A DNA stretch of 64,000 nt from Eubacteriales bacterium (GTDB taxonomy: Bacteria > Bacillota > Clostridia > Oscillospirales > CAG-272), in assembly GCA_045613985.1 (NCBI GenBank), contig JAZLCA010000001.1, forward strand, positions 616 through 64,615, given 5' to 3'. A program made the position numbers and the translations under genes. The notes beneath the pieces were generated by a model. It worked only from the letters and a program-made list of their open reading frames with translations. It had not been told where the DNA came from and made no database searches. Shown here one piece after another: positions 1-64,000 of this stretch. How positions within the stretch are numbered: the stretch's first letter is position 1; the number at the start of each line of letters is the position of its first letter.

Positions 1-1447
1 CCAACACCAGCGCGTCTGCTTTGCCAAGCGCTCGCCACAACGGATACGGACGGTCGCGGCGCACCGCTTCAATGTCGCCAAACAGTGACCGACGGCCCGA
101 AGGATCGCGGACGGCGACGGTGAGCGTCAGGCGAGCGGGCAGACAAGCGCTCTCTTCGGCCGCAAGACGGATGGGGGCGGGTTTTTGCTGCCACCGATCG
201 ATCAAACGGCGCAAGATAACGTCGTCCCCAAGATTTCCACAGCCGGCATAGCCAAGGATGAGAACGCGCAAGGGCGGACGCTCCTTTGTTGCGCGAAGAT
301 AAACGGCTTCGGTCGCCTCTGCCATGCGGCCTTTGTCATAACGGGCGCGCGCCAGACGGCACAGTGAGTCAGCCGTCTCGCTCTTTTGGCGGTCGCTCAT
401 GTCAAGCCAACGAAAAAAAGCGGCATCCAGCCCCGATCCGCTCAAGAGCATCTCATTCCGACCGCAGAAATTGCCCGCCGCGAAGCGCTCAAACGATTCG
501 GGGAAAAGCAAGCCGCCAAAGCCCTCGTTGCCCGCCAAAATCACACCAAGCCCACAGCACATAGCCTCAATGGCCGCCCGCGACACTCCGACAAACACGT
601 CTCCCTTTTTCAAAATCGTGCTCATATCGCTGACGGCCCCCACCGCGACCACACACCGTTTTCCCAGCTCCCGATTGACTTTTTCGGCCCTTTGCGAAAT
701 CTCTGCCAAGCAGCTTCCCCCGCCCGCTATCGTCAGGTGCAACGACTTGCCACACGCCTTGGCGCGGCGGTGCCAATCGGCAAATCGGTCGAGCAGAAGA
801 TGTGCGGCGGCCGAGCAGTCCTCGTCCAATCGGCTGGCAAAAACGATGCAAAGCCGGTCGGACGCCTCTTTTTTCGAAGGGCAGAATCGAGCGGTATCAA
901 TACCGTTTTCGACCACGTCCACCTTGCTTTTCGGCACGCCGAAGGTACTACCCAGATGCTCGCGCAAGTCCTCGCTGACCGCCACCGTCCGCTCGCCCCA
1001 ATAAGACAGGCGCCGCCATCGCGGGCGAAATTTTGCATGGCAGGTGACGATCAACCGGGGAGAGAATATCTTGCCAAGCGACCGCTTGCGGTAGGGAAAG
1101 CCTCGGTTTCCTTTCAAACGTAAAAGATCGGGACGGAAGAACAGACCGAACAGGCGCAAAAGAAAGGCGGTTTTTCGGGTGTGAGCGTGCAAAACGTCAA
1201 ATTTTTCTGTTTTTTGCAATCGGCATAAAAACAAAAGATTGCCCGGGGCAAAAAGGACGCGGCAAGAAAAGGGGTGGCGCGGCCGCAGCGTGCGGACGTT
1301 GCGAGGGCCGAGCGCTTGCTCCAGCGCACCGCCGTCGGACAGGATGCTGACGTCGTGTCCGCGCGCGGCGAGAGCCTCGGCCAGCGTCACGACGTGAGTT
1401 TCGGCACCGCCGGGGGAAAGAGCGTCGATGAGAAGCAGGATTTTCAT
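1..1447 (-). CDS. Glycosyltransferase family 4 domain fused to a CsaB-like polysaccharide pyruvyl transferase domain (partial, continues past window start)
   Basis: Absent from the ORF track because no stop lies in the window. Manual reverse-strand translation from the ATG at 1447 reads MKILLLIDALSPGGAETHVVTLAEALAARGHDV... (GT4 N-terminus), then ...VENGIDTARF..., ...RAAIEAMCCGLGVILAGNEGFGG..., then ...PLRVLILGYAGCGNLGDDVILRRLIDRW... (pyruvyl-transferase-like). The frame appears open to base 1. Confidence 0.7.
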   Translation of the reverse strand, partial: MKILLLIDALSPGGAETHVVTLAEALAARGHDVSILSDGGALEQALGPRNVRTLRPRHPFSCRVLFAPGNLLFLCRLQKTEKFDVLHAHTRKTAFLLRLFGLFFRPDLLRLKGNRGFPYRKRSLGKIFSPRLIVTCHAKFRPRWRRLSYWGERTVAVSEDLREHLGSTFGVPKSKVDVVENGIDTARFCPSKKEASDRLCIVFASRLDEDCSAAAHLLLDRFADWHRRAKACGKSLHLTIAGGGSCLAEISQRAEKVNRELGKRCVVAVGAVSDMSTILKKGDVFVGVSRAAIEAMCCGLGVILAGNEGFGGLLFPESFERFAAGNFCGRNEMLLSGSGLDAAFFRWLDMSDRQKSETADSLCRLARARYDKGRMAEATEAVYLRATKERPPLRVLILGYAGCGNLGDDVILRRLIDRWQQKPAPIRLAAEESACLPARLTLTVAVRDPSGRRSLFGDIEAVRRDRPYPLWRALGKADALVL

Positions 1448-1619
1448 GTACAATCTCCTTTTTTGATAGTATGGGCGACGGGGACAGAGATTAAACTTTT
1501 GTTTTTTGATTTGCAACTCGTTTTCCTCAAAACAACTTTCCCCGCCGCCCACCGTTGACAAATCCTCCTTCTCTTGCTATAATAAAACCAATCAATTCAA
1601 AAGAAAGGAAGTCGTTCCT

Positions 1620-3533
1620 ATGATTCTTCGTTCTCCTTCCGTGCCGTTGATCACCGTCGATCCCTATTTCAGCCTGTGGTCGCCCGCCGACCGCCTGACC
1701 GACATCCATACCTGCCATTGGACCAATCGCCCCATGAATTTGCAGGGCGTCGCCACCATCGATGGCGTCGACTACCGCTTTATCGGCAATAAAAATATCC
1801 CCGCCATGCGTCAGGTCTCCCTCGACGTCGAGGCGTTTACCACCACTTACGTATTTGAGGCGGCAGGTGTCGAGCTGACCGCCTTGTTCACCACCCCCAT
1901 TCTGCCCGACGACACGTATCTCATCTCCCGTCCCGTCAGCTACCTTGAGATCATCGCCCGTCCGACCGATGGCGAGGAGCATAGCGTAAGCGTCAAGCTG
2001 TCCGCGTCGGAGGAGTTCTGCCTGCACGAAAAGGGACAGGATGCCGTCGTGGCCGAGACGGTTGCGATCGACGGTCTGTCCACCATGAAAATGGGCAGCG
2101 TCAGCCAGCCGATCTTGCATTGCAGTGGCGACGACAGACGCATCGATTGGGGCTATTTCTATCTGTCCGTCGAGGGCGGCGCGCTCGGCTATCTCTCTCG
2201 CGAGGAGTCGGACGACGGCATGGCGTATCTGACCGCCGAGGCCTGCGTGAACGACAGCGTGCTGTTTACCTTCGCCTATGACGATATCGAAAGCATCCAG
2301 TACTTCGGTCAAAATCTCAAGGCCTACTGGAAGCATCATTGCCCCAATATCGAAACGGCCATCCGCCAGGCTCACGAGGATTATCTGGCCGTCATGGATC
2401 GATGCAAGACCTTCTCCGACCGCCTGTTTGTTGACGCCGTTCGCGCGGGCGGCGAAAAGTACGCCGAGATCCTGCTGCTCGCGTTGCGCCAGACCATCCA
2501 TTCGCATAAATTGGTGCTGGACGAAAACGGCGAAATCCTCTTTATTTCCAAGGAAAACTTCTCCAACGGTTGCGCCGCCACGGTGGACGTCAGCTACCCC
2601 TCCATTCCGCTGTATCTGCTCTATAATCCCGAATTGATCCGCGGCATGATGCGCCCCATCTACCGCTTTGCCGCCAGCGATGCCTGGAAATTTGATTTTG
2701 CCCCCCACGACGCAGGACAGTATCCGCTGGTCAACGGTCAGGTCTACTGGCTCGATCGCAAGACGGGAGAGCTGGTGCGCAACGGCCAGATGCCCGTCGA
2801 GGAATGCGGCAATATGCTGATCATGGAAGCCGCCACGGCCGTCGCGTCGGGCGATGCTTCGTTTGCCGCCGAGCATCTTGACGTGCTGGAGGATTGGGTG
2901 AAATATCTCATCGCCAACGGCGACGATCCCGATCACCAGCTCTGCACCGACGACTTTGCCGGTCACCTGGCTCACAACTGCAACCTGACGCTCAAGGCCA
3001 TCATGGGCATCGCCTCGCTGGGAATTTTGTACCGTATGCTGGATCGCCCCGAGGATGCCGACCGTATGCTGACCGTCGCCAAAGAAAAGGCCGAGGGCTT
3101 TTTGCCCCGCGCTCTCAATGCCGACGGCTCCTACCGCCTGGCCTTTGACCGCGAGGGTACCTTCAGCCTCAAATACAATCTGATCTGGGATCAGCTGTTT
3201 GGTCTTGATCTGTTCCCCGTACACTTCCGCGAGGCCGAGATCAGCCGCTACAAGAGAGAAGCCCACGCCTATGGCACCCCGCTCGACAGCCGCAAGACCT
3301 ACACCAAGGCCGATTGGCTCATCTGGGCGGCGGCTCTTTCGACCAACCGCGCCGATTTCGAGGCGATCGTCGATCCCCTGTGGAAAAATTACCACGAATC
3401 CCCCTCCCGCGTTCCCCTGACCGACTGGTACGATACCGTCACCTCCAACCAGTGCGGCTTCCAAAACCGCACCGTCGTCGGCGGCTATTTCATTCAACTG
3501 CTTGCCTATAAGGGCTATCTGAAGGTGGATTGA
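1620..3533 (+). CDS. Glutaminase-A-like family protein (DUF5127/DUF4965/DUF1793-type)
   Basis: ORF 1506..3533. Internal ATG at 1620 is preceded by GAAAGGAAG. N-terminus MILRSPSVPLITVDPYFSLWSP and the length fit this family. Confidence 0.75.
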   Translation: MILRSPSVPLITVDPYFSLWSPADRLTDIHTCHWTNRPMNLQGVATIDGVDYRFIGNKNIPAMRQVSLDVEAFTTTYVFEAAGVELTALFTTPILPDDTYLISRPVSYLEIIARPTDGEEHSVSVKLSASEEFCLHEKGQDAVVAETVAIDGLSTMKMGSVSQPILHCSGDDRRIDWGYFYLSVEGGALGYLSREESDDGMAYLTAEACVNDSVLFTFAYDDIESIQYFGQNLKAYWKHHCPNIETAIRQAHEDYLAVMDRCKTFSDRLFVDAVRAGGEKYAEILLLALRQTIHSHKLVLDENGEILFISKENFSNGCAATVDVSYPSIPLYLLYNPELIRGMMRPIYRFAASDAWKFDFAPHDAGQYPLVNGQVYWLDRKTGELVRNGQMPVEECGNMLIMEAATAVASGDASFAAEHLDVLEDWVKYLIANGDDPDHQLCTDDFAGHLAHNCNLTLKAIMGIASLGILYRMLDRPEDADRMLTVAKEKAEGFLPRALNADGSYRLAFDREGTFSLKYNLIWDQLFGLDLFPVHFREAEISRYKREAHAYGTPLDSRKTYTKADWLIWAAALSTNRADFEAIVDPLWKNYHESPSRVPLTDWYDTVTSNQCGFQNRTVVGGYFIQLLAYKGYLKVD

Positions 3534-3537
3534 TCGT

Positions 3538-4110
3538 ATGGCAAAAGTGAACTGGAAGGGCTCGACGTTGCTTGGTCCTTTGCCGACCGTCATGGTCAGC
3601 TGCGGCAGCATGGAACAGAGCAATATTATTACCGTCGCTTGGACGGGCATTCTGAACACTCATCCGGCCAAGACCTACGTTTCCATTCGACCGGGCCGCC
3701 ATTCCTACGGCATCATCAAGGAGAGCGGGGAATTTACCCTCAATCTCACCCCCGCCCGACTCGTTCGTACGGCCGACTATTGCGGTATGTACACGGGAGC
3801 CAAGGTGGATAAATTTGCCAAATGCGGGCTGACCAAAGAGGAAGGATACGCCGTGTCCTGTCCGGCGATTGCCGAATGTCCCCTGTCGCTGGAATGTCGG
3901 GTGACCGACGTTGTGCCGCTGGGCACACACGATATGTTTATTGCCGACATTGTGGCGGTTCGTGCGGACGAGGCTTTGCTTGATGAGACGGGAAAGCTTT
4001 GCATGGAACGCGCCGACCTTGCCGCGTTTGCCCACGGGGAGTATTTTTCGCTGGGCAAGAAGATCGGAAAGTTCGGCTTTTCGGCAGTGAAGAAAAAGAA
4101 GAAAAGATAA
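3538..4110 (+). CDS. Flavin reductase-like (FMN-binding split-barrel) protein
   Basis: 190-aa ORF. Pattern ...PLPTVMVSCG....NIITVAWTG......YVSIRP.R.SY..I..SGEFT.N... is typical of the flavin reductase domain. Confidence 0.85.
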   Translation: MAKVNWKGSTLLGPLPTVMVSCGSMEQSNIITVAWTGILNTHPAKTYVSIRPGRHSYGIIKESGEFTLNLTPARLVRTADYCGMYTGAKVDKFAKCGLTKEEGYAVSCPAIAECPLSLECRVTDVVPLGTHDMFIADIVAVRADEALLDETGKLCMERADLAAFAHGEYFSLGKKIGKFGFSAVKKKKKR

Positions 4111-4291
4111 CGAAAAGGGCGAGATTTCTCGCTCTTTTCGTTGGTCATGGGGGATTGGCTGAATTTTTACAACTTCTGCTACGGAGGTGCGCGCCGCAGG
4201 CACAGGGTGAGCGTACGTAGGAAAAGTTGGTAAAAGTTTAACTGCCCCCCTCTCACCCTCCCCAAAAATTTCTGCCAATTTCCCAAAAAAC

Positions 4292-4320
4292 TTGCAAAAC
4301 CCCGAACTTTATGATATAAT
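4292..4320 (+). promoter_or_regulatory. Sigma-A-type promoter TTGCAA-17-TATAAT
   Basis: -35 at 4292-4297 and -10 at 4315-4320, 30 nt upstream of the GTG start at 4350. Confidence 0.6.
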
Positions 4321-4349
4321 TTTCCCATCTAACCTGCGGAGGTGATGAC

Positions 4350-6266
4350 GTGAAGCAAAAAATGCCGAAAAAATTTCTAATACTGTCCATCCTCGGCGTC
4401 GTTGCCTTCGTCGCCATCCTTGCCTGGTTTTTTTCGTTCGGCGATAATTACGAGCTCGTCCGCAGCGTTTTCTTTTCGAAAAACACCAGCGAACAAATGC
4501 GAGATAAGCTTCAGGACATGGGCCTGCGCGGTCAGATCGCCGTTGGCGTTCTCTCCATGCTGCAAGTAATTCTGTCGTTCCTTCCCGCCGAGCCCGTTCA
4601 AATGCTGGCCGGATTGTCCTTCGGGTTTTGGCAGGGCTTGCTCATCTGTGCGGCCGGCGTTCTGGTGGGGAATCTCGTGATCTACCTCGTCTATCGCCTG
4701 TTCGGCAACCAACTTCGCGACTATTTCGTTACCAACCTGAAGGTCAATCTGGACCGCGCCGCCACGTCGGATAAGGTGGTTCTGATTGTTTTTATCCTGT
4801 ATTTTTTGCCGGCCATCCCCTACGGTATGATCTGTTTTTTCGCGGCAAGCACGGGCATGAAATATCCCCGCTACGCCGCTGTGACACTCCTGGGAAGCCT
4901 CCCCTCGATCTGCATCGGCGTCGGCATCGGCAACATGGCCGTCATGCACGGCTGGGTGATCTCCACCTGCGTGTTTTTGTTGCTGATCGTTCTGTTGGTG
5001 ATCGTCATGATCAACCGCGAATCCCTGTTCGGAAAACTGAACGCCTATATCGAAAAGCACCAGAAAAAAGCTACGGTCGTCAAGGAGATCCGCCCCCGCC
5101 ATCTGCTTTTGGCCTACGTCATCTCCCGCATCGTGCTGTTTTTCTGCGGCGTTCGGGTGCGTATGACCGACCGCGTCGGCAAGAATATGCAATCGCCCTG
5201 CGTCGTGCTGTGCAACCACGGCTCTTTCGTGGATTTTATCTACGCAGGGGGGCTTGTGCTTCGGCATAGTCCCAATTTCATCGTTGCCCGCCTGTATTTT
5301 TACCGCCGTGACCTGGCAAAGCTGCTCCGCGCCCACGGCTGTTTCCCTAAAAGTATGTTTACGTTGGATTACGAAAGCGTCAAAAACAGCATGGCGGTGC
5401 TCAAGCGCGGCGGCGTGCTGACCATGATGCCCGAAGCCAGACTTTCCACCGCGGGACGCTTTGAGGACATCCAACCCGGCACCTATTCCTTCCTTCAGAA
5501 AATGGGCGTTCCCCTCTATACCGTCACCATCCACGGCGACTATTTTGCTGATCCCAAGTGGGGCAGGGGATTGCGCCGCGGAGCATTGGTTGAGGCGACG
5601 CTAGAACCTCTTCTGTCCGCCGAGCAGATCCGGAGCATGACGCCGGAAGAGATTGGCCGCGCGGTCGAAGAGCGGCTGTATTACAATGAATTTGAATGGA
5701 TCGAAACTCGGCCGAAGGTTCGTTACCGCTCCAAAAAGCTGGCCGAGGGACTGGAGAATATCCTGACGACCTGCCCGCATTGCCTCCAAAAATACACGCT
5801 GACCACCAAGGGCCGCGACGTTTTTTGCGATCATTGCGGCAAGATCGCCACGCTGGACGACCGCTATTCCTTTGTGGACGGCGCGCCGTTCGAAAATTTC
5901 TCTCTTTGGTACGACTGGCAAAAGGCCGAGCTGCAAAAAACGATCGAAGCCGATGCCGATTATACCCTGTCCTCCCGTGTGACGCTGTTCCGCCCCTCGA
6001 CCGATGGAAAGAAGCTGCTGCGCGAGGCGGGCGCGGGCGAGTGCACCTTGACGCGCGAAGGACTTACTTACCGCGGCACACAGGATGGCGAGGATTTTGA
6101 ATTTTCGGTGTCCTTGGATCGCATCTATCGTTTGCTGTTCGGCGCAGGCGAGAATTTTGAGGTCTACGTCGGCAAAGAGATCTACTATTTTGTTCCCGAA
6201 GACCGCAGAAGCGCGGTCGAGTGGTATATGGCGTCTATGATCCTGTGGGACGAGGCGCATCGCTGA
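4350..6266 (+). CDS. Membrane protein fusing a TVP38/DedA-like domain to a PlsC-type acyltransferase domain, with a C-terminal zinc-ribbon region
   Basis: 638-aa ORF with a multi-TM N-terminal half, the acyltransferase HxxxxD motif (CNHGSFVDF), and CPHC...CDHC near the C-terminus. Confidence 0.7.
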   Translation: MKQKMPKKFLILSILGVVAFVAILAWFFSFGDNYELVRSVFFSKNTSEQMRDKLQDMGLRGQIAVGVLSMLQVILSFLPAEPVQMLAGLSFGFWQGLLICAAGVLVGNLVIYLVYRLFGNQLRDYFVTNLKVNLDRAATSDKVVLIVFILYFLPAIPYGMICFFAASTGMKYPRYAAVTLLGSLPSICIGVGIGNMAVMHGWVISTCVFLLLIVLLVIVMINRESLFGKLNAYIEKHQKKATVVKEIRPRHLLLAYVISRIVLFFCGVRVRMTDRVGKNMQSPCVVLCNHGSFVDFIYAGGLVLRHSPNFIVARLYFYRRDLAKLLRAHGCFPKSMFTLDYESVKNSMAVLKRGGVLTMMPEARLSTAGRFEDIQPGTYSFLQKMGVPLYTVTIHGDYFADPKWGRGLRRGALVEATLEPLLSAEQIRSMTPEEIGRAVEERLYYNEFEWIETRPKVRYRSKKLAEGLENILTTCPHCLQKYTLTTKGRDVFCDHCGKIATLDDRYSFVDGAPFENFSLWYDWQKAELQKTIEADADYTLSSRVTLFRPSTDGKKLLREAGAGECTLTREGLTYRGTQDGEDFEFSVSLDRIYRLLFGAGENFEVYVGKEIYYFVPEDRRSAVEWYMASMILWDEAHR

Positions 6267-6315
6267 CCCTTTGGCATTACAATTTACAATACTGAAAAAG
6301 GAAGTGGATACGGTA

Positions 6316-7764
6316 ATGAAACAACCGAAAGACAACGGCGAAGCATCCAAAAAATCCTTTACCGGCATTGAAACGCGGGTATTTATCACCGTCGTCATCG
6401 TTTTGTCGGTCGTACTGATCGCGTGCGGCGCGCTTTCCTACTTCATTCCGCAAGGAACGTTTTTGCGGGACGAGAGCGGCGCCATTTTGACCGAGACCTA
6501 CGAGCAGGGAAGCGTTTCGGGTATTGCGCCCTGGCGAGTGGTGACGGCCCCCTTGCGGGTGTTTGCCTCGGAAGATGCGGTTACTATTCTCATGATCAGC
6601 GTCTTTTTGCTCGTCATGAGCGGCGTGTTCAACCTGCTTGAAAAAACGGGCGGCATCCGCATTTTCATTCAGCGTCTGATCGGACGTTTGCAGGGACACG
6701 GCGGCGCTACGGTGTGCATCACCGTTTTGATCTTTATGCTGTTCGGCAGCTTTTTCGGTATGTTTGAGGAGCTGGTTACCCTGCTTCCTATTATCATCCT
6801 GGCCATGCTGTCCATGAATATGGATACTATGATGGGACTTGGCGCTTGCCTGTTGGCGGCTTGCTTTGGCTTTTCCGCCGCCATTACCAATCCCTTTTCG
6901 GTGGGACTTGCGGCCCAAGTCGCAGGCCACGCCATGTCGGATGGCGTGTGGCTCCGTCTCGTCTTTTTCGCCATGACTTATCTGACGCTGTGCGGCTTTT
7001 TGATGCTGCACCTGCGCCGCATCCGAAAAAATCCCGCCCTCTCGCCCAGCTACGCCCGGGATCAAGAGCGGCGACTGGCCCTGCAAACCCAAGAAACCCC
7101 GCAACAGCTTGACGAAAATAAGACCTTTTGCGTGTATTCCGCCTTCTTTTTGGCACAAGCAGCGGTCCTTGTGCTGGTCGCGTCGGTTCGTGCCATCTCG
7201 GGATTGGCCATTCCCATTCTCGCCGTCAGCTTTTTGATCGGCGGCATCGTCTGCGGACTTTTGGTGTGCGATCAAAAACGCAAAGTGGCCGCTTACATAT
7301 TGCAGGGCGCCGTTTCCATGCTGCCTGCCGTGTTTATCATCGCCATGGCCTCGTCTGCGAAGCTGATCATGGCGGAAAGCGGCATCATGGATACCGTGAT
7401 GCACCGCGTGATCACGCTGCTGGAGGGCAAAAATCCCTTCCTTGCCATCTTTTTGATCTACGTTCTGATCTTGTTTTTGCAGACCTTCATCGGTTCTGCC
7501 TCGGCCAAGATCCTGTTGGTTATGCCCATCGTTATGCCGGTGGCAACCGCCCTGGGACTTTCTCCCTCGCTGGTCATTCTCGCCTATTGCATGGCGGACG
7601 GCTTTACCGACGTCATCCTGCCCACCAATCCCGTCCTGCTCATTGGCCTTTCCATGGCCAACGTCTCTTACGGCAAATGGGTCAGGTGGACCTGGAAACT
7701 GCAAGCTTTCGTCTTTCTTCTCACCATCGCCGTCCTGTTCTTCGGCGTGGCGATTGGGTATTGA
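6316..7764 (+). CDS. YfcC/DcuC-type anion (putative amino-acid) permease
   Basis: ORF 6271..7764. ATG at 6316 (MKQPKDNGE...). Polytopic membrane protein with YfcC-like segments (FLLVMSGVFNLLEKTGGI). Confidence 0.75.
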   Translation: MKQPKDNGEASKKSFTGIETRVFITVVIVLSVVLIACGALSYFIPQGTFLRDESGAILTETYEQGSVSGIAPWRVVTAPLRVFASEDAVTILMISVFLLVMSGVFNLLEKTGGIRIFIQRLIGRLQGHGGATVCITVLIFMLFGSFFGMFEELVTLLPIIILAMLSMNMDTMMGLGACLLAACFGFSAAITNPFSVGLAAQVAGHAMSDGVWLRLVFFAMTYLTLCGFLMLHLRRIRKNPALSPSYARDQERRLALQTQETPQQLDENKTFCVYSAFFLAQAAVLVLVASVRAISGLAIPILAVSFLIGGIVCGLLVCDQKRKVAAYILQGAVSMLPAVFIIAMASSAKLIMAESGIMDTVMHRVITLLEGKNPFLAIFLIYVLILFLQTFIGSASAKILLVMPIVMPVATALGLSPSLVILAYCMADGFTDVILPTNPVLLIGLSMANVSYGKWVRWTWKLQAFVFLLTIAVLFFGVAIGY

Positions 7765-7794
7765 GAGCTCACTGAAAACCAATAAAATAAACAA

Positions 7795-7830
7795 AAAAGA
7801 GAGCGCGAGATTTTTCGCGCTCTTTTTTGT
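7795..7830 (+). terminator. Intrinsic terminator
   Basis: GAGCGCGA / TCGCGCTC stem (7801-7822) flanked by an A-tract and TTTTTTG. Confidence 0.85.
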
Positions 7831-8016
7831 TGGGCGTTGGCATGCCGTAAAAATTGTGATATGATGGATGTGCCAAACAAACAGAACAAACGTGAATCAG
7901 AGGTGTGTTACCTTCCTTTTTACATAATGGTAGTCTAACAATTATCGGAGTTTGCGCGTTTGCTTTGGTAGGCGCAACCTTTATTATTTCTTTGGAGGCA
8001 GAGTGAAAATGAAAAA

Positions 8017-10494
8017 ATGGCAATTCGAGTATTGCTTACCGTCTTGCTGTTGACAACAATCGTGGTGTTGTTTGCAGCGTGTCAGCATGAGCATGTTTAT
8101 GCTGCATGGACGGTAGAAAAACAAGAAACGTGTACCGAAAACGGTATCGAAGTTCGTGTGTGTGAATGCGGCGAAAAAGAACGCAGGGACATTCCGATGA
8201 AAGAACACACACCCGTTACTGATGAAGCCATTGCCGCAACCTGTACAACGGATGGCAAGGCGGAAGGCTCTCACTGCGGCGTATGTGAAACGGTCCTTGT
8301 AGCACAGAACGTAGTTCCCGCAACGGAACACAGCGTCGTTACCGACGAAGCCGTTGCTCCGACCTGTATGACGGACGGTAAAACGCAGGGCACTCACTGT
8401 GGCACGTGTCAGGCTGTCATTATTCCTCAGGTCGGAATTCCTGCAACGGGCCATGCTCCTGTTAACGACGACGCCATTGCTCCTACCTGCACGACGGACG
8501 GTAAAACGCAGGGCGCTCACTGTGGCACGTGTCAAGCGGTCATTATTCCTCAGGTTAATATTCCTGCGCTGGGCCATATTGCTGTGAAGGATCTCGCCGT
8601 TGCCGTAACCTGCACGACGGACGGAAAGACGGAAGGCTCTCACTGCGCCGTATGCTTGGAAGTTCTCGTGGCGCAAAACGTTATTCCCGCAACGGGCCAC
8701 ACTTCCCTGAAGGATGCCGCCGTTGCTGCAACCTGTACGACGGACGGAAAGACGGAAGGCTCTCACTGTGGCGTATGCCAGACAATTCTCGTAGCACAAA
8801 ACGTTATTCCCGCCACCGGCCACACCTCCGTGAAGGATGCTGCCGTTGCTCCGACCTGTACGGCGAACGGTAAGACGGAAGGAAGTCACTGTGGCACGTG
8901 CGCAACTGTTCTGGTGGCGCAAAACATCCTTCCTGCGACGGGACACAGCACCGTGAAGGATGCTGCCGTTGCTCCCACCTGTACAAAGGATGGTAAAACG
9001 CAGGGTACTCACTGCAAAACGTGTCAAGAAATCATCATTCCCCAGGTGAAGATTCCCGCATTGGGTCATGCCTCTGTGACCGATGCCGCCGTTGCCGTAA
9101 CCTGTACAACGGACGGTAAGACGGAAGGCTCTCACTGCGCCGTATGCTCAGAAGTTCTCGTGGCGCAAAATGTCATTCATGCAACGGGACACAAGATCGT
9201 TACTACTGCCGCCGTTGTCGCAACTTGCACGACGGATGGTAAGACGAAAGGCTCTCACTGCAGCGTGTGCGCGGAAGTTGTGGTAGCACAGGACGTCATT
9301 CCCGCAACGGGTCACAAGTATAACGATGGAAAGATTTTGGAAGAGGCCACATGTACTACCCAAGGCACCAGAACGTTCACTTGTACGGTTTCTGCTTGCG
9401 GCCATAGCTATACCGAGTCCTACTCGCTGCCGGCCTATACGGCAACGGAGATCTATAATCAGTCGATTGAGTTCGTTGGAGAAATCATTACTTATGATAG
9501 GGAGGGCAAAGAGTTTGCCCAGGGATCGGGATTCGTTATTTCTTCTGACGGCAAGATCGTTACAAATTATCATGTCCTCGAAGATGCCTACTCCGCAAAA
9601 ATTACGATCAATGGAACTACATATGACATCGCGTACGTTTTAGCCTATGATGCCCACATCGATCTGGCTGTGCTGAAGATCAATGCATCCGGTTTGCCTG
9701 TGGCGCGTATTTGCAAGCAACCCGTAAATGTTGGTGAAACCGTATATGCCCTTGGTTCGCCTCGAGGTATGACCAATACGTATTCGCAGGGCATTGTAAC
9801 GTACGCAAACAGAGTGGTTGACGATGTTTCGCACATTCAGCACGATGCGTCGATTGCTGCCGGTAATTCGGGCGGTCCGTTGATTAACGTTTACGGAGAA
9901 GTTATAGGCATCAACACCTGGACGGTGATTAATTCTCAAAACCTTAATTTCGCCGTATCCGTAACCGAACTGGACAACTTGGTATATGGAACCCCGCTTA
10001 GTATGGCAGAGTTCTATCAAAAGGAATTCGACGTGTTCTTTAAGTTGAAGAATTACATTACGGAAAACGGTTCTTACAACGCAGACACGGGAATGTATAT
10101 GCTCATTCTTGGCGAGTCCTATTCTTCGGATCGTTCGCTCAAGTATACCAGAGCAGCGTTTTATGACGTGAGTGACAATATCGTGATCCTTGCTTTGATT
10201 GTCAACGATGGAGAGCTTTGGCTGTTTATTGAAATCGACGAGGGGTATGATGGCATATATAATTGGATGTACTTTGACGATTATGGGTACGAAATGAGCG
10301 GTGCCGTCACTGCGGCTACCTTTACATCGAATACTCTGTTGGGATACAGCTACACCAACATCCGTTCTTCCTCAATGAAAGCTACTGTGCGCGAATTGGC
10401 GTCCTCGATGATGTCTTTGCTTTGTATGTTTATCAACGAAGACGGTGCGCCGATTGGAGTGACGGCTGAAGATCTGTATTTCTATAATTATTAA
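8017..10494 (+). CDS. Lipoprotein with tandem His/Cys-rich 41-aa repeats, an S1C (trypsin/HtrA-like) serine protease domain and a C-terminal domain of unknown function
   Basis: Lipobox LFAAC. Catalytic motifs TNYHV, DLAVLKI and GNSGGPL are present. Confidence 0.85.
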   Translation: MAIRVLLTVLLLTTIVVLFAACQHEHVYAAWTVEKQETCTENGIEVRVCECGEKERRDIPMKEHTPVTDEAIAATCTTDGKAEGSHCGVCETVLVAQNVVPATEHSVVTDEAVAPTCMTDGKTQGTHCGTCQAVIIPQVGIPATGHAPVNDDAIAPTCTTDGKTQGAHCGTCQAVIIPQVNIPALGHIAVKDLAVAVTCTTDGKTEGSHCAVCLEVLVAQNVIPATGHTSLKDAAVAATCTTDGKTEGSHCGVCQTILVAQNVIPATGHTSVKDAAVAPTCTANGKTEGSHCGTCATVLVAQNILPATGHSTVKDAAVAPTCTKDGKTQGTHCKTCQEIIIPQVKIPALGHASVTDAAVAVTCTTDGKTEGSHCAVCSEVLVAQNVIHATGHKIVTTAAVVATCTTDGKTKGSHCSVCAEVVVAQDVIPATGHKYNDGKILEEATCTTQGTRTFTCTVSACGHSYTESYSLPAYTATEIYNQSIEFVGEIITYDREGKEFAQGSGFVISSDGKIVTNYHVLEDAYSAKITINGTTYDIAYVLAYDAHIDLAVLKINASGLPVARICKQPVNVGETVYALGSPRGMTNTYSQGIVTYANRVVDDVSHIQHDASIAAGNSGGPLINVYGEVIGINTWTVINSQNLNFAVSVTELDNLVYGTPLSMAEFYQKEFDVFFKLKNYITENGSYNADTGMYMLILGESYSSDRSLKYTRAAFYDVSDNIVILALIVNDGELWLFIEIDEGYDGIYNWMYFDDYGYEMSGAVTAATFTSNTLLGYSYTNIRSSSMKATVRELASSMMSLLCMFINEDGAPIGVTAEDLYFYNY
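8206..9312 (+). repeat. 9 x 123-bp in-frame tandem repeats (41 aa each), with degenerate units on both sides
   Basis: Unit H-x11-C-x10-C-x2-C, for example HTSLKDAAVAATCTTDGKTEGSHCGVCQTILVAQNVIPATG. Confidence 0.9.
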
Positions 10495-10548
10495 GATCAT
10501 TAATTCAAGGAATTGACAAGAAAGGGAGTCCGACAGGATTCCCTTTCT

Positions 10549-10653
10549 TGGTCGAGGTGACAAGATTCAGAACTTAGTTTTGCGCCGAAAATTCAGCAGT
10601 AACCCATAGTTTCGCGCAGCGCAAAACGAGCAAATGCTGTCGCATTTGCGAAG
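10549..10653. repeat. Copy A of a ~105-nt repeat that begins with a degenerate tRNA-Pro 3' end
   Basis: TGGTCGAGGTGACAAGATTCAGAAC is the tRNA 3' 24 nt with a 1-nt insertion. Further copies lie at 10718-10825 and 17439-17545. Confidence 0.7.
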
Positions 10654-10723
10654 CTCAAATCGACAAACTCTAGCTAAAAATAGAGCAGGGAAGCTAAAGC
10701 CTCCCTGCTCTATTTTTGGTTGA

Positions 10724-10931
10724 GGTGACAAGATTCAGAACTTAGTTTTGCGCAGAAAATTCAGCAGTAACCCATAGTTTGGTGTAGCGCAAAACGAGCA
10801 AATGCTGTCGCATTTGCGAAGTCCTGAATCCGTGAAGCATCAAGCGATAAAACAAAAAGCAGGGATAACCCTGCTTTTTGTTTTATGGTCGAGGTGACAA
10901 GATTCGAACTTGCGACTTCTACGTCCCGAAC
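10724..10931. repeat. Left 208-bp direct repeat bracketing the island
   Basis: Aligns without indels to 17439-17646, with about 8 mismatches by eye. Confidence 0.9.
10886..10931 (-). pseudogene. tRNA-Pro 3' fragment (46 nt, from the anticodon loop to CCA), an att-type duplicate
   Basis: Identical to 17601-17646. Identity stops inside the anticodon loop. Confidence 0.85.
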
Positions 10932-11172
10932 TTATGTCATTTGTTGAACTTTCGGTTATTACTTACAATCTTTACAAGCTTTATTTTAACATGGCGCTGC
11001 GGATCCGTGCGCTCTTGACGGCGCTTTTTTGTTTTACAGGAATTGATTTATGCCGGTGCGCGGCAGAATGCGTAACAAGCGCGTGGGATTGCGTAACACA
11101 TCACAAACGGTTTCATGTAAATACGCATGGGAGAGTTTGCAAAAAGGTTGCGAATAACTCAATTAAAGGCTG

Positions 11173-11201
11173 TGTACAAATCAATCCAAATGCGATATAA
11201 T
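11173..11201 (+). promoter_or_regulatory. Candidate promoter TGTACA-17-TATAAT for the XRE gene
   Basis: -35 at 11173-11178 and -10 at 11196-11201. Confidence 0.5.
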
Positions 11202-11255
11202 GTCATCATTAAAATTCAAAGACAAGTTATTGTTGCGTTGGTGGGAGGACGAAAA

Positions 11256-11582
11256 ATGTCGCTATCAAAAGAAACGATAGGAAAAAGGATTTCAAATGCA
11301 AGAAAAGCAGCGGGGTTAACACAAGAGGAACTATCTGAAAAAATCGGCATATCCGAAAAGTATTTAAGTCGAATAGAATGTGGAAAGCAAGTTCCAAGCA
11401 TCACCATTATTTGGAGAATATGTGAGGTGCTACGTATTTCGGTGGATAATTTGCTTTCGCTAGGTCAGATTACGGCTTCTGATAGTAGCATACATAATGA
11501 GATCGCCCATTTCTCAACATATGAGCAGGAGCAAATCATGGAGATCATAAAAATTATCAAAAAGATAAAAAATCAACCGTAA
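11256..11582 (+). CDS. XRE-family helix-turn-helix transcriptional regulator
   Basis: ATG at 11256 follows GGGAGG. Contains GKRISNARKAAGLTQEELSEKIGISEKYLSRIECGKQVPS, a classic HTH_3 pattern. Confidence 0.85.
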   Translation: MSLSKETIGKRISNARKAAGLTQEELSEKIGISEKYLSRIECGKQVPSITIIWRICEVLRISVDNLLSLGQITASDSSIHNEIAHFSTYEQEQIMEIIKIIKKIKNQP

Positions 11583-11585
11583 GTT

Positions 11586-11629
11586 CAACCGATAGGTATA
11601 GAGATATACTTATCGGTTGTTTTCTTTTT
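11586..11629 (+). terminator. Intrinsic terminator
   Basis: CAACCGATA...TATCGGTTG stem followed by TTTTCTTTTT. Confidence 0.8.
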
Positions 11630-11724
11630 CGCGAGATTTGATAGAATGTTTCGTAATAAAGATACCATTAAATAAATTCATCTGTTCGTGATAAAATAAT
11701 TAGGTAGAAGGAGGATGATAGAAT

Positions 11725-12564
11725 ATGAGAAAAATAACAAATGAAACAATACAATCATTCAATGACTATCTAATTAACGAGGAAAAGGCAGCGGCAACCA
11801 TCACTAAGTATCTGCATGATGTGGGCGGATTTCAAATATGGCTTGGCGAACAAGAACTATGCAAAGCGGCAATTCTTGCTTATAAGGCATATCTTTGCGA
11901 GCATTACGCCCCAGCAAGTGTCAATGCCGCGCTCTCGTCACTCAATAGTTTTTTCAATTTTATGGAGTGGTACGATTTGAGAGTGAAGAACCTTAAAATC
12001 CAGAAGCAGATATTTGCTTCAACGGACAAGGAGTTGACTAAAGCCGAGTATGATCGCCTTTTGAGTGCGGCAAAACAGAAGAAAAACGAGCGTTTGTATC
12101 TCTTGATGCAGACGATCTGCTCCACGGGTATCCGCGTATCCGAGGTGCGCTATGTTACTGTGGAGGCAGTTGCACGCGGTATTGCCGAGATCAACTGCAA
12201 GGGCAAGCGCAGACAGGTGTTCTTGCCCAAACAGCTTTGTCAGATCTTGAAGCAGTATATCAAGGAACAAAAAATAACAAGCGGAGCCGTGTTCGTAACG
12301 AAAAACGGCAATCCGCTGGATAGATCGAATATCTGGAGTGATATGAAAAAACTGTGTAAGGCGGCGAACGTGTCGGGAAAGAAGGTCTTTCCGCACAACC
12401 TCCGTCACCTTTTCGCGCGCACTTATTACAGCTTGCAAAAGGACATCGTGCGCTTGGCTGACATTCTCGGGCACAGTAGCGTGAACACAACGAGAATTTA
12501 TACAATGGAAACAGGGGAGATACACCGCAGACAAATTCAGAAATTAGGGCTTTTGCGGTGTTAA
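11725..12564 (+). CDS. Tyrosine recombinase (Xer/invertase-like, 279 aa, no arm-binding N-domain)
   Basis: RBS GAAGGAGGA. SAM-like N-domain. Catalytic residues in TGIRVSE (R), HNLRH (H-x-x-R), LGHSS (H) and TRIYT (Y). Confidence 0.9.
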   Translation: MRKITNETIQSFNDYLINEEKAAATITKYLHDVGGFQIWLGEQELCKAAILAYKAYLCEHYAPASVNAALSSLNSFFNFMEWYDLRVKNLKIQKQIFASTDKELTKAEYDRLLSAAKQKKNERLYLLMQTICSTGIRVSEVRYVTVEAVARGIAEINCKGKRRQVFLPKQLCQILKQYIKEQKITSGAVFVTKNGNPLDRSNIWSDMKKLCKAANVSGKKVFPHNLRHLFARTYYSLQKDIVRLADILGHSSVNTTRIYTMETGEIHRRQIQKLGLLRC

Positions 12565-12584
12565 AACGGGCAAAAAATAAAACT

Positions 12585-12608
12585 ACCACATAATTCTCAT
12601 TATGTAGT
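12585..12608. repeat. Inverted repeat, left copy (ACCACATAATTCTCATTATGTAGT)
   Basis: Exact reverse complement of 12811-12834. Confidence 0.95.
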
Positions 12609-12631
12609 AGATATATAATTATACGTAATAT

Positions 12632-12660
12632 ATTTTACCACTTGTCAACATATTTGTCAA
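12632..12660 (-). promoter_or_regulatory. Near-consensus promoter TTGACA-17-TGgTAAAAT inside the invertible segment, currently reading leftward
   Basis: -35 at 12660-12655, TG at 12640-12639, -10 at 12637-12632 (minus strand). Confidence 0.65.
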
Positions 12661-12810
12661 TCGAGAAACGAGATAAAATTAGCTTTTACGATAAAATTTA
12701 CGAAAACAAGCATAGGAAACAGACCAATGAAGATTTTGACTTTTCATTGGTCTTGTTGAGCGTGGCACAATAGTATTGCGCTTTTAAATTTTAAATTTTA
12801 TATTTTATTC

Positions 12811-12834
12811 ACTACATAATGAGAATTATGTGGT
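12811..12834. repeat. Inverted repeat, right copy
   Basis: ACTACATAATGAGAATTATGTGGT. Confidence 0.95.
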
Positions 12835-12847
12835 GAAAGGAGGGCCT

Positions 12848-14236
12848 ATGTCGATTATCGAAGTTATTAAATATGAAGGCGACAATAGTACATTCATATG
12901 GAAACACCCTTGCGAGGATTTCAATACGACCACACAGCTGATCGTACACGAATCGCAAGAGGCGATTTTCTTCGCAAATGGTCAACTTCTTGATGTGTTT
13001 GGAGCGGGCAGGCACACACTTGAAACGCAAAACATTCCGTTGCTCAGAAAAATAGTAAATATACCGACAGGTGGCAAGTCAGCGTTTCACTGTGAGGTCT
13101 ATTTTATCAACAAAACAGTGCAAATGGCTCTTAAATGGGGAACGGATTCTAAGGTGCGATTTCTTGATACCAATCTTGGCATTCCTTTGGAGATTGGTGC
13201 GTGTGGAGAAATGAATCTTGCCGTTGCCGATTCGAGAAAGCTTCTTTTGAAGCTCGTTGGAACGATGCGTGGTATTGCTTGGGGAGAAAATGGTATGGGA
13301 TTTACAAAATCCCTTCAAACTTCCTTCCGCCCATTGATTTCCACCGCAGTAAAATCACATTTATCAACAGCGATAAAATCAAATAATATAAACATTCTTG
13401 AGATTGACGAAAATCTTGAAACGCTTTCAAAAATCATGCACGAGTGCATTATTGGAGGCTTTGAGGAATACGGACTCACGATTCCTCAGTTTTATATAAC
13501 CAATATCGCACTCCCCGAAAACGATCCAAATTTTAAGAGAATGAAGGAATTATATACAGTTTCCTTCCAGACAAGAATGATTCAGGCGGATGCCCTTATA
13601 AGAACAACTCAGGCTGATGCTGAAGCGGGGGTTACAGCAGCGCGCCGCAAGATTGAAATGGAGCGTCAGATTACCGAAACAGAGGTCGCAAAGAGTGAGG
13701 CTGAACGTGATCTTATTCGCGCTCAAACAGTAGCCCAAGCTGCAAAGATGACGGGCTTTGCCGAGGCTGAAATTATGGCCGCGCAAGGCTATACCAAGAA
13801 AGATATACTGGCAACAGAAGTGCAGAAGGCATACGCCGAAGGTCTTGGCAATATGACGATCAACGGTGGGGGCGGTGTGGCAGGCGATATGATTGGACTT
13901 GGCGTTGGAATGGCGGCGGCGGGTGCCGTCGCGCCTCAACTCGGCGAAATGTTCAAGGGCTTTGCTCCGACGGTTCCCACACAGACACCCGAAGTTAAGT
14001 GCGCTAAATGCGGCGCGGCTCTTCCCGCAAACGCGAAGTTCTGTTTGGAGTGTGGAGAAAAAGTTGTTACTCCCCCACCCTCTGATATGATCGTTTGCCC
14101 CGAATGTGGTAATACGGTTGCGAAAGGTAAATTCTGCCCCGAGTGCGGACACAAGTTGGTAACTGTTTGTCCCAAATGCGGAAAAGATGTAGTCGCCGGT
14201 GCTAAATTCTGCCTTGAATGCGGCGAAAAGTTATGA
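12848..14236 (+). CDS. YdjI-type SPFH (Band-7-like) protein with a coiled coil and three C-terminal zinc ribbons
   Basis: RBS AAGGAGG at 12837-12843. N-terminus IEVIKYEG..FIWKHP...LIVHESQEAIFF.NGQ...EVYFINK...KWGT. The C-terminus has 3 x CxxC-x9-10-CxxC. Confidence 0.8.
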   Translation: MSIIEVIKYEGDNSTFIWKHPCEDFNTTTQLIVHESQEAIFFANGQLLDVFGAGRHTLETQNIPLLRKIVNIPTGGKSAFHCEVYFINKTVQMALKWGTDSKVRFLDTNLGIPLEIGACGEMNLAVADSRKLLLKLVGTMRGIAWGENGMGFTKSLQTSFRPLISTAVKSHLSTAIKSNNINILEIDENLETLSKIMHECIIGGFEEYGLTIPQFYITNIALPENDPNFKRMKELYTVSFQTRMIQADALIRTTQADAEAGVTAARRKIEMERQITETEVAKSEAERDLIRAQTVAQAAKMTGFAEAEIMAAQGYTKKDILATEVQKAYAEGLGNMTINGGGGVAGDMIGLGVGMAAAGAVAPQLGEMFKGFAPTVPTQTPEVKCAKCGAALPANAKFCLECGEKVVTPPPSDMIVCPECGNTVAKGKFCPECGHKLVTVCPKCGKDVVAGAKFCLECGEKL

Positions 14237-14250
14237 TGGAGGGCGCGACA

Positions 14251-14652
14251 ATGAAAAAAAGCTTCACTCCACACATAATACTTGCAATTCTATTTGGGTT
14301 GTTTAACGTTGTTGCCTTTGCGATTCCGTCGGATAAAACGTCTACGTTTTGGGTGGCGTATGGATTTACAGCCGCTATGTTTTGCGTTGAGGTGATTGTT
14401 TTACTTATGGCGTTTCCAAAGGATAATACGGCAAAAAAACAATTTTTGTCGTGGCCTCTTATCTGTGTTGGCACGACATACTTCATCATTCAAACGATTT
14501 TGTTTTTCCCATTCAAGCTCTTCCCCAGCATTCCCTCGTGGATAGCCGTTATCGTATTTTCTCTTGTATTCGGAATAGCTCTCATTTGCATTATTGCAAC
14601 TAAAGCAAGCGCTAATTCAATTAAGAATTATGACGAAGCGCGCAAGAGGTGA
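14251..14652 (+). CDS. Small integral membrane protein (about 4 TM helices)
   Basis: ATG at 14251 follows GGAGGG. Four hydrophobic stretches. Confidence 0.7.
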   Translation: MKKSFTPHIILAILFGLFNVVAFAIPSDKTSTFWVAYGFTAAMFCVEVIVLLMAFPKDNTAKKQFLSWPLICVGTTYFIIQTILFFPFKLFPSIPSWIAVIVFSLVFGIALICIIATKASANSIKNYDEARKR

Positions 14653-14657
14653 TTGGT

Positions 14658-15827
14658 ATGGCGATACTGAAGGAACGCTGTCCCAATTGCGGCGGAACAA
14701 TAATTCTTCCGCCGAATGCAAGCGTCGGAGAATGCGATTACTGCGGTGTGACCTATTCTCTGTCAGAATTGCAAAAAATCAAGGATGCAATTAATGAAGG
14801 ACAGCAAATAACAAAAGAAAGCGATTGCAACCTTGACGAAGACGAATCTTATGAATCTGCACTTGATACGAGCGAGGCGGACGAAATTTCACTTGGTGAA
14901 CTTTGCAAAAAAGCCGAAATAGCTCTTGAGTCTGAGCAATGGCAGATTGCAAACAGCTTCAGTAATGAAATATTACGCAGAGATCCCAAATTTGCCAAAG
15001 CTTATCTTTATAAGCTTCTTGCAGAACATAAAGTGTTCAAGAAAGAAGAACTGGCAAACTTAAGAAAGCCGTTTGATGGCAGCGATAATTACCGCTTGCT
15101 AATTAGATTTGCTGATTTGTATCTAAAGTCGGAAATTGAAAATTACAGCGAAGCGGTAAAAGCAAGATATCAAGCGGAAACGTTGGAAAATCAATATCAA
15201 GCTTTATGTAACCAAACAAAAACCGCCTCTACCGAACAAGACTATCAAAATTTGGCTAACGGATTCCATAGCCTTGAGGACTACAAAGATTCTAAAAAGC
15301 TTTCCGCGGAATATTTGAAGAAATTCAAGAGCGCAAATAGGCAGTCGCAAGCCAAAGCAAAAAGAAAAAAGTTTTTTATAAAACTTATAATCTTCGGGAT
15401 TGTTTTTGCTATTATCGGAGTGCCTATATTAAAGAAAGCATCCTATCGTGGTGGACTGTTTTCGGTGGAAGTCACAGATAAGGTCAACGTTGATTACGAC
15501 GACTATACTGCGGATTTTGTATTTAAGTTCAACATTATTAACGATAGCTGGCACAATGCCAATTACTTGGAAGGATATATAACCATTAGTGACGCGGAAG
15601 GCACAGTCCTTGCAAGTGGTGGCAATTGGTTTAGCGGAGCGATTTCAGCTAAAAACTCGAATTATCATGAACTATCGTTTGATCTTGACCGAAGTGCTGC
15701 TACAACCCGACTTTGGAATACCGATTTTTCAGACCTTGTTATTAAGTACAGAATCACCGAAATCCATTTTGATGACGGAACTGTAAAAGAATATACTGGA
15801 AAAGACATTATCGTGAACAAGCCTTAA
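14658..15827 (+). CDS. Zinc-ribbon / TPR-like / single-TM protein with a beta-rich C-terminal domain
   Basis: ATG at 14658 follows AGAGGTG. Contains CPNC-x14-CDYC, the TM segment FFIKLIIFGIVFAIIGVPIL, and a C-terminal domain of about 130 aa. Confidence 0.7.
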   Translation: MAILKERCPNCGGTIILPPNASVGECDYCGVTYSLSELQKIKDAINEGQQITKESDCNLDEDESYESALDTSEADEISLGELCKKAEIALESEQWQIANSFSNEILRRDPKFAKAYLYKLLAEHKVFKKEELANLRKPFDGSDNYRLLIRFADLYLKSEIENYSEAVKARYQAETLENQYQALCNQTKTASTEQDYQNLANGFHSLEDYKDSKKLSAEYLKKFKSANRQSQAKAKRKKFFIKLIIFGIVFAIIGVPILKKASYRGGLFSVEVTDKVNVDYDDYTADFVFKFNIINDSWHNANYLEGYITISDAEGTVLASGGNWFSGAISAKNSNYHELSFDLDRSAATTRLWNTDFSDLVIKYRITEIHFDDGTVKEYTGKDIIVNKP

Positions 15828-15874
15828 TTGGCTGAAATTTGTATTTGCAGATTTCAAATATATTAATGATGTTA

Positions 15875-15891
15875 TCTCTTGCTTTGAGTAA
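15875..15891. repeat. 17-bp motif TCTCTTGCTTTGAGTAA, inverted relative to the copies at 16798-16814 and 16831-16847
   Basis: Exact reverse-complement match. Confidence 0.9.
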
Positions 15892-15941
15892 TAAAAACAT
15901 TGGAGATTTATAACATTTTATTTGTATGGAAGGAAACTCAA

Positions 15942-16772
15942 ATGAAAAAAATATTAGCAAAATTAAAACATATGTGGAAGGATCCAATCAACACAATTGA
16001 GGAAGCGGATGCGCGCAAGAAAGAGATATTGCCTTGGTTGTATGGTTGCATTGGAGCTGCAGTTTTGTTCTGTGGATTGTCAAATGTTGGGCCGCTCGGT
16101 TTCTTGATGATCTTTGGGTTGGTAGCTATTTTCGGAGTGATGGCGTTTGGATTTATGCTTTTTGTTACTGTCAAGGCTAAAGAGAAGTTTGGCGCTCTTA
16201 CCTGTAACAACTGTAACACCATGGCAACAATCAAAACCCCTGAGGAATATGAGGCGCAGGTATCTTATGTCTATGACGTTGCATTTAAGGCAGAGTATGA
16301 GGGTATAAGCCACCCTCAAAGCAACAACGGTGTAATTTCCGAGGTTAGAGCCAAGGCACATGCTTCGGTCGCCATTTCGATAGACCTTAAGTGTGCTAAC
16401 TGCGGCACCGTAAAGCATCTTGAATACGTAATCACTCCTTTCAAGTGCTCTATTATAGAGAAGAAGGTTCTTGTAAGAGACGTTGAACTTGTAAAGATGC
16501 GACTGGAGAATGCTGTTAAGGAAGTTGTTAACGATTTTAACGACCTTGAAAAGCGCGTAAAAATTCCCTTTACCATTCACAGCATTCACAATCCCAAGTA
16601 TGAGGAGAGAACTAAGCCTCAAGTTGGAAACGACGGAGTTGCGTTCCCCCACTATAACGGTGTAAAGATCGATTATCACAGAACTCCCGAAGAAATGATT
16701 AGAGGATTCTTCCTTGAGAACGAACTTAATGGTAAGATCATCGATCCTAGCAAGCCCAAAAAGTCAAAGTAA
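15942..16772 (+). CDS. Membrane protein (2 N-terminal TM helices) with a four-Cys (CNNC...CANC) domain
   Basis: ATG at 15942 follows GGAAGGA. Hydrophobic N-terminus. Confidence 0.65.
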   Translation: MKKILAKLKHMWKDPINTIEEADARKKEILPWLYGCIGAAVLFCGLSNVGPLGFLMIFGLVAIFGVMAFGFMLFVTVKAKEKFGALTCNNCNTMATIKTPEEYEAQVSYVYDVAFKAEYEGISHPQSNNGVISEVRAKAHASVAISIDLKCANCGTVKHLEYVITPFKCSIIEKKVLVRDVELVKMRLENAVKEVVNDFNDLEKRVKIPFTIHSIHNPKYEERTKPQVGNDGVAFPHYNGVKIDYHRTPEEMIRGFFLENELNGKIIDPSKPKKSK

Positions 16773-16794
16773 TCAATTATACATATCAATAGAT

Positions 16795-16860
16795 ATTTTA
16801 CTCAAAGCAAGAGAACATATATAAAACATTTTACTCAAAGCAAGAGAACATATATAAAAC
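16795..16860 (+). repeat. 2 x 33-bp perfect tandem repeat (ATTTTACTCAAAGCAAGAGAACATATATAAAAC)
   Basis: Each unit contains TTTACT-17-TATAAA. A partial third unit follows. Confidence 0.9.
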
Positions 16861-16899
16861 ATTTCACTTATATTGATTGAATCAAAAGAGGAATAAAAA

Positions 16900-17151
16900 A
16901 TGATATTTAAGCAAGTTAGATTAATTTTCGATGAGTATGGAAACTGTATATTTCATGGTGATAAATGTATAGTAACACCAAATGAACCAGCCGCTTCTAC
17001 TAAGCAGGTTTATGGCAAGGAAGGCTATAGCTTTATGAAGGAAGAAGAATACTTGACCGCTATTGCTGCAGAAGGTTGGGCATTGCACACTGCTAATTAT
17101 TGTGTTCTTGGAAGGCAAGAAGCTCACTATTTCTTATTTGTGAAAGAATAA
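16900..17151 (+). CDS. Small hypothetical protein (83 aa)
   Basis: RBS AAAGAGGAA. No recognised domain. Confidence 0.5.
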   Translation: MIFKQVRLIFDEYGNCIFHGDKCIVTPNEPAASTKQVYGKEGYSFMKEEEYLTAIAAEGWALHTANYCVLGRQEAHYFLFVKE

Positions 17152-17438
17152 TAATTGGCATGTAAACATATATTTTTTCTCAAGGCAAGGTAGCCATAAG
17201 AAGAATGCCGCTTTTGAAAACTGTTAGTAGTTGCGAGATGCGATGTTATTCCAATGTGCAAAAGTGAACAAGAACATTTGCTTAGTATTCAAAGCCGTGA
17301 TCGTGGCTATTTACAAAAACAACGAGTAGTCAAGACTCCTCGTCTCCTCATCTGCGTAGCAAACTGTGTAACACCCCTTCAAAAATTGCGTAACAACTAA
17401 AAAATAAAGCCTTGAAAACGTAATGTTTTCAAGGCTTT

Positions 17439-17677
<239 letters not shown>

Positions 17678-17685
17678 ATATTTGG

Positions 17686-17791
17686 TTTTTGTAGCCGGCG
17701 GGAGTCTTGCGACTTCTGCGTCCCGAACGGCCGAGTCGCACTCGAAGAGAGTGCGCGAGGAGAAGCTCATACCAAGCTGAGCCACACCTCG
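17686..17791 (-). pseudogene. tRNA-Pro-derived chimeric element (not foldable as a tRNA)
   Basis: The first ~23 nt are identical to tRNA-Pro. A 35-nt insert with a 7-bp hairpin follows, then CGTTCGGGACG..AGAAGTCGCAAG. There is no T arm or acceptor 3' strand. Confidence 0.4.
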
Positions 17792-17812
17792 AAATTGCGG
17801 ATACGCTTTGAA

Positions 17813-17841
17813 ATTATAGCATGCAAGCCTTGCTTTGTCAA
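17813..17841 (-). promoter_or_regulatory. Perfect consensus promoter TTGACA-17-TATAAT driving the tRNA locus
   Basis: -35 at 17841-17836 and -10 at 17818-17813 (minus strand). Confidence 0.8.
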
Positions 17842-17982
17842 GACTTTTTCAAAAAAAGATTGTCGCGCAGGCGTTTTTTGTCCTTCGAGGTGTTGACAAT
17901 TGAATAAAAAAGTAGTATTCTATACATATAATGGATGAGTCTACCAATCGGGAGACCATTCAATAAAAAAGGAGACATAGTT

Positions 17983-20466
17983 ATGTTTACATCTACGATA
18001 GCGATGATCGTCAGTGCTTCGTTGGCGGCGGTTGCTTTGCTGATTTTGTTGGTGTGCGTGCTTAAAAGCCTGTTCCGCCCGGTGCTCCGCAGCGGAATGC
18101 AGCTTTTGGTGGCAATTGTTTGTATCCCGGTTGCCATTTTGCTTGCCAAGATGGTGGGCGGTGTTCTTGTCGATACGTTGATCGGTCTTGTTGACGTGCC
18201 GATCGTGGACGCGGTGCTGGAGGAGCTTCCTTCTGCTTCTGCCGCAGCCACCGGATTGATCAAGATTCTGGTCGCACCCTTTTTGTTCGTCGTGTTTTAT
18301 TTGATCCTGTGGGTTGTCATCGGCGCGATTGTCGGCGCGGTTATTCGCATGATGGAGCGCGGTAATTCGAGAGTCGCTTGTTATCGCAACTGCTGGATCG
18401 GCCTGGGCATTGGCGTGATGTGCGCCATGGTGCTTGTTGTCGTATTTTTCGTTCCCCTGTCCGGTCTGACGGGCGTGGCCAACGATGCCATTGAGGCAGG
18501 AGTGCTTGAGTTGGAGGACGAGGACGGCGATCCCTTGATCGATCTGTCCCGCGAGGACTGTGAAAACCTGGACAAAATACTGAACGCCCCCGCATTGAAT
18601 ATTTCCCGTTCGCTGGGCGGCGAGTCCCTGTTCCGTTCTTTGACTACGGTGAATTTCACCGGCGAGGAGCTGTCGCTGACGGGTGAGATTAACAATGTCT
18701 GCGAGCTTGTCATGGTGGCATCCCCTCTTCTGAACACGCCTTTGGCCGAATTGGAGGATGAGGACGTTCAAGCCATCGAGCAGCAGCTTCCCATCGTTTT
18801 TGAAAATTCTTCTCTTTTGCGGGTGCTGGGTGCTGAGGCACTGTCCGGCGTATCCCGCGCTTGGCTGAACGGAGATGAGTTTGTCACCTTCGAAAAGCCC
18901 GAGATGGAGGGCATGGTAGCCATCGTAGTGGATTCGGTGCTGGAAATCTTTGAGGATACCACGCCCGAGACCATCGTGGAAGATATTCGTTCCCTGGCTC
19001 CTGCATTTTCCGCGGCTATCGCCGTAACCAAGCTGCAGGCGGGTGCTGATATCGAGGATATCGTAGACGCTTTGGCCGAGGCGGCGGTTTCTCCTGAAAT
19101 CAAGGGCCTTTTGGTTAGCGCCGGTGTCCGTATTCTGGCAGAGGAACTCAATCTTTATGAAAATAAGGAAGCCATCCACGACGCATATGCTACCGCACTG
19201 GCTGAGCTTTCGCAGAAGGATCTGACCCGTCAGGATCTGGTGGACGAGATCACCACCCTGAACGACCGTTTCGTTATCGATATGACCGCGCAGGACATTG
19301 AGGCTCTGGCTGATGCTATTCTTGATCTGCCGTTTGAAGAGAATCTGGACGTCGCTCCTTCGGCATCTTTGCCGGCGAACGGTGCCGCCGTTCTTCAGCC
19401 CTGCCTTGGCACGCAGATTCCCGTGATCGAATTTTTGGCAGAAAAGAATCCCTTGGCCGAGTGGCTGGCCAAATTGGTTACCAGCACCTCGGAGCAGACC
19501 TCGACGCTTGGTTGGCTGGCCGAAAGCGAGGAGATTCCCTCTTCTCTGGTCACGAGTGAAGATCTGATGGCTGTTGCGGACAAGGACGCGCTGGCGGATC
19601 TGGGCAAGGAAGAAATGACCGAGCTGATCATTGTGGCGGCTCAGATGCTGGTTTCCGAGGAAAAACCCTCCATCACCGACGTTTTGACTACGGTTGGCGA
19701 ATCGCTTTCGGGCGTAGCCGCCTCCGACAAGGGCCAGGATCTGGTGACTACCCTGATCACCGGCGTGATGCAGAGCGATAAGGTATGCGATACCCTGGGC
19801 ATCACCCCCGGCCAGGCAACCGGTCTTGCCAATTCGCTCAAGGAAAGCGGAAGCCTGGATAATTTGAGCCAGACGGCAGCTGACGTTACCAAGTTGATGA
19901 ATATCATCGATCAGCTGCAAAAGGGTGGCGCTTCGGCGGCAGATAAGCTGTCGGCTGAGGAGCTGCACTCCCTTATTTCCACGATGAACGATTCGACCGC
20001 CGAGCTGCTCCGCACGATGTGTGCTCCCGAAATGCTGTCCAAGATGGGCGTTCCTTCTCAATACACCTACGCTGTCTCTCACTTGACGCGTGATCTTTTG
20101 GAAGGCTTGATCAAGGCTCGCAAGAATTGGAGCGAGGAGGCTTATCAGAAAGAAGCCGATGCGCTGTACCAGATTCTCAAGTTGGCCATCGGTGCCAAGA
20201 ACAGCAAGGGCAATACCTTTGAGGAGAGAGTTGGCATGACGGCAGAGGAGCTGATCGAGACCGTTCAGGCATCCGAACTGATGCTGGACGTTCTGCCTGA
20301 CTCCATCAATGAGCTGTACGATGAGATGCCCGATGCACTCGGTCTGTCCAAGAAGATTTCCGAAAAGGATCGCAATCATCTCAAGAACAAGATCGAGGAG
20401 TATAAGGACTCGGCCAACCCCCGCGGTGATGCGCTGCTCGACGCGCTGGGCCGCATGCTTGGTTGA
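17983..20466 (+). CDS. Large membrane protein: multi-TM (CvpA-like) N-terminus and a long acidic helical C-terminal region
   Basis: ATG at 17983 follows AAAGGAGA. A terminator lies downstream. TTGACA-17-TATTCT at 17893-17921. Confidence 0.7.
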   Translation: MFTSTIAMIVSASLAAVALLILLVCVLKSLFRPVLRSGMQLLVAIVCIPVAILLAKMVGGVLVDTLIGLVDVPIVDAVLEELPSASAAATGLIKILVAPFLFVVFYLILWVVIGAIVGAVIRMMERGNSRVACYRNCWIGLGIGVMCAMVLVVVFFVPLSGLTGVANDAIEAGVLELEDEDGDPLIDLSREDCENLDKILNAPALNISRSLGGESLFRSLTTVNFTGEELSLTGEINNVCELVMVASPLLNTPLAELEDEDVQAIEQQLPIVFENSSLLRVLGAEALSGVSRAWLNGDEFVTFEKPEMEGMVAIVVDSVLEIFEDTTPETIVEDIRSLAPAFSAAIAVTKLQAGADIEDIVDALAEAAVSPEIKGLLVSAGVRILAEELNLYENKEAIHDAYATALAELSQKDLTRQDLVDEITTLNDRFVIDMTAQDIEALADAILDLPFEENLDVAPSASLPANGAAVLQPCLGTQIPVIEFLAEKNPLAEWLAKLVTSTSEQTSTLGWLAESEEIPSSLVTSEDLMAVADKDALADLGKEEMTELIIVAAQMLVSEEKPSITDVLTTVGESLSGVAASDKGQDLVTTLITGVMQSDKVCDTLGITPGQATGLANSLKESGSLDNLSQTAADVTKLMNIIDQLQKGGASAADKLSAEELHSLISTMNDSTAELLRTMCAPEMLSKMGVPSQYTYAVSHLTRDLLEGLIKARKNWSEEAYQKEADALYQILKLAIGAKNSKGNTFEERVGMTAEELIETVQASELMLDVLPDSINELYDEMPDALGLSKKISEKDRNHLKNKIEEYKDSANPRGDALLDALGRMLG

Positions 20467-20499
20467 TCAAAGCATCATTCTATATTATATATAAGACAA

Positions 20500-20550
20500 A
20501 ACAGAGAAGAGAGGGCGGAGCTACGGCTCCCCCTCTCTTCTCTGTTTGGT
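20500..20550 (+). terminator. Long hairpin / terminator
   Basis: 16-bp stem AACAGAGAAGAGAGGG / CCCTCTCTTCTCTGTT with an inner GGAGC/GCTCC stem. Confidence 0.6.
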
Positions 20551-20662
20551 GTGTTGGGATATGGAGAATATCCTTGTAAGGCGCATAATATATATAATGA
20601 TGTATTGCGCTGCTCTTGCGGGACGTTGGGCAGGTTTTCTATAAAAATATTTGTAAAAAATC

Positions 20663-20691
20663 TTGCATTTATCTTCACGGTATGGTATAAT
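20663..20691 (+). promoter_or_regulatory. Promoter TTGCAT-17-TGgTATAAT
   Basis: -35 at 20663-20668 and -10 at 20686-20691, with a TG extension. Confidence 0.65.
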
Positions 20692-20730
20692 GTCCCCAAG
20701 CACCATAAAATCGTGCTTTGAGAGGAAATT

Positions 20731-21534
20731 ATGTTCAGGATAGCGATTTGCGATGATATGCAGTCACATGCAGCGGAGTTGGCCAAAATGCTCACCTCCC
20801 TCGCCATGGAAATTCCCATGGAGTGCGAGGTGGAGGTTTTTCGCAGCTTCAAAGCGTTGCAAAAGGCAATGAGTGAGAATGGCTTCCGACTCTTGTTTCT
20901 CGAAACGCGACTTGGTGGTATCAGTGGGATCGATTTTGCACGGCGCCTGCGGATGATCGACGAGGAGATCGACATCGTCTTCTGCTCGTCCGAGTCCGAT
21001 AGCGCACTCGCAGCGTACACGGTCTTTCCCGTCGGGTACATTACCAAGCCGGTGGACAGGAAGAAGCTTCGGGAGGTGTTCCGCCATGTGACGGACAGGT
21101 ATCGTCAAAAGCCCTCAATTGTGCTAAGAGGCATTGACGGTGGCGAGCGGATGATCTGCGTGGACGACATACTTTATATTGAAGTATTCGGCGCGGAGCT
21201 GGAGGTTCATGCCAAACGAGGCGTGGTACACTGCTCCGGAACGTTGGTCGAAGCCGGCAGCCTGCTATCATCAAAGGATTTCTATCGGTGCCATCGCAGT
21301 TACATTGTGAACCTGCGCTACACCACCGGTGTGGAGCGGTATCAGTTCAGAATGATCAACGGTGATACCGTTGCCGTGGCAAAAAATCGATATGCCGAGG
21401 TCAAAGCGGCATTCGAGGAGTATGTTGGCGCGCGACGGGGGGTCATGGCAGGCGATGAGCAGGGTTTTTGCCCCTTGGCGACGAAAAAGGTCGACGAGCA
21501 GGCGGGTCGCGAACAAATTTTCGTGGACGGATAA
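20731..21534 (+). CDS. LytTR-family response regulator with an atypical receiver domain
   Basis: Receiver motifs DD (8-9), S and K are present, but LLFLETRL has Glu58 (GAA at 20902-20904) where the phospho-Asp is expected. The LytTR domain includes YRCHRSYIVNL. Confidence 0.85.
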   Translation: MFRIAICDDMQSHAAELAKMLTSLAMEIPMECEVEVFRSFKALQKAMSENGFRLLFLETRLGGISGIDFARRLRMIDEEIDIVFCSSESDSALAAYTVFPVGYITKPVDRKKLREVFRHVTDRYRQKPSIVLRGIDGGERMICVDDILYIEVFGAELEVHAKRGVVHCSGTLVEAGSLLSSKDFYRCHRSYIVNLRYTTGVERYQFRMINGDTVAVAKNRYAEVKAAFEEYVGARRGVMAGDEQGFCPLATKKVDEQAGREQIFVDG

Positions 21535-21678
21535 ACGTAGTTTTGCCCACAAAAGGGTGAATTATGCCCAAAATATATCCCATTCATCGGATATATGTCC
21601 CGTTCATCAAAAAACGATGAAAAATTTTACGTTATGGTGTACAATGTTAGCACAAATCTTATTTTATGGAGGCAAATT

Positions 21679-24600
21679 ATGCTTACAAACAACAAAAAGA
21701 GCTTTTTTGTTAAGGGTATTGCTCTGCTTATGGCGATGCTCATGGTTCTTTCTGTTTGCCTGACCGGTTGCGGCAAGGCTGCAGAGGAAGCTGCAAAGAA
21801 TGCTCAGGACACCGCTGATAAGGCTGTGACTGATGCCGCTGCTGCTCAGTCCGCTGCTGATGCAGTGAAGAAGGAACTCGAGAAGTACTTCACCTCTGAA
21901 CAGACTAAGGCAGAGGCTGGCAAGCTGATCGAGGAGGCACTGAAGCCCTACGCTACCACCGAGGCTCTGGCTGCTTTCGTTAAGTCTGAGGACTTCGAGG
22001 CACTGAAGTCTCAGCTGAACGACTTCGTAAAGCTTGATGCTGTCAACGCCGCTATCGCAAAGGCTGTTGAGGGCAAGGTCACCGCTGCTGAGCTGGAAGC
22101 TATCCAGAAGAAGCTGGCTGCTGACATCAAGAAGAATGAGACTGCTATCTCTGATGCAGTTAATTCTCTGAAGTCCTACGCTACCGACGCTGAGGTTGAC
22201 GCTATTAAGAAGGCCCTGGAAGACAAGATTTCCAAGGGTGACAAGGCTATTAACGACGCTCTGGCTGACTACGTTAAGACTGCAGATCTGACTGCTGTTC
22301 AGAACGCTCTGAACGACAAGATCGCTGCTACCGACAAGGCTGTTGCTGCTGCTGTTGAGTCCCTGAAGGGCTACGTTAAGGCTGATGAGTATGCTCTGCT
22401 GGTTTCCTCCGTTCAGGAGATGACCTTCAAGATGCAGACTCTTGACAAGGAGCACTACGGTATGGTTATGCAGACCCTGGCTCCTTACGTTGAGAACCAG
22501 GAGGCTCTGGCTTCTTCCGTTCAGTATCTGATGGACGAGATCGCTATGATCGATAAGAAGCACAATGACCACGTTGTTGAGCTGCTTGCTGGTTACACCA
22601 CCACCGAGAACTTCGATCTGCTGGCTTCCGCAGTTCAGGCTCTGGAGGCTGACCTGTTCGAGCTGCACATGAACGTTAAGGCAGAGATCGCAACTCTGAC
22701 TCAGAATCAGGAGCTGCTGACTGCTGGCGTTGCTCGTCTGGACGCTGCTCTGGAAGAGCTGCACATGAACGTTAAGGCAGAGATCGCTGATCACGACGTT
22801 AAGCTGGATAATCTGTTCGCAATGCTCGAGCAGCACAAGATCGACACTCGCGATATGGGCAAGGAGATCCAGGCCGCTCTGGTGAACTACGCTACCAAGG
22901 TTGAGGTTGAGGCTCTTGAGGGTCGTCTGGACAGACTGGAAGACGTTGTCAGAGGCATTCTGAACGCATTCTACACTCCCGAAGAGGTTAAGACCTTCGC
23001 TGAGGAAGGTTTCGATATCCTGGACGTTGATCCTGCTATCATCGCAGTTCAGTTCCAGAACAAGATGAACACCGTTGACGGCTCCATGTCCCTGGCTGAC
23101 TGGAACGCAACCACCACTAAGATCCTGGTTGAGACCATCGACAACATCCAGAAGCTGCTCGAAAGACTGTACGAGGATGCTGACGGTCTGGTTCACAACG
23201 ACGATCACGTTGATGCTTACCTGTACGCTCGCAAGATGGCTATCAACGAGTATCTTGCTCCTCTGTACACCGAGGCATTCAATCCTACTACCGGCGACCT
23301 GAACGACAGCTACGTTGTTCGCAAGGGTCTGGAGTACGCAGTTCTGCGCGCTGCTAATGCTGCTGAGCTGCTGAAGATGAGCACCGCTATCGCTAACGCT
23401 CTGGACGTTAACACCTTCGCTGACGACCTGAAGGAACTGTACGAGACCTACCTGTACACCATCGGCTGCGCTGATGCTGACCACCACAAGAACACTCAGG
23501 TCGTTACCATCGAGCACAAGGGCGAGATCAACACCTTCGCTGACAAGTTCGACGAACTGCTGATTTCCTACCTGTTCGACTATAACACCGTTACCGAGAA
23601 GACCTTCAACGCTTTCGAAGATACCAAGTATTTTGCTGCTACCGGCAATGCAAATTACAACTTCGGTAAGCAGCCCACTATGGCTGTTTACTCCTTCGCT
23701 GGCAAGCTGTACACCTACACTGACAACGGCGCATCCTTCAAGATTGGTAAGGACGTCTACACCAGAGTTGGCTACACCATCATCTTCGACGGTGAGGGCA
23801 TGCTGTGGAAGAAGGCAGACGCTTACGGTCTGTACTACCTGCCTACCGACATGAACGACTTCCAGTATGACGGCGCTGCTATCAAGACCGTTAAGGTTGA
23901 TGGCCACCACGGTAGCCTGAATGATATTTGGGTTGCTGACAAGTCCGGCAATGCTGGTATCTACGAGGCTCTGATTCAGCAGTCTTACGACGCTCAGGAT
24001 CTGATCGACCTCGCTAACGAGAAGTTCAAGCTGTTCCTGAACGACGTTGTTAAGGCATACGGCGTTTCCAAGGCAGTTGCTGACTTCAACAAGTACAACG
24101 TTACCATGGATAGCTACGCTGCTAGCAACTTCGAAGTTAAGGAACTGGCTGCTACCAAGGACGTTGCTCTGAACACCTACGCTGACATTTCCAAGATCTC
24201 TGACATGCAGTTCCTGTATGCTCTGGCTGTTGGTATGTGCACTCCCGTTGCAGAGAGAACTGTTGATTACACCATCTACCTGACTGGCGCTGCAAGCGTT
24301 CAGACCTACGTTGAGGCTGCTCTGGCTCGCAACACTTGTGTTGATGCAGATCACAAGGCTCTCAACCACACCGATGTTGTTAAGGGTGCTATCTATCACT
24401 ACGATCTGTACCAGAAGATGATCGATAAGGCTTGGTTCCTGACCTTCGAGCTGTATCGCACCTACGCTTACGAAATGACTCTGGATATCCTGGCAGACTA
24501 CATCTCTGTTCTGGATTACGCTATCGTTAACCCCACGGTTGATCCTAAGGCTACCGCTCTGGATGGCATTGATACCTTCCTCGCTAACTATGATATCGTT

Positions 24601-25932
24601 GCTGCTGGCAAGCTGTCTCCTGAGTTCCTGAATGCATTCTTGAACAACGAAGGCGCTTTCAAGGGCTGGGCAAGTGATGATGTTGAGACTCAGGCTGCTA
24701 TCAGCATTGAGAAGAACTACAAGGATCTGGCTCTGTATCTGTACTATGGCGCACTCAACAACGAGGCTCTGGATTCCAAGGGCAACACCATTGAGGCTGA
24801 TCCTATCGCTACCATCAGCACTTGGGCTGAGCAGATCCGTCAGTACCTGCACTCCGCAAGCGTATATCCTCAGCTGGCTATCATGAACGCTGATAGAGCA
24901 GAGGCTCAGAAGAACCACCGCGATGATATCGCTTACGTCTTCGAAGAGATCCTGAACTCTATGGTTGCAGGCCTGGATGAGGTTTACAACAGATTCCTGC
25001 TGGAAGACTTCGAGAAGGTTCAGATCAACAAGGCTTGGGATTATGCTACCGAGACTGCTACTCTGTTCTGCCTCGACACCGATAAGGCTCCTCTGATCGC
25101 TGCTATGCAGGATTACATCAGCGCTAAGCTGGGCGGCAACAACGCTCTGTTCTTCGACCTGCTGATGAACGAGGGTGACACCGAATTCGACGGTCAGCTG
25201 ATCAACGGTTCTATGTACACCGAGATCTTCGCAATCACCGTTGATAAGTTCGCTTACATCGGTGCTCTGGCTCCTGTCATCGACATCGCTGACAAGACCT
25301 CCGATTCTTACATCAACTCCGCAACCAACAAGAGAGACCTGGCTGTCAAGGTTCTGGGCGACTACATGATCGATCTGGACAACATGGCAATCAAGTACAA
25401 CTTCCTGAACTACCTGGATGATGCTACCCAGAATCTGGTTCGCGCACAGCTGAACTACATGAAGGCTAACAATGTAGCTGGTAACTTTGTTCTGACCTAC
25501 GATATGATCAACTACCTGGTAGCTGCTCACAACGGTCACAACACCGCTATCTCCATCTACAAGTTCCAGGAGCAGATGAGCAAGATTCCTTTCAACTCTT
25601 ACATCGCTTACTATGGTGATGTTCTGAACCTGATCTCTAGCGACAAGCAGGTTGCTCACGTTGAGAAGCTGCTGAACAGAACCTTTGATTCTTACATCTA
25701 CAACTCTGCTAATGCAGGTAAGTTCGATGTAACCATTGGTATCCTGTCCACTACCGATAAGGTTTGGGTTAACACCGCTCTGAACAACGTTGTATCTCCT
25801 GTTGACGTTCTGGGCACTGGCTTCACCTACGTTGGTTCTGCAGTTCGCGAGTACGATAGCATCGTTAACGTGAACACCCAGTACTACCCCAACGGTGATA
25901 CCACCAAGACCCCTGTAAATCTGTACAATTAA
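21679..25932 (+). CDS. Very large lipoprotein (1417 aa): coiled-coil, repeat-rich N-terminal third and a large C-terminal region of unknown function
   Basis: ATG at 21679 follows TGGAGG. Lipobox LTGC. Strong terminator downstream. Strongly biased codon usage. Confidence 0.8.
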   Translation: MLTNNKKSFFVKGIALLMAMLMVLSVCLTGCGKAAEEAAKNAQDTADKAVTDAAAAQSAADAVKKELEKYFTSEQTKAEAGKLIEEALKPYATTEALAAFVKSEDFEALKSQLNDFVKLDAVNAAIAKAVEGKVTAAELEAIQKKLAADIKKNETAISDAVNSLKSYATDAEVDAIKKALEDKISKGDKAINDALADYVKTADLTAVQNALNDKIAATDKAVAAAVESLKGYVKADEYALLVSSVQEMTFKMQTLDKEHYGMVMQTLAPYVENQEALASSVQYLMDEIAMIDKKHNDHVVELLAGYTTTENFDLLASAVQALEADLFELHMNVKAEIATLTQNQELLTAGVARLDAALEELHMNVKAEIADHDVKLDNLFAMLEQHKIDTRDMGKEIQAALVNYATKVEVEALEGRLDRLEDVVRGILNAFYTPEEVKTFAEEGFDILDVDPAIIAVQFQNKMNTVDGSMSLADWNATTTKILVETIDNIQKLLERLYEDADGLVHNDDHVDAYLYARKMAINEYLAPLYTEAFNPTTGDLNDSYVVRKGLEYAVLRAANAAELLKMSTAIANALDVNTFADDLKELYETYLYTIGCADADHHKNTQVVTIEHKGEINTFADKFDELLISYLFDYNTVTEKTFNAFEDTKYFAATGNANYNFGKQPTMAVYSFAGKLYTYTDNGASFKIGKDVYTRVGYTIIFDGEGMLWKKADAYGLYYLPTDMNDFQYDGAAIKTVKVDGHHGSLNDIWVADKSGNAGIYEALIQQSYDAQDLIDLANEKFKLFLNDVVKAYGVSKAVADFNKYNVTMDSYAASNFEVKELAATKDVALNTYADISKISDMQFLYALAVGMCTPVAERTVDYTIYLTGAASVQTYVEAALARNTCVDADHKALNHTDVVKGAIYHYDLYQKMIDKAWFLTFELYRTYAYEMTLDILADYISVLDYAIVNPTVDPKATALDGIDTFLANYDIVAAGKLSPEFLNAFLNNEGAFKGWASDDVETQAAISIEKNYKDLALYLYYGALNNEALDSKGNTIEADPIATISTWAEQIRQYLHSASVYPQLAIMNADRAEAQKNHRDDIAYVFEEILNSMVAGLDEVYNRFLLEDFEKVQINKAWDYATETATLFCLDTDKAPLIAAMQDYISAKLGGNNALFFDLLMNEGDTEFDGQLINGSMYTEIFAITVDKFAYIGALAPVIDIADKTSDSYINSATNKRDLAVKVLGDYMIDLDNMAIKYNFLNYLDDATQNLVRAQLNYMKANNVAGNFVLTYDMINYLVAAHNGHNTAISIYKFQEQMSKIPFNSYIAYYGDVLNLISSDKQVAHVEKLLNRTFDSYIYNSANAGKFDVTIGILSTTDKVWVNTALNNVVSPVDVLGTGFTYVGSAVREYDSIVNVNTQYYPNGDTTKTPVNLYN

Positions 25933-25970
25933 TTAACAGATTAGCAGAATTTAATATTCTGTAAACTTAA

Positions 25971-26010
25971 AAAGCACCCTGCGGGCTTCGGCCCGCGGGG
26001 TGTCTTTTTT
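25971..26010 (+). terminator. Intrinsic terminator
   Basis: 12-bp stem CACCCTGCGGGC-TTCG-GCCCGCGGGGTG followed by a T-run. Confidence 0.9.
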
Positions 26011-26059
26011 GTTGTCGATGAATAGATGTCGGCGGTTTCTGTGCCGATTCGGTGGCTTG

Positions 26060-28561
26060 CTAATCTGGTTTTTCGCTCTTCTTGCTCTTCTCAATGCGGA
26101 TGGAAACGACGGACATATCGTCTGTGCCACTCTGCTTTTGAGCGTCTTCAAGGATTTGTTGCAGTAATTGCTCTTGCTCCGTTGGCAGCTCGTGTGACAG
26201 TAGATCTGCCAGCCAATCCCTGCCTTTCCCGGCGGGTTCTCCATCATACACGCCGTCGCTCATCATCAAAATATGATCTCCTGCTTGTACTTCCAAAGGC
26301 AAGACGTGGGCGTCGATGGTTTGCAAAATGCCGATGGGCAGCGTGTGTGAGCATAAGCAGATTTGCCGACCATCGCGCAAAAGCCAACTGGGGGCTGCTC
26401 CGCTTTTGATCAATTCTCCCTGCCCGGTGTATCGGTTAAAACAAAAAAGATCTATGGTGGAGGAAATTTCATGCTCGGGAATTTTGGCGCGTGTTAACAG
26501 ATATTGATTTAAGAGAGAGAGGGCGGTAGGCACGCTTACCCCGGCACGCAGAGTTCGCTCCAGAAAAACGGCACAACTGTTTGACGTGATGGCGGCACGT
26601 TGCCCATGCCCCATGCCATCGCAAAGAAGGGCATAAAACATTCCGTCGGGACCGTCAAAGGTGCGTATCGTATCGCCGCATGGAGGACGCCTCTTGCTCT
26701 CGGTAGCGAAAACAGGTAGTGAGCGGTAGCGGCAATGAATCTCCCACTCCGGAAGCGTGTGGAGAGTAACGCCGCCTTCCTCGCCGCCCTCGTAATGCAA
26801 TTTAGACACCTCGGCGCCGAATACTTTGCCGAGATCGCTTCGGAATTGCTGTTGTGAGACGGTCAACATGGTGGGGGATAGTCCTAAAATGTGGGATGTC
26901 AGGCACTCTTGTCCATAGACAATGACCTTTTGGAAGGGGATTTTTTGTTTCCGTAAATAGCTTGCAATTTGTTCGGCCAATGCCGGATGCATTTTCTCGG
27001 AGTGCTCCCGCTCCCGATGCAATACATCACGGAACAGATGAGAAATGCCGTCACAGTTCATGGCAAACATCCCTCCGGTGTCGTAACGTATCGTATCGTA
27101 GCAGGTCTTGGCGTAACGATCGTTAAGATGCCGAGCAAGGTCTTGGTGATTGGGGCAGTCCCGAAACGGAAAGGATTGAGCGTCATTTTCGCTGATCTCT
27201 CCCAGCAACATCAGGCGTTGACCGGCGGTGCGAATGGCGGCACGGTAAGATTCTTTGCCGAGCTTGAGGCAGCTTGGCTTACCGGAGCAGGCGGCACAAT
27301 GAAAGGCAAAAGCCTGCTCACATATCCCGTACGTTTGCTCTGCGGGCAAATCGCAAATCGCTTTGGCTTTTCGGAACGTCTCGGCCAGCGAGCTGAAGGC
27401 GCCCGAAATGGCCGATATCGTCCGAAGCGTTTGTGCATGATTGGCTTGTGCGATGATCATGCGTGCAAAATCAGCGTCATCTTCCGTGGAATTTTTGGCG
27501 GGCGTCTCCGCCTTGGGCGATGCGGTGGGGCGTCCGTGCAGCCGCCATCTTACGCTGAACAACGAAATGCCGACGACAAAGGAGGGAAGGATCGTCCACA
27601 GCGCCTCGTCCTTTGCAAACAGCAACAAATAAACGGCACCGCCCAGTGTGGCGATCAGCAGAGAAAAGGATCCGATCATCTCTTTCAGAGCGGCATAAAC
27701 GATGCAAACACCAATCAGCAACGGGACGATGAAAAGATCGTAGGGTAGCCCGCAGACAAGTGACCATAAGATACCGCCCCCTGCGCCCCGCCGTCTTGTG
27801 CTGTCAAGGCACATCCAAACGGCTAGCACAGCCACCGGGGATAGACCGAAAAAGTGTAGGGATCGCCCGCAGAAGCATACACAAGCCATAAGTGTTGCAT
27901 ATGCTACGAGGCCAATTCCGCTGTTTTGAGCCGCTTTGCGAGAAGAGGTATCCTTGTTCCCGAGAAGCTCCAAATGCGCAAACAAGGCGGTTAGCGGGGG
28001 CGTGAGCAGCAAATAAAAGATGGATCCGTACAAATCGTAAAATACAAAACCGCCAAGGATCGAAATGCCAAGGCTTGGGATCAATGCGCAGAACAGCGAG
28101 ATCAACACCTTTCGGCTGATCGTATCGTTGAACGAAAGAGGTTTTATGGCAAATCCCGTGCGAGTATTTTCTCCCCTCCATAGCATCCGCATAAAACTTT
28201 TGCTCTGCTGTGCATATCGTCGGATGCGGTTGGCCACGCTGACTCCTTCATTCGCAACAAGAAGGCGGAACAGAAGCCGCAAAAGCACCGCGGTGATCGT
28301 GGCGGCGATCGTCCATCCGCTTGAGTCGCCTTGCTGCCAACAGCCGAACAAGGTTCCCAACAGCAGCCAGCCGAGTTGATGGTCGGCGGCGCAAACGAGG
28401 GACAAGGGCAGCGGATTGACCGAAAAAAGCAGGGGCGAGCATAAGACGTAGGCGGCAGCGCTCAGCAGCACGCCTTGGAGCAGCTCGCGCGGACGGACGG
28501 TGACGGTGTGCCCGGACGTTTCGCCCGCTTTGGGCATTGGATCTGTGAAATTCTGTTGCAT
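26060..28561 (-). CDS. spoIIE: Stage II sporulation protein E (PP2C phosphatase with a polytopic N-terminus)
   Basis: 833 aa. About 10 TM helices followed by a PP2C domain (GDTIRTFDGPDGMFYALLCDGMGHG). Confidence 0.9.
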   Translation of the reverse strand: MQQNFTDPMPKAGETSGHTVTVRPRELLQGVLLSAAAYVLCSPLLFSVNPLPLSLVCAADHQLGWLLLGTLFGCWQQGDSSGWTIAATITAVLLRLLFRLLVANEGVSVANRIRRYAQQSKSFMRMLWRGENTRTGFAIKPLSFNDTISRKVLISLFCALIPSLGISILGGFVFYDLYGSIFYLLLTPPLTALFAHLELLGNKDTSSRKAAQNSGIGLVAYATLMACVCFCGRSLHFFGLSPVAVLAVWMCLDSTRRRGAGGGILWSLVCGLPYDLFIVPLLIGVCIVYAALKEMIGSFSLLIATLGGAVYLLLFAKDEALWTILPSFVVGISLFSVRWRLHGRPTASPKAETPAKNSTEDDADFARMIIAQANHAQTLRTISAISGAFSSLAETFRKAKAICDLPAEQTYGICEQAFAFHCAACSGKPSCLKLGKESYRAAIRTAGQRLMLLGEISENDAQSFPFRDCPNHQDLARHLNDRYAKTCYDTIRYDTGGMFAMNCDGISHLFRDVLHREREHSEKMHPALAEQIASYLRKQKIPFQKVIVYGQECLTSHILGLSPTMLTVSQQQFRSDLGKVFGAEVSKLHYEGGEEGGVTLHTLPEWEIHCRYRSLPVFATESKRRPPCGDTIRTFDGPDGMFYALLCDGMGHGQRAAITSNSCAVFLERTLRAGVSVPTALSLLNQYLLTRAKIPEHEISSTIDLFCFNRYTGQGELIKSGAAPSWLLRDGRQICLCSHTLPIGILQTIDAHVLPLEVQAGDHILMMSDGVYDGEPAGKGRDWLADLLSHELPTEQEQLLQQILEDAQKQSGTDDMSVVSIRIEKSKKSEKPD

Positions 28562-28668
28562 AGGGGATTCCTCCTTGGCCTGACGGTAGATTGCCTCGCC
28601 TTATTATACGGCGGATGCAACGCAAAATCGGTCGAAATAAGAGGGGCATCCCCACCGGTTTATCTGCA

Positions 28669-28697
28669 TTGACAAAGCGGTCGATTTGTGATATACT
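28669..28697 (+). promoter_or_regulatory. Promoter TTGACA-17-TGaTATACT
   Basis: -35 at 28669-28674 and -10 at 28692-28697, with a TG extension. Confidence 0.7.
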
Positions 28698-28727
28698 GAT
28701 GCTAGTTCAAAAACAAGGAGGTCGGAT

Positions 28728-29219
28728 ATGGTTGAAAAGACTCCATTGATCGTTTGCCTGACCGGACACCGTAACATTCCAACCGAACACGCGCTCCGTC
28801 TTCCCGCCCTTTTGGAAAAGGAAATCTATGCTTTGATCGACCGCGGTGCCGTTGAATTTCGCGCCGGAGGGGCAATGGGCTACGATATGGTTGCCACTCT
28901 GAAATTGATCGAGATCAAAGAACAACGCCCCCACATCAAGATCCGTTTGTGCCTGCCTTGCCGCGATCAAACGCGGGGATGGAGCGAGGCCGCTTGCCGC
29001 GCCTACCGTTATATTTTGGATCGGGCAGATGAAGTCAGTTACACGACCGAATTCTACACCTCCGGCTGTATGCTGGCACGGGACCGTGAATTGGTGGAGG
29101 GAAGTGACGTTTGCTTAGCTTATTGCACCCAAAACCGCGGAGGATCCTTCTATACCTGCTCCTATGCCTTGAAGAAAGGTCTGGAGCTGATCAATCTGGC
29201 GGATCAGCTTCCCCGATAA
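28728..29219 (+). CDS. SLOG-fold protein, DUF1273 / YpsA-like
   Basis: Motifs CLTGHR, GGAMGYD, LP, W and ARDRELVEGSD fit the DUF1273 pattern. Confidence 0.7.
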   Translation: MVEKTPLIVCLTGHRNIPTEHALRLPALLEKEIYALIDRGAVEFRAGGAMGYDMVATLKLIEIKEQRPHIKIRLCLPCRDQTRGWSEAACRAYRYILDRADEVSYTTEFYTSGCMLARDRELVEGSDVCLAYCTQNRGGSFYTCSYALKKGLELINLADQLPR

Positions 29220-29223
29220 AGAC

Positions 29224-29267
29224 AAAACACCGATACAAACGAAACGTTGTATCGGTGCTTTGTTTTT
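29224..29267. terminator. Bidirectional terminator between convergent genes
   Basis: CACCGATACAA / TTGTATCGGTG stem with flanking A and T runs. Confidence 0.8.
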
Positions 29268-29274
29268 ATCGTCC

Positions 29275-29490
29275 TTATTCTCTCAGCTCGCCGTAGCCTT
29301 CGCGTTCGCGGAACAAAAGGCTGATACACCAGACACCCGCCAGGGCGACCAGTGTGTAAACGATACGGCTGATCAGCGCGTCTTGTCCGCCGCAGATCCA
29401 TGCGACGATATCAAATTGGAACAGCCCGATGCTGCCCCAGTTGAGCGCTCCGACGATGGTAAGGATCAGCGCAATACGATCCAGAATCAT
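29275..29490 (-). CDS. DUF378-family small membrane protein
   Basis: MILDRIALILTIVGALNWGSIGLFQFDIVAW... ATG at 29490 follows AGGAAAGGAA. Confidence 0.75.
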   Translation of the reverse strand: MILDRIALILTIVGALNWGSIGLFQFDIVAWICGGQDALISRIVYTLVALAGVWCISLLFREREGYGELRE

Positions 29491-29620
29491 AATGGTAACT
29501 CGATTCCTTTCCTTTGTCTTGCTTTGAGCGGCGCGCTTTGCACTCGCAAAACACTCCGTCAAGGAAAAGTATGCGCCAAGAAGGACAAAAGTATGCGAGA
29601 TGATTTTAAAATGCTAGGAA

Positions 29621-29809
29621 TTACGGTTCTTGAGGCGGCGGCACTTCTATTTCGCCTTGTGCATTTTCAAACGCTTTGATCTCTTGACGGATCAAGTAGA
29701 GAATTTGCCCATTGGCAGAGCGTCCATAATATTTGGATATATAATGTAGTTTGTAATGCAGACTCGGGTCAATTTCGATGCCAAGATGTTTATTCTTTTT
29801 GTTTCTCAT
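29621..29809 (-). CDS. Small putative ribbon-helix-helix DNA-binding protein
   Basis: ATG at 29809 follows GGAGA. The beta-strand plus two-helix pattern (LGIEIDPSLHYKLHYISKYYGRSANGQILYLIRQEI) is assigned by eye only. Confidence 0.45.
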   Translation of the reverse strand: MRNKKNKHLGIEIDPSLHYKLHYISKYYGRSANGQILYLIRQEIKAFENAQGEIEVPPPQEP

Positions 29810-29827
29810 AAAAAATCTCCAAATCAT

Positions 29828-29890
29828 CTTAATATAAGTACATTTTAAGATAAATTTGTGGTATAATGTTGACGGTATACTTATATTAAG
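29828..29890 (+). promoter_or_regulatory. Extended -10 promoter (TGgTATAAT, 29859-29867) bracketed by a 13-bp inverted repeat (candidate operator)
   Basis: CTTAATATAAGTA at 29828-29840 and TACTTATATTAAG at 29878-29890. Confidence 0.55.
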
Positions 29891-29912
29891 TATACAGATT
29901 TTGGAGGTTTTT

Positions 29913-30248
29913 ATGAAAATTGCAATTATTGGCTCAAGGAGTGCTGTGGCGAGGGGGATAGAAGAATATGTTGAGGATGGCGATGAAATCGTGTCCGGTG
30001 GTGCTGTGGGCGTAGATCATTTTGCTGCGGAATATGCAAGAAGCCACGGGCTAAAGCTTACCGAATTTTTGCCGCAATATGAAAAATACGGTCGGGGCGC
30101 GCCGATTGTCCGAAATAAAAAGATTGTGGACTATTGTGACCGGATCGTTGCATTTTGGGATGGAAAATCCAAAGGAACCTTGTCGGTCATAAAGTATGCA
30201 GAAAAGGTTGGAAAACCATGTGAGATTATTATTTCCCAAAATGAGTAA
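29913..30248 (+). CDS. SLOG-fold protein, DUF2493-like
   Basis: ATG at 29913 follows TTGGAGG. Motifs IGSRS, SGGAVGVDHFAAEYA, IVRNKKIV and IVAFWDGKSKGT. Confidence 0.7.
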   Translation: MKIAIIGSRSAVARGIEEYVEDGDEIVSGGAVGVDHFAAEYARSHGLKLTEFLPQYEKYGRGAPIVRNKKIVDYCDRIVAFWDGKSKGTLSVIKYAEKVGKPCEIIISQNE

Positions 30249-30250
30249 AA

Positions 30251-30292
30251 AGAAAAATATCCGCAGAGAAAATCCTCTGCGGATATTTTAAT
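30251..30292. terminator. Bidirectional terminator
   Basis: AATATCCGCAGAG / CTCTGCGGATATT stem. Confidence 0.8.
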
Positions 30293-30299
30293 TCAGCGT

Positions 30300-30941
30300 T
30301 TACGCCTTTCTCTTCTCCAGGCAGAAGGCCAGAGCGGCGTCTGCGGCGGAGGCGGCATCGTCGGTGTAGCAATCGGCACCGATGCTGTCGCAAAATGCCT
30401 TGGAGACGGGGGCACCGCCAACCATGACCTTGACGTTCAGACCCTGCTCCTTCACGGCCTCAACGATGTTCTTCATCTCACCCATGGTGGTGGTCAGAAG
30501 GGCGGAGCAGCAGATGACGTCAGCGTTCAGCTCCTGCGCTGCCTTAACGAAGGCTTCGGCAGAGACGTCAACGCCCAGGTCGTGAACGGTCAGACCCTTG
30601 CTCTCCAGCATCATCTTGACCAGGTTCTTACCGATGTCGTGAAGGTCGCCCTTGACGGTACCGACAACGGCAACGCCGTTGGCTTCTACGCCGTCGCGCA
30701 GCAGAGCTTCCTTGAGCTCGGCCATACCCTGATTCATGGCGCGTGCGGAGATCAGAACCTCGGGAACGTAAACCTCGCCTGCCTTGAACTGCTCGCCAAT
30801 GACAGCCATGCCGGCCAACAGACCGTCATTCATGATGGTCTTGGGGTCCATGCCCTCCTCCAGCGCCTGGCGCACCAGAGCAACCACCTGCTTTGCGCGG
30901 CCTTCTTGCAGAAGGCTGCTGATATCTTCCAAAATGGACAT
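30300..30941 (-). CDS. Corrinoid (B12)-binding protein of methyltransferase systems
   Basis: ATG at 30941 follows AAAGGAAG. Carries the DxHxxG motif (GDLHDIGKNLV) and a B12-binding-2 N-terminal cap. Confidence 0.85.
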   Translation of the reverse strand: MSILEDISSLLQEGRAKQVVALVRQALEEGMDPKTIMNDGLLAGMAVIGEQFKAGEVYVPEVLISARAMNQGMAELKEALLRDGVEANGVAVVGTVKGDLHDIGKNLVKMMLESKGLTVHDLGVDVSAEAFVKAAQELNADVICCSALLTTTMGEMKNIVEAVKEQGLNVKVMVGGAPVSKAFCDSIGADCYTDDAASAADAALAFCLEKRKA

Positions 30942-31082
30942 ACGTACTTCCTTTCCCGCCTTTCGGCGCGGCAATATTGCCGGGATAAATAGATTTTGTA
31001 TATATATTTTTTTGATTTCACTTGAATTTACGCTCGGGATTTGTTATACTTTTGATGATACTACAAACAAGGGGAAACAGCC

Positions 31083-32576
31083 ATGAGCTTTACCATAGAA
31101 ATTCACAGCGGCGAGAGCGTAAAGTGCCTGACCTATCAAGCCCCCGTGCTTTTGTCACAGGCGCTGATCGACGCAGGATTGTCCCATCCGCATCCTTGCG
31201 GCGGACGCGGCGCGTGCGGCAAGTGTGCGCTTCGTGTTACGGGAGTACTCTCTCCCATGACCGAGACGGAGTGCCAAGGCCTTGCGAAAGCGGGGTTGGC
31301 AACGGACGGGGATATCCGTTTGTCCTGTCTTTGCAAGGCGATCGGGGATACCTCTATCCATTATACCACAACTATTTCTCCGTTGCAAGGGCTTTTGAAA
31401 GGTTTTTGTCGCGAATTTTCTTTGGATCCGCCCGCCGGTCGAGATGGCACCGGTATGGCGGTGGACGTTGGCACCACCAGCGTGGCGGCCTACCTGTATG
31501 ATATGAAAACCGGGGCATTGCTTGCACAGCTGTGCGTGGAAAATCCCCAACGGACACAGGGCGCGGACGTCATCTCTCGCATTTTGTACGCGCTTCAAGG
31601 AGGTGCGTCGCACCTGCAAGGGCAGATCCAAGATTGCCTGTCCGAGCTTGCCCGGCGTTTGAGCGAAAAAGCAGGGGTGGCTCGGCCGCAAACCGCTGTG
31701 ATCGTGGGCAATACCGCCATGCTGTCGTTGGCGACGGGAACGGACGTGGCTCCCTTGTCGGCCGCTCCCTTTCACATGGCCCGTTCGTTTGGCGAATGGG
31801 AAAACGGCACCTATTATCCCCCCTGCATTTCGGCCTATGTGGGCGCCGATATGACGGCGGCTATTTTGGCGAGCGATATGTGCCGCGAACAAGATAAGAC
31901 GGCCCTTCTTCTCGACGTGGGCACCAACGGCGAGATGGCTCTGTGGCACCAAGGAAAACTGATTTGCTGTTCCACCGCCGCAGGCCCCGCCTTTGAAGGA
32001 GCGGGCATCTCTTGCGGATGTCTGGCGGTTGCCGGTGCTGTTTGCGCCGTGAGAGCAAAAGAGGGCGCGCTAGAATACGAGACGATTGACGGTCTTGCGC
32101 CCGTTGGTCTTTGCGGCACGGGACTGATCGATGCCGCCGCGGCACTGCTCGAGCTTGGCATACTGGAGGACAGCGGCTATATGGAACAGGACGCTCCCAT
32201 CGGGGACAGCGGCCTTTGCCTGACGCGAGCAGACATCCGCCAGCTGCAATTGGCCAAGGCGGCCATTCGTGCGGGCATTGAAACCTTGCTTTCGGAGGCG
32301 CGAATCGGCTACGATGCGGTAGATGCGGTGTATTTGGCGGGCGGATTCGGCTCGTACCTGCATGCCGACACCTGTGCGGCGATTGGTATGATCCCGAGGG
32401 AATTGACCGAAAAGATCAAGGTCTTGGGCAACGCGGCGGGGCAAGGAGCAACCTTGATGCTTCTGTCGCGCGAGGAACTTGCACAGGCGGAGCAGATCGC
32501 GCGCATGGCCGAGACGATCGAGCTTTCGTCAAGTGCGGTGTTCATGGAAAATTACGTGGAGAGCATGATGTTCTGA
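31083..32576 (+). CDS. Corrinoid reductive-activation protein (2Fe-2S ferredoxin domain plus ASKHA/DUF4445 domain)
   Basis: N-terminal CGGRGACGKC cluster motif followed by ASKHA-like GxDxGTT segments (AVDVGTTS, LLDVGTNGE). Confidence 0.8.
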   Translation: MSFTIEIHSGESVKCLTYQAPVLLSQALIDAGLSHPHPCGGRGACGKCALRVTGVLSPMTETECQGLAKAGLATDGDIRLSCLCKAIGDTSIHYTTTISPLQGLLKGFCREFSLDPPAGRDGTGMAVDVGTTSVAAYLYDMKTGALLAQLCVENPQRTQGADVISRILYALQGGASHLQGQIQDCLSELARRLSEKAGVARPQTAVIVGNTAMLSLATGTDVAPLSAAPFHMARSFGEWENGTYYPPCISAYVGADMTAAILASDMCREQDKTALLLDVGTNGEMALWHQGKLICCSTAAGPAFEGAGISCGCLAVAGAVCAVRAKEGALEYETIDGLAPVGLCGTGLIDAAAALLELGILEDSGYMEQDAPIGDSGLCLTRADIRQLQLAKAAIRAGIETLLSEARIGYDAVDAVYLAGGFGSYLHADTCAAIGMIPRELTEKIKVLGNAAGQGATLMLLSREELAQAEQIARMAETIELSSSAVFMENYVESMMF

Positions 32577-32585
32577 CGGGGAGCA

Positions 32586-33183
32586 GGGGGGAGTTTAACT
32601 AAATTTTCAACAACTTCTCCTTGGGCCTCGCACAGCTTCGCGCGCTCGGTGAAAGCAAGGATGCCCTTTCTTTGTCGTTTCACAAAGAAAGGGCGAAAGA
32701 AAGGAAACCAAAGGCTGCCGCCTTTGGAAACTGCTCCGTCCGCCGTTCTGAAAAGAAGAACGGCGGGAAGACAAGGTTCAGCAAAACTCCTCCATCTGCG
32801 TGGCATATATCCCACCACGCAGATGGGCTCGCTTGGCAAGACTTTTTGCTTTTTCGTCCTGTCCAAAATTTCGTCGATCACAGGGAAAGAGGCAGAAGCT
32901 AACGCTTTTAACAAAAGCAAAGTCCGTGCTACTCCCGTGTCGGTGTTTTTCTTTAAAACACCGACGCAAAAGCTGAAGATGCTCACTTTTGCGTCGTGCT
33001 GCGCGGCTTGCCGCGCCTGCAAAGACGCACTGCGGGGTTCTAAGGGGCATTAGGCCCCTTGGCGCGTTTTTTCGTGCTTTTTGTCGCGCGACAAAAAGGA
33101 CAACGCCTGCCGGCGCGGCGCAGTGTGCCGCGCCCAACAAGTAGGAAAAGTTGTAAAAGACTTAGCTAAACAAAACGCTCCCC
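32586..33183. other. Hairpin-dense non-coding element of about 600 bp with imperfect terminal inverted repeats
   Basis: At least 10 distinct perfect or near-perfect stems of 7-13 bp. The ends at 32586-32620 and 33141-33183 are inverted copies of one motif. Confidence 0.5.
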
Positions 33184-33214
33184 ATACCCAATGCGGTGTG
33201 GGGAGCGTCCTTTT
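33168..33214. terminator. Bidirectional terminator (serves ftsH)
   Basis: ACGCTCCCCA / TGGGGAGCGT stem with AAACAAAA 5' and CCTTTTTT 3'. Confidence 0.8.
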
Positions 33215-35242
<2,028 letters not shown>

Positions 35243-35265
35243 TATATTCCTCCGATCGTCGGGAT

Positions 35266-35838
35266 TTATTTTGTGTAGACCTCGCTTTTGAGGACACCGA
35301 TATAGGACAGATCGCGATATTTCTCATCGAAATCAAGGCCGTAACCCACGACGAATTCGTCGGGAATTTCGGCACCGATGTAATCCGCCTTGTAGTCTAC
35401 CTCGCGGCGGCTGGGCTTGTCAAGAAGGGTGACGGTGCGGACACTGTGTGCGCCGCGGCCACGCAGATTTTCGGTCAGGGCAGACAGGGTACGTCCGCTG
35501 TCCACGATGTCCTCCACCAGAAGAATGTCGATCTTTTCGTAATCATCGCGCTTCAGATCGAGGTGGATCTTGAGCTGGCCCGACGAACGGGTGCCGGAAT
35601 AGTAGGAAGAAACCTTAACGAAATCAAGCTCGACAGGAACGTTGATCTTTTTGATCAGGTCCGTGTAGAAAAAGACGGAACCCTTCATTACAGCCACAAC
35701 GATCAGCTTGCAGGGATGAATGACGTTGGGGGAGGGAGCGTAATCGTGGTTGATCTGATCGGCCAGGCGAGTGACGATTTCATCGATTTGCTCTTCATTG
35801 AGCAGAATGTGATCGATATCATGAATGGGGTTGATCAT
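35266..35838 (-). CDS. hpt: Hypoxanthine phosphoribosyltransferase
   Basis: PRPP motif [13 protein letters not shown]. Sits in the conserved tilS-hpt-ftsH order. Confidence 0.9.
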
Positions 35839-37340
35839 AAAGGTAAATCCTCCTTGGTAATGTCTGTGTTTTTAAAGATGGATTCTATCGTTAAACAGAG
35901 TGTGCGGTCGGTGGCAACGTCCGCTGCGGAAAACGCACCGTCGCGCGCTCCTACAAACGGCACCCACAGTACCGTGTCGCCGCAGCATAACAGCGGCAGA
36001 CGGTCGCGCAGGCGGGGAGGCACTCCCATTTCGTTTTGCAGCTTGCGCAGTTTGCGATTGACACCGCGAAACAGCAGCGTGTCGCCGCTTCGGCGCAATC
36101 GCCAGGACAGGTCGCGAATATCGCACTCCATTATTGTATCAAACGTTAGGGTGTCTCGTATGAATGGATTGTAAACATTTTTTCTGTTTTGGGTGTTTTT
36201 TTTGTGTCGCGCACATGAATCGTCTGACACATTGGCGTTTTGCAAAGTCACGCGCCAGCCAAGATCGGAAAATTCCCGCATCCCCATGGTCAGCGGCTCG
36301 TCCAATGCACCAAGGACGTCACACACCGGCTCACCTTGAGGCAACCGACGCAAAGCGTCTCGCTCGATGCAAACGGTACAATCCGCCGATACGGCACAGG
36401 CGCGAGAGCTGGTAGCCTTGCAGCATAGCTTCCAAATGTGCTCGACGTGACAGTGCTCGGGCAGCCTGCCACATTCGCGCCATAACCACAAACGGATCAC
36501 TCGCTTGGCAATGGCCGGATGAAGCGCCTGCAGCTTGGCACGGGGCAAAAGGGAAGCGTCCGGCAGATCGCAAAAGAATTGCTCGGCCAGCGACGAAAGA
36601 AGCTCCTCGTCCTCTCGGAGCGTGGCGCAGCTGCGGGAAACCTGCAATTCGGGGTGAGCGACCAGCCGATTCAAAGCCGGCAAGACCTGCGTACGCACCA
36701 AATTGCGGGCGTATGCGGGATCGTCATTGGTGCTGTCGATCACATAGTCCAAGGAAAGCTCGGCGCAGGCATCAAGAATATCGGCTTTGCGGCAATCCAG
36801 CAGGGGACGGACAACCATGGCGCCTGCCGCCCGTTCAAACGGGCGGGAAGGGGCGATGCCGCAAAGGCCCGCCCCGCCGCTGCCGCGGCACAGGCGCAGG
36901 ATCACGGTCTCCAGATTGTCGTCGGCATGATGTGCCGTTACAAGTAAAGGAATGCTTTGCTGACGCATTACGTCAGCGAAAAAGGCATAGCGTGCCTCGC
37001 GTGCGGCCGTCTCCAACGATTCGCCGCGCTCTTTGGCAAACGCGGGGACGTCGATGTGTTGGACATGATATGCCGCGCCGTATCGTTCGGCCAGTTCGCG
37101 GCAAAATTGCTCGTCGCGATCCGCCTCCGCCCCGCGAATTCCGTGGTGAAGGTGAGCGGCGTGCAAGGGCGCACCGCTTGCTTGGCAGATCTCGGCCAAC
37201 CGATGCAACAGAAGCCGGGAATCCGCCCCGCCCGAAAGGCCGAGCAATACCGGGGTGTTGCTCGCAACACCGGCGGCCAGCCAGGGTGAGCGAAAGGAAC
37301 GGCATACGCGGGCGTAAGCGTCGGAAGCGGGCATGGTCAT
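35835..37340 (-). CDS. tilS: tRNA(Ile)-lysidine synthetase
   Basis: PP-loop LLGLSGGADS. 4-nt overlaps with both hpt and dnaB. Confidence 0.9.
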   Translation of the reverse strand: MTMPASDAYARVCRSFRSPWLAAGVASNTPVLLGLSGGADSRLLLHRLAEICQASGAPLHAAHLHHGIRGAEADRDEQFCRELAERYGAAYHVQHIDVPAFAKERGESLETAAREARYAFFADVMRQQSIPLLVTAHHADDNLETVILRLCRGSGGAGLCGIAPSRPFERAAGAMVVRPLLDCRKADILDACAELSLDYVIDSTNDDPAYARNLVRTQVLPALNRLVAHPELQVSRSCATLREDEELLSSLAEQFFCDLPDASLLPRAKLQALHPAIAKRVIRLWLWRECGRLPEHCHVEHIWKLCCKATSSRACAVSADCTVCIERDALRRLPQGEPVCDVLGALDEPLTMGMREFSDLGWRVTLQNANVSDDSCARHKKNTQNRKNVYNPFIRDTLTFDTIMECDIRDLSWRLRRSGDTLLFRGVNRKLRKLQNEMGVPPRLRDRLPLLCCGDTVLWVPFVGARDGAFSAADVATDRTLCLTIESIFKNTDITKEDLPL

Positions 37341-38689
37341 GCCTCGGGAACCGAGCCGGTCTCGGCGATCGAGCGGAATTTGGTGTAGCGTCCGATCCAG
37401 CCAACCTTGACGGTGCCGGTCGAGCCGTGGCGGTTCTTTGCCACGATGACCTCGGCAATATTGCCGTCGGTGTCGGAGGAGGAATCGGTTTTATAGTATT
37501 CGTCGCGGAACAGGAACATGACGCAGTCGGCGTCCTGCTCGATCGAACCCGAATCACGCAGGTCGGACAGCATGGGACGCTTGTCGTTTCGGCCTTCGGG
37601 ACCACGCGACAGCTGAGCACAGCAAAGGATCGGAACGTTCAGCTCCTTGGCCATGATCTTGAGGTTACGGGTAATGTCACCCACCTCGTTGACGCGGTTG
37701 TCAATGCGCTTATCCGAGGACATCAGACCCAGATAGTCAATGACGACCAGCCCCAGATTGTCCACGCGGCGGAGCTTGCCCTTCATGCCCGACACAGTGA
37801 TGCCGGGGGTGTCGTCGATGAGAATATCACAGCCCGATAAGCGCGCGCTTGCCTGCGCGATGTGCTCCCATTCCTCGGGCTTGAGCTCGCCCGAGCGTAA
37901 CGCGTAGCTGTCAACCATGGCCTCACTCGAGATCATACGGTTGACGAGCTGCTCGGCGGACATCTCCAAGGAGAAAAGGCATACTTTTTTCTTGGTCGAT
38001 TGAGCGACGTTGGTGGCAATGTTCAAAGCAAAGCTGGTCTTACCCATACCGGGACGGGCACCGACCAAAATAAAGTCGCTTTTGCCCATGCCGACCAGTA
38101 CCTTGTCCAGCCCCGAAAAGCCGGTGGGGGTACCCTGGGCGGCCGATTTGTCGGTGGCCAGCTCATGAAGATGGGCGTAGACGTCCACCAATACGTCACG
38201 GATGTGACGGAAGCTTTTGGAATCGCGTCCCTGGGCCAGCTCAAACACCTTGGCTTCGGCGTATTCAATGGTGTGCTCGGCATCCTGTTGCTCCGAATAG
38301 GCAATATCCGAAACCTCACCGCAAATATCGATCAAACGGCGCAGCTGCCCTTTCTCGTGCACGATCTTGGCATAGTCCTTGACGTTTTGCGCCCCGGGAA
38401 CGACCTCGGCAATGGTGCGGATATATTGTTCTCCGCCCGACTTATCGTATACGCCTGCCCGTACCAGCGCGTCGATGAGCGTGACGACGTCGATGGAGTG
38501 ATCGGTCAGGTACAATTCCCGCATACAAAGGAAGATCTGCTTGTGCTCGGACAGATAAAAGTCCTCCGAGGAAACAAGATCTGCCAAGTCATTGAAGCAC
38601 TCGGGATCAATGAGGATACAGCCCAGAAGGGACTGTTCTGCAATTAAGGAAAAGGGTAGCTTGCGGTCTAAGATGTTATTTTCATCCAT
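37337..38689 (-). CDS. dnaB: Replicative DNA helicase
   Basis: DnaB N-domain plus a RecA-like core (GARPGMGKTSFAL). Confidence 0.95.
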   Translation of the reverse strand: MDENNILDRKLPFSLIAEQSLLGCILIDPECFNDLADLVSSEDFYLSEHKQIFLCMRELYLTDHSIDVVTLIDALVRAGVYDKSGGEQYIRTIAEVVPGAQNVKDYAKIVHEKGQLRRLIDICGEVSDIAYSEQQDAEHTIEYAEAKVFELAQGRDSKSFRHIRDVLVDVYAHLHELATDKSAAQGTPTGFSGLDKVLVGMGKSDFILVGARPGMGKTSFALNIATNVAQSTKKKVCLFSLEMSAEQLVNRMISSEAMVDSYALRSGELKPEEWEHIAQASARLSGCDILIDDTPGITVSGMKGKLRRVDNLGLVVIDYLGLMSSDKRIDNRVNEVGDITRNLKIMAKELNVPILCCAQLSRGPEGRNDKRPMLSDLRDSGSIEQDADCVMFLFRDEYYKTDSSSDTDGNIAEVIVAKNRHGSTGTVKVGWIGRYTKFRSIAETGSVPEA

Positions 38690-38715
38690 GGCTCAAAAAA
38701 GCTCCTTGGTGGTTG

Positions 38716-39165
38716 TTATTTTTTCTCGCAGACGGTCAGGTGGATCTTACCGATGATATCCTGGTACAGCTTGACCTCGCGGGTGTAAGCACCGAAGGTG
38801 CGGATGGGCTCGTCCGAAAGGATCTTGCGCTTGTCGATGGTGATGCCTGCCTGGGCGGCGAGGGCCTCGACGATATCCTTGGAGGTGATGGAGCCGTACA
38901 AACGACCGTCACCGCCCGAAGATGCGGGCAGCTTGAGCATAATGCCTTCCAGCTTTTCGGCGATGGCTTTGGCCTCGGCTCGCTCGACGGCAATGCGATG
39001 CTCTTCGGATGCCTTTTTGTTTTTGATCTCGTTCAGGCTCTGGGCATCGGCAGGTTTAGCCAGACCCTTGGGGAACAGAAAGTTTTTGGCGTAGCCGTCG
39101 GATACGTTGATGATCTGGTCCTTTTTACCTTGGGATTTAACGTCTTGTAATAAAATGACTTTCAT
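38716..39165 (-). CDS. rplI: 50S ribosomal protein L9
   Basis: MKVILLQDVKSQGKKDQIINVSDGYAKNFLFPKGLA. Confidence 0.95.
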   Translation of the reverse strand: MKVILLQDVKSQGKKDQIINVSDGYAKNFLFPKGLAKPADAQSLNEIKNKKASEEHRIAVERAEAKAIAEKLEGIMLKLPASSGGDGRLYGSITSKDIVEALAAQAGITIDKRKILSDEPIRTFGAYTREVKLYQDIIGKIHLTVCEKK

Positions 39166-39188
39166 GGTGATACTCCTTTATTTTTGTT

Positions 39189-39239
39189 GGAAAAAACTTC
39201 TTGAAAAAAGTTTTTCCAAACCCTTTTCAAGAACTTTAT
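39189..39239 (-). terminator. Terminator-like hairpin, member of a repeat family (copy at 58057-58108)
   Basis: On the minus strand, TTCTTGAAAA...TTTTCAAGAA stem then GTTTTTTCC. About 90 percent identical to the second copy. Confidence 0.5.
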
Positions 39240-39374
39240 GTGAAATAGCGATTGATAAAACAGGGGGATTGCTCCTACGGCGCTCCTTAAATGCCAAAAT
39301 AGCGCAGCGCGAAGCTGTATGCGCGTCCGTAAAGAAGCGGTCGAAATTTTGCGGAAAATTCAGCAAAATCTCAA

Positions 39375-41504
39375 TTACTTTCCGTCCTTCGCATCATGCT
39401 CCAGATAATCGTCGATCGCCTTGATCAAAAGCTCGCACGCATACGTCAGCGTAGAATCGTTGATCTGCGCGCCTGCCATGTCAAAGTGACCGCCGCCGCC
39501 CAGCTTTTCCATAATGATCTGGACGTTGATGGAGTCACCCGAGCGGGCGGAAATGCTGACGCTGTTGCCAATGCTGACCAGGGCAAAGGATGCGTCGATG
39601 CCGCGCACCGTCAACAAACGGTCGGCGGCCTTGGCGGCGGCTACGCGCTCGTTGATCTTTTCGGCACGGCTCTGGTCGGTGTTGAGCCAGGTGATGGCAA
39701 TGCGGCCGCGGTAAATGCGGGTGCGGGAACCGAAATCACTCGAGGTGATCAGCTCGTCCAGCGTCTCGTAGAAGAACAGACGGGTGACGTTGGTGTGTGC
39801 GCCCTTTTCATACAGGTAATGTACAGCAGAGAAGGTCTGCGCACCCGTCGAGTGGGTGAAGTTCTTAGTGTCCAGCATGATACCGGCCAACAGCAGCGTG
39901 GCCTCTTCCTTGCGAAGCTCGTCCGCATAGGGGCTCTGCTCGATCATCTCGGCGATCAGCTCGCTGGCCGACGATGCGGTCGGGTGGATGTAGCTGAGCA
40001 CGGGAGCGAAATCGAATACCTCGAATTGACGGTGGTGGTCGATGATGGCGATGTTGGCAACGTTCTTGACGACGTCGGGCGCCTCAACGATGTTGACGTT
40101 GTTGACGTCGACCATGATCAAAAGCGAGTCGGAACGTACCAGGTCAAGGGCATTTTGCGCATCGACGAACAATTCGTCGTAAATCGCGTTCTTTCCCAAA
40201 TGATCGGCGCAGATGCGGAAATCGTCGCTGCCCCGGTTCATGACGATGCGGACCTCGGTTTTGCTCTTGCCGACGGCACACAACGCCAGGCGCGCCGCAC
40301 CAATGCAGGCACCGATGGCATCGAAGTCGGGATTGCGGTGGCCCATAATGATGACGTTACCGGCCTGCGCGATCAGCGAGCAAAGCTGATTGGAATTGAC
40401 GCGAGAAATGATGGAGGTGTTGCTCTGAATGGTCTTGACACGGCCGCCGAAGAAGGAAATACCGTCGGCACGCTTGATGGCGACCTGGTCGCCGCCGCGC
40501 TGCAGGGCAATGTCCAGCGCTGCGCTGGCGGTCGATTCACGCGCCTTGAAGGAGCCGCCCACGGCGGCAATACCCATGGAAATGGTCACGGGGAAGCTGT
40601 TGTCGCCCAATTTAACGGCGCGGACACGGTTGAGAATACTGAAGTTGTCCTCGATGCATCGCTGCAAGGATTCGGCCGAGAAGACCATGATGAACTTATC
40701 GCGGTCGTACTCGCGGATAAAGCCGCCCATTTCCTCCGCCCAAGCCTTGAGAATGTTTTCGATCTCGTTGGCGGCCGAGCGGTGGCTGACGCGAACGTAC
40801 TGAGCCAGCTCCTGAAGGTTGTCCAGCACGATGTAGGCGACGATGGGGTTTTCACGCTCCATCTTTTCGCGCAGCTCCAAATAGTCGGATATGTCGTGGA
40901 AGGTGATCATATAGTAGTCCTGACCGCGCAGGCGCATGCCGTAAGAGATCAGCTCATAGCGGCGACCTTCCCCGCCCAGACGGACGTGGAAGCCGTGCGC
41001 ACCGGGGATAACCTCCCCTGCGGCGTCCAAAGCACGTGCAAAGCGCACCTCGCGGGGTTCCCCTGTGCTGCGGATAACATCCTGGATGGAAATGGAGCAG
41101 AAAGAGGACAACGGGACGTTGCAAATGGGAGATTTGAAGCCCAGCACGTCCTGCAGGGCGCGGTTGATGACCTTGACGTTTCCCTTGCTGTCCGAGATGG
41201 CAAAGGGCAGATCGATGACGTATTTGAATACGTCTCCGATCTCGGTTGTCATATCCTCGGCCGCCGCCAACACCTCATGCAAGCGGTAGACGCGGACCAG
41301 ATAGACGAGCAGCATGATGCCGCCGATGACGGCATAAAAGGCGAACAGAGCAAGTCCGTACAAGACCAACGGGCTCTTGGGATCGATCAGATAACACAGG
41401 ACTTCCAGTGCGGCCAAAAGGATCACCCCGATCGCATACGTCAGGGTATAGGGCAATCGAGCGTCAAATTGGGGTGCTCGCGGAGAATGAGGCTTGTTTT
41501 GCAT
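39375..41504 (-). CDS. gdpP: Cyclic-di-AMP phosphodiesterase GdpP (TM-PAS-degenerate GGDEF-DHH/DHHA1)
   Basis: Two N-terminal TM helices. DHH motifs (IMGHRNPDFDAIG, IIDHH) and GGGH in DHHA1. Conserved yybS-gdpP-rplI context. Confidence 0.9.
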   Translation of the reverse strand: MQNKPHSPRAPQFDARLPYTLTYAIGVILLAALEVLCYLIDPKSPLVLYGLALFAFYAVIGGIMLLVYLVRVYRLHEVLAAAEDMTTEIGDVFKYVIDLPFAISDSKGNVKVINRALQDVLGFKSPICNVPLSSFCSISIQDVIRSTGEPREVRFARALDAAGEVIPGAHGFHVRLGGEGRRYELISYGMRLRGQDYYMITFHDISDYLELREKMERENPIVAYIVLDNLQELAQYVRVSHRSAANEIENILKAWAEEMGGFIREYDRDKFIMVFSAESLQRCIEDNFSILNRVRAVKLGDNSFPVTISMGIAAVGGSFKARESTASAALDIALQRGGDQVAIKRADGISFFGGRVKTIQSNTSIISRVNSNQLCSLIAQAGNVIIMGHRNPDFDAIGACIGAARLALCAVGKSKTEVRIVMNRGSDDFRICADHLGKNAIYDELFVDAQNALDLVRSDSLLIMVDVNNVNIVEAPDVVKNVANIAIIDHHRQFEVFDFAPVLSYIHPTASSASELIAEMIEQSPYADELRKEEATLLLAGIMLDTKNFTHSTGAQTFSAVHYLYEKGAHTNVTRLFFYETLDELITSSDFGSRTRIYRGRIAITWLNTDQSRAEKINERVAAAKAADRLLTVRGIDASFALVSIGNSVSISARSGDSINVQIIMEKLGGGGHFDMAGAQINDSTLTYACELLIKAIDDYLEHDAKDGK

Positions 41505-41564
41505 AAGAAATTCCTCCTTACAGTACGTCGTTGCCGCGCAGAGCGGCGAAAGGGCGGGCGAGTA

Positions 41565-42827
41565 TCAATGATCCGAGTTGGAGTTTCCGTCGTTGTTATC
41601 GTTATCGGGCGGGAATTTGCCACCCTGCTTTGCGATCATGCGGAGCATCAAAGGACGTGTCAGAGTAGCCAACGCTCCCGAGAAGGAGAGGCAGTAGAGC
41701 AGCATATACGGCATGAACAGCGCGCACGCGATGAGGATGAACAGCCACAGACGGGAACCGCCTTGGCGAAGATCCCCGATCAGCTTGTACACACCGATGA
41801 TCAGCATACCCGGCATGAGAATAAACAGCAGATTGTAGCAAAGCGCACCGAACGATGTCATTTCGCCCGGCCAAATGGATACCACACCGCAGATCAAAAA
41901 TACCAGTCCGGAGAAGGCGGACAGGATGAACAGGCGAGCGGTGTGTGTTTCCAGCTCCTTCATGCCAACGTTGCGGTAGGAACGAACACACATGAGCTGG
42001 GCCGCGTAGCCGATCAGATTGAAGGTGCAGACGATCAGGGCGGGCAGTACGTTGAAGATCAGCTCGACGTAGGTGCGAATGATGACGTCAGCAGAGACGC
42101 CGGCATCCGCAAAAGTCATTTGCATGGCGGTCATAAACGTCTCGTCAGCCAAAAGAAAGGCGATGGATTGCTCTCTTGCGGTGCTCATGGTGTCCACCAG
42201 GAAATCCCAGGACAGGACGACACCGGCACGGTACAACAGCAGCGCTCCGCCTGCCAGGACAAACAATCCGTACATGAAGGAGGTCAGGCAGATGGAGGAA
42301 ACGCGGGAGCGGTTGCCCATGGTGTTGTGGGCAAGGATGCCCATGGCCGGGAAGGGGATGAGCGCCAAAAGCGAAAGAAGGGCATCACGGCTCATGGCAA
42401 AGGCGGCGGCATATGCAAGCACCGGAACGATCAAAAGCCACTTGGAGCGGCAGACCGTGATCAAAAATGCGCCGATGCCGATGGAGACGATGGAAGACAA
42501 TACGAAGGTGCCGAGCGGCATGCCGTCACCGAGGGTAAGCGTGCCGATGCTGTGAGCGCTAAGGAATAAGATGGCCGCAACGATACCGGCAGGGATGGAG
42601 CGCACCAGGGCGAACAGCACCAAAAGACAAACGACAAACAGGGGCAGGGTGTAGAACGCGGGCGGCGTAAACAGCGGGTTGTACGCGCCTGCAGCAATGA
42701 TAAACAGAGAGAGAAGAATACAACCGATCGGATGCAGCTTGGGAGCGGCCTTCTCTCCCTCCCAAGGGTTGGGATCGGAGAATATTTTGAATTGGATGGG
42801 GGGATTTTCCCGTGGGGTAGCGTTCAT
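41565..42827 (-). CDS. YybS-like polytopic membrane protein (DUF2232)
   Basis: Multi-TM protein immediately upstream of gdpP, as in Bacillus. Confidence 0.7.
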   Translation of the reverse strand: MNATPRENPPIQFKIFSDPNPWEGEKAAPKLHPIGCILLSLFIIAAGAYNPLFTPPAFYTLPLFVVCLLVLFALVRSIPAGIVAAILFLSAHSIGTLTLGDGMPLGTFVLSSIVSIGIGAFLITVCRSKWLLIVPVLAYAAAFAMSRDALLSLLALIPFPAMGILAHNTMGNRSRVSSICLTSFMYGLFVLAGGALLLYRAGVVLSWDFLVDTMSTAREQSIAFLLADETFMTAMQMTFADAGVSADVIIRTYVELIFNVLPALIVCTFNLIGYAAQLMCVRSYRNVGMKELETHTARLFILSAFSGLVFLICGVVSIWPGEMTSFGALCYNLLFILMPGMLIIGVYKLIGDLRQGGSRLWLFILIACALFMPYMLLYCLSFSGALATLTRPLMLRMIAKQGGKFPPDNDNNDGNSNSDH

Positions 42828-42993
42828 ATAAAGGCTCCTTGTTGAAAGAGGAAAAGTGTTGTTTTCATATGGGTATAATACCCTATCATAGGGATTATAT
42901 CAGTATACCATATTATAGGGGATTTGTAAACAGTAAATATGATTTTTTTAATAAAGATGAAGAAAAAATGGGGGCGTCAAATTTTTAGCTAAA

Positions 42994-43035
42994 CCAAAAA
43001 AAGCGGAAGAAAAGACGGTTTGCCTTTTCTTCCGC
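42994..43035 (-). terminator. Intrinsic terminator
   Basis: GCGGAAGAAAAG / CTTTTCTTCCGC stem with a T-run on the minus strand. Confidence 0.8.
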
Positions 43036-43049
43036 GTATTTCTTTATTC

Positions 43050-44300
43050 TCAGAATGCCCAATCGCCGTTTTCAAACAGCGCAACACTCTTTCCGTCGCG
43101 CGTGTGAGCCACAACCGACAGATCTTCCGTGCCGATCATGAAATCGACGTGGATCATCGACTCGTTGACACCCATCTCGTGCAGCTGATCCAACGTGTAC
43201 TTGTCATAATCCTTGACCGTGTTGGAGTATCCGGCACCCATGGCCAAATGGCAGGATGCGTTTTCGTCAAACAGCGTCTCGTAGAAGGTCAGCCCACTCT
43301 GGCTGATGGGGGAATGGAAGGGAACCAGCGCACACTCGCCCAAATAGGCTGCGCCCTCGTCCATGGTGATCATCTGCTGAAGCAGCTCGTTGTTCTGCTC
43401 CGCGTGTGCCTCGACGGCCTTGCCCTCGTGGAAACGGATCCAGAAGTTGTCGATCACCTGTCCGCGATAGGACAGAGGCTTGGAGGAATAGACGATGCCC
43501 TCGGCCACACCGCGCTTGGGCGTGATGAACAGCTCCTCGGTGGGCATATTGGGATTGAATTCCTCACCGCCCAGCGTCTTCTCGGAGCCGCCGCAGAACT
43601 GACCGTTCTCCATCATGCCAACCGTCAGACTGGTGCCGTTGGAGGCGTGATATTCCAGCGACTCGATGCCCAGCGAGTTGAGATAATCGCAACGCTTGTG
43701 GAACTGCGCGTTGTGCTCCGCCCAAGCGGCCAGACCGTCCTGAGGCTCACCGCCCAGCGTCTTGGTCATACGGACGGTGTAAAGAATGGCCTCCCACAGC
43801 TTTTCCACAGCGACGCTTGCACGCACGCCGGGGAACATCTTTTTGGCCCATGCCTTGCCGGGAACGGCAGCGATGCACCACTTGTACTTGTTTTCCATGG
43901 CGTCGCGGAAGGGCTTGATAACGCCGTAACGCGCCTGAATCGCCTTGGAGTTTTTGGCCTGATTCATGCCGGCCAGACCGTCAGGGTCTTCCGAGAGCAG
44001 ATACAGCATGGCGGGCAGCTTGTCCACGCGGTGCTGCAGCTTGGCCTTTTCCCACTCTTCGACCTGCGAGAGGACCTTGAGAGAGCGGTTGTTGACGTGA
44101 ACCTTTTGCAGGGGCTGATACGACCACTCAACGGTGACCTTGGCCGCGCCTGCGCGATAGCACTCGCGCACGACCAGCTCGACAAATTCGGGCTGATCCA
44201 GCTCGGCGTTGATGATAACTTCATCGCCGCGGCGGACGTTCAAGCCGGAGCGAGCGATCAGCTTAGCATAATTTTTGAGTACGGTTTTATTCATGATCAT
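43050..44300 (-). CDS. M29-family aminopeptidase (AmpS/PepS-like)
   Basis: N-terminus LKNYAKLIARSGLNVRRGDEVII. The start may instead be the ATG at 44294, which has better RBS spacing. Confidence 0.85.
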   Translation of the reverse strand: MIMNKTVLKNYAKLIARSGLNVRRGDEVIINAELDQPEFVELVVRECYRAGAAKVTVEWSYQPLQKVHVNNRSLKVLSQVEEWEKAKLQHRVDKLPAMLYLLSEDPDGLAGMNQAKNSKAIQARYGVIKPFRDAMENKYKWCIAAVPGKAWAKKMFPGVRASVAVEKLWEAILYTVRMTKTLGGEPQDGLAAWAEHNAQFHKRCDYLNSLGIESLEYHASNGTSLTVGMMENGQFCGGSEKTLGGEEFNPNMPTEELFITPKRGVAEGIVYSSKPLSYRGQVIDNFWIRFHEGKAVEAHAEQNNELLQQMITMDEGAAYLGECALVPFHSPISQSGLTFYETLFDENASCHLAMGAGYSNTVKDYDKYTLDQLHEMGVNESMIHVDFMIGTEDLSVVAHTRDGKSVALFENGDWAF

Positions 44301-44316
44301 ATTCCTTCACTTTTAT

Positions 44317-44754
44317 TCAGGATAAGAGATTGAGCTTTTTAAGAGCGGCATGAAGCACTTTTTTGTCGTTTTCGTGCGTCAGGTAGCGCACGGCACCCTC
44401 CAAGGGGAGCCATTCGACCTGAGCAATCTCGCCGCGACGGGGGCGGACGTCGGTCTGCTCCGAGCGAGCCAGAAAATAGACGACCTCTTTTTCCACACCG
44501 GGGGCGGGAGCGTAGCAGACAACGTGACGGAAATCGGGAATGATCGAGATGCGAACCGAGGTTTCCTCCAGCACTTCGCGCACGGCGGTCTCGCGTTCGG
44601 TCTCTCCCGGCTCGACGTGTCCCTTGGGGAAGGAGCGGTAGCCGCCCGGGCGATGACGGATCATCAAAATATAATCCATGCCTGTCTGTGCATCGTGTCG
44701 AATGACCAGCGCACCGCAGGATTTCTCAAATTTTTCAATGGGACCATTGGCCAT
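44317..44754 (-). CDS. NUDIX hydrolase
   Basis: Nudix box GHVEPGETERETAVREVLEETS. Confidence 0.85.
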   Translation of the reverse strand: MANGPIEKFEKSCGALVIRHDAQTGMDYILMIRHRPGGYRSFPKGHVEPGETERETAVREVLEETSVRISIIPDFRHVVCYAPAPGVEKEVVYFLARSEQTDVRPRRGEIAQVEWLPLEGAVRYLTHENDKKVLHAALKKLNLLS

Positions 44755-44780
44755 GGCTTGCTACCTCCTTTCCGTCAGGA

Positions 44781-47700
44781 TCAGTTTTTAACTTCTTCCA
44801 TGATGTAGGCTTCGAGTACGTCGCCTACCTTGATATCGTTGAACTTCTCAAGACCGATACCGCACTCGTAGCCCTGGGCTACCTCGCGGGCGTCGTCCTT
44901 GAATCTCTTGAGCGAAGCTACCTCGTCCTCGAAAATAACTACGCTGTCGCGCAGAACGCGGATCTTGCAGGCACGGGTGATCTTACCGTCGGTGACGTAA
45001 GAGCCGGCGATGGTGCCGACACCGGGCACGTGAATGGTCTGGCGAACCTCGGCGTGGCCCTGCAGAGCCTCGACGTACTTGGGTGCCAGCATACCCTTCA
45101 TGGCAGCGGTGATCTCCTCGATGCAGTCGTAAATAACGCGATAGGTGCGGATGTCAACGCCCTGACGCTCGGCACTGTCGAGCGCCGTCTTGTCGGGACG
45201 GACGTTAAATCCGACCACGATGGCGTTGGATGCGGCGGCGAGCATGACGTCGCCTTCGTTGACACCGCCGGCGGCGGCGTGAATGACGCTGACCTTGACC
45301 TCTTCGTTGGAGATCTTGAGCAGCGATGCCTTGACGGCCTCGGCCGAGCCGACCACGTCGGCCTTGACGATGACGTTGAGCGTCTTGATGCCGTCCGAGA
45401 TCTGAGCGAACAGATCGTTCAGATTTGCACGGGCGTTGGCGCGGAAGCCCTCTTCCTTGGCCTTGTTCTTACGGTCATCGGCCAGGGTACGAGCCATACG
45501 CTCGTCCTCGACCGCCTGGAATTCGTCACCCGCGGTGGGAACCTCGGCAAGACCGATGATCTCGACGGGAACGGAAGGACCGGCCGCCTTGACGGCCTTA
45601 CCGCGATGGTCGGTCATAGCGCGGACACGGCCGACGGCAGTGCCTGCGATGACGATGTCGCCGTCGTGCAGAGTACCGTTCTGTACCAGCACGGTGGCTA
45701 CGGGGCCGCGGCCCTTATCCAGCTTTGCCTCGATCACCAGACCCTTGGCGCGGCGGTTGGGATTGGCCTTGAGCTCCTTGACCTCGGCAACCAGCAGAAC
45801 GTTTTCCAGCAGATCGTCGATGCCCATGCCGGTCAAAGCAGAGACGGGAACGCAAATGACGTCGCCGCCCCATTCTTCGGGAACCAGCTCGTACTGGGTC
45901 AGCTCCTGCTTGACCTGATCGGGGTTGGCGGTGGGTTTATCCATTTTGTTGATAGCAACGATAATGTCAATGCCGGCGGCCTTGGCGTGGTTGATCGCCT
46001 CAATGGTCTGAGGCATGATACCGTCGTCGGCAGCAACGACCAGAATGGCAATGTCGGTCGACTGTGCGCCGCGGGCACGCATGGCGGTAAACGCTTCGTG
46101 GCCGGGGGTATCCAGGAAGGTGATGTCCTGACCCTTGACCTTGACGCGGTAAGCACCGATGTGCTGGGTGATACCGCCGGCCTCGCCTGCGGTAACGTGG
46201 GTGTGGCGGATGGCGTCAAGCAAAGAGGTCTTACCGTGGTCAACGTGACCCATGACGCAAACGACGGGCGCGCGGGTCTGGAGCATATCCTCGGTGTCCT
46301 CTGCCTCGTCGAACAGCTTTTCCTCAATGGAAACGACGACCTGCTTGGTCGCTTCGATGCCCAGCGAGTCGGCAACCAGATAAGCGGTGTCGAAATCGAC
46401 GATCTGGTTGACGGTGGCCATGATGCCCATCATCATCAGGGACTTGACGACCTCACCCGTCTTGACCTTCAGAGCAGATGCCAGATCGCTGACAATGATC
46501 TCCTCGGGCAAGGTGACGCTGGTGGGGAGAATGTGGGCAGGCTCGTTCATTTTCTTGTTCTTGCCGCCCTTGAAATTGTTTTTGTTGGTGGTACCGCGGG
46601 CAGCACCGGGCTGCTGACGCTTCATCTTACCGCCGTTTCCGCCGTGCAGAGCCTCGTCACGCTCGGAAACGAAGGTCTCCAGCTTTTCGTCGTACTTGGA
46701 GGGATCGTACGCCGCGCTGCCGCGGGTGTCAACGACTCTCGTCGCGCCGCGCTGTGCGGGGGTATTATTGGTTACGCGGATGGTGGCCTGGGGACGGAAG
46801 GTCTCCTTCAGACCGCCCACCTGGTTGTGTTCTCTGTCTTTGTCAAAACCGCCGCCAAAGCTGTTGCCGCCTTTGCCGCCCTGCTGAGGACGGTTGCCCT
46901 GCTGGGGACGACCGGCGCCGCGATCGTTGCCGAAGCCACGATCATTGCCGAAGCCGCGATCGTTGCCGAAGCCGCGATCGTTGCCAAAGCCACCCTGTGC
47001 GGGACGGCTCTGCGCGCCGAAAGAACCCTGGGCCGGGCGGTTTTGTGCGCCAAAACCACCTTGTGCGGGTCGATTGTTATTGAAAGCACCCGGCTGGCGT
47101 GCCTGGTTTGCGCCTCCCTGACCGGAAGCGGTATTCTGTGCCGGACGAGCGGCGTTATTGTAAGGCTGGTTTGCGCGGGGAGCGGGAGATGCCGGACGGT
47201 TCTGCTGTCCTGCAGGCTGCTGCACGCCGCGGTTGGCACCGCCTTGCATGGGTGCGCCCTGCTTGGGAGCGGGAGCGGACTTCTGCTCGGGCTTAACTTC
47301 TGCCTTAGGAGCGGGAGCGGGCTTCTGCTCGGGCTTAACTTCCGCCTTGGGAGCGGGAGCAGGGTTTTGCTCGGGCTTGACTTCTGCCTTGGGAGCGGGA
47401 GCGGGCTTCTGCTCAGGCTTGACTTCTGCCTTGGGAGCGGGAGCGGGCTTCTGCTCGGGCTTGACTTCCGCCTTGGGAGCGGGAGCGGGCTTCTGCTCGG
47501 GCTTGACTTCTGCCTTGGGAGCGGGAGCGGGCTTCTGCTCGGGCTTGACTTCTGCCTTGGGAGCGGGAGCGGGCTTTTGCTCGGGCTTGACTTCTGCTTT
47601 GGGGGCAGTCTCCTTTGCCGGCTCTGCCTTGTGTGCCGCCTTGGAGGGGATCTTGGTCACGCCGTCCAGATAGTCCTCAATATTTGAGATTTGATGGTCT

Positions 47701-47861
47701 CTGGTCAACGTTTCAAAGAGAATATCGAATTCGACGGGCTCCAGCGAGCGTTGCGTCTTGACTTCTTTGCCGTACGCCGCCAGAATATCTGAGAGGTCCT
47801 TGCTTTTGAGTCCCAGATCCTTTGCCATCTTATTCACTTTATATTGCGAGTTGATTGCCAT
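44781..47861 (-). CDS. infB: Translation initiation factor IF-2
   Basis: ATG at 47861 follows AGGAGG. G-domain [19 protein letters not shown] and NKMD. The ORF-track start at 48005 is an upstream extension. Confidence 0.95.
47265..47600 (-). repeat. 8 x 42-bp in-frame tandem repeat ([14 protein letters not shown]) in the IF-2 N-terminal region
   Basis: Near-perfect copies. A second short repeat, GFGNDR x4, lies around 46915-46992. Confidence 0.9.
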
Positions 47862-47967
47862 GTTTCCTCCTAAATTATCCCGGCACAAAGGCGATGTATC
47901 CGACCGGTCAGTGTCGGCGATCCTGTGTGTCGTCAATATCGGTGTTGGTTGTTCATTGAGGTTGTGA

Positions 47968-48354
47968 TTATTGTTCGCTGTCGCCGTGCAGGGGCGCATC
48001 GGCACAGGCCGGATCGGTTGCTTGCAGTGCGTTCAGTGCCTTTTGCACCGCGCAGACAAGATTTTGATCCGTGACAGCCACGGCTGCAAGCGTTGACGAT
48101 TTGCCCAACGCCGCCGCCAAGCGTCCGCCCTCGACGGGCAAACGAAGGTGACTGACTTGATAGAAGCTGCATTTGTCGCAGATCTTTTTATGTGTTGCGG
48201 CCGAAGTATCTGCCGCTTCCAGTACCAAATAGGGTTTGATTTTCTTTTGCAGTGCTTCGCACACCATGGGGGTTCCCATGACGAGAGCGCGCGCTTTCAC
48301 GCACAGCCCGAGCGCATTCAAAAGCTTTTGCACCGCCGCGTCACGATTGTTCAT
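47968..48354 (-). CDS. L7Ae-family RNA-binding protein (YlxQ-like)
   Basis: Sits between ylxR and infB. Contains [17 protein letters not shown]. Confidence 0.8.
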
Positions 48355-48628
48355 CGGCATAGCTTTCCAGCTCCTGTTCCATGCGGTCATAGACCTCTTC
48401 GGGAATGGCACATTCGAGATTGCTCTCGATGCGGCGGCTCTTGCGAGCCTTGCGCAGGCACTTGACGTCGCGGCAGATGTAGGCGCCGCGGCCGTTTTTG
48501 CGGCCGGTCATATCCAGCGAGATGTCGCCCTCGGGGGAGCGGACTACCCGCAAAAGCTCGGTTTTGGGCTTGTGCTCGTTGCATCCCATGCACTGACGCA
48601 CGGGAATTTTACGTACCTTGGGTGGCAT
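48341..48628 (-). CDS. rnpM: YlxR/RnpM family protein (DUF448)
   Basis: RQCMGCNEHKPKTELLRVV...GRGAYIC. Confidence 0.85.
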   Translation of the reverse strand: MPPKVRKIPVRQCMGCNEHKPKTELLRVVRSPEGDISLDMTGRKNGRGAYICRDVKCLRKARKSRRIESNLECAIPEEVYDRMEQELESYADEQS

Positions 48629-48648
48629 GGTTGCCTCCTTGAGTAGAA

Positions 48649-49674
48649 TTATTCGGACTTGATGTCGACCTTGTGGCCGGTCAGACGGGCAGCCAAGCGA
48701 GCGTTCTGACCTTCCTTACCGATGGCAAGCGAGAGCTGATCGGCATCGACGAGAACGCGGCAAGCGCGCTCACCCGTCATTTCGACGTTCAGAATGGTGG
48801 CGGGAGCCAGAGCGGACGCGACGTACTCGACGGGATCCTCGCTGTACTTGACGATATCGATCTTTTCGCCCTTGAGCTCATCCAGGATAGCCGAGATACG
48901 CATACCGTGGTTACCGATGCAAGCGCCGACGGGATCTACGTCCGCATCGCGCGACATAACGGCGATCTTGGTACGGGAGCCGGCCTCGCGGGCAACACCC
49001 TTGACCATAACGACGCCGTCAGCGATCTCGGGGATCTCAAGCTCAAACATACGGCGAACCAGACCCGGATGGATGCGGGACAGGGTGACCAGGGGACCGC
49101 GGGACTCGCGGTTGACTTCCATAACGAACACCTTGATGCGGTCGCCTACGCGCAAAATCTCGCCGGGGATCTGCTCGTTCTTGAGCAGCGTTGCAAAGCT
49201 CGTGCCCGTTTCCAGTACGACGTTGCCCGACTCGGGATCGACCTTGGAGACGGTCGCGGTGATGATCTCCTCGCGCTTGTTCTCGTACGCCTCCTGCATG
49301 ACGCGGCGCTCACCCTCACGGATGCCCTGTACGATAACGCTTCTTGCGGCACCGGCCGAAAGACGGCGGAAGTTTTTGGTCTTGATCTCCGTCTCGACGA
49401 TCTTGCCGACGGTGTATCTCTTGCTGATGGCCTTGGCGTCAGCCAAAGAGATCTGGGTTTCAGGATCGGTCACCTCTTCGACGACCTCCTTCTGCTGATA
49501 CAGACGGACGTCCTTCTTGGCGGGATCAATGACAACGCGCACGTTGGTGTTGGTGCCGAATTCCTTCTTGTAGGCGGCGGTCAGCGCAGCCTCGATCTTT
49601 TCGTACATATATTCGGGGGGAATGCCTTTTTCTTTCTGGAGCATATCCAGCGCGGTGAAAAACTCGGTGTTCAT
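48649..49674 (-). CDS. nusA: Transcription termination/antitermination factor NusA
   Basis: ATG at 49674 follows AAAGGA. S1 and KH domains recognised. Confidence 0.95.
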   Translation of the reverse strand: MNTEFFTALDMLQKEKGIPPEYMYEKIEAALTAAYKKEFGTNTNVRVVIDPAKKDVRLYQQKEVVEEVTDPETQISLADAKAISKRYTVGKIVETEIKTKNFRRLSAGAARSVIVQGIREGERRVMQEAYENKREEIITATVSKVDPESGNVVLETGTSFATLLKNEQIPGEILRVGDRIKVFVMEVNRESRGPLVTLSRIHPGLVRRMFELEIPEIADGVVMVKGVAREAGSRTKIAVMSRDADVDPVGACIGNHGMRISAILDELKGEKIDIVKYSEDPVEYVASALAPATILNVEMTGERACRVLVDADQLSLAIGKEGQNARLAARLTGHKVDIKSE

Positions 49675-49703
49675 GGTTGAATATCCTTTCCTTAAATTTA
49701 TGC

Positions 49704-50177
49704 TCAAAATTCAAATACGGTAGTCATGCGGCTGATGGAGGAGTGGGGAATGGACAGCGTTTCCTCGCCCACGCCCAGAAGCACGTTATTGTTTTCGTCA
49801 AGGCCAAGCAGCGTTCCGCGATGGACGCGGCTGCCGTTCAGGGGAGCGAACAGTCTTGCCTCGACCGTCTCGCCCTGGCAATAAGCAATATGGGCGGCCG
49901 TTTTGACGTCGCGCTCGACGCCGGGGGAGGAGATCTCCAGGTGATAGGAATCGGTGATGGGATCCGCCTCGTCCAAAATGGGATCGATGGCGCGGCTGAA
50001 GGTCTCGCAATCGTCGATGGTAATGCCGTTTTCGCTGTCGATGGTGATGCGCAGGTAATAATCTGCACCTTCACGGACGTACTCTACGTCCCACAGGGAA
50101 TAGCCGAGCTGTTCGGCTAACGGTGCGGCGAGGGCGGTTACAACGTCGGCGACAGAGCCGTTTTTCTTGTTTGCCAT
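49704..50177 (-). CDS. rimP: Ribosome maturation factor RimP
   Basis: Lies upstream of nusA. RBS AAAGGAG. Confidence 0.9.
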   Translation of the reverse strand: MANKKNGSVADVVTALAAPLAEQLGYSLWDVEYVREGADYYLRITIDSENGITIDDCETFSRAIDPILDEADPITDSYHLEISSPGVERDVKTAAHIAYCQGETVEARLFAPLNGSRVHRGTLLGLDENNNVLLGVGEETLSIPHSSISRMTTVFEF

Positions 50178-50749
50178 GGCTGCAAACTCCTTTGGTAATT
50201 TTTATATTTGGTCTCATGCAATGGAGAGTGGATTCTTTCGAACCCACTCTCCAGCGCACGTTTACTATCCTACGGTAGGTAGTATACCACACTTTTTCCT
50301 GTATTGCAAGGGTTTTTTGCGATTTTTTCACATCTTTTTAATGTTTTTTTGCAGGAACAAAAAGAAGGAGAGCGGCATAGCATGGGAATGATAAGATTTT
50401 TATGGAAAGGCGGAGTTTTTATGAAGATCGTCGTCGTTCGTTCACCGGCGTTTTTGAGACCGTTGCTCAGGTGGTTTTTGAGGAAAAGGAAGGATTAAGA
50501 TTTTTACAATTTCTCCTACCGCTCGCACAGCCCACCTCGACCTCATCAAATTGAAGTGTCCATTTGATGAGGTCGAGCGGATGCGCGCTTGCTAAATTTT
50601 TCGCTAAAGCGATGAAGCAGGCGCGCATATATTTTCTGTTTTTTCTCCTTGCAGAGCGTCCAAAGAAAAAGTTGCATAAGATTTAGCGAATCTTCCTCCG
50701 TTTTCCACCGCGTATGCAAAATATTTACAATCATACCTGTACAAAACTC

Positions 50750-50778
50750 TTGACTTTTCCATAATATTGCTGTATAAT
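50750..50778 (+). promoter_or_regulatory. Promoter TTGACT-17-TATAAT
   Basis: -35 at 50750-50755 and -10 at 50773-50778. Confidence 0.7.
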
Positions 50779-50813
50779 GAACTGTCGAAAGAATAAAACG
50801 GAGGATTCTACCC

Positions 50814-51638
50814 ATGATGAAACGAGTATTTGCCCTGATGCTGGCAGTTTTGATGCTGTGCGCACTGGTGGCGTGTTCCAACAAGGACGACGGAGTGACG
50901 GATGACCCTGTCATCGACGTCGAAATCAAGCTGTCCACCTACACCGACAGCAACGGAGATACTTTTACATACGAATACCTGAACAGTACGTCGGTTACCA
51001 TTACCGGCTTTTCCGGCAGTGATGAGCCTCACCTTGTAACCATCCCCGCCGTTATCGTGGAAGAAGTGAAGGGCGAGGGCAATACGACCGAGAAGGTAGA
51101 GAAGCAGGTTATTGCCATTGCCGACAGCGCTTTCTTCGCCAATTCCAACATTTCCGCAATCAAGTGTGACGCTCAGCTGCAAAGCATCGGCCGTTATGCC
51201 TTTGCTTACTGTGAGGCTCTCGTGACGGTTGAATTGCCCGACACGCTGGATACCATTGGAGACGGTGCGTTCTATAACTGCTCCGCTCTGACTACCGTCG
51301 ATTTGGGTGACGGCCTTGCCGGTATTGGCGAGCACGTCTTTTACAACTGCCCTCTTTTGACCGGCGTTGTTTTCCCTGCAAGCCTTCAGTCCATCGGTGC
51401 TGCTGCATTCCATGGATGCGTGGCTCTGACTGCTGTTGAGCTTCCCGAGGGCGTCGTTTCCGTTGGCGCACAGGCTTTCTATAACTGCACCGCGGTTGAG
51501 AAGCTGACTCTGCCCGCATCCCTGACCGAGATCGGCAAATGGGCGTTCAATCCCTTCGTTCGCACCCTGCCCGATGAGGCGGTCACCGTTCCCGAGGGCT
51601 CCAAGGCGGCCGAGCACATCGCGCAGTTCCGTCCTTAA
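50814..51638 (+). CDS. BspA-type leucine-rich-repeat lipoprotein
   Basis: Lipobox LVACS. Repeats of the form F..C..L..V.LP..L..IG..AF. Confidence 0.8.
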   Translation: MMKRVFALMLAVLMLCALVACSNKDDGVTDDPVIDVEIKLSTYTDSNGDTFTYEYLNSTSVTITGFSGSDEPHLVTIPAVIVEEVKGEGNTTEKVEKQVIAIADSAFFANSNISAIKCDAQLQSIGRYAFAYCEALVTVELPDTLDTIGDGAFYNCSALTTVDLGDGLAGIGEHVFYNCPLLTGVVFPASLQSIGAAAFHGCVALTAVELPEGVVSVGAQAFYNCTAVEKLTLPASLTEIGKWAFNPFVRTLPDEAVTVPEGSKAAEHIAQFRP

Positions 51639-51662
51639 TTTATTGAATGTAATCAAACACAG

Positions 51663-51703
51663 AAAACCGTGGGATCCTGAGGCAAGGATCCCACGGTTTT
51701 TTT
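51663..51703 (+). terminator. Intrinsic terminator
   Basis: CCGTGGGATCC / GGATCCCACGG stem followed by T7. Confidence 0.9.
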
Positions 51704-51744
51704 GGTGCGGTTCGCTTGGACCGCTTGTACTTTGAAGGGAAACA

Positions 51745-51771
51745 GGGGAACTTTTTTCAAAAAAGTTCCCC
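51745..51771 (-). terminator. Perfect 13-bp palindrome GGGGAACTTTTTT-C-AAAAAAGTTCCCC, 10 nt after the stop of the radical-SAM gene
   Basis: Family members at 59339-59366 and 60840-60863. Confidence 0.6.
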
Positions 51772-51781
51772 TATTCGTTCT

Positions 51782-52672
51782 TTACATCTTATCGCCCTCA
51801 AATACCGGCGTGTAATCCGCCGTGGCAGAGGTTCGCTTTTGAATGAAGCCCTCAAATTTCAGCTTTTGCATCTCGTAAGCGACGCTTTCGTACTCCAGCG
51901 TCGTGATGCGGCGGCGGAGATTGTCGTGCGGGCAATCCTCGGGCACGAAATCGGGCGTGTACTGGCTCATCAAGCTGAAAATAAACTCGTCGGGCGAGAA
52001 CATTTTAGCGAGCTGTCCCATGACCGCGATGGAGTCCTTACGACAGCCGGGCAGTACCAGATGGCGCACCAGAAGTCCCTTGGCGAGCATACCGTTTTCG
52101 TCATACTGCGGCTTTCCTACCTGCTTTTGCATACGCAACAGCGCCGCCTTGGCCACCTTGAAATAGTCGGCCGCTCCCGAATAGTCCTTGGAAATGTCGG
52201 AGGAGTAGTATTTCAGATCGGGCATGTAAATATCGATCAAGCCCTCCAACGCATCGATGGTCTCGACCGATTCGTAGCCGCCGCAGTTGTAAATCACGGG
52301 GACGTACAGTTGCTTGCGGACGCGGCGCAAGGCTTCGATCACCTGCGCGGCGTAGTGGGAGGGGGTGACCAGATTGATGTTATGCGCGCCCTGTCGCTGC
52401 AATTCCAGCATACGGTCGGCAAGCTCGCGCACCGTCAAATCCCGCCCTTTAGCGTTGTGGCTGACCTCGTAATTCTGACAAAAGACACAGCGTAAATTGC
52501 AACCCGAGAAAAAGATGGTTCCCGAGCCGCGCTTGCCGCTGATGATGGGCTCTTCCCAAAGGTGCAGGGCACTGCGGGCAATGCGAACCGTATTGGTGAC
52601 TCCGCAATATCCCTTCTCGCCTGCCTCTCGATCGACGGTGCATCCGCGCGGGCAGTTGTGACAAACGCTCAT
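51782..52672 (-). CDS. Radical SAM protein (PflX-like activase family)
   Basis: CNLRCVFCQN motif. Confidence 0.85.
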   Translation of the reverse strand: MSVCHNCPRGCTVDREAGEKGYCGVTNTVRIARSALHLWEEPIISGKRGSGTIFFSGCNLRCVFCQNYEVSHNAKGRDLTVRELADRMLELQRQGAHNINLVTPSHYAAQVIEALRRVRKQLYVPVIYNCGGYESVETIDALEGLIDIYMPDLKYYSSDISKDYSGAADYFKVAKAALLRMQKQVGKPQYDENGMLAKGLLVRHLVLPGCRKDSIAVMGQLAKMFSPDEFIFSLMSQYTPDFVPEDCPHDNLRRRITTLEYESVAYEMQKLKFEGFIQKRTSATADYTPVFEGDKM

Positions 52673-52828
52673 ATCAATCCTCCTTGTCCAGCGGCCGCTT
52701 GTGCGGCGGAGCGGACTCTGGACTAATTATATCATATTTTTAGCGCAAAATCAACTCTCCCTTTACTTTTTTATCCGTATGTGCTATACTAAATAAGGAG
52801 ATTTTGAATCAACGGAGGCAACAAATGT

Positions 52829-54112
52829 ATGAAACTCATCCAAACGGCAGAAATTTTGTGTGTCGGCACCGAACTTCTTTTGGGCGACATTCTCAACACC
52901 AACGCGGCTTTTATCGCACGGGGGCTGTCTGAACTGGGAATTCACGTCTATCACCAAAGCGTTGTGGGAGACCATGCAGAGCGAATGCAAGAGGCATTTC
53001 AACTGGCCTTGTCCCGCGCTGACGTGGTGATTGCCTCGGGCGGACTCGGTCCGACTTACGATGATATCACTCGCGAGGTCGCGGCGGCTGTGCTGGGCCT
53101 TGCATTGCACAAGGACGAAGGCGTGCTTGACGGTATTCGTCAATATTTTGCTCGCTCGGGACGAACGATGACGCCCAACAACGAGCGGCAGGCTATGGTT
53201 CCCGAGGGCGCACACGTCCTGGAGAACCGCCAAGGAACGGCTCCCGGGCTCATCCTGTCCGACTGTGCGCACAACAAAACCATTATTCTTTTGCCGGGAC
53301 CTCCCCGCGAGCTGATGCCCATGTGGCGGGATAGCGTTTTGCCTTATCTGAAGTCGCGCACCGACCGCGTGCTGTTCAGTCTGAACGTCCACATCTTCGG
53401 CATGGGGGAAAGCGCGGTGGAAACTCATCTGCGCGGCATGATGACCGAGGGCAAAAATCCTACGATTGCTCCCTATTGCAGTGCGGGCGAGGTCAGATTG
53501 CGCATCACGGCGCAAGCAGAGAGCGAACAGACCGCGAGGGATATGTGCAGACGGACGCTCGGGAGCATCATGGAAAGCGAGGTCGGGGCTTACGTCTATG
53601 CGGTCGCTCCCTCCACCGAAGGCGAAGCAACACTTGAGGGTGTCGCTATCTGGGAGCTGCTTCGCCAAAACAAAACGGTCGCCACCGCCGAATCCTGCAC
53701 GGGCGGTTTGATTGCCAAACGCTTGACCGATATTCCCGGCTCGTCTGCGGCGGTGCTGGGCGGATTCGTCACCTATACGAATGAAATGAAAATGGCTATG
53801 CTGGGCGTCGCGTCCGATACGCTCGAGCGATACACCGCCGTGAGCGAGCAGACCGCCGCTGAAATGGCGCGGGGCGCCCGCCTTCGCACCGGGGCAGATA
53901 TCGGCATTTCCACCACGGGCTATGCAGGCCCGGGCGGCGGAACGGAGGATTGCCCCGTCGGAACCGTCTTCGTCGGCATCAGCACCGAGGAGGACACGCG
54001 CGTTGTTCGCCTGAAGCTGTCGCCCGATCGCTCTCGCGATTATATTCGCACGCTGGCGGCCTCGCACGCGCTGAATTTGATTCGCTGTGCCGCCTCAAAC
54101 GCCGGAAAATGA
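52829..54112 (+). CDS. cinA: CinA family protein (competence/damage-inducible; NMN amidohydrolase domain)
   Basis: MKLIQTAEILCVGTELLLGDILNTNAAFIARGL. Confidence 0.9.
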   Translation: MKLIQTAEILCVGTELLLGDILNTNAAFIARGLSELGIHVYHQSVVGDHAERMQEAFQLALSRADVVIASGGLGPTYDDITREVAAAVLGLALHKDEGVLDGIRQYFARSGRTMTPNNERQAMVPEGAHVLENRQGTAPGLILSDCAHNKTIILLPGPPRELMPMWRDSVLPYLKSRTDRVLFSLNVHIFGMGESAVETHLRGMMTEGKNPTIAPYCSAGEVRLRITAQAESEQTARDMCRRTLGSIMESEVGAYVYAVAPSTEGEATLEGVAIWELLRQNKTVATAESCTGGLIAKRLTDIPGSSAAVLGGFVTYTNEMKMAMLGVASDTLERYTAVSEQTAAEMARGARLRTGADIGISTTGYAGPGGGTEDCPVGTVFVGISTEEDTRVVRLKLSPDRSRDYIRTLAASHALNLIRCAASNAGK

Positions 54113-54248
54113 CAAAAATTAAACAATTTTCTGCGAAAAGAGTGAGAAAGCTCTTGATTTTCAGCGAAAAATGGGGTAAAATAGTACGGTATATTTCGGC
54201 CGCCAATGGCGCCGACCAAGTTTTCCACCAAGAAAGGTTACACAAAAT

Positions 54249-55325
54249 ATGGCAAAATTCAGAAAAATTGGTATATTAACCTCGGGCGGTGACGCTCCCG
54301 GTATGAATGCGGCTGTCCGCGCGGTTGCGCGCGAGGCTATGCACGAGGGCGTGCAGGTCGTGGGTATCCGCGAGGGCTATCAGGGCTTGATCGAGGGTAA
54401 CGTTTTTGATATGACAACGCACGACGTGTCGGGCATCATCACCCACGGCGGTACGGCACTTTATTCCAGCCGTAGCCCCATGTTTGCTACGGACGAGGGC
54501 ATGAAAATGGCTCTGGAGACCTGCGAGAAGAACAGCATCGACGCGATCGTTGCCCTGGGCGGTGACGGTACCTTCCGCGGTGCGACCAAGCTGACGCACA
54601 ACGGTATTCCTTCCATCGGCATTCCCTGTACCATCGACAACGACATTACCGCTACCGAGCACACCATCGGCTTTGATACGGCGATGAACACGGTGCTGGG
54701 CATGGTAGACGCTCTGCGCGAAACCTGCGAATCTCACAAGCGTTGCAACGTTATTGAGGTTATGGGCCGCGACTGCGGTCTGATCGCTTTGCACACGGGT
54801 ATTACGACGGGTGCTTTGGCGATCGCCATTCCCGAGATGCCCTTCGATGAGGATTTTGCCATCGGCAAGCTGGCTTCCGCACGCGCACAGGGCAAGAGAG
54901 GTCTGATCGCGCTGGCAAGCGAAGGCATGAAGCCGATCGGTGACCAAAAGTACAGCGAGTATTTCGCCGAGCAGATCGAAAAGAGAACGGGCATTGAGAC
55001 CAAGTTTGCTCGTTGCGGACACATCATTCGCGGCGGTGCGCCTACTCTGCGCGACCGCTTGATCGCGACTGCCATGGGTTATGCGGCCGTTCAGGAGCTG
55101 CTGGCGGGCAAGAGCAACGAGGTCATGTGCATCGTGGACGGTAAGATCGAGGCTGTAGAGATCAACTACGCGCTGATTCTGGACCGTATGTACAAGGGCA
55201 AACTGGAGGACGGCGATCTGGATCAGTTTACCCAGGAGCAGCTGGCGTCCATGAAGGAGACCTGCCGCCTGCGCCGACGCGAGATCGAATATCTGTATCA
55301 GATGGCCAACAGCATCAGCTTCTGA
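54249..55325 (+). CDS. pfkA: ATP-dependent 6-phosphofructokinase
   Basis: KIGILTSGGDAPGMNAAVRAV and GGDGT motifs. Confidence 0.95.
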   Translation: MAKFRKIGILTSGGDAPGMNAAVRAVAREAMHEGVQVVGIREGYQGLIEGNVFDMTTHDVSGIITHGGTALYSSRSPMFATDEGMKMALETCEKNSIDAIVALGGDGTFRGATKLTHNGIPSIGIPCTIDNDITATEHTIGFDTAMNTVLGMVDALRETCESHKRCNVIEVMGRDCGLIALHTGITTGALAIAIPEMPFDEDFAIGKLASARAQGKRGLIALASEGMKPIGDQKYSEYFAEQIEKRTGIETKFARCGHIIRGGAPTLRDRLIATAMGYAAVQELLAGKSNEVMCIVDGKIEAVEINYALILDRMYKGKLEDGDLDQFTQEQLASMKETCRLRRREIEYLYQMANSISF

Positions 55326-55334
55326 TGGAGCAGA

Positions 55335-55374
55335 AAACAAAAGGAGAACTTCGGTTTGAAGTTCTCCTTTTTTC
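55335..55374. terminator. Bidirectional terminator
   Basis: AAGGAGAACTTC / GAAGTTCTCCTT stem followed by TTTTTC. Confidence 0.9.
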
Positions 55375-57360
55375 TTATCTGTGCCGATCTTTGCGCCCAT
55401 GCGAGCGGAAATCGTCCTTTTTTTGTTTGTTTGCCTGCGGTTTTGCCGTCGGCTTTTTCTTCATATCGGGCTTCTTGCGTGCATCCTCGCGCTTTGGCGA
55501 CGCACTCGAACGTCCTCCAAAGGAAGATTTGCTTGCCGCCGGGCGAGATGCACCCTCGGGACGTACCAGACACTCCGGACGGTTGCCGATCAGATCGGTG
55601 CGGCCGCACAGCCGCAACGCCTCTCGGACCAACGGCGCGTTGGCCGGTCGGTTGTATTGCAGAAGGGCGCGCTGAAGCTGCTTTTCGTGATAGTCCGTTG
55701 CCACGTACACCGATTTGCCCGTCAAGGGGTTGATGCCCGTGTAATACATGACGGTTGAGGCTGTGCCGGGGGTGGGATAGAAATCCTGCACCTGCTCGGG
55801 CGCGTAGCCGTCTCTCTTGAGGCAAACGGCCAACTCGATGGCGTCGTTCAAGGTAGAACCGGGATGGCTGGACATTAGGTAAGGCACCAGATATTGCTCC
55901 TTACCCATCTGATGCGTCAGATCGAAGAATTTGCCTCGGAATTTTTCGTACACCTCAAAGTGGGGCTTGCCCATGGCGTCCAGCACGCCCGCCGCGCAAT
56001 GCTCGGGCGCGACCTTGAGCTGGCCGCTGACGTGATCACGGACCAGCTTGCGGAAAAAGGCATCGTTGGGATCCTTGAGCAAATAGTCAAAGCGGATGCC
56101 CGAACGAATGAACACCTTTTTGATGCCCTTCACAGCCTCGATATGCTCGAGCAGCTTAACGTATTCCGTATGATCCGCCTTGAGATTTTTGCAGGGCGTG
56201 GGGGCAAGACACTTTCGACCCGTGCAAACACCGTTTTTGAGCTGTTGCTCGCAGGCGGGATGGCGGAAATTAGCGGTCGGACCGCCCACGTCGTGAATGT
56301 AGCCCTTGAAATTGGGCAGCTTTACGATCTTTTCGGCCTCTGCTACACAGCTTTCAATGCTGCGCGAGCGTACGGTGCGCCCCTGATGGAAGGCCAGGGC
56401 GCAGAAGTTGCAGGCACCGAAGCAACCGCGATTGTGGGTGATGGAGAACTGCACCTCCTCGATGCCGGGCACGCCGCCGTCCTTTTGATAGGACGGGTGA
56501 TAGGTGCGGGCATAGGGCAGGGAATAGACGCGGTCCAATTCTTCTCGCTCCAAGGGCGGCATGGGGGGATTTTGAACCAGAATTTTGGTGTCGTAATGCT
56601 CAACGATGGCTTTGCCCGTGATGGCGTCTTGGTTTTTGTACTGTACCCCGAAGGCCTCGGCCAGGCGGCGCTTATCGGTTTTCAGCTCGTTGTAATCAAA
56701 CTCGGCCGCGACGGGATAGTGGATCTTGTCCTCGGGCTTGCACAGGTAGACCGTGCCTCGCACGTCGCGGATCTTTTTGACGGGCACCCCTCGCGAGAGC
56801 AGCTCAGCGATGCGAAGCAGGATGTTCTCACCCATGCCGTAGGTCAGAAGATCGGCGCGGGAATCCACCAGAACCGAACGGCGCACCTTGTCGTCCCAGT
56901 AATCGTAATGGGCGAATCGGCGCAGCGAAGCCTCCAGACCGCCCAAAATGATGGGCACGTCACCGTACGCTTCGCGGATGCGGTTGCAATACACGATGGC
57001 CGCGCGGTCGGGGCGCTTGCCCATGACGCCGCCCGGGCTGTAATAGTCGTAGGTGCGGCGCTTTTTGGAGACGGTGTAATGGGCGACCATCGAGTCGATA
57101 TTGCCCGCCGTGACGAGAAAACCCAGCTTGGGACGGCCGAACTCGCGGAAGGCATCACAGCTCTTATAATCGGGCTGGGACAGAATGGCCACGCGGTAAC
57201 CCGCCGCCTCCAGCACGCGGGAGATGATAGACACGCCAAAGGAGGGGTGATCGACGTAAGCGTCACCCGTGACGTAGACGAAATCGGGAGAATCCCAGCC
57301 ACGCGCCTGCATATCGGCACGGTCGATGGGCAGAAAGGTAAAATCAGGGTTGTATGACAT
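55375..57360 (-). CDS. ygiQ: YgiQ-family radical SAM protein (UPF0313)
   Basis: ATG at 57360. N-terminus MSYNPDFTFLPIDRADMQARGWD..DFVYVTGDAYVDHPSFG, a CNFC motif, and a basic C-terminal tail. Confidence 0.9.
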   Translation of the reverse strand: MSYNPDFTFLPIDRADMQARGWDSPDFVYVTGDAYVDHPSFGVSIISRVLEAAGYRVAILSQPDYKSCDAFREFGRPKLGFLVTAGNIDSMVAHYTVSKKRRTYDYYSPGGVMGKRPDRAAIVYCNRIREAYGDVPIILGGLEASLRRFAHYDYWDDKVRRSVLVDSRADLLTYGMGENILLRIAELLSRGVPVKKIRDVRGTVYLCKPEDKIHYPVAAEFDYNELKTDKRRLAEAFGVQYKNQDAITGKAIVEHYDTKILVQNPPMPPLEREELDRVYSLPYARTYHPSYQKDGGVPGIEEVQFSITHNRGCFGACNFCALAFHQGRTVRSRSIESCVAEAEKIVKLPNFKGYIHDVGGPTANFRHPACEQQLKNGVCTGRKCLAPTPCKNLKADHTEYVKLLEHIEAVKGIKKVFIRSGIRFDYLLKDPNDAFFRKLVRDHVSGQLKVAPEHCAAGVLDAMGKPHFEVYEKFRGKFFDLTHQMGKEQYLVPYLMSSHPGSTLNDAIELAVCLKRDGYAPEQVQDFYPTPGTASTVMYYTGINPLTGKSVYVATDYHEKQLQRALLQYNRPANAPLVREALRLCGRTDLIGNRPECLVRPEGASRPAASKSSFGGRSSASPKREDARKKPDMKKKPTAKPQANKQKKDDFRSHGRKDRHR

Positions 57361-57392
57361 AACGATTCCTTTCGGAAAAGAATTTTTCAAAA

Positions 57393-58025
57393 TCAGGTCA
57401 GATCGCGCGATTCGACGACGAGAAGAGTGCCCTTGCGCACCGAGATGAAGCAGCAGTTGCCCGTGATCTCGTTGGACACGGCGTAGCCGAAGGTGCGGGA
57501 AAGCTTTTTGTTTTTGAGGGGATATTTCACGCCCTCGATGTCCACGCCCTTAACGAGCGGGTCAAGAGCAAGCAGTGAGACGTAGGTGTAGGTGCTGCGA
57601 GGGAGGATGGTGCTGTCGTTGCGCAAAAGGCGGGCACGGTTGTGACCGTCCTCGATGACGACGCGCACTTTTTTGTTGGCGAGATCTTCCAAAATGGCGA
57701 GATTGGACAGCGTGTGATCCAAACGACCGCCAAGACCGCCGACGATGGTAATGTCGGTCGCACCGCGCTGAAGCGCCAGCTCTGTGGCAAGCTGTGTGTC
57801 GGTGACGTCCTTTTCGGTGGGGACGGTAATGACTTCGACGCCGGGATCCACCTCGGGCGCGTGGCCCAGCGAGTCGTAGTCGCCCACCACAACGGCGGGA
57901 GAAAGCCCCAAAAGACGGGCATTGTCCAGGCCTGAGTCGGCGGCGACGATCAGGTCGCTCTCGGCGGGTTTGATATGAATATTGTCGGGGTGAATGACAC
58001 CGCCGGTGAGGATGTAGGTTTTCAT
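57393..58025 (-). CDS. thiN: Thiamine pyrophosphokinase
   Basis: ATG at 58025. Contains VAADSG and VVGDYDSL. Confidence 0.85.
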   Translation of the reverse strand: MKTYILTGGVIHPDNIHIKPAESDLIVAADSGLDNARLLGLSPAVVVGDYDSLGHAPEVDPGVEVITVPTEKDVTDTQLATELALQRGATDITIVGGLGGRLDHTLSNLAILEDLANKKVRVVIEDGHNRARLLRNDSTILPRSTYTYVSLLALDPLVKGVDIEGVKYPLKNKKLSRTFGYAVSNEITGNCCFISVRKGTLLVVESRDLT

Positions 58026-58056
58026 AGCGTGTTCCTTTCGGGGGGCGTTTTTATTG

Positions 58057-58108
58057 GGAAAAACTTCTTGAAAGAAGTTTTTTCTCAAACCCTTTTCAAG
58101 AACTTTAT
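58057..58108 (-). terminator. Terminator-like hairpin, second copy of the 39189-39239 family
   Basis: Same core sequence as the first copy. Lies 32 nt upstream of the thiN ATG and downstream of ORF 58233-59099. Confidence 0.5.
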
Positions 58109-58157
58109 AAGGGGAAATATTGGGGCAAAGCGGGGGTGCGATTGCCTCTTTTTGCAG

Positions 58158-58200
58158 AATAGCTGCCGCAAGCTCGTGGGGCCCTCCCCACTCGCTCTGA
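58158..58200. repeat. Imperfect inverted repeat, left arm, flanking ORF 58233-59099
   Basis: AATAGCTGCCGCAAG...GTGGGGCCCTC. The inverted partner is at 59201-59243. Confidence 0.6.
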
Positions 58201-58232
58201 CGAGATGTTAGTCTGATTTATGGAGGAAAGAT

Positions 58233-59099
58233 TTATTGGTCGAGGTAATCGTTTCCGTCGATTTTGATGATATCAAATCTTACGCCGCCAAGCTCGGACA
58301 CCTCTTTGAGCGACAGGTCGTTGAATACCTTGGCGTTTTCCGCTTGTTCCCAGGTCGCGTAGTCGGTATCGCTATCGAAATCGAACCAATACTCATATCC
58401 CGTGTTATCCTCATTCGTCCATTTTGAAACGATAAATTGACGGAAATATTTTGCACACGAATAGGACATCTCGATTTCAAGAGAGGAATCGGGTGCAAGT
58501 TCGGGGGTGAGCAGGGCGCGAATCTTGTCGTAGGTAACGGCCTTGGGCAACTCGAATCCGCACATCATACAAAAACGGCTGGCTGCCGCCTTCATCGGTT
58601 GATCAATCTCCAATTCCCAATGATCGTTTTCATGGGTAAAAACGAGGAGATGCTCCATAGAGGCATCAAAAACATACAAATCTTCGGGAAGAACGGTATG
58701 AGCCAAATACATATCCAGGGCGGAAAGTCGCCATCCCTCGTTCCATTCAAATTCGATGATATCCGCAAGCTCTCTTGCGTTCATTTTTGCAACGCCGCCC
58801 TTGCATTCAACACCGTCCACTTCGATTCCATGACAATCCGGCTTGCTCTCGTTTTCCGACATAAAAAACACGTCGCCCGGCAAGGATCTCAAAAAATCAA
58901 GAGATTGCGCAAAAGAAATGGCGCGATGGTCCATCAGTTCCCACAGATATCTTTCTTCGCAGGTAACCGTATAATTCTTGGCGGCAAGTGCTTGTATCCA
59001 CTCTTTATTCTCACTTTGGAAGTCATCCCACGACATCGTGAATGTTTCTATAAATGCTTGGCGAATTTCTTGCGCGTTTTCCATCAGGGTGATATTCAT
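58233..59099 (-). CDS. Hypothetical protein (288 aa), lower GC than its neighbours
   Basis: ATG at 59099 follows AAAGGGGA. The ORF-track start at 59273 runs through the repeat and is unlikely. Confidence 0.6.
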   Translation of the reverse strand: MNITLMENAQEIRQAFIETFTMSWDDFQSENKEWIQALAAKNYTVTCEERYLWELMDHRAISFAQSLDFLRSLPGDVFFMSENESKPDCHGIEVDGVECKGGVAKMNARELADIIEFEWNEGWRLSALDMYLAHTVLPEDLYVFDASMEHLLVFTHENDHWELEIDQPMKAAASRFCMMCGFELPKAVTYDKIRALLTPELAPDSSLEIEMSYSCAKYFRQFIVSKWTNEDNTGYEYWFDFDSDTDYATWEQAENAKVFNDLSLKEVSELGGVRFDIIKIDGNDYLDQ

Positions 59100-59200
59100 A
59101 GTGCATCCCCTTTCTTGTCGTTTTAAGTTGATTCCTTCGAGGTACATTGTGGAGAAGAAGGGGAAGGGGGACGGAGTAAATCTGCAAAGCAGATTTATGC

Positions 59201-59243
59201 CGAGCGGAGCGAGGAGAGGGCCCCACTTCTTGCGGCAGCTATT
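59201..59243. repeat. Imperfect inverted repeat, right arm
   Basis: Its reverse complement shares perfect blocks of 15 and 11 bp with 58158-58186. Confidence 0.6.
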
Positions 59244-59338
59244 GATTGGAACAGCGTACTTTCTTCCCTCCATAGGAGAGAAGAAGTTGTAAGGGCGAGC
59301 TTTTCCTTTTCCTTCTATAAAGTTTTTTGAGGGGGACA

Positions 59339-59366
59339 GGGGAACTTTTTTTCAAAAAAGTTCCCC
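59339..59366 (-). terminator. Palindrome GGGGAACTTTTTTT-C-AAAAAAGTTCCCC, 17 nt after the rsgA stop
   Basis: Family member. Confidence 0.6.
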
Positions 59367-59382
59367 TCGTACTCTCCGTTCT

Positions 59383-60411
59383 TTAATGATGCGACGGTGC
59401 CTTGGTCCAGGGATGCTTGTCCTTGAGATCGTTGTAAATACTGACAAAGCTTTCGTGGCGGGAGGGGGCGATATCGCCGCGGCGGACGGCGTCGAGGACG
59501 GCACATCCCTCTTCCTTGAGGTGGGTGCAGTCGGAGTAGCGGCACTGTCCGAGATAGGGGGCAAAATCCCGCATGGCCGCGGGCAGATCGTCCTTTTCAA
59601 AGAAATCAAAGCGGGTGAAATCCAACAGGGAAAAGCCGGGCGTGTCGGCAATGTAGCCGCCGGCACCCTCGCAGTCGGGCCACAAATCCGAAAGAGCGAA
59701 CAGCGTAACCTCTCGGGTGGTGTGTCGGCCGCGGGCGTTCTTTTGGCTGATCTCGCCTGTCAGGCGGGAAAGAGAGGGGAACAAACGGTTCATCAGGGTG
59801 GATTTTCCCACACCCGAGGCTCCTGCGAAAGCGGAAAGCTTGTCGCGGGCGTTCTCCCGAATATAGTTGGCTACCGCTTCGATGCCCTCGCCCTTCTCAC
59901 AGCTGACCGCGAAGGAGGCAAAGCCCGCCTTGGCGTACAGCGCTTGCAACTCGGCGGCGCGGCCGGGGGCAAGGTCGGATTTTCCTACGATAACCACAGG
60001 CTCGATGCGGTTGTGCTCCGCAATGGAAATAAGCTTGTCCACCGTGGGTAAGAGCGGCGCGGGCTTGGCGGCCGCCATGGGAACAAACAGCACCTCCAGA
60101 TTTGCCATCGGGGGGCGGATAAGGGCATTTTTACGGGGAAGAATATCCTCGATGCGAATGCCGCTGCCGTCGTCCAAAGGGGCATAGGAGCCGTCCTCGT
60201 TTGTCTTCAGCGCGGTATCATCGTAGCCGATCAACACTTGGTCGCCGGGCAGGGGCGTGGTACCCTCATGGCGAAAAACACCGCGGGCGCGGCAGGAAAT
60301 GGTCATGCCGTCGAGCGGTGTGGGGGTGGAGGAGGCTTGGGCGGAGTCGGTTCGGATGGTGTACAGGCCGCCGACGCCTTGAATGATTTTTCCGCGGGTT
60401 TGGTAGGTCAT
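59383..60411 (-). CDS. rsgA: Ribosome small-subunit-dependent GTPase A
   Basis: GASGVGKSTLMNRL and a C-terminal zinc cluster (CRYSDCTHLKEEGC). Confidence 0.9.
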   Translation of the reverse strand: MTYQTRGKIIQGVGGLYTIRTDSAQASSTPTPLDGMTISCRARGVFRHEGTTPLPGDQVLIGYDDTALKTNEDGSYAPLDDGSGIRIEDILPRKNALIRPPMANLEVLFVPMAAAKPAPLLPTVDKLISIAEHNRIEPVVIVGKSDLAPGRAAELQALYAKAGFASFAVSCEKGEGIEAVANYIRENARDKLSAFAGASGVGKSTLMNRLFPSLSRLTGEISQKNARGRHTTREVTLFALSDLWPDCEGAGGYIADTPGFSLLDFTRFDFFEKDDLPAAMRDFAPYLGQCRYSDCTHLKEEGCAVLDAVRRGDIAPSRHESFVSIYNDLKDKHPWTKAPSHH

Positions 60412-60424
60412 TATGTATCCTTTC

Positions 60425-60876
60425 GGGGGAGGTTATTTTTGTTTAGCTAAGGTTTTTGCAACTTCTTCTACGGGAAGGGCGCGCCACAACGCGGCGCGCT
60501 TGGCGAGATGTTACTTCTTTGACACACGTCAAAGAAGTAACCAAGAAAACGTGCCAAGACGTTCCCCCTTGGATCTCCCTTCCCGTGCCGCTCTACAAAG
60601 TGGAATCGGAGAAAGACATAAGATTTTTTGGTGCAAGGCTCGCCATTTTGCCACCACGAGCGGCAGATATGGAAAGCAAAAATTGTTATAGCAGTTCTAA
60701 TATTGTGGAGCGGAGTGGGTGGGGACCCACGCAGCTTGCGGAAGTATCTTTGGAGCAACGTGCGTTCTTTCCCACACAGAGATAGAAGTAGTTGTCCCGG
60801 CTACGCTCCTATTGCTTTTTGTAAAGTTTTTGGGGGTGTGGGGACTTTTTTTAAAAAGTCCCCGCGTCGTCATACT
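60425..60876. other. Non-coding structured/repeat region, partial paralog of 32586-33183
   Basis: Shares a 45-nt motif (60425-60471) with 33141-33183. Contains a 14-bp perfect hairpin at 60510-60541 and a GC hairpin at 60479-60499. Confidence 0.45.
60840..60863 (-). terminator. Palindrome GGGGACTTTTTTTAAAAAGTCCCC, 14 nt after the PASTA gene stop
   Basis: Family member. Confidence 0.6.
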
Positions 60877-61653
60877 CTACTCCTCAAACTCACACCCCTT
60901 ACTAACCACAAGATGCGCCGAGGATCCCGTGACGACCGTCGTACCGGCCAGCGGGCGTTGGGAAACGACACACCCCGGGGGGACTTCGTCGGAATAGGCG
61001 TATTCGGGGGGATCGGGGCGCAAGCCACGCAGGACCAGCGCGTTGTTGGCAAGCGATTGTTCTGTCCCAACAACGTCGGGGACGCGGACCGTTTTGGCGG
61101 TGAGAACGTGGCTTTCGGTCAGCGTGACGATCTCTCCCTCCCGCAAGGTCGTTCCCTCGGGGGGATCGACGGCCACGACCTGTCCGGGCGACAGATCGCT
61201 TCGCAGTACGCTCTTTTTCCGAACGATCAGCCCGTGCGACTGCAACAGAAGCGCCGTCTCTTTGGCGTTGGTTCCGATCAGGGGCGGAAGGGTATATTGG
61301 GCAGGACCCGTGCTGATCGTCAATTTTAACGTGCAGGGGGCGCGCCCGGGAAGGATGCGGCGGCGCGAACCGCCGGCGGGGGATTGGCCCAGTACGGTGC
61401 CGGGGGCCGTGGCGGCATCGGCGCGGTAATCGCAAATAATTTCGTAATTGCTGTCCGAGAACAGATCATCGCCGTCGGTCAGCGTTTGCCCGATCAGCGA
61501 CGGGACGGTGATCTCCCGGCTGTCTGCCTGGCGTGTCGGCAGATAGGTGGAAAACAGATAAGTGGCCGTCAGCGCTCCAACCGACAAAAGAAAAAACAGA
61601 AATCGGAGCAGCGCGCGGCGCAGGGCGTGGCCGTAAGGCCGTTGAGTCGTCAT
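60877..61653 (-). CDS. Membrane-anchored protein with three PASTA domains and no kinase domain
   Basis: TM segment LLRFLFFLLSVGALTATYLF followed by three V/TxPxLIG-type PASTA units. Confidence 0.85.
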   Translation of the reverse strand: MTTQRPYGHALRRALLRFLFFLLSVGALTATYLFSTYLPTRQADSREITVPSLIGQTLTDGDDLFSDSNYEIICDYRADAATAPGTVLGQSPAGGSRRRILPGRAPCTLKLTISTGPAQYTLPPLIGTNAKETALLLQSHGLIVRKKSVLRSDLSPGQVVAVDPPEGTTLREGEIVTLTESHVLTAKTVRVPDVVGTEQSLANNALVLRGLRPDPPEYAYSDEVPPGCVVSQRPLAGTTVVTGSSAHLVVSKGCEFEE

Positions 61654-61693
61654 AAAAACCTCCGTACATTATTTAAATATGTACGGAAACGCA

Positions 61694-62779
61694 TCAGTTT
61701 TGCTCTGCCTCCGAAGCGGCGGTACGGCGAAGCTGGCCGCAGGCGGCGTTGATGTCGGGACCGAGCTTGCGGCGGACGGTGGCACGAATGCCCCGCTTTT
61801 CCAGCGCTTGGGCAAAGGCGCGAACGGCTTTCTCGCCCGATCGGACAAATCCCGTCTCGCTGACCTCGTTGACGGGAATCAAATTGACGTGGATGGGCAT
61901 GGTGTCGTCCTTCGAGCGCAGGCGGCTGTTGAGCAGCTTGGCCAGCTTTTCTGCCTGCTCGACGGAATCGTTCTTGCCCGAAATGAGAGTGTACTCAAAG
62001 GAAATGCGGCGACCTGTTGTCGCATAATAACGGCGGCAGGCGGCCAGCAGCTCGTCTACGCCCCAACGCTTGTTGATGGGCATAATGGCACTTCGCGTCT
62101 CGTCGTCGGGGGCGTGAAGCGAAATGGACAGCGTGATGGGCAGCTTCCATTTGGCCAACTCGTCGATTTTGTCGACAAGACCGCAGGTGGAAAGGGAAAT
62201 GTGACGGTAGCCGATGCAAATGCCCGTCGGCTCGTTGACCAAGCGCAAAAATTGGATGACGGCATCGAAATTATCCAGCGGCTCGCCGATGCCCATCATG
62301 ACAATGTTGTCAATGCGCTCGCCCAGTTCTTTTTGGGCGGCAATGACCTGACCGAGCAATTCGCCGGCACTCAGGTCGCGCACCTTGCCCCCGATGGTGG
62401 AGGCGCAAAAGCGGCAGCCCATGCGACAGCCCACCTGCGAGGAAATGCAAATGGTGTTGCCGTGCTCGTATTTCATGATGACACTCTCGACGCAGTTGCC
62501 GTCGGACAGCGAGAACAGCAGCTTGACGGTGCCGTCAATGGCAGAGACCAGCTTGCGTTCCACGCGCGGCAGGTGATAGACGGCGACCTCGCCCAGCTTT
62601 TGACGGGTGGCCTTGCCGATGTTGGTCATGTCCTCGGGCGAGAGGCCCTTGTGTAATTGCGGGAAGATCTGCCCGGCGCGGTATTTGGGCTCGCCGAGCG
62701 AGATGAGCAGGTCGGCAAGCTCGTCGGGAAGGAGCGAGAGCAGTTCAACTTTAGTTTGTGTATCTTGCATTGGTTTCAT
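61694..62779 (-). CDS. rlmN: 23S rRNA/tRNA (adenine-C2)-methyltransferase RlmN
   Basis: Radical SAM motif CRMGCRFCAS. Confidence 0.95.
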   Translation of the reverse strand: MKPMQDTQTKVELLSLLPDELADLLISLGEPKYRAGQIFPQLHKGLSPEDMTNIGKATRQKLGEVAVYHLPRVERKLVSAIDGTVKLLFSLSDGNCVESVIMKYEHGNTICISSQVGCRMGCRFCASTIGGKVRDLSAGELLGQVIAAQKELGERIDNIVMMGIGEPLDNFDAVIQFLRLVNEPTGICIGYRHISLSTCGLVDKIDELAKWKLPITLSISLHAPDDETRSAIMPINKRWGVDELLAACRRYYATTGRRISFEYTLISGKNDSVEQAEKLAKLLNSRLRSKDDTMPIHVNLIPVNEVSETGFVRSGEKAVRAFAQALEKRGIRATVRRKLGPDINAACGQLRRTAASEAEQN

Positions 62780-64000
62780 TCCTTTATAAACTTTGCCACA
62801 AAAAAGCCATCGGTGCCGTGGCGGTCGGGGGTCAGCGTCAGCATACCGCTCTCGCTCGAAAGATCTCCCACTGTGAAATCACAGGGGGTAAATTCGGGAT
62901 GGCGGGAGAGAAAACGGGCGACGTTGTCTTCGTTTTCCTCGGGGAACAGAGTGCAGGTTGAGTAGACCAGCACGCCGCCGGATTTGACGTATCGGCAGGC
63001 ATTCTCCAGAATGGCCAGCTGAATGTCGGGGAGCGGGGACAGCTCGGACAGATCCTTGTAGCGGATCTCTGGCTTTTTGGCCAGCACGCCAAAGCCCGAG
63101 CAGGGAACGTCGCACAGCACGCGGTCGGCGGAGTTCTCCAGTGACGGATCAAAGACGCGGCCGTCGCGGGCGGCGACGGATACGTTGGAAAGGCCCAAAC
63201 GGACCGCCCCCTTTTCGATCAGCGACAGCTTGTTTTGGTGCAGATCGAAGGCGGTCAGAGAGCCGGTGTTTTTCATTTGGATGGCCATGCCGAAGGTCTT
63301 GGAGCCGGGGCAGGCGCAAATATCGAGAACGGTCATGCCTGGCTTGGCATCGACGGCCTCGACGCATACCTGGCTGGCCTCGTCTTGAACAAAGAAATCG
63401 CCCTGGTCAAAGCCGGGGAGAGTGGTCGGATTGCCGCCGTCCAAACGTAGCGCGCAGGGCGCGTGAAGGGCAGGGGAAACGTCGGCTCCCGCGGCCTTGC
63501 ATCGAGCGGCCAACTCCTCCACGCGCGTGCGGCAGGTGTTGACGCGGATGGTCAAGGGCGGCGTTTGGTCGATCGCGGCAAAGACTTGCTCTGCCCGATC
63601 AAAACCGAATATGCCGACAAAACGTTCACAAAGCGGCACCGGGAAAGAATATGCCACCGACAGATAACGCAAGGGATCGCTCGCGCGGTCGGGCAGAGCA
63701 ATGCTCTCGCCCTCGCGGGTATAGCGGCGCAACAGGGCGTTGACAAATCCCCGCGCCCGCTTAGGAGCCAGCGAAACGGTCTCGTTCAGGGCGGCGTGGG
63801 CAGGAATGCGGTCCATAAACCGCAGCTGATACAATCCCAGGCGAAGCGCGATGCGCACCTCGGCATCCAGCTTGTCGGCGGGGCGGTCGGACAGCGCGTC
63901 GATCAGATAATCCAGCGTGATGCGCTTTTCCAGCACACCGTAGACAAGGGCGGTCAAAAAGCCCCGGTCGGCATCGCTGAGCTTGCCCCGACGGATGGCG
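62776..64000 (-). CDS. rsmB: 16S rRNA (cytosine967-C5)-methyltransferase RsmB (partial; N-terminus beyond window end)
   Basis: The frame stays open upstream of the track start (...AIRRGKLSDADRGF-LTALVYGVLEK). Carries the methyltransferase motifs DICACPGSKT and DVPCSG. Confidence 0.9.
   Translation of the reverse strand, partial: AIRRGKLSDADRGFLTALVYGVLEKRITLDYLIDALSDRPADKLDAEVRIALRLGLYQLRFMDRIPAHAALNETVSLAPKRARGFVNALLRRYTREGESIALPDRASDPLRYLSVAYSFPVPLCERFVGIFGFDRAEQVFAAIDQTPPLTIRVNTCRTRVEELAARCKAAGADVSPALHAPCALRLDGGNPTTLPGFDQGDFFVQDEASQVCVEAVDAKPGMTVLDICACPGSKTFGMAIQMKNTGSLTAFDLHQNKLSLIEKGAVRLGLSNVSVAARDGRVFDPSLENSADRVLCDVPCSGFGVLAKKPEIRYKDLSELSPLPDIQLAILENACRYVKSGGVLVYSTCTLFPEENEDNVARFLSRHPEFTPCDFTVGDLSSESGMLTLTPDRHGTDGFFVAKFIKE

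What the first reader, a model, noticed from the sequence alone, without database searches (positions are those of the whole stretch)
12565..12847. Candidate invertible promoter switch between a tyrosine recombinase gene and the SPFH operon
Seen in the sequence: 21 nt after the recombinase stop lies ACCACATAATTCTCATTATGTAGT (12585-12608). Its exact reverse complement is at 12811-12834, ending 13 nt before the next ATG, and the RBS AAGGAGG lies outside the repeat. Each copy is itself a dyad (ACATAAT-TCTC-ATTATGT): two arm-like half-sites around an asymmetric core. The core is oppositely oriented in the two copies, which is the geometry for inversion rather than excision. The 202-bp interior carries a near-consensus promoter on the minus strand, TTGACA (12660-12655), 17 nt, TGgTAAAAT (12640-12632). 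It currently fires toward the recombinase 3' end. Inversion would place it about 50-55 nt upstream of the ATG at 12848. An 11-bp palindromic hairpin (12721-12753) would sit between the recombinase gene and the promoter in either orientation. A weaker plus-strand TTGCGC-17-TATATT (12776-12804) could give basal expression. Inference: this is an ON/OFF phase-variation switch that is OFF in this assembly, analogous to known tyrosine-recombinase invertons.
Basis: partly seen in the sequence, partly recalled or inferred. Interest (0 to 1): 0.85.

Follow-up and report, generated by a model that had tools for sequence, protein, structure and literature searches.

The report
Invertible promoter switch with Xer-like recombinase
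A 250-bp DNA segment carrying a strong promoter lies between two inverted copies of a recombination site, next to the gene for its own recombinase. Near-identical loci in other metagenomes hold the segment in both orientations, so it is a real ON/OFF phase-variation switch of a well-known kind, and it is OFF in this window.

Summary
A perfect 24-nt inverted repeat (12585-12608 / 12811-12834) brackets a 202-bp segment. That segment carries a near-consensus promoter on the minus strand, pointing away from the SPFH operon.

- Homologous recombinases (50-96% identity) in 50+ contigs are always followed by the same repeat pair.
- For two recombinase proteins, contigs from different samples have identical or near-identical flanks and differ by an exact reverse complement of the segment from repeat to repeat (L027/L028, L035/L037).
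- Two cross-species pairs are flipped in the same way.
- The 6-bp centre of the site differs between lineages (TTCTCA, TTCTCG, TTCCCA, TTAACC, TTTGCC). It matches in both copies of every switch scored with an intact repeat pair. A tyrosine recombinase that exchanges strands there would require this.

The site resembles dif (…CATAA-N6-TTATGT…). The recombinase is Xer-like and has all its catalytic residues.

Two hairpins followed by a T-run inside the segment, and the left repeat followed by a T-run on the minus strand, look like terminators that insulate the OFF state.

This is a known kind of system and probably already catalogued among Clostridia invertons. Interest is moderate.

The parts
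11253..11582 (+). XRE-family helix-turn-helix gene upstream of the recombinase. An HTH gene holds this position in most close relatives. It is a possible regulator, but its role has not been tested.
   Evidence: Pfam HTH_3, E 6e-16. Homologues sit upstream of the recombinase in L003 and L006. HTH genes are in the same position in L017-L059. A terminator-like hairpin at 11586-11619 follows the gene.
11725..12564 (+). Xer-like tyrosine recombinase of 279 aa, the presumed invertase.
   Evidence: Pfam Phage_integrase (E 6e-30) plus Phage_int_SAM_1. The best solved relatives are XerA and XerD. R137, K159/K161, H224, R227, H250 and Y259 are present and invariant across relatives down to 50% identity.
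12565..12584 (-). A-rich tract before the left repeat. On the minus strand it reads as a U-run directly after the repeat's hairpin. Inferred function: a terminator for the short transcript made by the promoter in the OFF state.
   Evidence: The terminator scan lists stem 12610..12583 plus TTTTATTTTT on the minus strand. Fold energy is -16 kcal/mol, z = -4.05. An A-rich tract precedes the left repeat in most relatives.
12585..12608 (+). Left recombination site (IRL). It reads ACCACATAA-TTCTCA-TTATGTAGT: two arms around a 6-bp centre, like a dif site.
   Evidence: Perfect inverted repeat with 12811-12834. Occurrence is well above chance. The centre co-varies in both copies across lineages. The arm ends CATAA/TTATGT match E. 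coli dif as printed in PMC2731167.
12609..12810 (.). Invertible interior of 202 bp.
   Evidence: It aligns on the same strand in OFF-state relatives and on the opposite strand in ON-state relatives, while the flanks stay co-linear.
12632..12660 (-). Promoter TTGACA-17-TGgTAAAAT. At present it fires toward the 3' end of the recombinase gene.
   Evidence: 11/12 match with an extended -10 element. The -35 and TGnTAnAAT elements are conserved when all relatives are aligned with the promoter pointing forward.
12718..12757 (.). Hairpin B (core 12721-12753, AGACCAATGAA…TTCATTGGTCT), conserved in sequence among close relatives.
12758..12807 (+). Hairpin A (12758-12783) followed by a T-run. In the present orientation it looks like an intrinsic terminator on the plus strand. 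Inferred function: it stops read-through from the recombinase gene just before the right repeat.
   Evidence: Folded together with hairpin B: -25.8 kcal/mol, z = -5.0, 0 of 200 shuffles as stable. The same hairpin plus U-run occurs in L006, L007, L017, L027, L029, L034 and L040. L027 gives z = -7.3.
12811..12834 (-). Right recombination site (IRR), the exact reverse complement of the left one.
12837..12850 (+). Ribosome-binding site AAGGAGG and the start codon of the first cargo gene, both outside the invertible segment.
   Evidence: No T-run follows the right repeat's hairpin on the plus strand.
12848..14236 (+). First cargo gene: an SPFH/Band-7 protein with C-terminal double zinc ribbons.
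   Evidence: Pfam Band_7_1 (E 6e-38), DZR and Zn_Ribbon_1. The same kind of cargo follows the switch in L006, L017, L027 and L040.
14218..16772 (+). Rest of the presumed cargo operon. It comprises a 144-aa membrane protein, a 392-aa protein with an N-terminal zinc ribbon and a 290-aa membrane/zinc-ribbon protein. All are on the same strand and overlap or lie close together.
   Evidence: ORFs. There are only weak Pfam or NCBIfam hits and no PADLOC hit. The 144-aa protein is 45-47% identical to the second cargo gene of L017 and L027.

Best explanation
The region 12585-12834 is an invertible promoter (an inverton). I propose that the adjacent Xer-like tyrosine recombinase (11725-12564) binds the two inverted, dif-like sites (ACCACATAA-TTCTCA-TTATGTAGT), exchanges strands in the 6-bp centre, and so flips the 202-bp interior.

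The interior carries one strong sigma-70-type promoter close to one end.
- In the orientation found in this window (OFF), the promoter fires toward the end of the recombinase gene. Its short transcript meets the left-site hairpin followed by a U-run. Read-through from the recombinase gene meets two hairpins and a U-run just before the right site. The SPFH operon should therefore be silent.
- After inversion (ON), the promoter lies about 54 nt upstream of the ATG at 12848. It reads through the right site, which has no U-run behind it, into the SPFH/zinc-ribbon membrane-protein operon.

Shown: the sequence anatomy, and natural inversion of this element family between fixed flanks.
Inferred: that the neighbouring recombinase is the enzyme, that the promoter and terminators work as described, and that this particular copy still flips.
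For: 1. The repeat pair is perfect and far above chance.
2. All seven species genomes that contain the 21-nt site have it directly after a homologous recombinase (50-95% identity). Six show the inverted pair 185-261 bp apart; the seventh, L003, is cut off before the partner.
3. Contigs encoding the same recombinase protein carry the segment in both orientations. For P0010, L027, L030 and L032 match the window and L028 is flipped. L027 and L028 have 0/1200 and 7/1200 flank mismatches and an exact 239-nt reverse complement. For P0097, L034/L035 are flipped relative to L036-L038, and L035 and L037 differ by one SNP plus an exact 244-nt reverse complement.
4. Cross-species pairs are flipped. In L004/L005 the flanks are 87% and 85% identical, and the interior is 44% identical as found but 88% when flipped. 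L009/L013 behave the same way.
5. These assemblies used k = 141 (contig names such as k141_…), which is longer than the 24-nt repeat. Each orientation therefore had to be spanned by real reads.
6. Five variants of the site centre occur, and the two copies match wherever both are intact.
7. In the P0097 set the two inner arms differ, and they travel with the interior. This places the exchange within the first 18 nt of the site.
8. In 39 of 40 scored switches a promoter matching at least 10/12 lies close to one repeat and points outward (22-36 nt in the 27 scored). Counts are 14 ON and 25 OFF, though many are near-duplicates.
9. The -35, extended -10 and both hairpins are conserved blocks. The folds are significant.
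10. The recombinase has the full R-K-H-R-H-Y set.
11. Several contigs end inside or just after the left site, as expected where one sample holds both orientations.
Against: - No read-level data from the window's own strain were available. Its recombinase, SPFH and HTH proteins are not on record in other assemblies, so flipping of this exact copy is inferred from relatives whose recombinases are 92-96% identical.
- All the closest loci with a different recombinase protein (L003, L006, L007, L011) are in the same OFF orientation as the window.
- Some sets are fixed in one state: P0022 8/8 ON, P0011 7/7 OFF, P0041 and P0046 7/7 OFF.
- Promoter and terminator activity are consensus-based predictions. 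Sigma-70 rules are assumed for an uncultured member of the Clostridia.
- Nothing shows that the adjacent recombinase, rather than another enzyme, does the flipping. The support is constant linkage only.
Confidence: 0.88

Rival explanations
1. The element belongs to an inverting family, but this copy is frozen in the OFF state. It would be a relic that no longer switches in this strain.
For: Only one orientation is seen for the window and for its nearest non-identical relatives L003, L006, L007 and L011. Some sets are fixed in one state. The P0022 set, which has a changed left arm, is 8/8 ON.
Against: Here the two 24-nt sites are identical, including the centre. The recombinase ORF is intact with every catalytic residue. 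Sets with perfect repeats, such as P0010, do show both states.
Confidence: 0.07
2. Inversion is real, but the output is not set by promoter direction. Orientation would instead decide whether a leader terminator or hairpin forms, as in the C. difficile cwpV switch, with transcription starting outside the segment.
For: The interior holds two conserved hairpins and a U-run that works on one strand only.
Against: In every lineage the most conserved interior blocks besides the hairpins are a -35 and an extended -10 at a fixed distance from one repeat. No comparable promoter lies between the recombinase stop and the left site. In the ON state the hairpins lie upstream of the promoter, not in the leader.
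Confidence: 0.03
3. The two sites are dif-like targets used for excision, integration or cassette exchange of a mobile module (IMEX-like or pdif-like). On this reading the recombinase is the integrase of the tRNA-Pro island rather than an invertase.
For: The site resembles dif. The locus lies in a low-GC island flanked by direct repeats of the tRNA-Pro 3' half, and no other integrase is present. Homology of the module with relatives that carry other cargo ends at the outer edge of the right site.
Against: The sites are inverted, and the asymmetric centre points in opposite directions. A tyrosine recombinase then gives inversion, not excision. Inversion products are what is observed. The island's repeats share nothing with the site. 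No third site exists in the 64 kb. Of all the loci examined, only L031 lacks the segment, and there the break lies inside the interior rather than at a site.
Confidence: 0.02
4. This is a chance palindrome pair, a MITE-like insertion or an assembly artefact with no programmed rearrangement.
For: AT-rich intergenic DNA often holds hairpins. Each repeat also scores as a terminator-like hairpin.
Against: None of 100 shuffles reproduce the pair. The pair is always directly 3' of the recombinase gene, in relatives down to 50% identity. No target-site duplication is present. The repeat is shorter than the assembly k-mer, so assemblers cannot flip the segment without supporting reads.
Confidence: 0.005

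Closest known systems
Inverton group 139 with its adjacent tyrosine recombinase ('invertase group 35') in cultured gut Clostridia (PhaseFinderDC study of the hCom2 community, PMC11892184)
   Same: It occurs in class Clostridia (32 of 33 invertons, 17 strains) and is intergenic, with a tyrosine-type recombinase nearly always next to it. The dimensions match: Clostridium sp. D5 has 26-nt repeats around 205 bp, and Intestinimonas has about 227 bp between its repeats. The orientation ratios shift during passage.
   Different: The repeat motif of group 139 is shown only in a figure, so I could not compare the sequences. Identity with this family is likely but unverified. That paper does not describe the resemblance to dif, the co-varying site centre, the terminators or SPFH cargo.
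E. coli fimS switch with FimB/FimE
   Same: It has a short invertible segment (about 300 bp) carrying a promoter, and tyrosine recombinases encoded next to it. The ON/OFF output depends on promoter direction. Orientation also affects transcripts that run toward the recombinase gene (my own knowledge).
   Different: The fim repeats are 9 bp. FimB and FimE are about 200 aa and lack the N-terminal SAM-like domain. The NCBIfam FimB/E-type invertase model scores only 30 bits against a cutoff of 221. fim needs IHF and Lrp sites, and nothing comparable was identified here.
Xer/dif chromosome-dimer resolution (XerC/XerD, and the single-recombinase XerA, XerS and XerH systems)
   Same: This is the best sequence relative of the recombinase. 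The site plan is two arms around a 6-bp centre, with arm ends CATAA / TTATGT as in E. coli dif, GGTGCGCATAA-TGTATA-TTATGTTAAAT (the 11-6-11 layout is from PMC5357621). As with XerS/difSL, the gene sits directly beside its site.
   Different: Here there are two sites in inverted order 202 bp apart, which gives inversion rather than resolution. All Xer equivalog models score far below their cutoffs (136 against 220, 130 against 330). No link to FtsK or the replication terminus is evident.
Clostridioides difficile RecV-dependent switches (cwpV, flgB and others; PMC5903667)
   Same: These are small intergenic invertible segments in a member of the Clostridia, flipped by a tyrosine recombinase, and they control envelope or signalling genes.
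   Different: RecV is encoded away from most of its sites and serves several unrelated repeats. cwpV and flgB act through the mRNA leader rather than a flipped promoter (my own knowledge). The repeat sequence found here does not appear in that paper.
Xer-like invertases of Mollicutes (Mycoplasma penetrans mpl promoter inversions; M. agalactiae Xer1/vpma; Ureaplasma mba)
   Same: Xer-family tyrosine recombinases flip short promoter-bearing segments or move a promoter between surface-protein genes (my own knowledge; Ureaplasma Xer-like recombinases and phase variation are mentioned in PMC3511179, listed).
   Different: The hosts, site sequences and cargo differ. Those systems often have many sites per genome, whereas here there is one pair per recombinase in the sequence seen.

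Membership tests
Tyrosine recombinase superfamily (Pfam PF00589) | Catalytic domain scores above the Pfam gathering threshold | tested here: met
   104.6 bits against a cutoff of 27.1.
Tyrosine recombinase superfamily (Pfam PF00589) | Catalytic residues R-K-H-R-H/W-Y present | tested here: met
   R137, K159/K161, H224, R227, H250 and Y259 are present. They align with the XerA motifs and are invariant in 5 relatives down to 50% identity.
Xer recombinases proper (XerC, XerD, XerA, XerS equivalogs) | Score at or above the curated NCBIfam equivalog cutoff | tested here: not met
   XerA 135.8 against 220; XerD 130.4 against 329.6; XerC 116.7 against 335; XerS 71.7 against 267. The protein is Xer-like but not a member of any of these.
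Xer recombinases proper (XerC, XerD, XerA, XerS equivalogs) | Acts at a single dif site near the replication terminus to resolve chromosome dimers | tested here: not met
   There are two inverted sites 202 bp apart, and inversion products are observed. The position of the terminus cannot be tested here.
dif-like core site | Two partly symmetric arms around a 6-8-bp centre in which strands are exchanged | tested here: met
   The site reads ACCACATAA-TTCTCA-TTATGTAGT. Only the centre varies between lineages, and it matches in both copies. The exchange maps to the first 18 nt of the site. The cleavage positions themselves were not determined.
Invertible promoter (inverton, operational PhaseFinder-type definition) | Inverted repeats flank a segment that is found in both orientations between fixed flanks | tested here: met
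   Met for the family: L027/L028, L035/L037, L004/L005 and L009/L013. Not testable for the window's own strain.
Invertible promoter (inverton, operational PhaseFinder-type definition) | The segment carries a promoter that drives the neighbouring gene in one orientation only | tested here: inconclusive
   A conserved promoter motif matching at least 10/12 points outward at one end in 39 of 40 switches. There are no transcript data.
FimB/FimE-type DNA invertases | Score at or above the NCBIfam cutoff for 'tyrosine-type DNA invertase' | tested here: not met
   30.4 bits against 221, and 18.2 against 222.
Inverton group 139 / invertase group 35 (PMC11892184) | Repeat sequence clusters with group 139, and the neighbouring recombinase clusters with group 35 | not testable with these tools
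   Neither the motif nor the sequences are in the held text or supplements. Only the dimensions, host class and recombinase linkage agree.

The most novel reading that the evidence does not exclude
The unit made of the recombinase gene plus the insulated invertible promoter may be a portable phase-variation cassette that gets placed in front of unrelated operons. Recombinases 92-96% identical, with near-identical switches, sit before unrelated cargo: an SPFH operon, a collagen-like surface protein, a MACPF-domain protein and unknown proteins. Nucleotide homology stops within a few bases of the outer edge of the right site. The dif-like sites might themselves mediate this relocation or cargo exchange. 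That would make the system a mobile, self-contained ON/OFF module derived from the Xer/dif machinery.
Probability: 0.25. Interest if true: 0.7.

Novelty: new member of a known kind. Interest (0 to 1): 0.45.

Why it matters
- The locus is a clean, sequence-defined example of phase variation in uncultured gut or rumen Clostridia, where few switches have been dissected.
- Natural variation already supplies a test. Five different 6-bp site centres occur, and the two copies of a switch match. This predicts that changing one copy blocks inversion and that changing both restores it.
- The design appears insulated on both sides by terminators, which would make it a tight, compact ON/OFF part.
- The cargo in this window is unusual for an inverton: a flotillin-like SPFH protein with zinc ribbons, plus membrane proteins. 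If the cargo is really phase-variable, then a membrane-organising or stress module in these bacteria is subject to bet-hedging.
- The family is very large. At least 8000 protein clusters match, which is the limit the search scores. Orientation calls for it could therefore be added to metagenome analyses.

Tried and rejected
- Exact-protein look-ups for the window's recombinase, SPFH and HTH proteins found nothing on record. The window's own strain could not be checked for the ON state.
- A full-text search for the repeat sequence found no relevant paper. It is also absent from the held supplements of PMC11892184 and from PMC5903667.
- The metagenome scan returned nine loci. L009, L013 and the fragment L011 belong to the family. 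The other six (L008, L010, L012, L014-L016) have a single site with no partner and no close recombinase, and I treated them as unrelated.
- The viral-contig scan gave four single sites with no partner and no recombinase. Nothing links the switch to phages.
- PADLOC gave no defence-system hit for any cargo protein. NCBIfam gave no meaningful name for the cargo.
- A search for a third dif-like site that could bound a cassette found none in 64 kb.
- I tried to get organism names for relatives so as to link them to Intestinimonas or Clostridium sp. D5. The only name returned was 'Clostridia bacterium'.
- MITE reading rejected: there is no target-site duplication, and the element is always attached to the recombinase gene.
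- L031 carries the same recombinase but diverges 19 nt inside the interior, not at the repeat. It is a deletion or a chimeric contig and does not show recombination at the site.
It fails the scan and overlaps hairpin A and its T-run.

Full report
**Observation.**
- ACCACATAATTCTCATTATGTAGT at 12585-12608 has its exact reverse complement at 12811-12834.
- The 18-nt core occurs only at these two places in the 64-kb window, even with three mismatches allowed. None of 100 dinucleotide-preserving shuffles gave two hits.
- Each copy is a near-palindrome that extends to 12+4+12 nt.
- A 279-aa ORF ends at 12564, and the next gene starts at 12848 behind AAGGAGG.
- The best promoter-like site in 11000-14500 is the minus-strand TTGACA-17-TGgTAAAAT at 12660-12632, an 11/12 match.
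- Flipping the interior in silico puts the -10 element at 12787 and a start site about 54 nt before the ATG.

**Genes.**
- The upstream ORF is a tyrosine recombinase with Phage_integrase and SAM-like N-terminal domains.
- Its nearest solved relatives are archaeal XerA and XerD.
- All NCBIfam Xer models match but score far below their cutoffs. The FimB/E invertase model scores only 30 bits.
- R137, K159/K161, H224, R227, H250 and Y259 are present, and they are invariant in relatives down to 50% identity.
- The downstream gene encodes an SPFH/Band-7 protein with double zinc ribbons. Three membrane or zinc-ribbon proteins of unknown family follow on the same strand. None matches a known defence system.

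**Relatives.**
- One scan of species-representative genomes with the 21-nt site returned seven MAGs of Clostridia, Oscillospiraceae and Faecousia. In all seven the site lies directly after a homologous recombinase gene of 50-95% identity. In six an inverted partner follows 185-261 bp further on. In the seventh, L003, the fetched stretch ends before the partner.
- The recombinase family is very large. In each of two searches the number of matching clusters reached about 8000, which is the most the search scores.
- Look-ups of six recombinase clusters gave 43 more contigs.

**Evidence for inversion.**
- Two contigs that encode the identical recombinase P0010 come from two samples. L027 and L028 have 0 mismatches in 1200 nt upstream and 7 in 1200 nt downstream. 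The 239 nt between and including the 18-nt repeat cores are an exact reverse complement. L030 and L032 share the state of L027.
- A second set, P0097, behaves the same way. L035 and L037 differ only by one SNP and by the exact reverse complement of 244 nt.
- Two pairs of orthologous loci from different species are also flipped. In L004/L005 the flanks are 87% and 85% identical, and the interior is 44% identical as found but 88% when flipped. L009/L013 behave likewise.
- A blastn of the window against these loci shows the same pattern. In L017, L028 and L029 the window's 12584-12834 aligns on the opposite strand while both flanks stay co-linear.
- Many of these contigs come from k = 141 assemblies. 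That k-mer is longer than the repeat, so an assembler cannot invent an orientation without reads that span it.
- Several contigs stop inside the left site, exactly where the two states begin to differ, or just after it. This is expected if one sample holds both states.

**Site anatomy.**
- Across lineages the arms stay the same and the six central bases change: TTCTCA in the window, then TTCTCG, TTCCCA, TTAACC and TTTGCC elsewhere.
- The two copies of one switch carry the same centre wherever both are intact. This is the pattern expected where a tyrosine recombinase needs identical overlap regions for strand exchange.
- In the P0097 set the two inner arms differ (CTTATGTTGT and CTTACGTGGT), and they move with the interior. 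The exchange therefore lies within the first 18 nt of the site.
- The layout of arm, 6-bp centre and arm, with the arm ends CATAA and TTATGT, matches dif (GGTGCGCATAA-TGTATA-TTATGTTAAAT in E. coli). The sequence is printed in PMC2731167 and the 11-6-11 layout is described in PMC5357621.
- Both arms are nearly the same, which fits a single recombinase acting as a homotetramer. This last point is an inference.

**Regulatory design.**
- I aligned all close relatives with the promoter pointing forward. The conserved blocks are the two sites, hairpin A preceded by an A-tract, hairpin B, the -35 element and TGnTAnAAT.
- Of 40 complete switches scored, 39 have a promoter matching at least 10/12 close to one site and pointing outward through it. 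In the 27 scored the -10 lies 22-36 nt from the site. Counts are 14 toward the cargo and 25 away from it, and many are near-duplicates.
- Read against the promoter's direction, hairpin B and hairpin A are followed by a U-run. In the OFF state this is the direction of read-through from the recombinase gene. In the window this structure is 12718-12807 on the plus strand (-25.8 kcal/mol, z = -5.0). In L027 z = -7.3.
- The left site's own hairpin is followed by a U-run only on the minus strand. This would end the short OFF-state transcript before it runs antisense into the recombinase gene.
- The right site has no U-run behind it, so ON-state transcripts should pass.
- These functions are inferred from sequence. 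The hairpin lies between the recombinase gene and the promoter only in the ON state. The 'weak basal promoter' at 12776-12804 is the 3' arm and T-run of hairpin A.

**State of the window.** The promoter points away from the SPFH operon, as in L027, so the switch is OFF. The sites are identical and the recombinase gene is intact, so I expect it to be active. I could not test this, because none of the window's proteins is on record in other assemblies.

**Cargo and portability.**
- The first downstream genes differ widely between loci. They include SPFH operons, an S26 signal peptidase followed by secreted proteins that gave no Pfam hit and that I read as TasA-like from their N-terminal sequences, and a helicase ahead of what look like glycosyltransferase and polysaccharide genes (not scanned against Pfam). 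They also include an Rrf2 regulator with a large secreted protein, a MACPF-domain protein, and a collagen-like surface protein.
- Most relate to the cell envelope, as is usual for phase variation.
- Among loci whose recombinases are 92-96% identical but whose cargo is unrelated, nucleotide homology ends within a few bases of the outer edge of the right site. This suggests a portable cassette, but it does not prove one. No third site exists in the window.

**Comparison with known systems.**
- The kind is well known: fimS with FimB/FimE, the RecV switches of C. difficile, the Xer-like invertases of Mollicutes, and many invertons found by read mapping in gut bacteria.
- A 2025 study of a defined gut community reports 'inverton group 139'. 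It has 32 of 33 members in Clostridia and is nearly always next to a tyrosine recombinase. One example has 26-nt repeats around 205 bp, and its orientation ratio shifted during passage.
- That group is probably this family. Its motif is not available as text, so I could not verify the match.
- I found no description of the dif-like site, the co-varying centre, the double insulation or SPFH cargo.

**Verdict.** It is a new, well-documented member of a known kind. Confidence that this is a recombinase-driven invertible promoter is about 0.88. Interest is moderate, at 0.45.

Noticed in passing
window 10700-10931 and 17420-17677 (island about 10932-17600): The switch and its cargo lie in a low-GC stretch (0.36-0.46, against 0.50-0.60 outside) next to tRNA-Pro(cgg) at 17601-17677 on the minus strand. 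The 3' 46 nt of the tRNA, plus about 185 nt downstream of it, are repeated directly at the other end. Further degenerate copies lie near 10550 and 17437. This looks like an integrated island or a series of integrations, yet no integrase other than the Xer-like recombinase is inside.
   Followed up: partly
window 16795-16860: A 33-nt unit, ATTTTACTCAAAGCAAGAGAACATATATAAAAC, occurs twice in tandem just after the last cargo gene. Its function is unknown.
   Followed up: no
window 8017-10494 (+): An 825-aa ORF has many cysteine-rich repeats of about 33 aa (weak Kazal/EGF-like hits) ahead of a trypsin-like protease domain.
   Followed up: no
L017-L025 (recombinase cluster P0022): The left site has a changed arm (ACATATT instead of ACATAAT) and no longer matches the right site. 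All 8 complete contigs are ON, and 6 further similar places were not shown. The switch may be locked.
   Followed up: partly
L031:1647-2200: The recombinase is identical to P0010 and the left site is intact. The sequence diverges 19 nt into the interior, there is no right site, and a DUF2971 gene follows. This is a deleted switch or a chimeric contig.
   Followed up: partly
L021, L039, L033, L045 (contig ends): These contigs end inside the left site, at the first base where the two orientations differ, or about 34 nt after it. This is the pattern expected when both orientations coexist in one sample and break the assembly graph.
   Followed up: partly
L017, L027, L040, L053, L057 and others, upstream of the recombinase: Close relatives carry TnpV (PF14198), DUF6809 and an XRE-HTH gene in a row upstream of the recombinase, which hints at a mobile-element origin. 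The window lacks TnpV and DUF6809, and its HTH is of a different subfamily.
   Followed up: partly
L008:740-2285: A single copy of the same 18-nt site lies between two distant recombinase-like genes (26-29% identity to the window's). It may be an ordinary Xer/dif-type locus and not an inverton.
   Followed up: no

Follow-up and report, generated by a model that had tools for sequence, protein, structure and literature searches.

In Bacillus subtilis, the soluble protein SamI (YdjI) is brought to the membrane by SamG and SamH (PMC8581546; bioRxiv 10.64898/2026.02.06.704340). A protein of the YdjI/SamI type, designated P1, is encoded by the first of five genes (P1 to P5) in a 64-kb stretch of DNA from a gut Eubacteriales bacterium (Clostridia), which is the window analysed here. 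The reading that we favour, with moderate confidence, is that of a phase-variable SamGHI-like scaffold/sensor placed beneath the membrane, from which the TIR effector of the parent family was lost.

Genes of the operon

The five ORFs lie on the + strand with intergenic gaps of 14, 5, 114 and 127 nt, each preceded by a GGAGG-type RBS, and the layout proposed in a previous sequence-only reading of this DNA was recovered in all these respects, coordinates included. The operon comprises the following features:

12848..14236, + strand: P1, 462 aa, soluble flotillin-like SPFH protein (Band_7_1) of YdjI/SamI type (Pfam)
14251..14652, + strand: P2, 133 aa, short form of a 4-TM protein (four hydrophobic segments by hydropathy)
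14658..15827, + strand: P3, 389 aa, single-pass membrane protein (AF2, Foldseek, domain mapping, hhalign)
15875..15902: inverted element bracketing P4, upstream arm (repeat search, locus comparison)
15942..16772, + strand: P4, 276 aa, two TM helices and a cytoplasmic 4-Cys beta/alpha domain (AF2, homologues)
16787..16860: P4-bracketing element, downstream arm, with two 33-nt tandem copies (16795-16827 and 16828-16860)
16900..17151, + strand: P5, 83 aa, small soluble protein (ORF, RBS; hydrophobic segment absent)

P1 matched Band_7_1 (PF13421, E 5.8e-38), carries a coiled coil and a Gly-rich hydrophobic segment, and ends in a DZR/Zn_Ribbon_1 region of three CxxC-x9-10-CxxC units; its relatives were found in more than 561 loci among GTDB species representatives. 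P2 lacks the cytoplasmic C-terminal domain of about 100 aa present in its roughly 230-aa family, for which a profile search returned at least 1,248 clusters at 50% identity, nearly all of 220-235 aa, the short form being restricted to 2 of them. The AF2 model of P3 (pLDDT 87) presented a 4-stranded Zn ribbon (residues 4-34), a disordered acidic linker (48-63), a TPR-like helical region (79-205), a TM helix (237-262) and a beta-sandwich (268-378), which Foldseek identified as Ig-like. The Zn ribbon and the TPR region are cytoplasmic, and the Ig-like sandwich lies outside.

P4 belongs to a family of 113 homologous clusters, and its four cysteines (C88, C91, C151 and C154) were invariant in 35 homologues; its AF2 model (pLDDT 84) had no fold match in the PDB. 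The upstream arm of the element bracketing P4 was conserved in loci L114-L117 and, more weakly, in L008 and L118. P5 shared 73% identity with the syntenic gene following P4 in L114-L117, and it had no match in Pfam, PADLOC or the phage search.

The domains previously claimed for P1-P5 were confirmed by Pfam, hydropathy, AF2 and homologue alignment, as was the claim that ATPase, nuclease, protease and toxin domains are missing, none being recognised in the five proteins by the Pfam search. None of them matched PADLOC, no effector domain was found in the window, and no PspA, TPM or TIR gene was detected within its 64 kb, in agreement with the earlier statement that pspA is absent.

The parent family and its TIR-bearing third gene

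In C1, the full-length third gene of the family, the part following the TIR was homologous to P3 (hhalign probability 99.7, E 8.7e-26); C1 was found in 54 loci and is composed of a Zn-ribbon, TPR, TIR, a further TPR block, TM and a variable ectodomain. The TIR domain of C1 was recognised as TIR_2 (E 1e-9 to 1e-12), and its ectodomains are exchangeable, including LRR (LRR_5/BspA), WG repeats (WG_beta_rep) and DUF6273; in PADLOC, C1 proteins had weak matches only (PDC-S66). Domain mapping revealed that two parts of C1, its first TPR block and its TIR, are missing from P3, and the canonical second gene, of about 230 aa, has an extra cytoplasmic domain relative to P2. The window trio represents a rare offshoot, reduced in content, of a very large family of Clostridial operons, and such a large family with a TIR-bearing receptor as third gene has apparently not been described so far.

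The TIR domain of the full-length third gene is the strongest functional lead, and the parent system resembles a conflict- or immune-type TIR receptor scaffolded by an SPFH protein. The version in the window would have kept its scaffold, along with an ectodomain that is conserved and sensor-like; since the TIR was lost, it would act either purely as a scaffold/sensor of the envelope or by way of P4, the membrane protein appended to it. Within the P3 family, ORFs remained intact over 40 to 100% identity, and the ectodomain was as conserved as the TPR region.

Conservation of the gene neighbourhood

The whole gene set, or parts of it, recurred in more than 100 independent loci, which rules out a chance occurrence. 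A P2-type 4-TM gene was placed immediately 3′ of P1 in 71 of 86 loci, and the conserved core consists of P1-P2(-P3) only, P4 and P5 being facultative accessory genes. The full five-gene set was found in one further lineage only (L114-L117), and other loci of the P3 type carried a different downstream pair, d1 and a YidD-domain protein, in the place of P4-P5. The five-gene module of the sequence-only reading stood as regards P1-P2 with a P3-type gene, while the link to P4 and P5 did not extend beyond that one lineage.

Moreover, all mobile P3-type loci possessed an extra downstream membrane protein, which was P4 in some and a 2-TM protein with a YidD domain in the others. Loci devoid of P1-P2 carried P3 alone (L002, L003), P3-P4 (L008) or P4 alone (L106-L110), where P3 and P4 adjoin a divergent XRE gene, P4 also occurring solo with XRE. 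An obligate complex is not required, because P3, P3-P4 and P4 occur without P1-P2. In L004, P1-P2-P3 was found amid housekeeping genes, with recombinase and island absent.

The island at tRNA-Pro

The operon lies in an AT-rich segment of 6.5 kb spanning 10.9-17.4 kb of the window, a small mobile island that was acquired by horizontal transfer at the 3′ end of tRNA-Pro, with the following boundaries and regulatory features:

10724..10934: left direct repeat, att-like (repeat search and three-way alignment)
11253..11582, + strand: XRE-family HTH regulator, 109 aa (Pfam HTH_3, 5.8e-16)
11586-11619: intrinsic terminator 3′ of the XRE gene (terminator scan)
17439..17649: right direct repeat, att-like, overlapping the 3′ part of tRNA-Pro (repeat search, alignment)
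17601..17677, - strand: tRNA-Pro (CGG), the integration target (ARAGORN; Rfam 64.7 bits)

The direct repeats have 211 nt each, tRNA 3′ end included, the left one being formed by a copy of the 49 nt at the 3′ end of tRNA-Pro (10886-10934) and 162 nt of downstream sequence; the three-way alignment revealed a third, partial copy at 10545-10653. The GC content was 0.36-0.46 inside the island versus about 0.55 in the flanks. The foreign composition, tRNA-adjacent location and dedicated XRE regulator that had been proposed for this region are all evident in these data, the HTH_3 gene lying upstream of the operon within the island, and the gene order XRE-recombinase-P1 was kept in L001, L006 and L011.

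The recombinase and the invertible promoter

An ON/OFF switch had also been suspected, and its components were found upstream of P1 as follows:

11725..12564, + strand: REC, tyrosine recombinase, 279 aa, predicted promoter-cassette invertase (Phage_integrase 6.3e-30)
12585..12608: left inverted repeat and recombinase core site (repeat search, sequence comparison)
12632..12660, - strand: σ70-type promoter inside the invertible segment, directed away from P1 (TTGACA-17-TAAAAT, extended TG)
12720..12790, + strand: two conserved hairpins with a T-run after the second (sequence; kept in the L001, L006 and L011 segments)
12811..12834: right inverted repeat, with the P1 RBS directly after it (GAAAGGAGG) (repeat search, sequence comparison)

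REC resembles XerA/XerD, scoring below the cut-offs. The inverted repeats are perfect, have 24 nt and bound a promoter cassette of about 250 bp; each of them constitutes a core site in its own right (ACATAAT, spacer, ATTATGT), the core of the left one being ACATAAT-TCTC-ATTATGT within ACCACATAATTCTCATTATGTAGT. A perfect inverted repeat between REC and P1 was present in 12 of 13 REC-bearing loci versus 1 of 67 without REC, and in L006 compensatory changes had altered both repeat arms together. The cassette promoter kept an identical position and strand in L001, L006, L011, L026, L036, L055 and L118.

As assembled, the cassette is in the OFF orientation, and no P1-linked inverton in the ON orientation was found among the assemblies examined. 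This recombinase/inverted-repeat family does invert, as observed only at homologous switches that drive other operons, one of them of glycan type (helicase, then DegT aminotransferase). For example, L130 was colinear with L128/L148 in both flanks (81-86% identity), and the repeat-bounded segment of about 285 nt between them aligned in reverse (88%); L123 and L145 presented the same flip pattern, and the sole difference between homologous Faecousia loci was the flip of the repeat-bounded segment. REC would flip the cassette bounded by the 24-bp repeats. In the OFF state, the σ70 promoter would read toward the recombinase gene and the terminator would face P1; this terminator, on the + strand, would probably consist of the second hairpin with its T-run and would protect P1 from read-through transcription. 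Inversion would bring the promoter to a position just 5′ of the P1 RBS, and P1-P2-P3, probably together with P4-P5, would be transcribed from the switch.

Possible roles of the module

The module may serve in defence or in stress. An ordinary Psp-type envelope-stress scaffold, in which P1-P2-P3 would be the Clostridial SamGHI counterpart stabilising the membrane and recruiting a PspA/ESCRT-III protein encoded elsewhere, with island and switch as incidental features, is rather unlikely. The Pfam family and tail architecture common to P1 and YdjI, a partner that combines Zn ribbon and TM helix as YdjG does, the housekeeping surroundings of the L004 trio, devoid of mobility genes, and the lack of an effector domain in the window are consistent with it. 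Nevertheless, neither PspA nor TPM/YdjH was found in the window or adjoining P1 at about 100 Clostridial loci, the TIR and swappable ectodomains of the canonical third gene would be superfluous in a housekeeping stress operon, and the operon was repeatedly found under an invertible promoter, the window copy being placed on a tRNA island. An anti-phage or abortive-infection module, with P3 as envelope sensor, P1 as organiser and P4 (or P2) as a membrane-damaging effector replacing the TIR, would be in line with the TIR of the parent family, whose conserved glutamate (WxxxE) could be aligned with TLR TIRs. The weak PDC-S66 matches of C1, the extra membrane protein at every mobile P3-type locus and the HipA and AAA_15/AAA_21 genes adjoining P3 in L002 agree with this role, and phase variation and an island location are compatible with a costly defence gene. 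It is nonetheless decidedly unlikely: P1-P5 lack PADLOC matches, no toxin or pore fold could be recognised in P4, which elsewhere is encoded on its own, under XRE regulation, in ordinary chromosomal settings, most of the 80 P1 loci lay, on a rough reading, outside evident defence islands, and the near absence of the system from phage genomes gives no hint of counter-defence.

That the operon would serve phase-variable surface display or adhesion, exposing or concealing the P3 ectodomain with P1-P2 as a clustering platform, is very improbable. The Ig-like sandwich, the ectodomain kinds of C1, which are typical of surface proteins, and the glycan-type operon driven by invertible promoters of the same recombinase family favour display, but display alone leaves the cytoplasmic part (Zn ribbon, TPR, TIR), which is large and highly conserved, unaccounted for, and the P3 ectodomain is small (~125 aa), membrane-adjacent beneath a Gram-positive wall, and conserved rather than diversified. 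Finally, both P2 and P3 are truncated when compared with their full-length relatives, which number more than 1,000, as expected of a broken system that lost its own function along with the TIR and the C-terminal domain of P2. Such decay is hardly credible, given that the short P2 is accompanied by the TIR-less P3, both with intact ORFs, at 40-100% identity across dozens of independent metagenomes, that every P3 domain is conserved, ectodomain included, and that the pair occurs with two P1 subtypes, which indicates that it was re-assorted and kept.

Comparison with the Bacillus subtilis system

The likeness to the ydjI operon put forward by the sequence-only reading held in part. P1 and YdjI share their Pfam family, the Gly-rich segment and the Zn-ribbon tail, with 22% identity across the SPFH domain (E 4e-14), whereas P2 and P3 are not clear Ydj homologues: YdjH, a TPM protein, is unrelated to P2, and YdjG has in common with P3 only the N-terminal Zn ribbon (pairwise E 4e-4) and a TM helix. 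As had been anticipated, this is not a routine pspA operon. In the favoured reading of a phase-variable scaffold/sensor, P1 would oligomerise in the cytoplasm as an SPFH protein of the YdjI/SamI type, and P2 and P3 would dock it beneath the membrane much as SamG and SamH dock SamI in B. subtilis.

Gene content and predicted products of the module

The module under study comprises five co-directional genes, P1 to P5, which the sequence-only reading had proposed for 12848-17151 of the window, and open reading frames were found exactly there:

12848-14236, plus strand: P1, ORF of 462 aa
14251-14652, plus strand: P2, ORF of 133 aa
14658-15827, plus strand: P3, ORF of 389 aa
15942-16772, plus strand: P4, ORF of 276 aa
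16900-17151, plus strand: P5, ORF of 83 aa

The claimed gaps between consecutive genes (14, 5, 114 and 127 nt) were reproduced by measurement, and each gene has, as had been stated, its own ribosome-binding site, which is of the GGAGG type. P1 had been described as an SPFH protein with three zinc ribbons, and both elements were recovered. Membership in the SPFH/Band_7_1 group was defined as a family HMM match above the gathering score, and P1 residues 26-225 matched Band_7_1 (PF13421) in Pfam with 131 bits against a cut-off of 24 (E 5.8e-38); the match to the classical Band_7 model (PF01145) fell under its cut-off (E 1.4e-4). The ribbons are three CxxC-x9-10-CxxC units matching DZR and Zn_Ribbon_1. 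P1 carries neither a TM helix nor a hairpin anchor, presents a Gly/Met-rich low-complexity segment followed by the C-terminal ribbons, and has no sequence relative among solved structures.

P2 to P5 matched no Pfam, NCBIfam or PADLOC family. The roughly four TM helices attributed to P2 correspond to four hydrophobic segments. The ribbon, acidic linker, TPR-like region, TM helix and beta-rich domain proposed for P3 all appear in its predicted model (pLDDT 87, built from 26 homologues), in which residues 4-34 form a four-stranded zinc ribbon, 48-63 a disordered acidic linker and 79-205 a TPR-like helical block, followed by a long helix containing the TM segment (the only hydrophobic one, at 237-262) and by a beta-sandwich at 268-378. 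This sandwich is similar only to generic Ig-like folds, such as ApaG/DUF525, GH2 Ig-like domains and the TMEM106B luminal domain (TM-score ~0.5). P4 had been read as two TM helices and a four-Cys domain, in agreement with its two hydrophobic segments and with C88, C91, C151 and C154, which are invariant across 35 homologues. The P4 model (pLDDT 84) had no significant fold neighbour in the PDB (best E 0.014), and a TULIP/SMP-like assignment was dropped because the matches were too weak to build on.

A tRNA-integrated island

The module lies in a region of roughly 10.5-17.9 kb of the window where GC content drops from ~0.55 to 0.36-0.46. This region is bracketed by 211-nt direct repeats (10724-10934 and 17439-17649, 96% identical), both carrying the 3′ 49 nt of tRNA-Pro(CGG); direct repeats with a tRNA 3′ end, together with deviant composition, characterize it as a tRNA-integrated island. 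Its regulator, its recombinase and its target are the following:

11253-11582: XRE, HTH regulator with its own terminator
11725-12564: REC, 279-aa tyrosine recombinase
17601-17677, minus strand: tRNA-Pro(CGG), integration target

The att-like repeat recurs in part at 10545-10653, as a third copy, and degenerate copies of the tRNA 3′ end open each repeat copy (first ~35 nt, from 10713 and from 17428), which suggests that several successive integrations occurred at this tRNA-Pro site. Beside the tRNA gene, a tRNA-like remnant (17683-17800, minus strand), called by neither ARAGORN nor Rfam, preserves a 5′ half and a T-arm closely resembling those of tRNA-Pro, with ~35 nt extra between them.

REC is the sole recombinase on the window island. 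It was nevertheless rejected as the island integrase, since it tracks the inverted repeats described below and not the island, and occurs both at P1 loci of the chromosome and next to a distinct integrase of 313 aa. The sister islands of L001 and L011, two of the loci compared with the window (L-numbers throughout), are inserted elsewhere, beside a GGGtGRT-family gene, and carry an additional 313-aa integrase upstream of XRE (L001:5623-6564 and L011:5653-6594), which is absent from the window island. Phage genomes gave one weak match to P1 and none to P5, and this near-absence indicates that the module is not carried by phages. The gene adjoining the island on its left (8017-10494, plus strand) encodes an 825-aa protein in which about ten Cys-rich repeats of ~37 aa (TCTTDGKTEGSHCxxC...) precede a serine peptidase domain of the trypsin-like kind (Trypsin_2, 1.2e-29).

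A predicted invertible promoter upstream of P1

Between REC and P1 lies a segment with the anatomy of an inverton, that is, inverted repeats around a promoter with a recombinase gene adjacent:

12585-12608 and 12811-12834: perfect 24-nt inverted repeats bounding the cassette
12660 to 12632, minus strand: strong sigma70-type promoter, TTGACA-17-TAAAAT with extended TG, 11/12 match

REC ends 20 nt upstream of the cassette, and the P1 ribosome-binding site directly follows the right repeat. The plus strand of the cassette contains hairpins ending in a T-run directly before the right repeat. Since the promoter is on the minus strand and these hairpins precede the P1 ribosome-binding site, the switch is OFF for P1 as assembled; in the ON state, the promoter end of the cassette would be joined to ACTACATAATGAGAATTATGTGGTGAAAGGAG. 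Repeats, promoter and terminator have the same orientation at L001, L006, L011, L012 and L118, and L006 presents matching substitutions in both repeat arms. A perfect repeat of at least 16 nt separates REC from P1 at 12 of the 13 loci with REC directly upstream, and a repeat of at least 14 nt occurs at only one of the 67 P1 loci without it.

Each repeat arm is itself a recombinase core site, ACATAAT-N5/6-ATTATGT. Scanning species-representative genomes for this site returned 35 loci, nearly all adjoining a REC homologue (45-95% identity). The analysis as a whole defines a recombinase/core-site family governing several kinds of operon in gut Clostridia. Inversion is demonstrated for this family. 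In three Faecousia MAGs, the flanks of L130 are colinear with those of L128 and L148 (81-86% identity), and exactly the repeat-bounded ~285 nt are inverted (L130:3396-3675, 88% identity); L123 and L145 present the same pattern. These Faecousia invertons, in which both orientations are found, have the core site of the window and a REC 51-53% identical to that of the window, and the switch drives a glycan-type operon with a helicase (HA; five HA domains) and a DegT aminotransferase.

No P1-linked inverton copy was seen in the ON orientation, all being assembled OFF. Scans of JGI metagenomes returned 0 matches for the window-type right repeat with the ribosome-binding site, and three for the core site, none informative on orientation. 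Some heterogeneity at P1-linked invertons is hinted at by contigs L101, L119 and L120, which break inside the left repeat, and by the junction of L100 (positions 1-460; ENA ERZ27316918, k141_615610). The inverton of L100 is as in L011, but on its left side the REC 3′ end is replaced by a divergent gene of P1 type, which begins there (MAIADIIKYEGDNSTFIWKHPCKDF...) and whose ribosome-binding site is mirrored, so that the cassette promoter fires into that gene. The contig could be a chimera of the assembly, or it could reflect an inversion involving two loci or a switch that toggles between a pair of SPFH modules. An inverton of the same type, represented by its terminator end and right repeat, precedes a gene unlike P1 at L112:30-170 (JAEIGA011232737.1), indicating that the REC/inverted-repeat system controls several types of cargo. 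We know of no report of an SPFH module as phase-variable cargo.

A probable parent family of operons with TIR receptors

More than 561 relatives of P1 were found in GTDB representative genomes; the best 80 of these have 52-84% identity, and the labels of nearly all refer to Clostridia of the gut or rumen or to other Firmicutes, a few records being labelled otherwise (E. coli, Sodaliphilus, Treponemataceae). Neighbour clustering placed a P2-type gene directly 3′ of P1 in 71 of 86 loci, and identified a third-gene family, C1, of 74 proteins (450-1,330 aa) in 54 loci. The gene directly upstream of P1 is REC in 13 loci; in about nine it is a divergent XRE.

From the N- to the C-terminus, the full-length C1 proteins contain a Zn ribbon, two TPR blocks with a TIR_2 domain (E 1e-9 to 1e-12) between them, a helical region of YKDS repeats, one TM helix and an ectodomain that varies among members (LRR_5/BspA, WG_beta_rep, DUF6273 and others). 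Among solved structures, the C1 TIR is closest to those of TLR15 and TLR2, and the glutamate of the WxxxE motif aligns. P3 shares with C1 the N-terminal ribbon, the second TPR block, the YKDS module and the TM helix, its alignment columns 79-228 being homologous to the post-TIR columns 316-464 of C1 (hhalign probability 99.7, E 8.7e-26), and is devoid of ~275 residues of C1 corresponding to the first TPR block and the TIR. No TIR domain was found in P3 or anywhere in the 64-kb window. The P3 family amounts to 46 clusters among 5.8 billion proteins.

The P2 profile retrieved 1,248 clusters at 50% identity (E <= 1e-3), almost all of 220-235 aa, the 133-aa form accounting for two; the window P2 therefore lacks the ~100-aa cytoplasmic C-terminal domain of its family. 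The joint loss of this domain and of the TIR block suggests that the two parts would work together in the full system. Elsewhere in the window (~50990-51620), a BspA-type leucine-rich-repeat coding region is 35-40% identical to the C1 ectodomains of L019 and L029 and is unlinked to any SPFH gene in the window.

P4, P5 and the re-assortment of modules

Conservation of the whole set across genomes, on which the sequence-only reading had made its proposal depend, was borne out in part. All five genes recur in L114-L117 (P1 of 397 aa and 47% identity to that of the window, P2 72%, P3 76%, P4 89% and P5 73%), an observation that also indicates that P5 is a genuine conserved gene, but P4 and P5 are not constant companions. 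At L001, L006, L011 and L012, P3 is followed instead by a soluble protein of 248-297 aa and a YidD-domain protein with two TM helices. P4, with 113 homologous clusters, stands alone in ordinary surroundings on the chromosome, next to a small divergent XRE (L106-L110), follows P3 without P1 and P2 at L008, and closes a REC-controlled module at L118-L120 (702-aa TIR-less P3-like protein, 628-aa P1-like protein and long P2). These varied contexts, together with the recurrence in L114-L117, argue that the five-gene set is real but facultative. The view of P4 as unrelated cargo was softened accordingly, as L114-L120 show repeated linkage to SPFH modules. In L118, the 628-aa P1-like protein (3039-4925) has four additional N-terminal Zn ribbons besides the C-terminal ones, and is preceded by the 702-aa protein, whose ectodomain and that of P3 share 28% identity.

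The window P1 is 81-84% identical to P1 of the TIR-type operons L017-L019 and only 44-47% identical to P1 of L006 and L117, whereas P2 (72-73%) and P3 (60-76%) are close to those of the latter two loci, a pattern that points to modules having been re-assorted.

When linked to SPFH modules, P4 lies between the arms of a conserved inverted element, CTTGCTTTGAGTAAA / TTTACTCAAAGCAAG. This element of ~17-30 nt, conserved in L114-L117, is located in the window at 15875-15902 and 16787-16860; its downstream arm is duplicated in tandem as perfect 33-nt units, and a third copy, less well matched, lies after P5 (17175-17189). A second inverton around P4 was unsupported, the recombinase core site being absent. 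The element is more likely to be an operator, given that a related palindrome, TACTCAAAGATTGAGTA, sits inside the promoter of stand-alone P4 genes (L106).

Interpretation and significance

The gene content, the homologies, the linkage, the anatomy of the switch and inversion within the same recombinase family can be regarded as secure. The observations of the sequence-only reading were confirmed, and its interpretation was partly supported. On balance, the locus is probably, with some reserve, an island-borne phase-variable operon encoding a SamI-like SPFH scaffold and two membrane partners, descended from an SPFH-associated transmembrane TIR receptor system whose TIR was lost. In such an operon, P2 and P3 would dock P1, and P4 and P5 would be co-transcribed from the switch; the biological role of the module is one that we infer.

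A plain envelope-stress scaffold of the SamGHI kind, the B. subtilis system in which the SPFH protein is YdjI, is unlikely. P1 shares 22% identity with YdjI over the SPFH domain (E 4e-14), and three of the five features defining SamGHI membership failed, namely a YdjG-type partner, a YdjH-type TPM protein and pspA; the absence of pspA from the window, claimed earlier, held, no PspA match being found in the 64-kb window or in ~100 Clostridial P1 loci. A defence module with P4 as its effector seems somewhat more doubtful still; PADLOC-DB v2 gave zero matches for P1-P5, and only XRE matched, to generic HTH models. Surface display is improbable, and decay of the locus still more so; in the P3 family, ORFs are intact over 40-100% identity, and the ectodomain is as conserved as the TPR region.

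Beyond the descent from a TIR receptor system favoured here, a broader proposal is possible and advanced tentatively: the module may be a TIR-less offshoot of an undescribed, very widespread phase-variable class in gut Clostridia, in which a YdjI-like SPFH protein and a 4-TM protein would organise inverted-TLR-like receptors acting as envelope immune or conflict sensors. On the outside, such receptors would present an ectodomain that varies in kind (LRR, WG repeats or other), with the TPR, TIR and Zn ribbon on the inside, and the reduced P2/P3 form would be a regulatory or decoy version, or would signal through P4 instead of the TIR.

SPFH proteins occur in all domains of life and their bacterial roles are poorly understood; to our knowledge, work on the YdjI/SamI branch is confined to B. 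subtilis. The searched literature, which covered part of the journals, contained no description of SPFH modules with TIR receptors, with invertons or in Clostridia. The locus brings to light a large family of gut Clostridia, apparently undescribed and made up of phase-variable SPFH/TIR-receptor operons, together with a naturally occurring form that lacks the TIR. In this family, the marker protein accounts for at least 1,248 clusters (50% identity), SPFH proteins are genetically tied to transmembrane TIR receptors, and control by an ON/OFF DNA switch is frequent. If this link is functional, it would provide a testable model of SPFH proteins as scaffolds of receptor/effector assemblies, reminiscent of the HIR proteins that act together with immune receptors in plants. 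A further implication would be that abundant gut anaerobes may possess a new class of bacterial immunity at the level of the envelope. The window would also offer a natural variant without effector, by which scaffold function could be separated from TIR function.

Comparison with known systems

The comparison operon pspA-ydjGHI was taken from B. stercoris, a close B. subtilis relative, by means of a published primer sequence (PMC8581546). In this system, SamG and SamH bring soluble SamI to the membrane, and SamI then recruits PspA (PMC8581546; bioRxiv 10.64898/2026.02.06.704340); YdjG has a second Zn ribbon and an NTF2-like domain (PMC11237479). YdjI consists of Band_7_1 (148.7 bits, PF13421), a Gly/Met-rich segment and a Zn ribbon. 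The window module thus shares with SamGHI a soluble Band_7_1 protein with C-terminal Zn ribbon(s), a Gly/Met-rich segment and no TM helix, encoded with two membrane proteins, one of which combines a CPNC-type ribbon and a TM helix, and it may plausibly work in a similar way. In contrast, its gene order is reversed, pspA is absent, and three ribbons and an additional coiled coil are found in P1. Where YdjG has its second ribbon and NTF2-like domain, P3 carries a TPR region and, on the outside, an Ig-like domain. YdjG and P3 have only the N-terminal CPNC ribbon in common (27% over 55 aa, pairwise E 4e-4), and P3 was discarded as a YdjG orthologue because beyond this ribbon it is composed of TPR, TM and Ig-like domains. 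Similarly, P2 was discarded as a YdjH analogue by homology, YdjH being a TPM-domain protein unrelated to the 4-TM P2; tblastn with YdjH found nothing in the window, and no TPM match was present in P2-P5 (Pfam). Control also differs, since B. subtilis pspA-ydjGHI depends, according to published work, on sigma-W and the window module, as predicted, on an invertible promoter on a mobile island.

Classical SPFH operons pair flotillin with NfeD/YqiJ-YuaF, HflK/C with FtsH and stomatin with NfeD. The window module resembles them in associating an SPFH protein, a presumed organiser of membrane-associated complexes, with small membrane partners, but it has no NfeD, protease or YqiJ-type partner and its P1 is devoid of a TM or hairpin anchor.

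The switch shares with the RecV switches of C. difficile, with E. coli fimS and its recombinases FimB/FimE, and with gut-microbiome invertons the short inverted repeats around a promoter, the position of this promoter between the recombinase gene and the regulated operon, a terminator shielding the OFF state and the presence of both orientations among homologous loci. REC is distinct from those recombinases, being XerC/D-like and weakly FimB/E-like and falling below all NCBIfam cut-offs, and its activity is predicted from sequence.

As regards Toll-like receptors and TIR defence, it is the C1 relatives, and not the window, that combine an ectodomain of LRR or other repeats, one TM helix and a cytoplasmic TIR, in a topology reversed relative to TLRs, the TIR being N-terminal. 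Compared with Thoeris (ThsB), there is no ThsA-like partner. A further comparison is with the Clostridial operon of an SPFH-DZR gene, a P2 of ~230 aa and C1. The window shares with it P1 (52-84% identical) and a P2 homologue directly 3′ of P1, and the same REC and inverton lie upstream in L026, L036, L055 and others, whereas the window P3 ectodomain is a small conserved beta-sandwich in place of LRR, WG repeats or DUF6273. The module is of a known kind, the YdjI-type SPFH module, and what is new in the window is its TIR-less variant.
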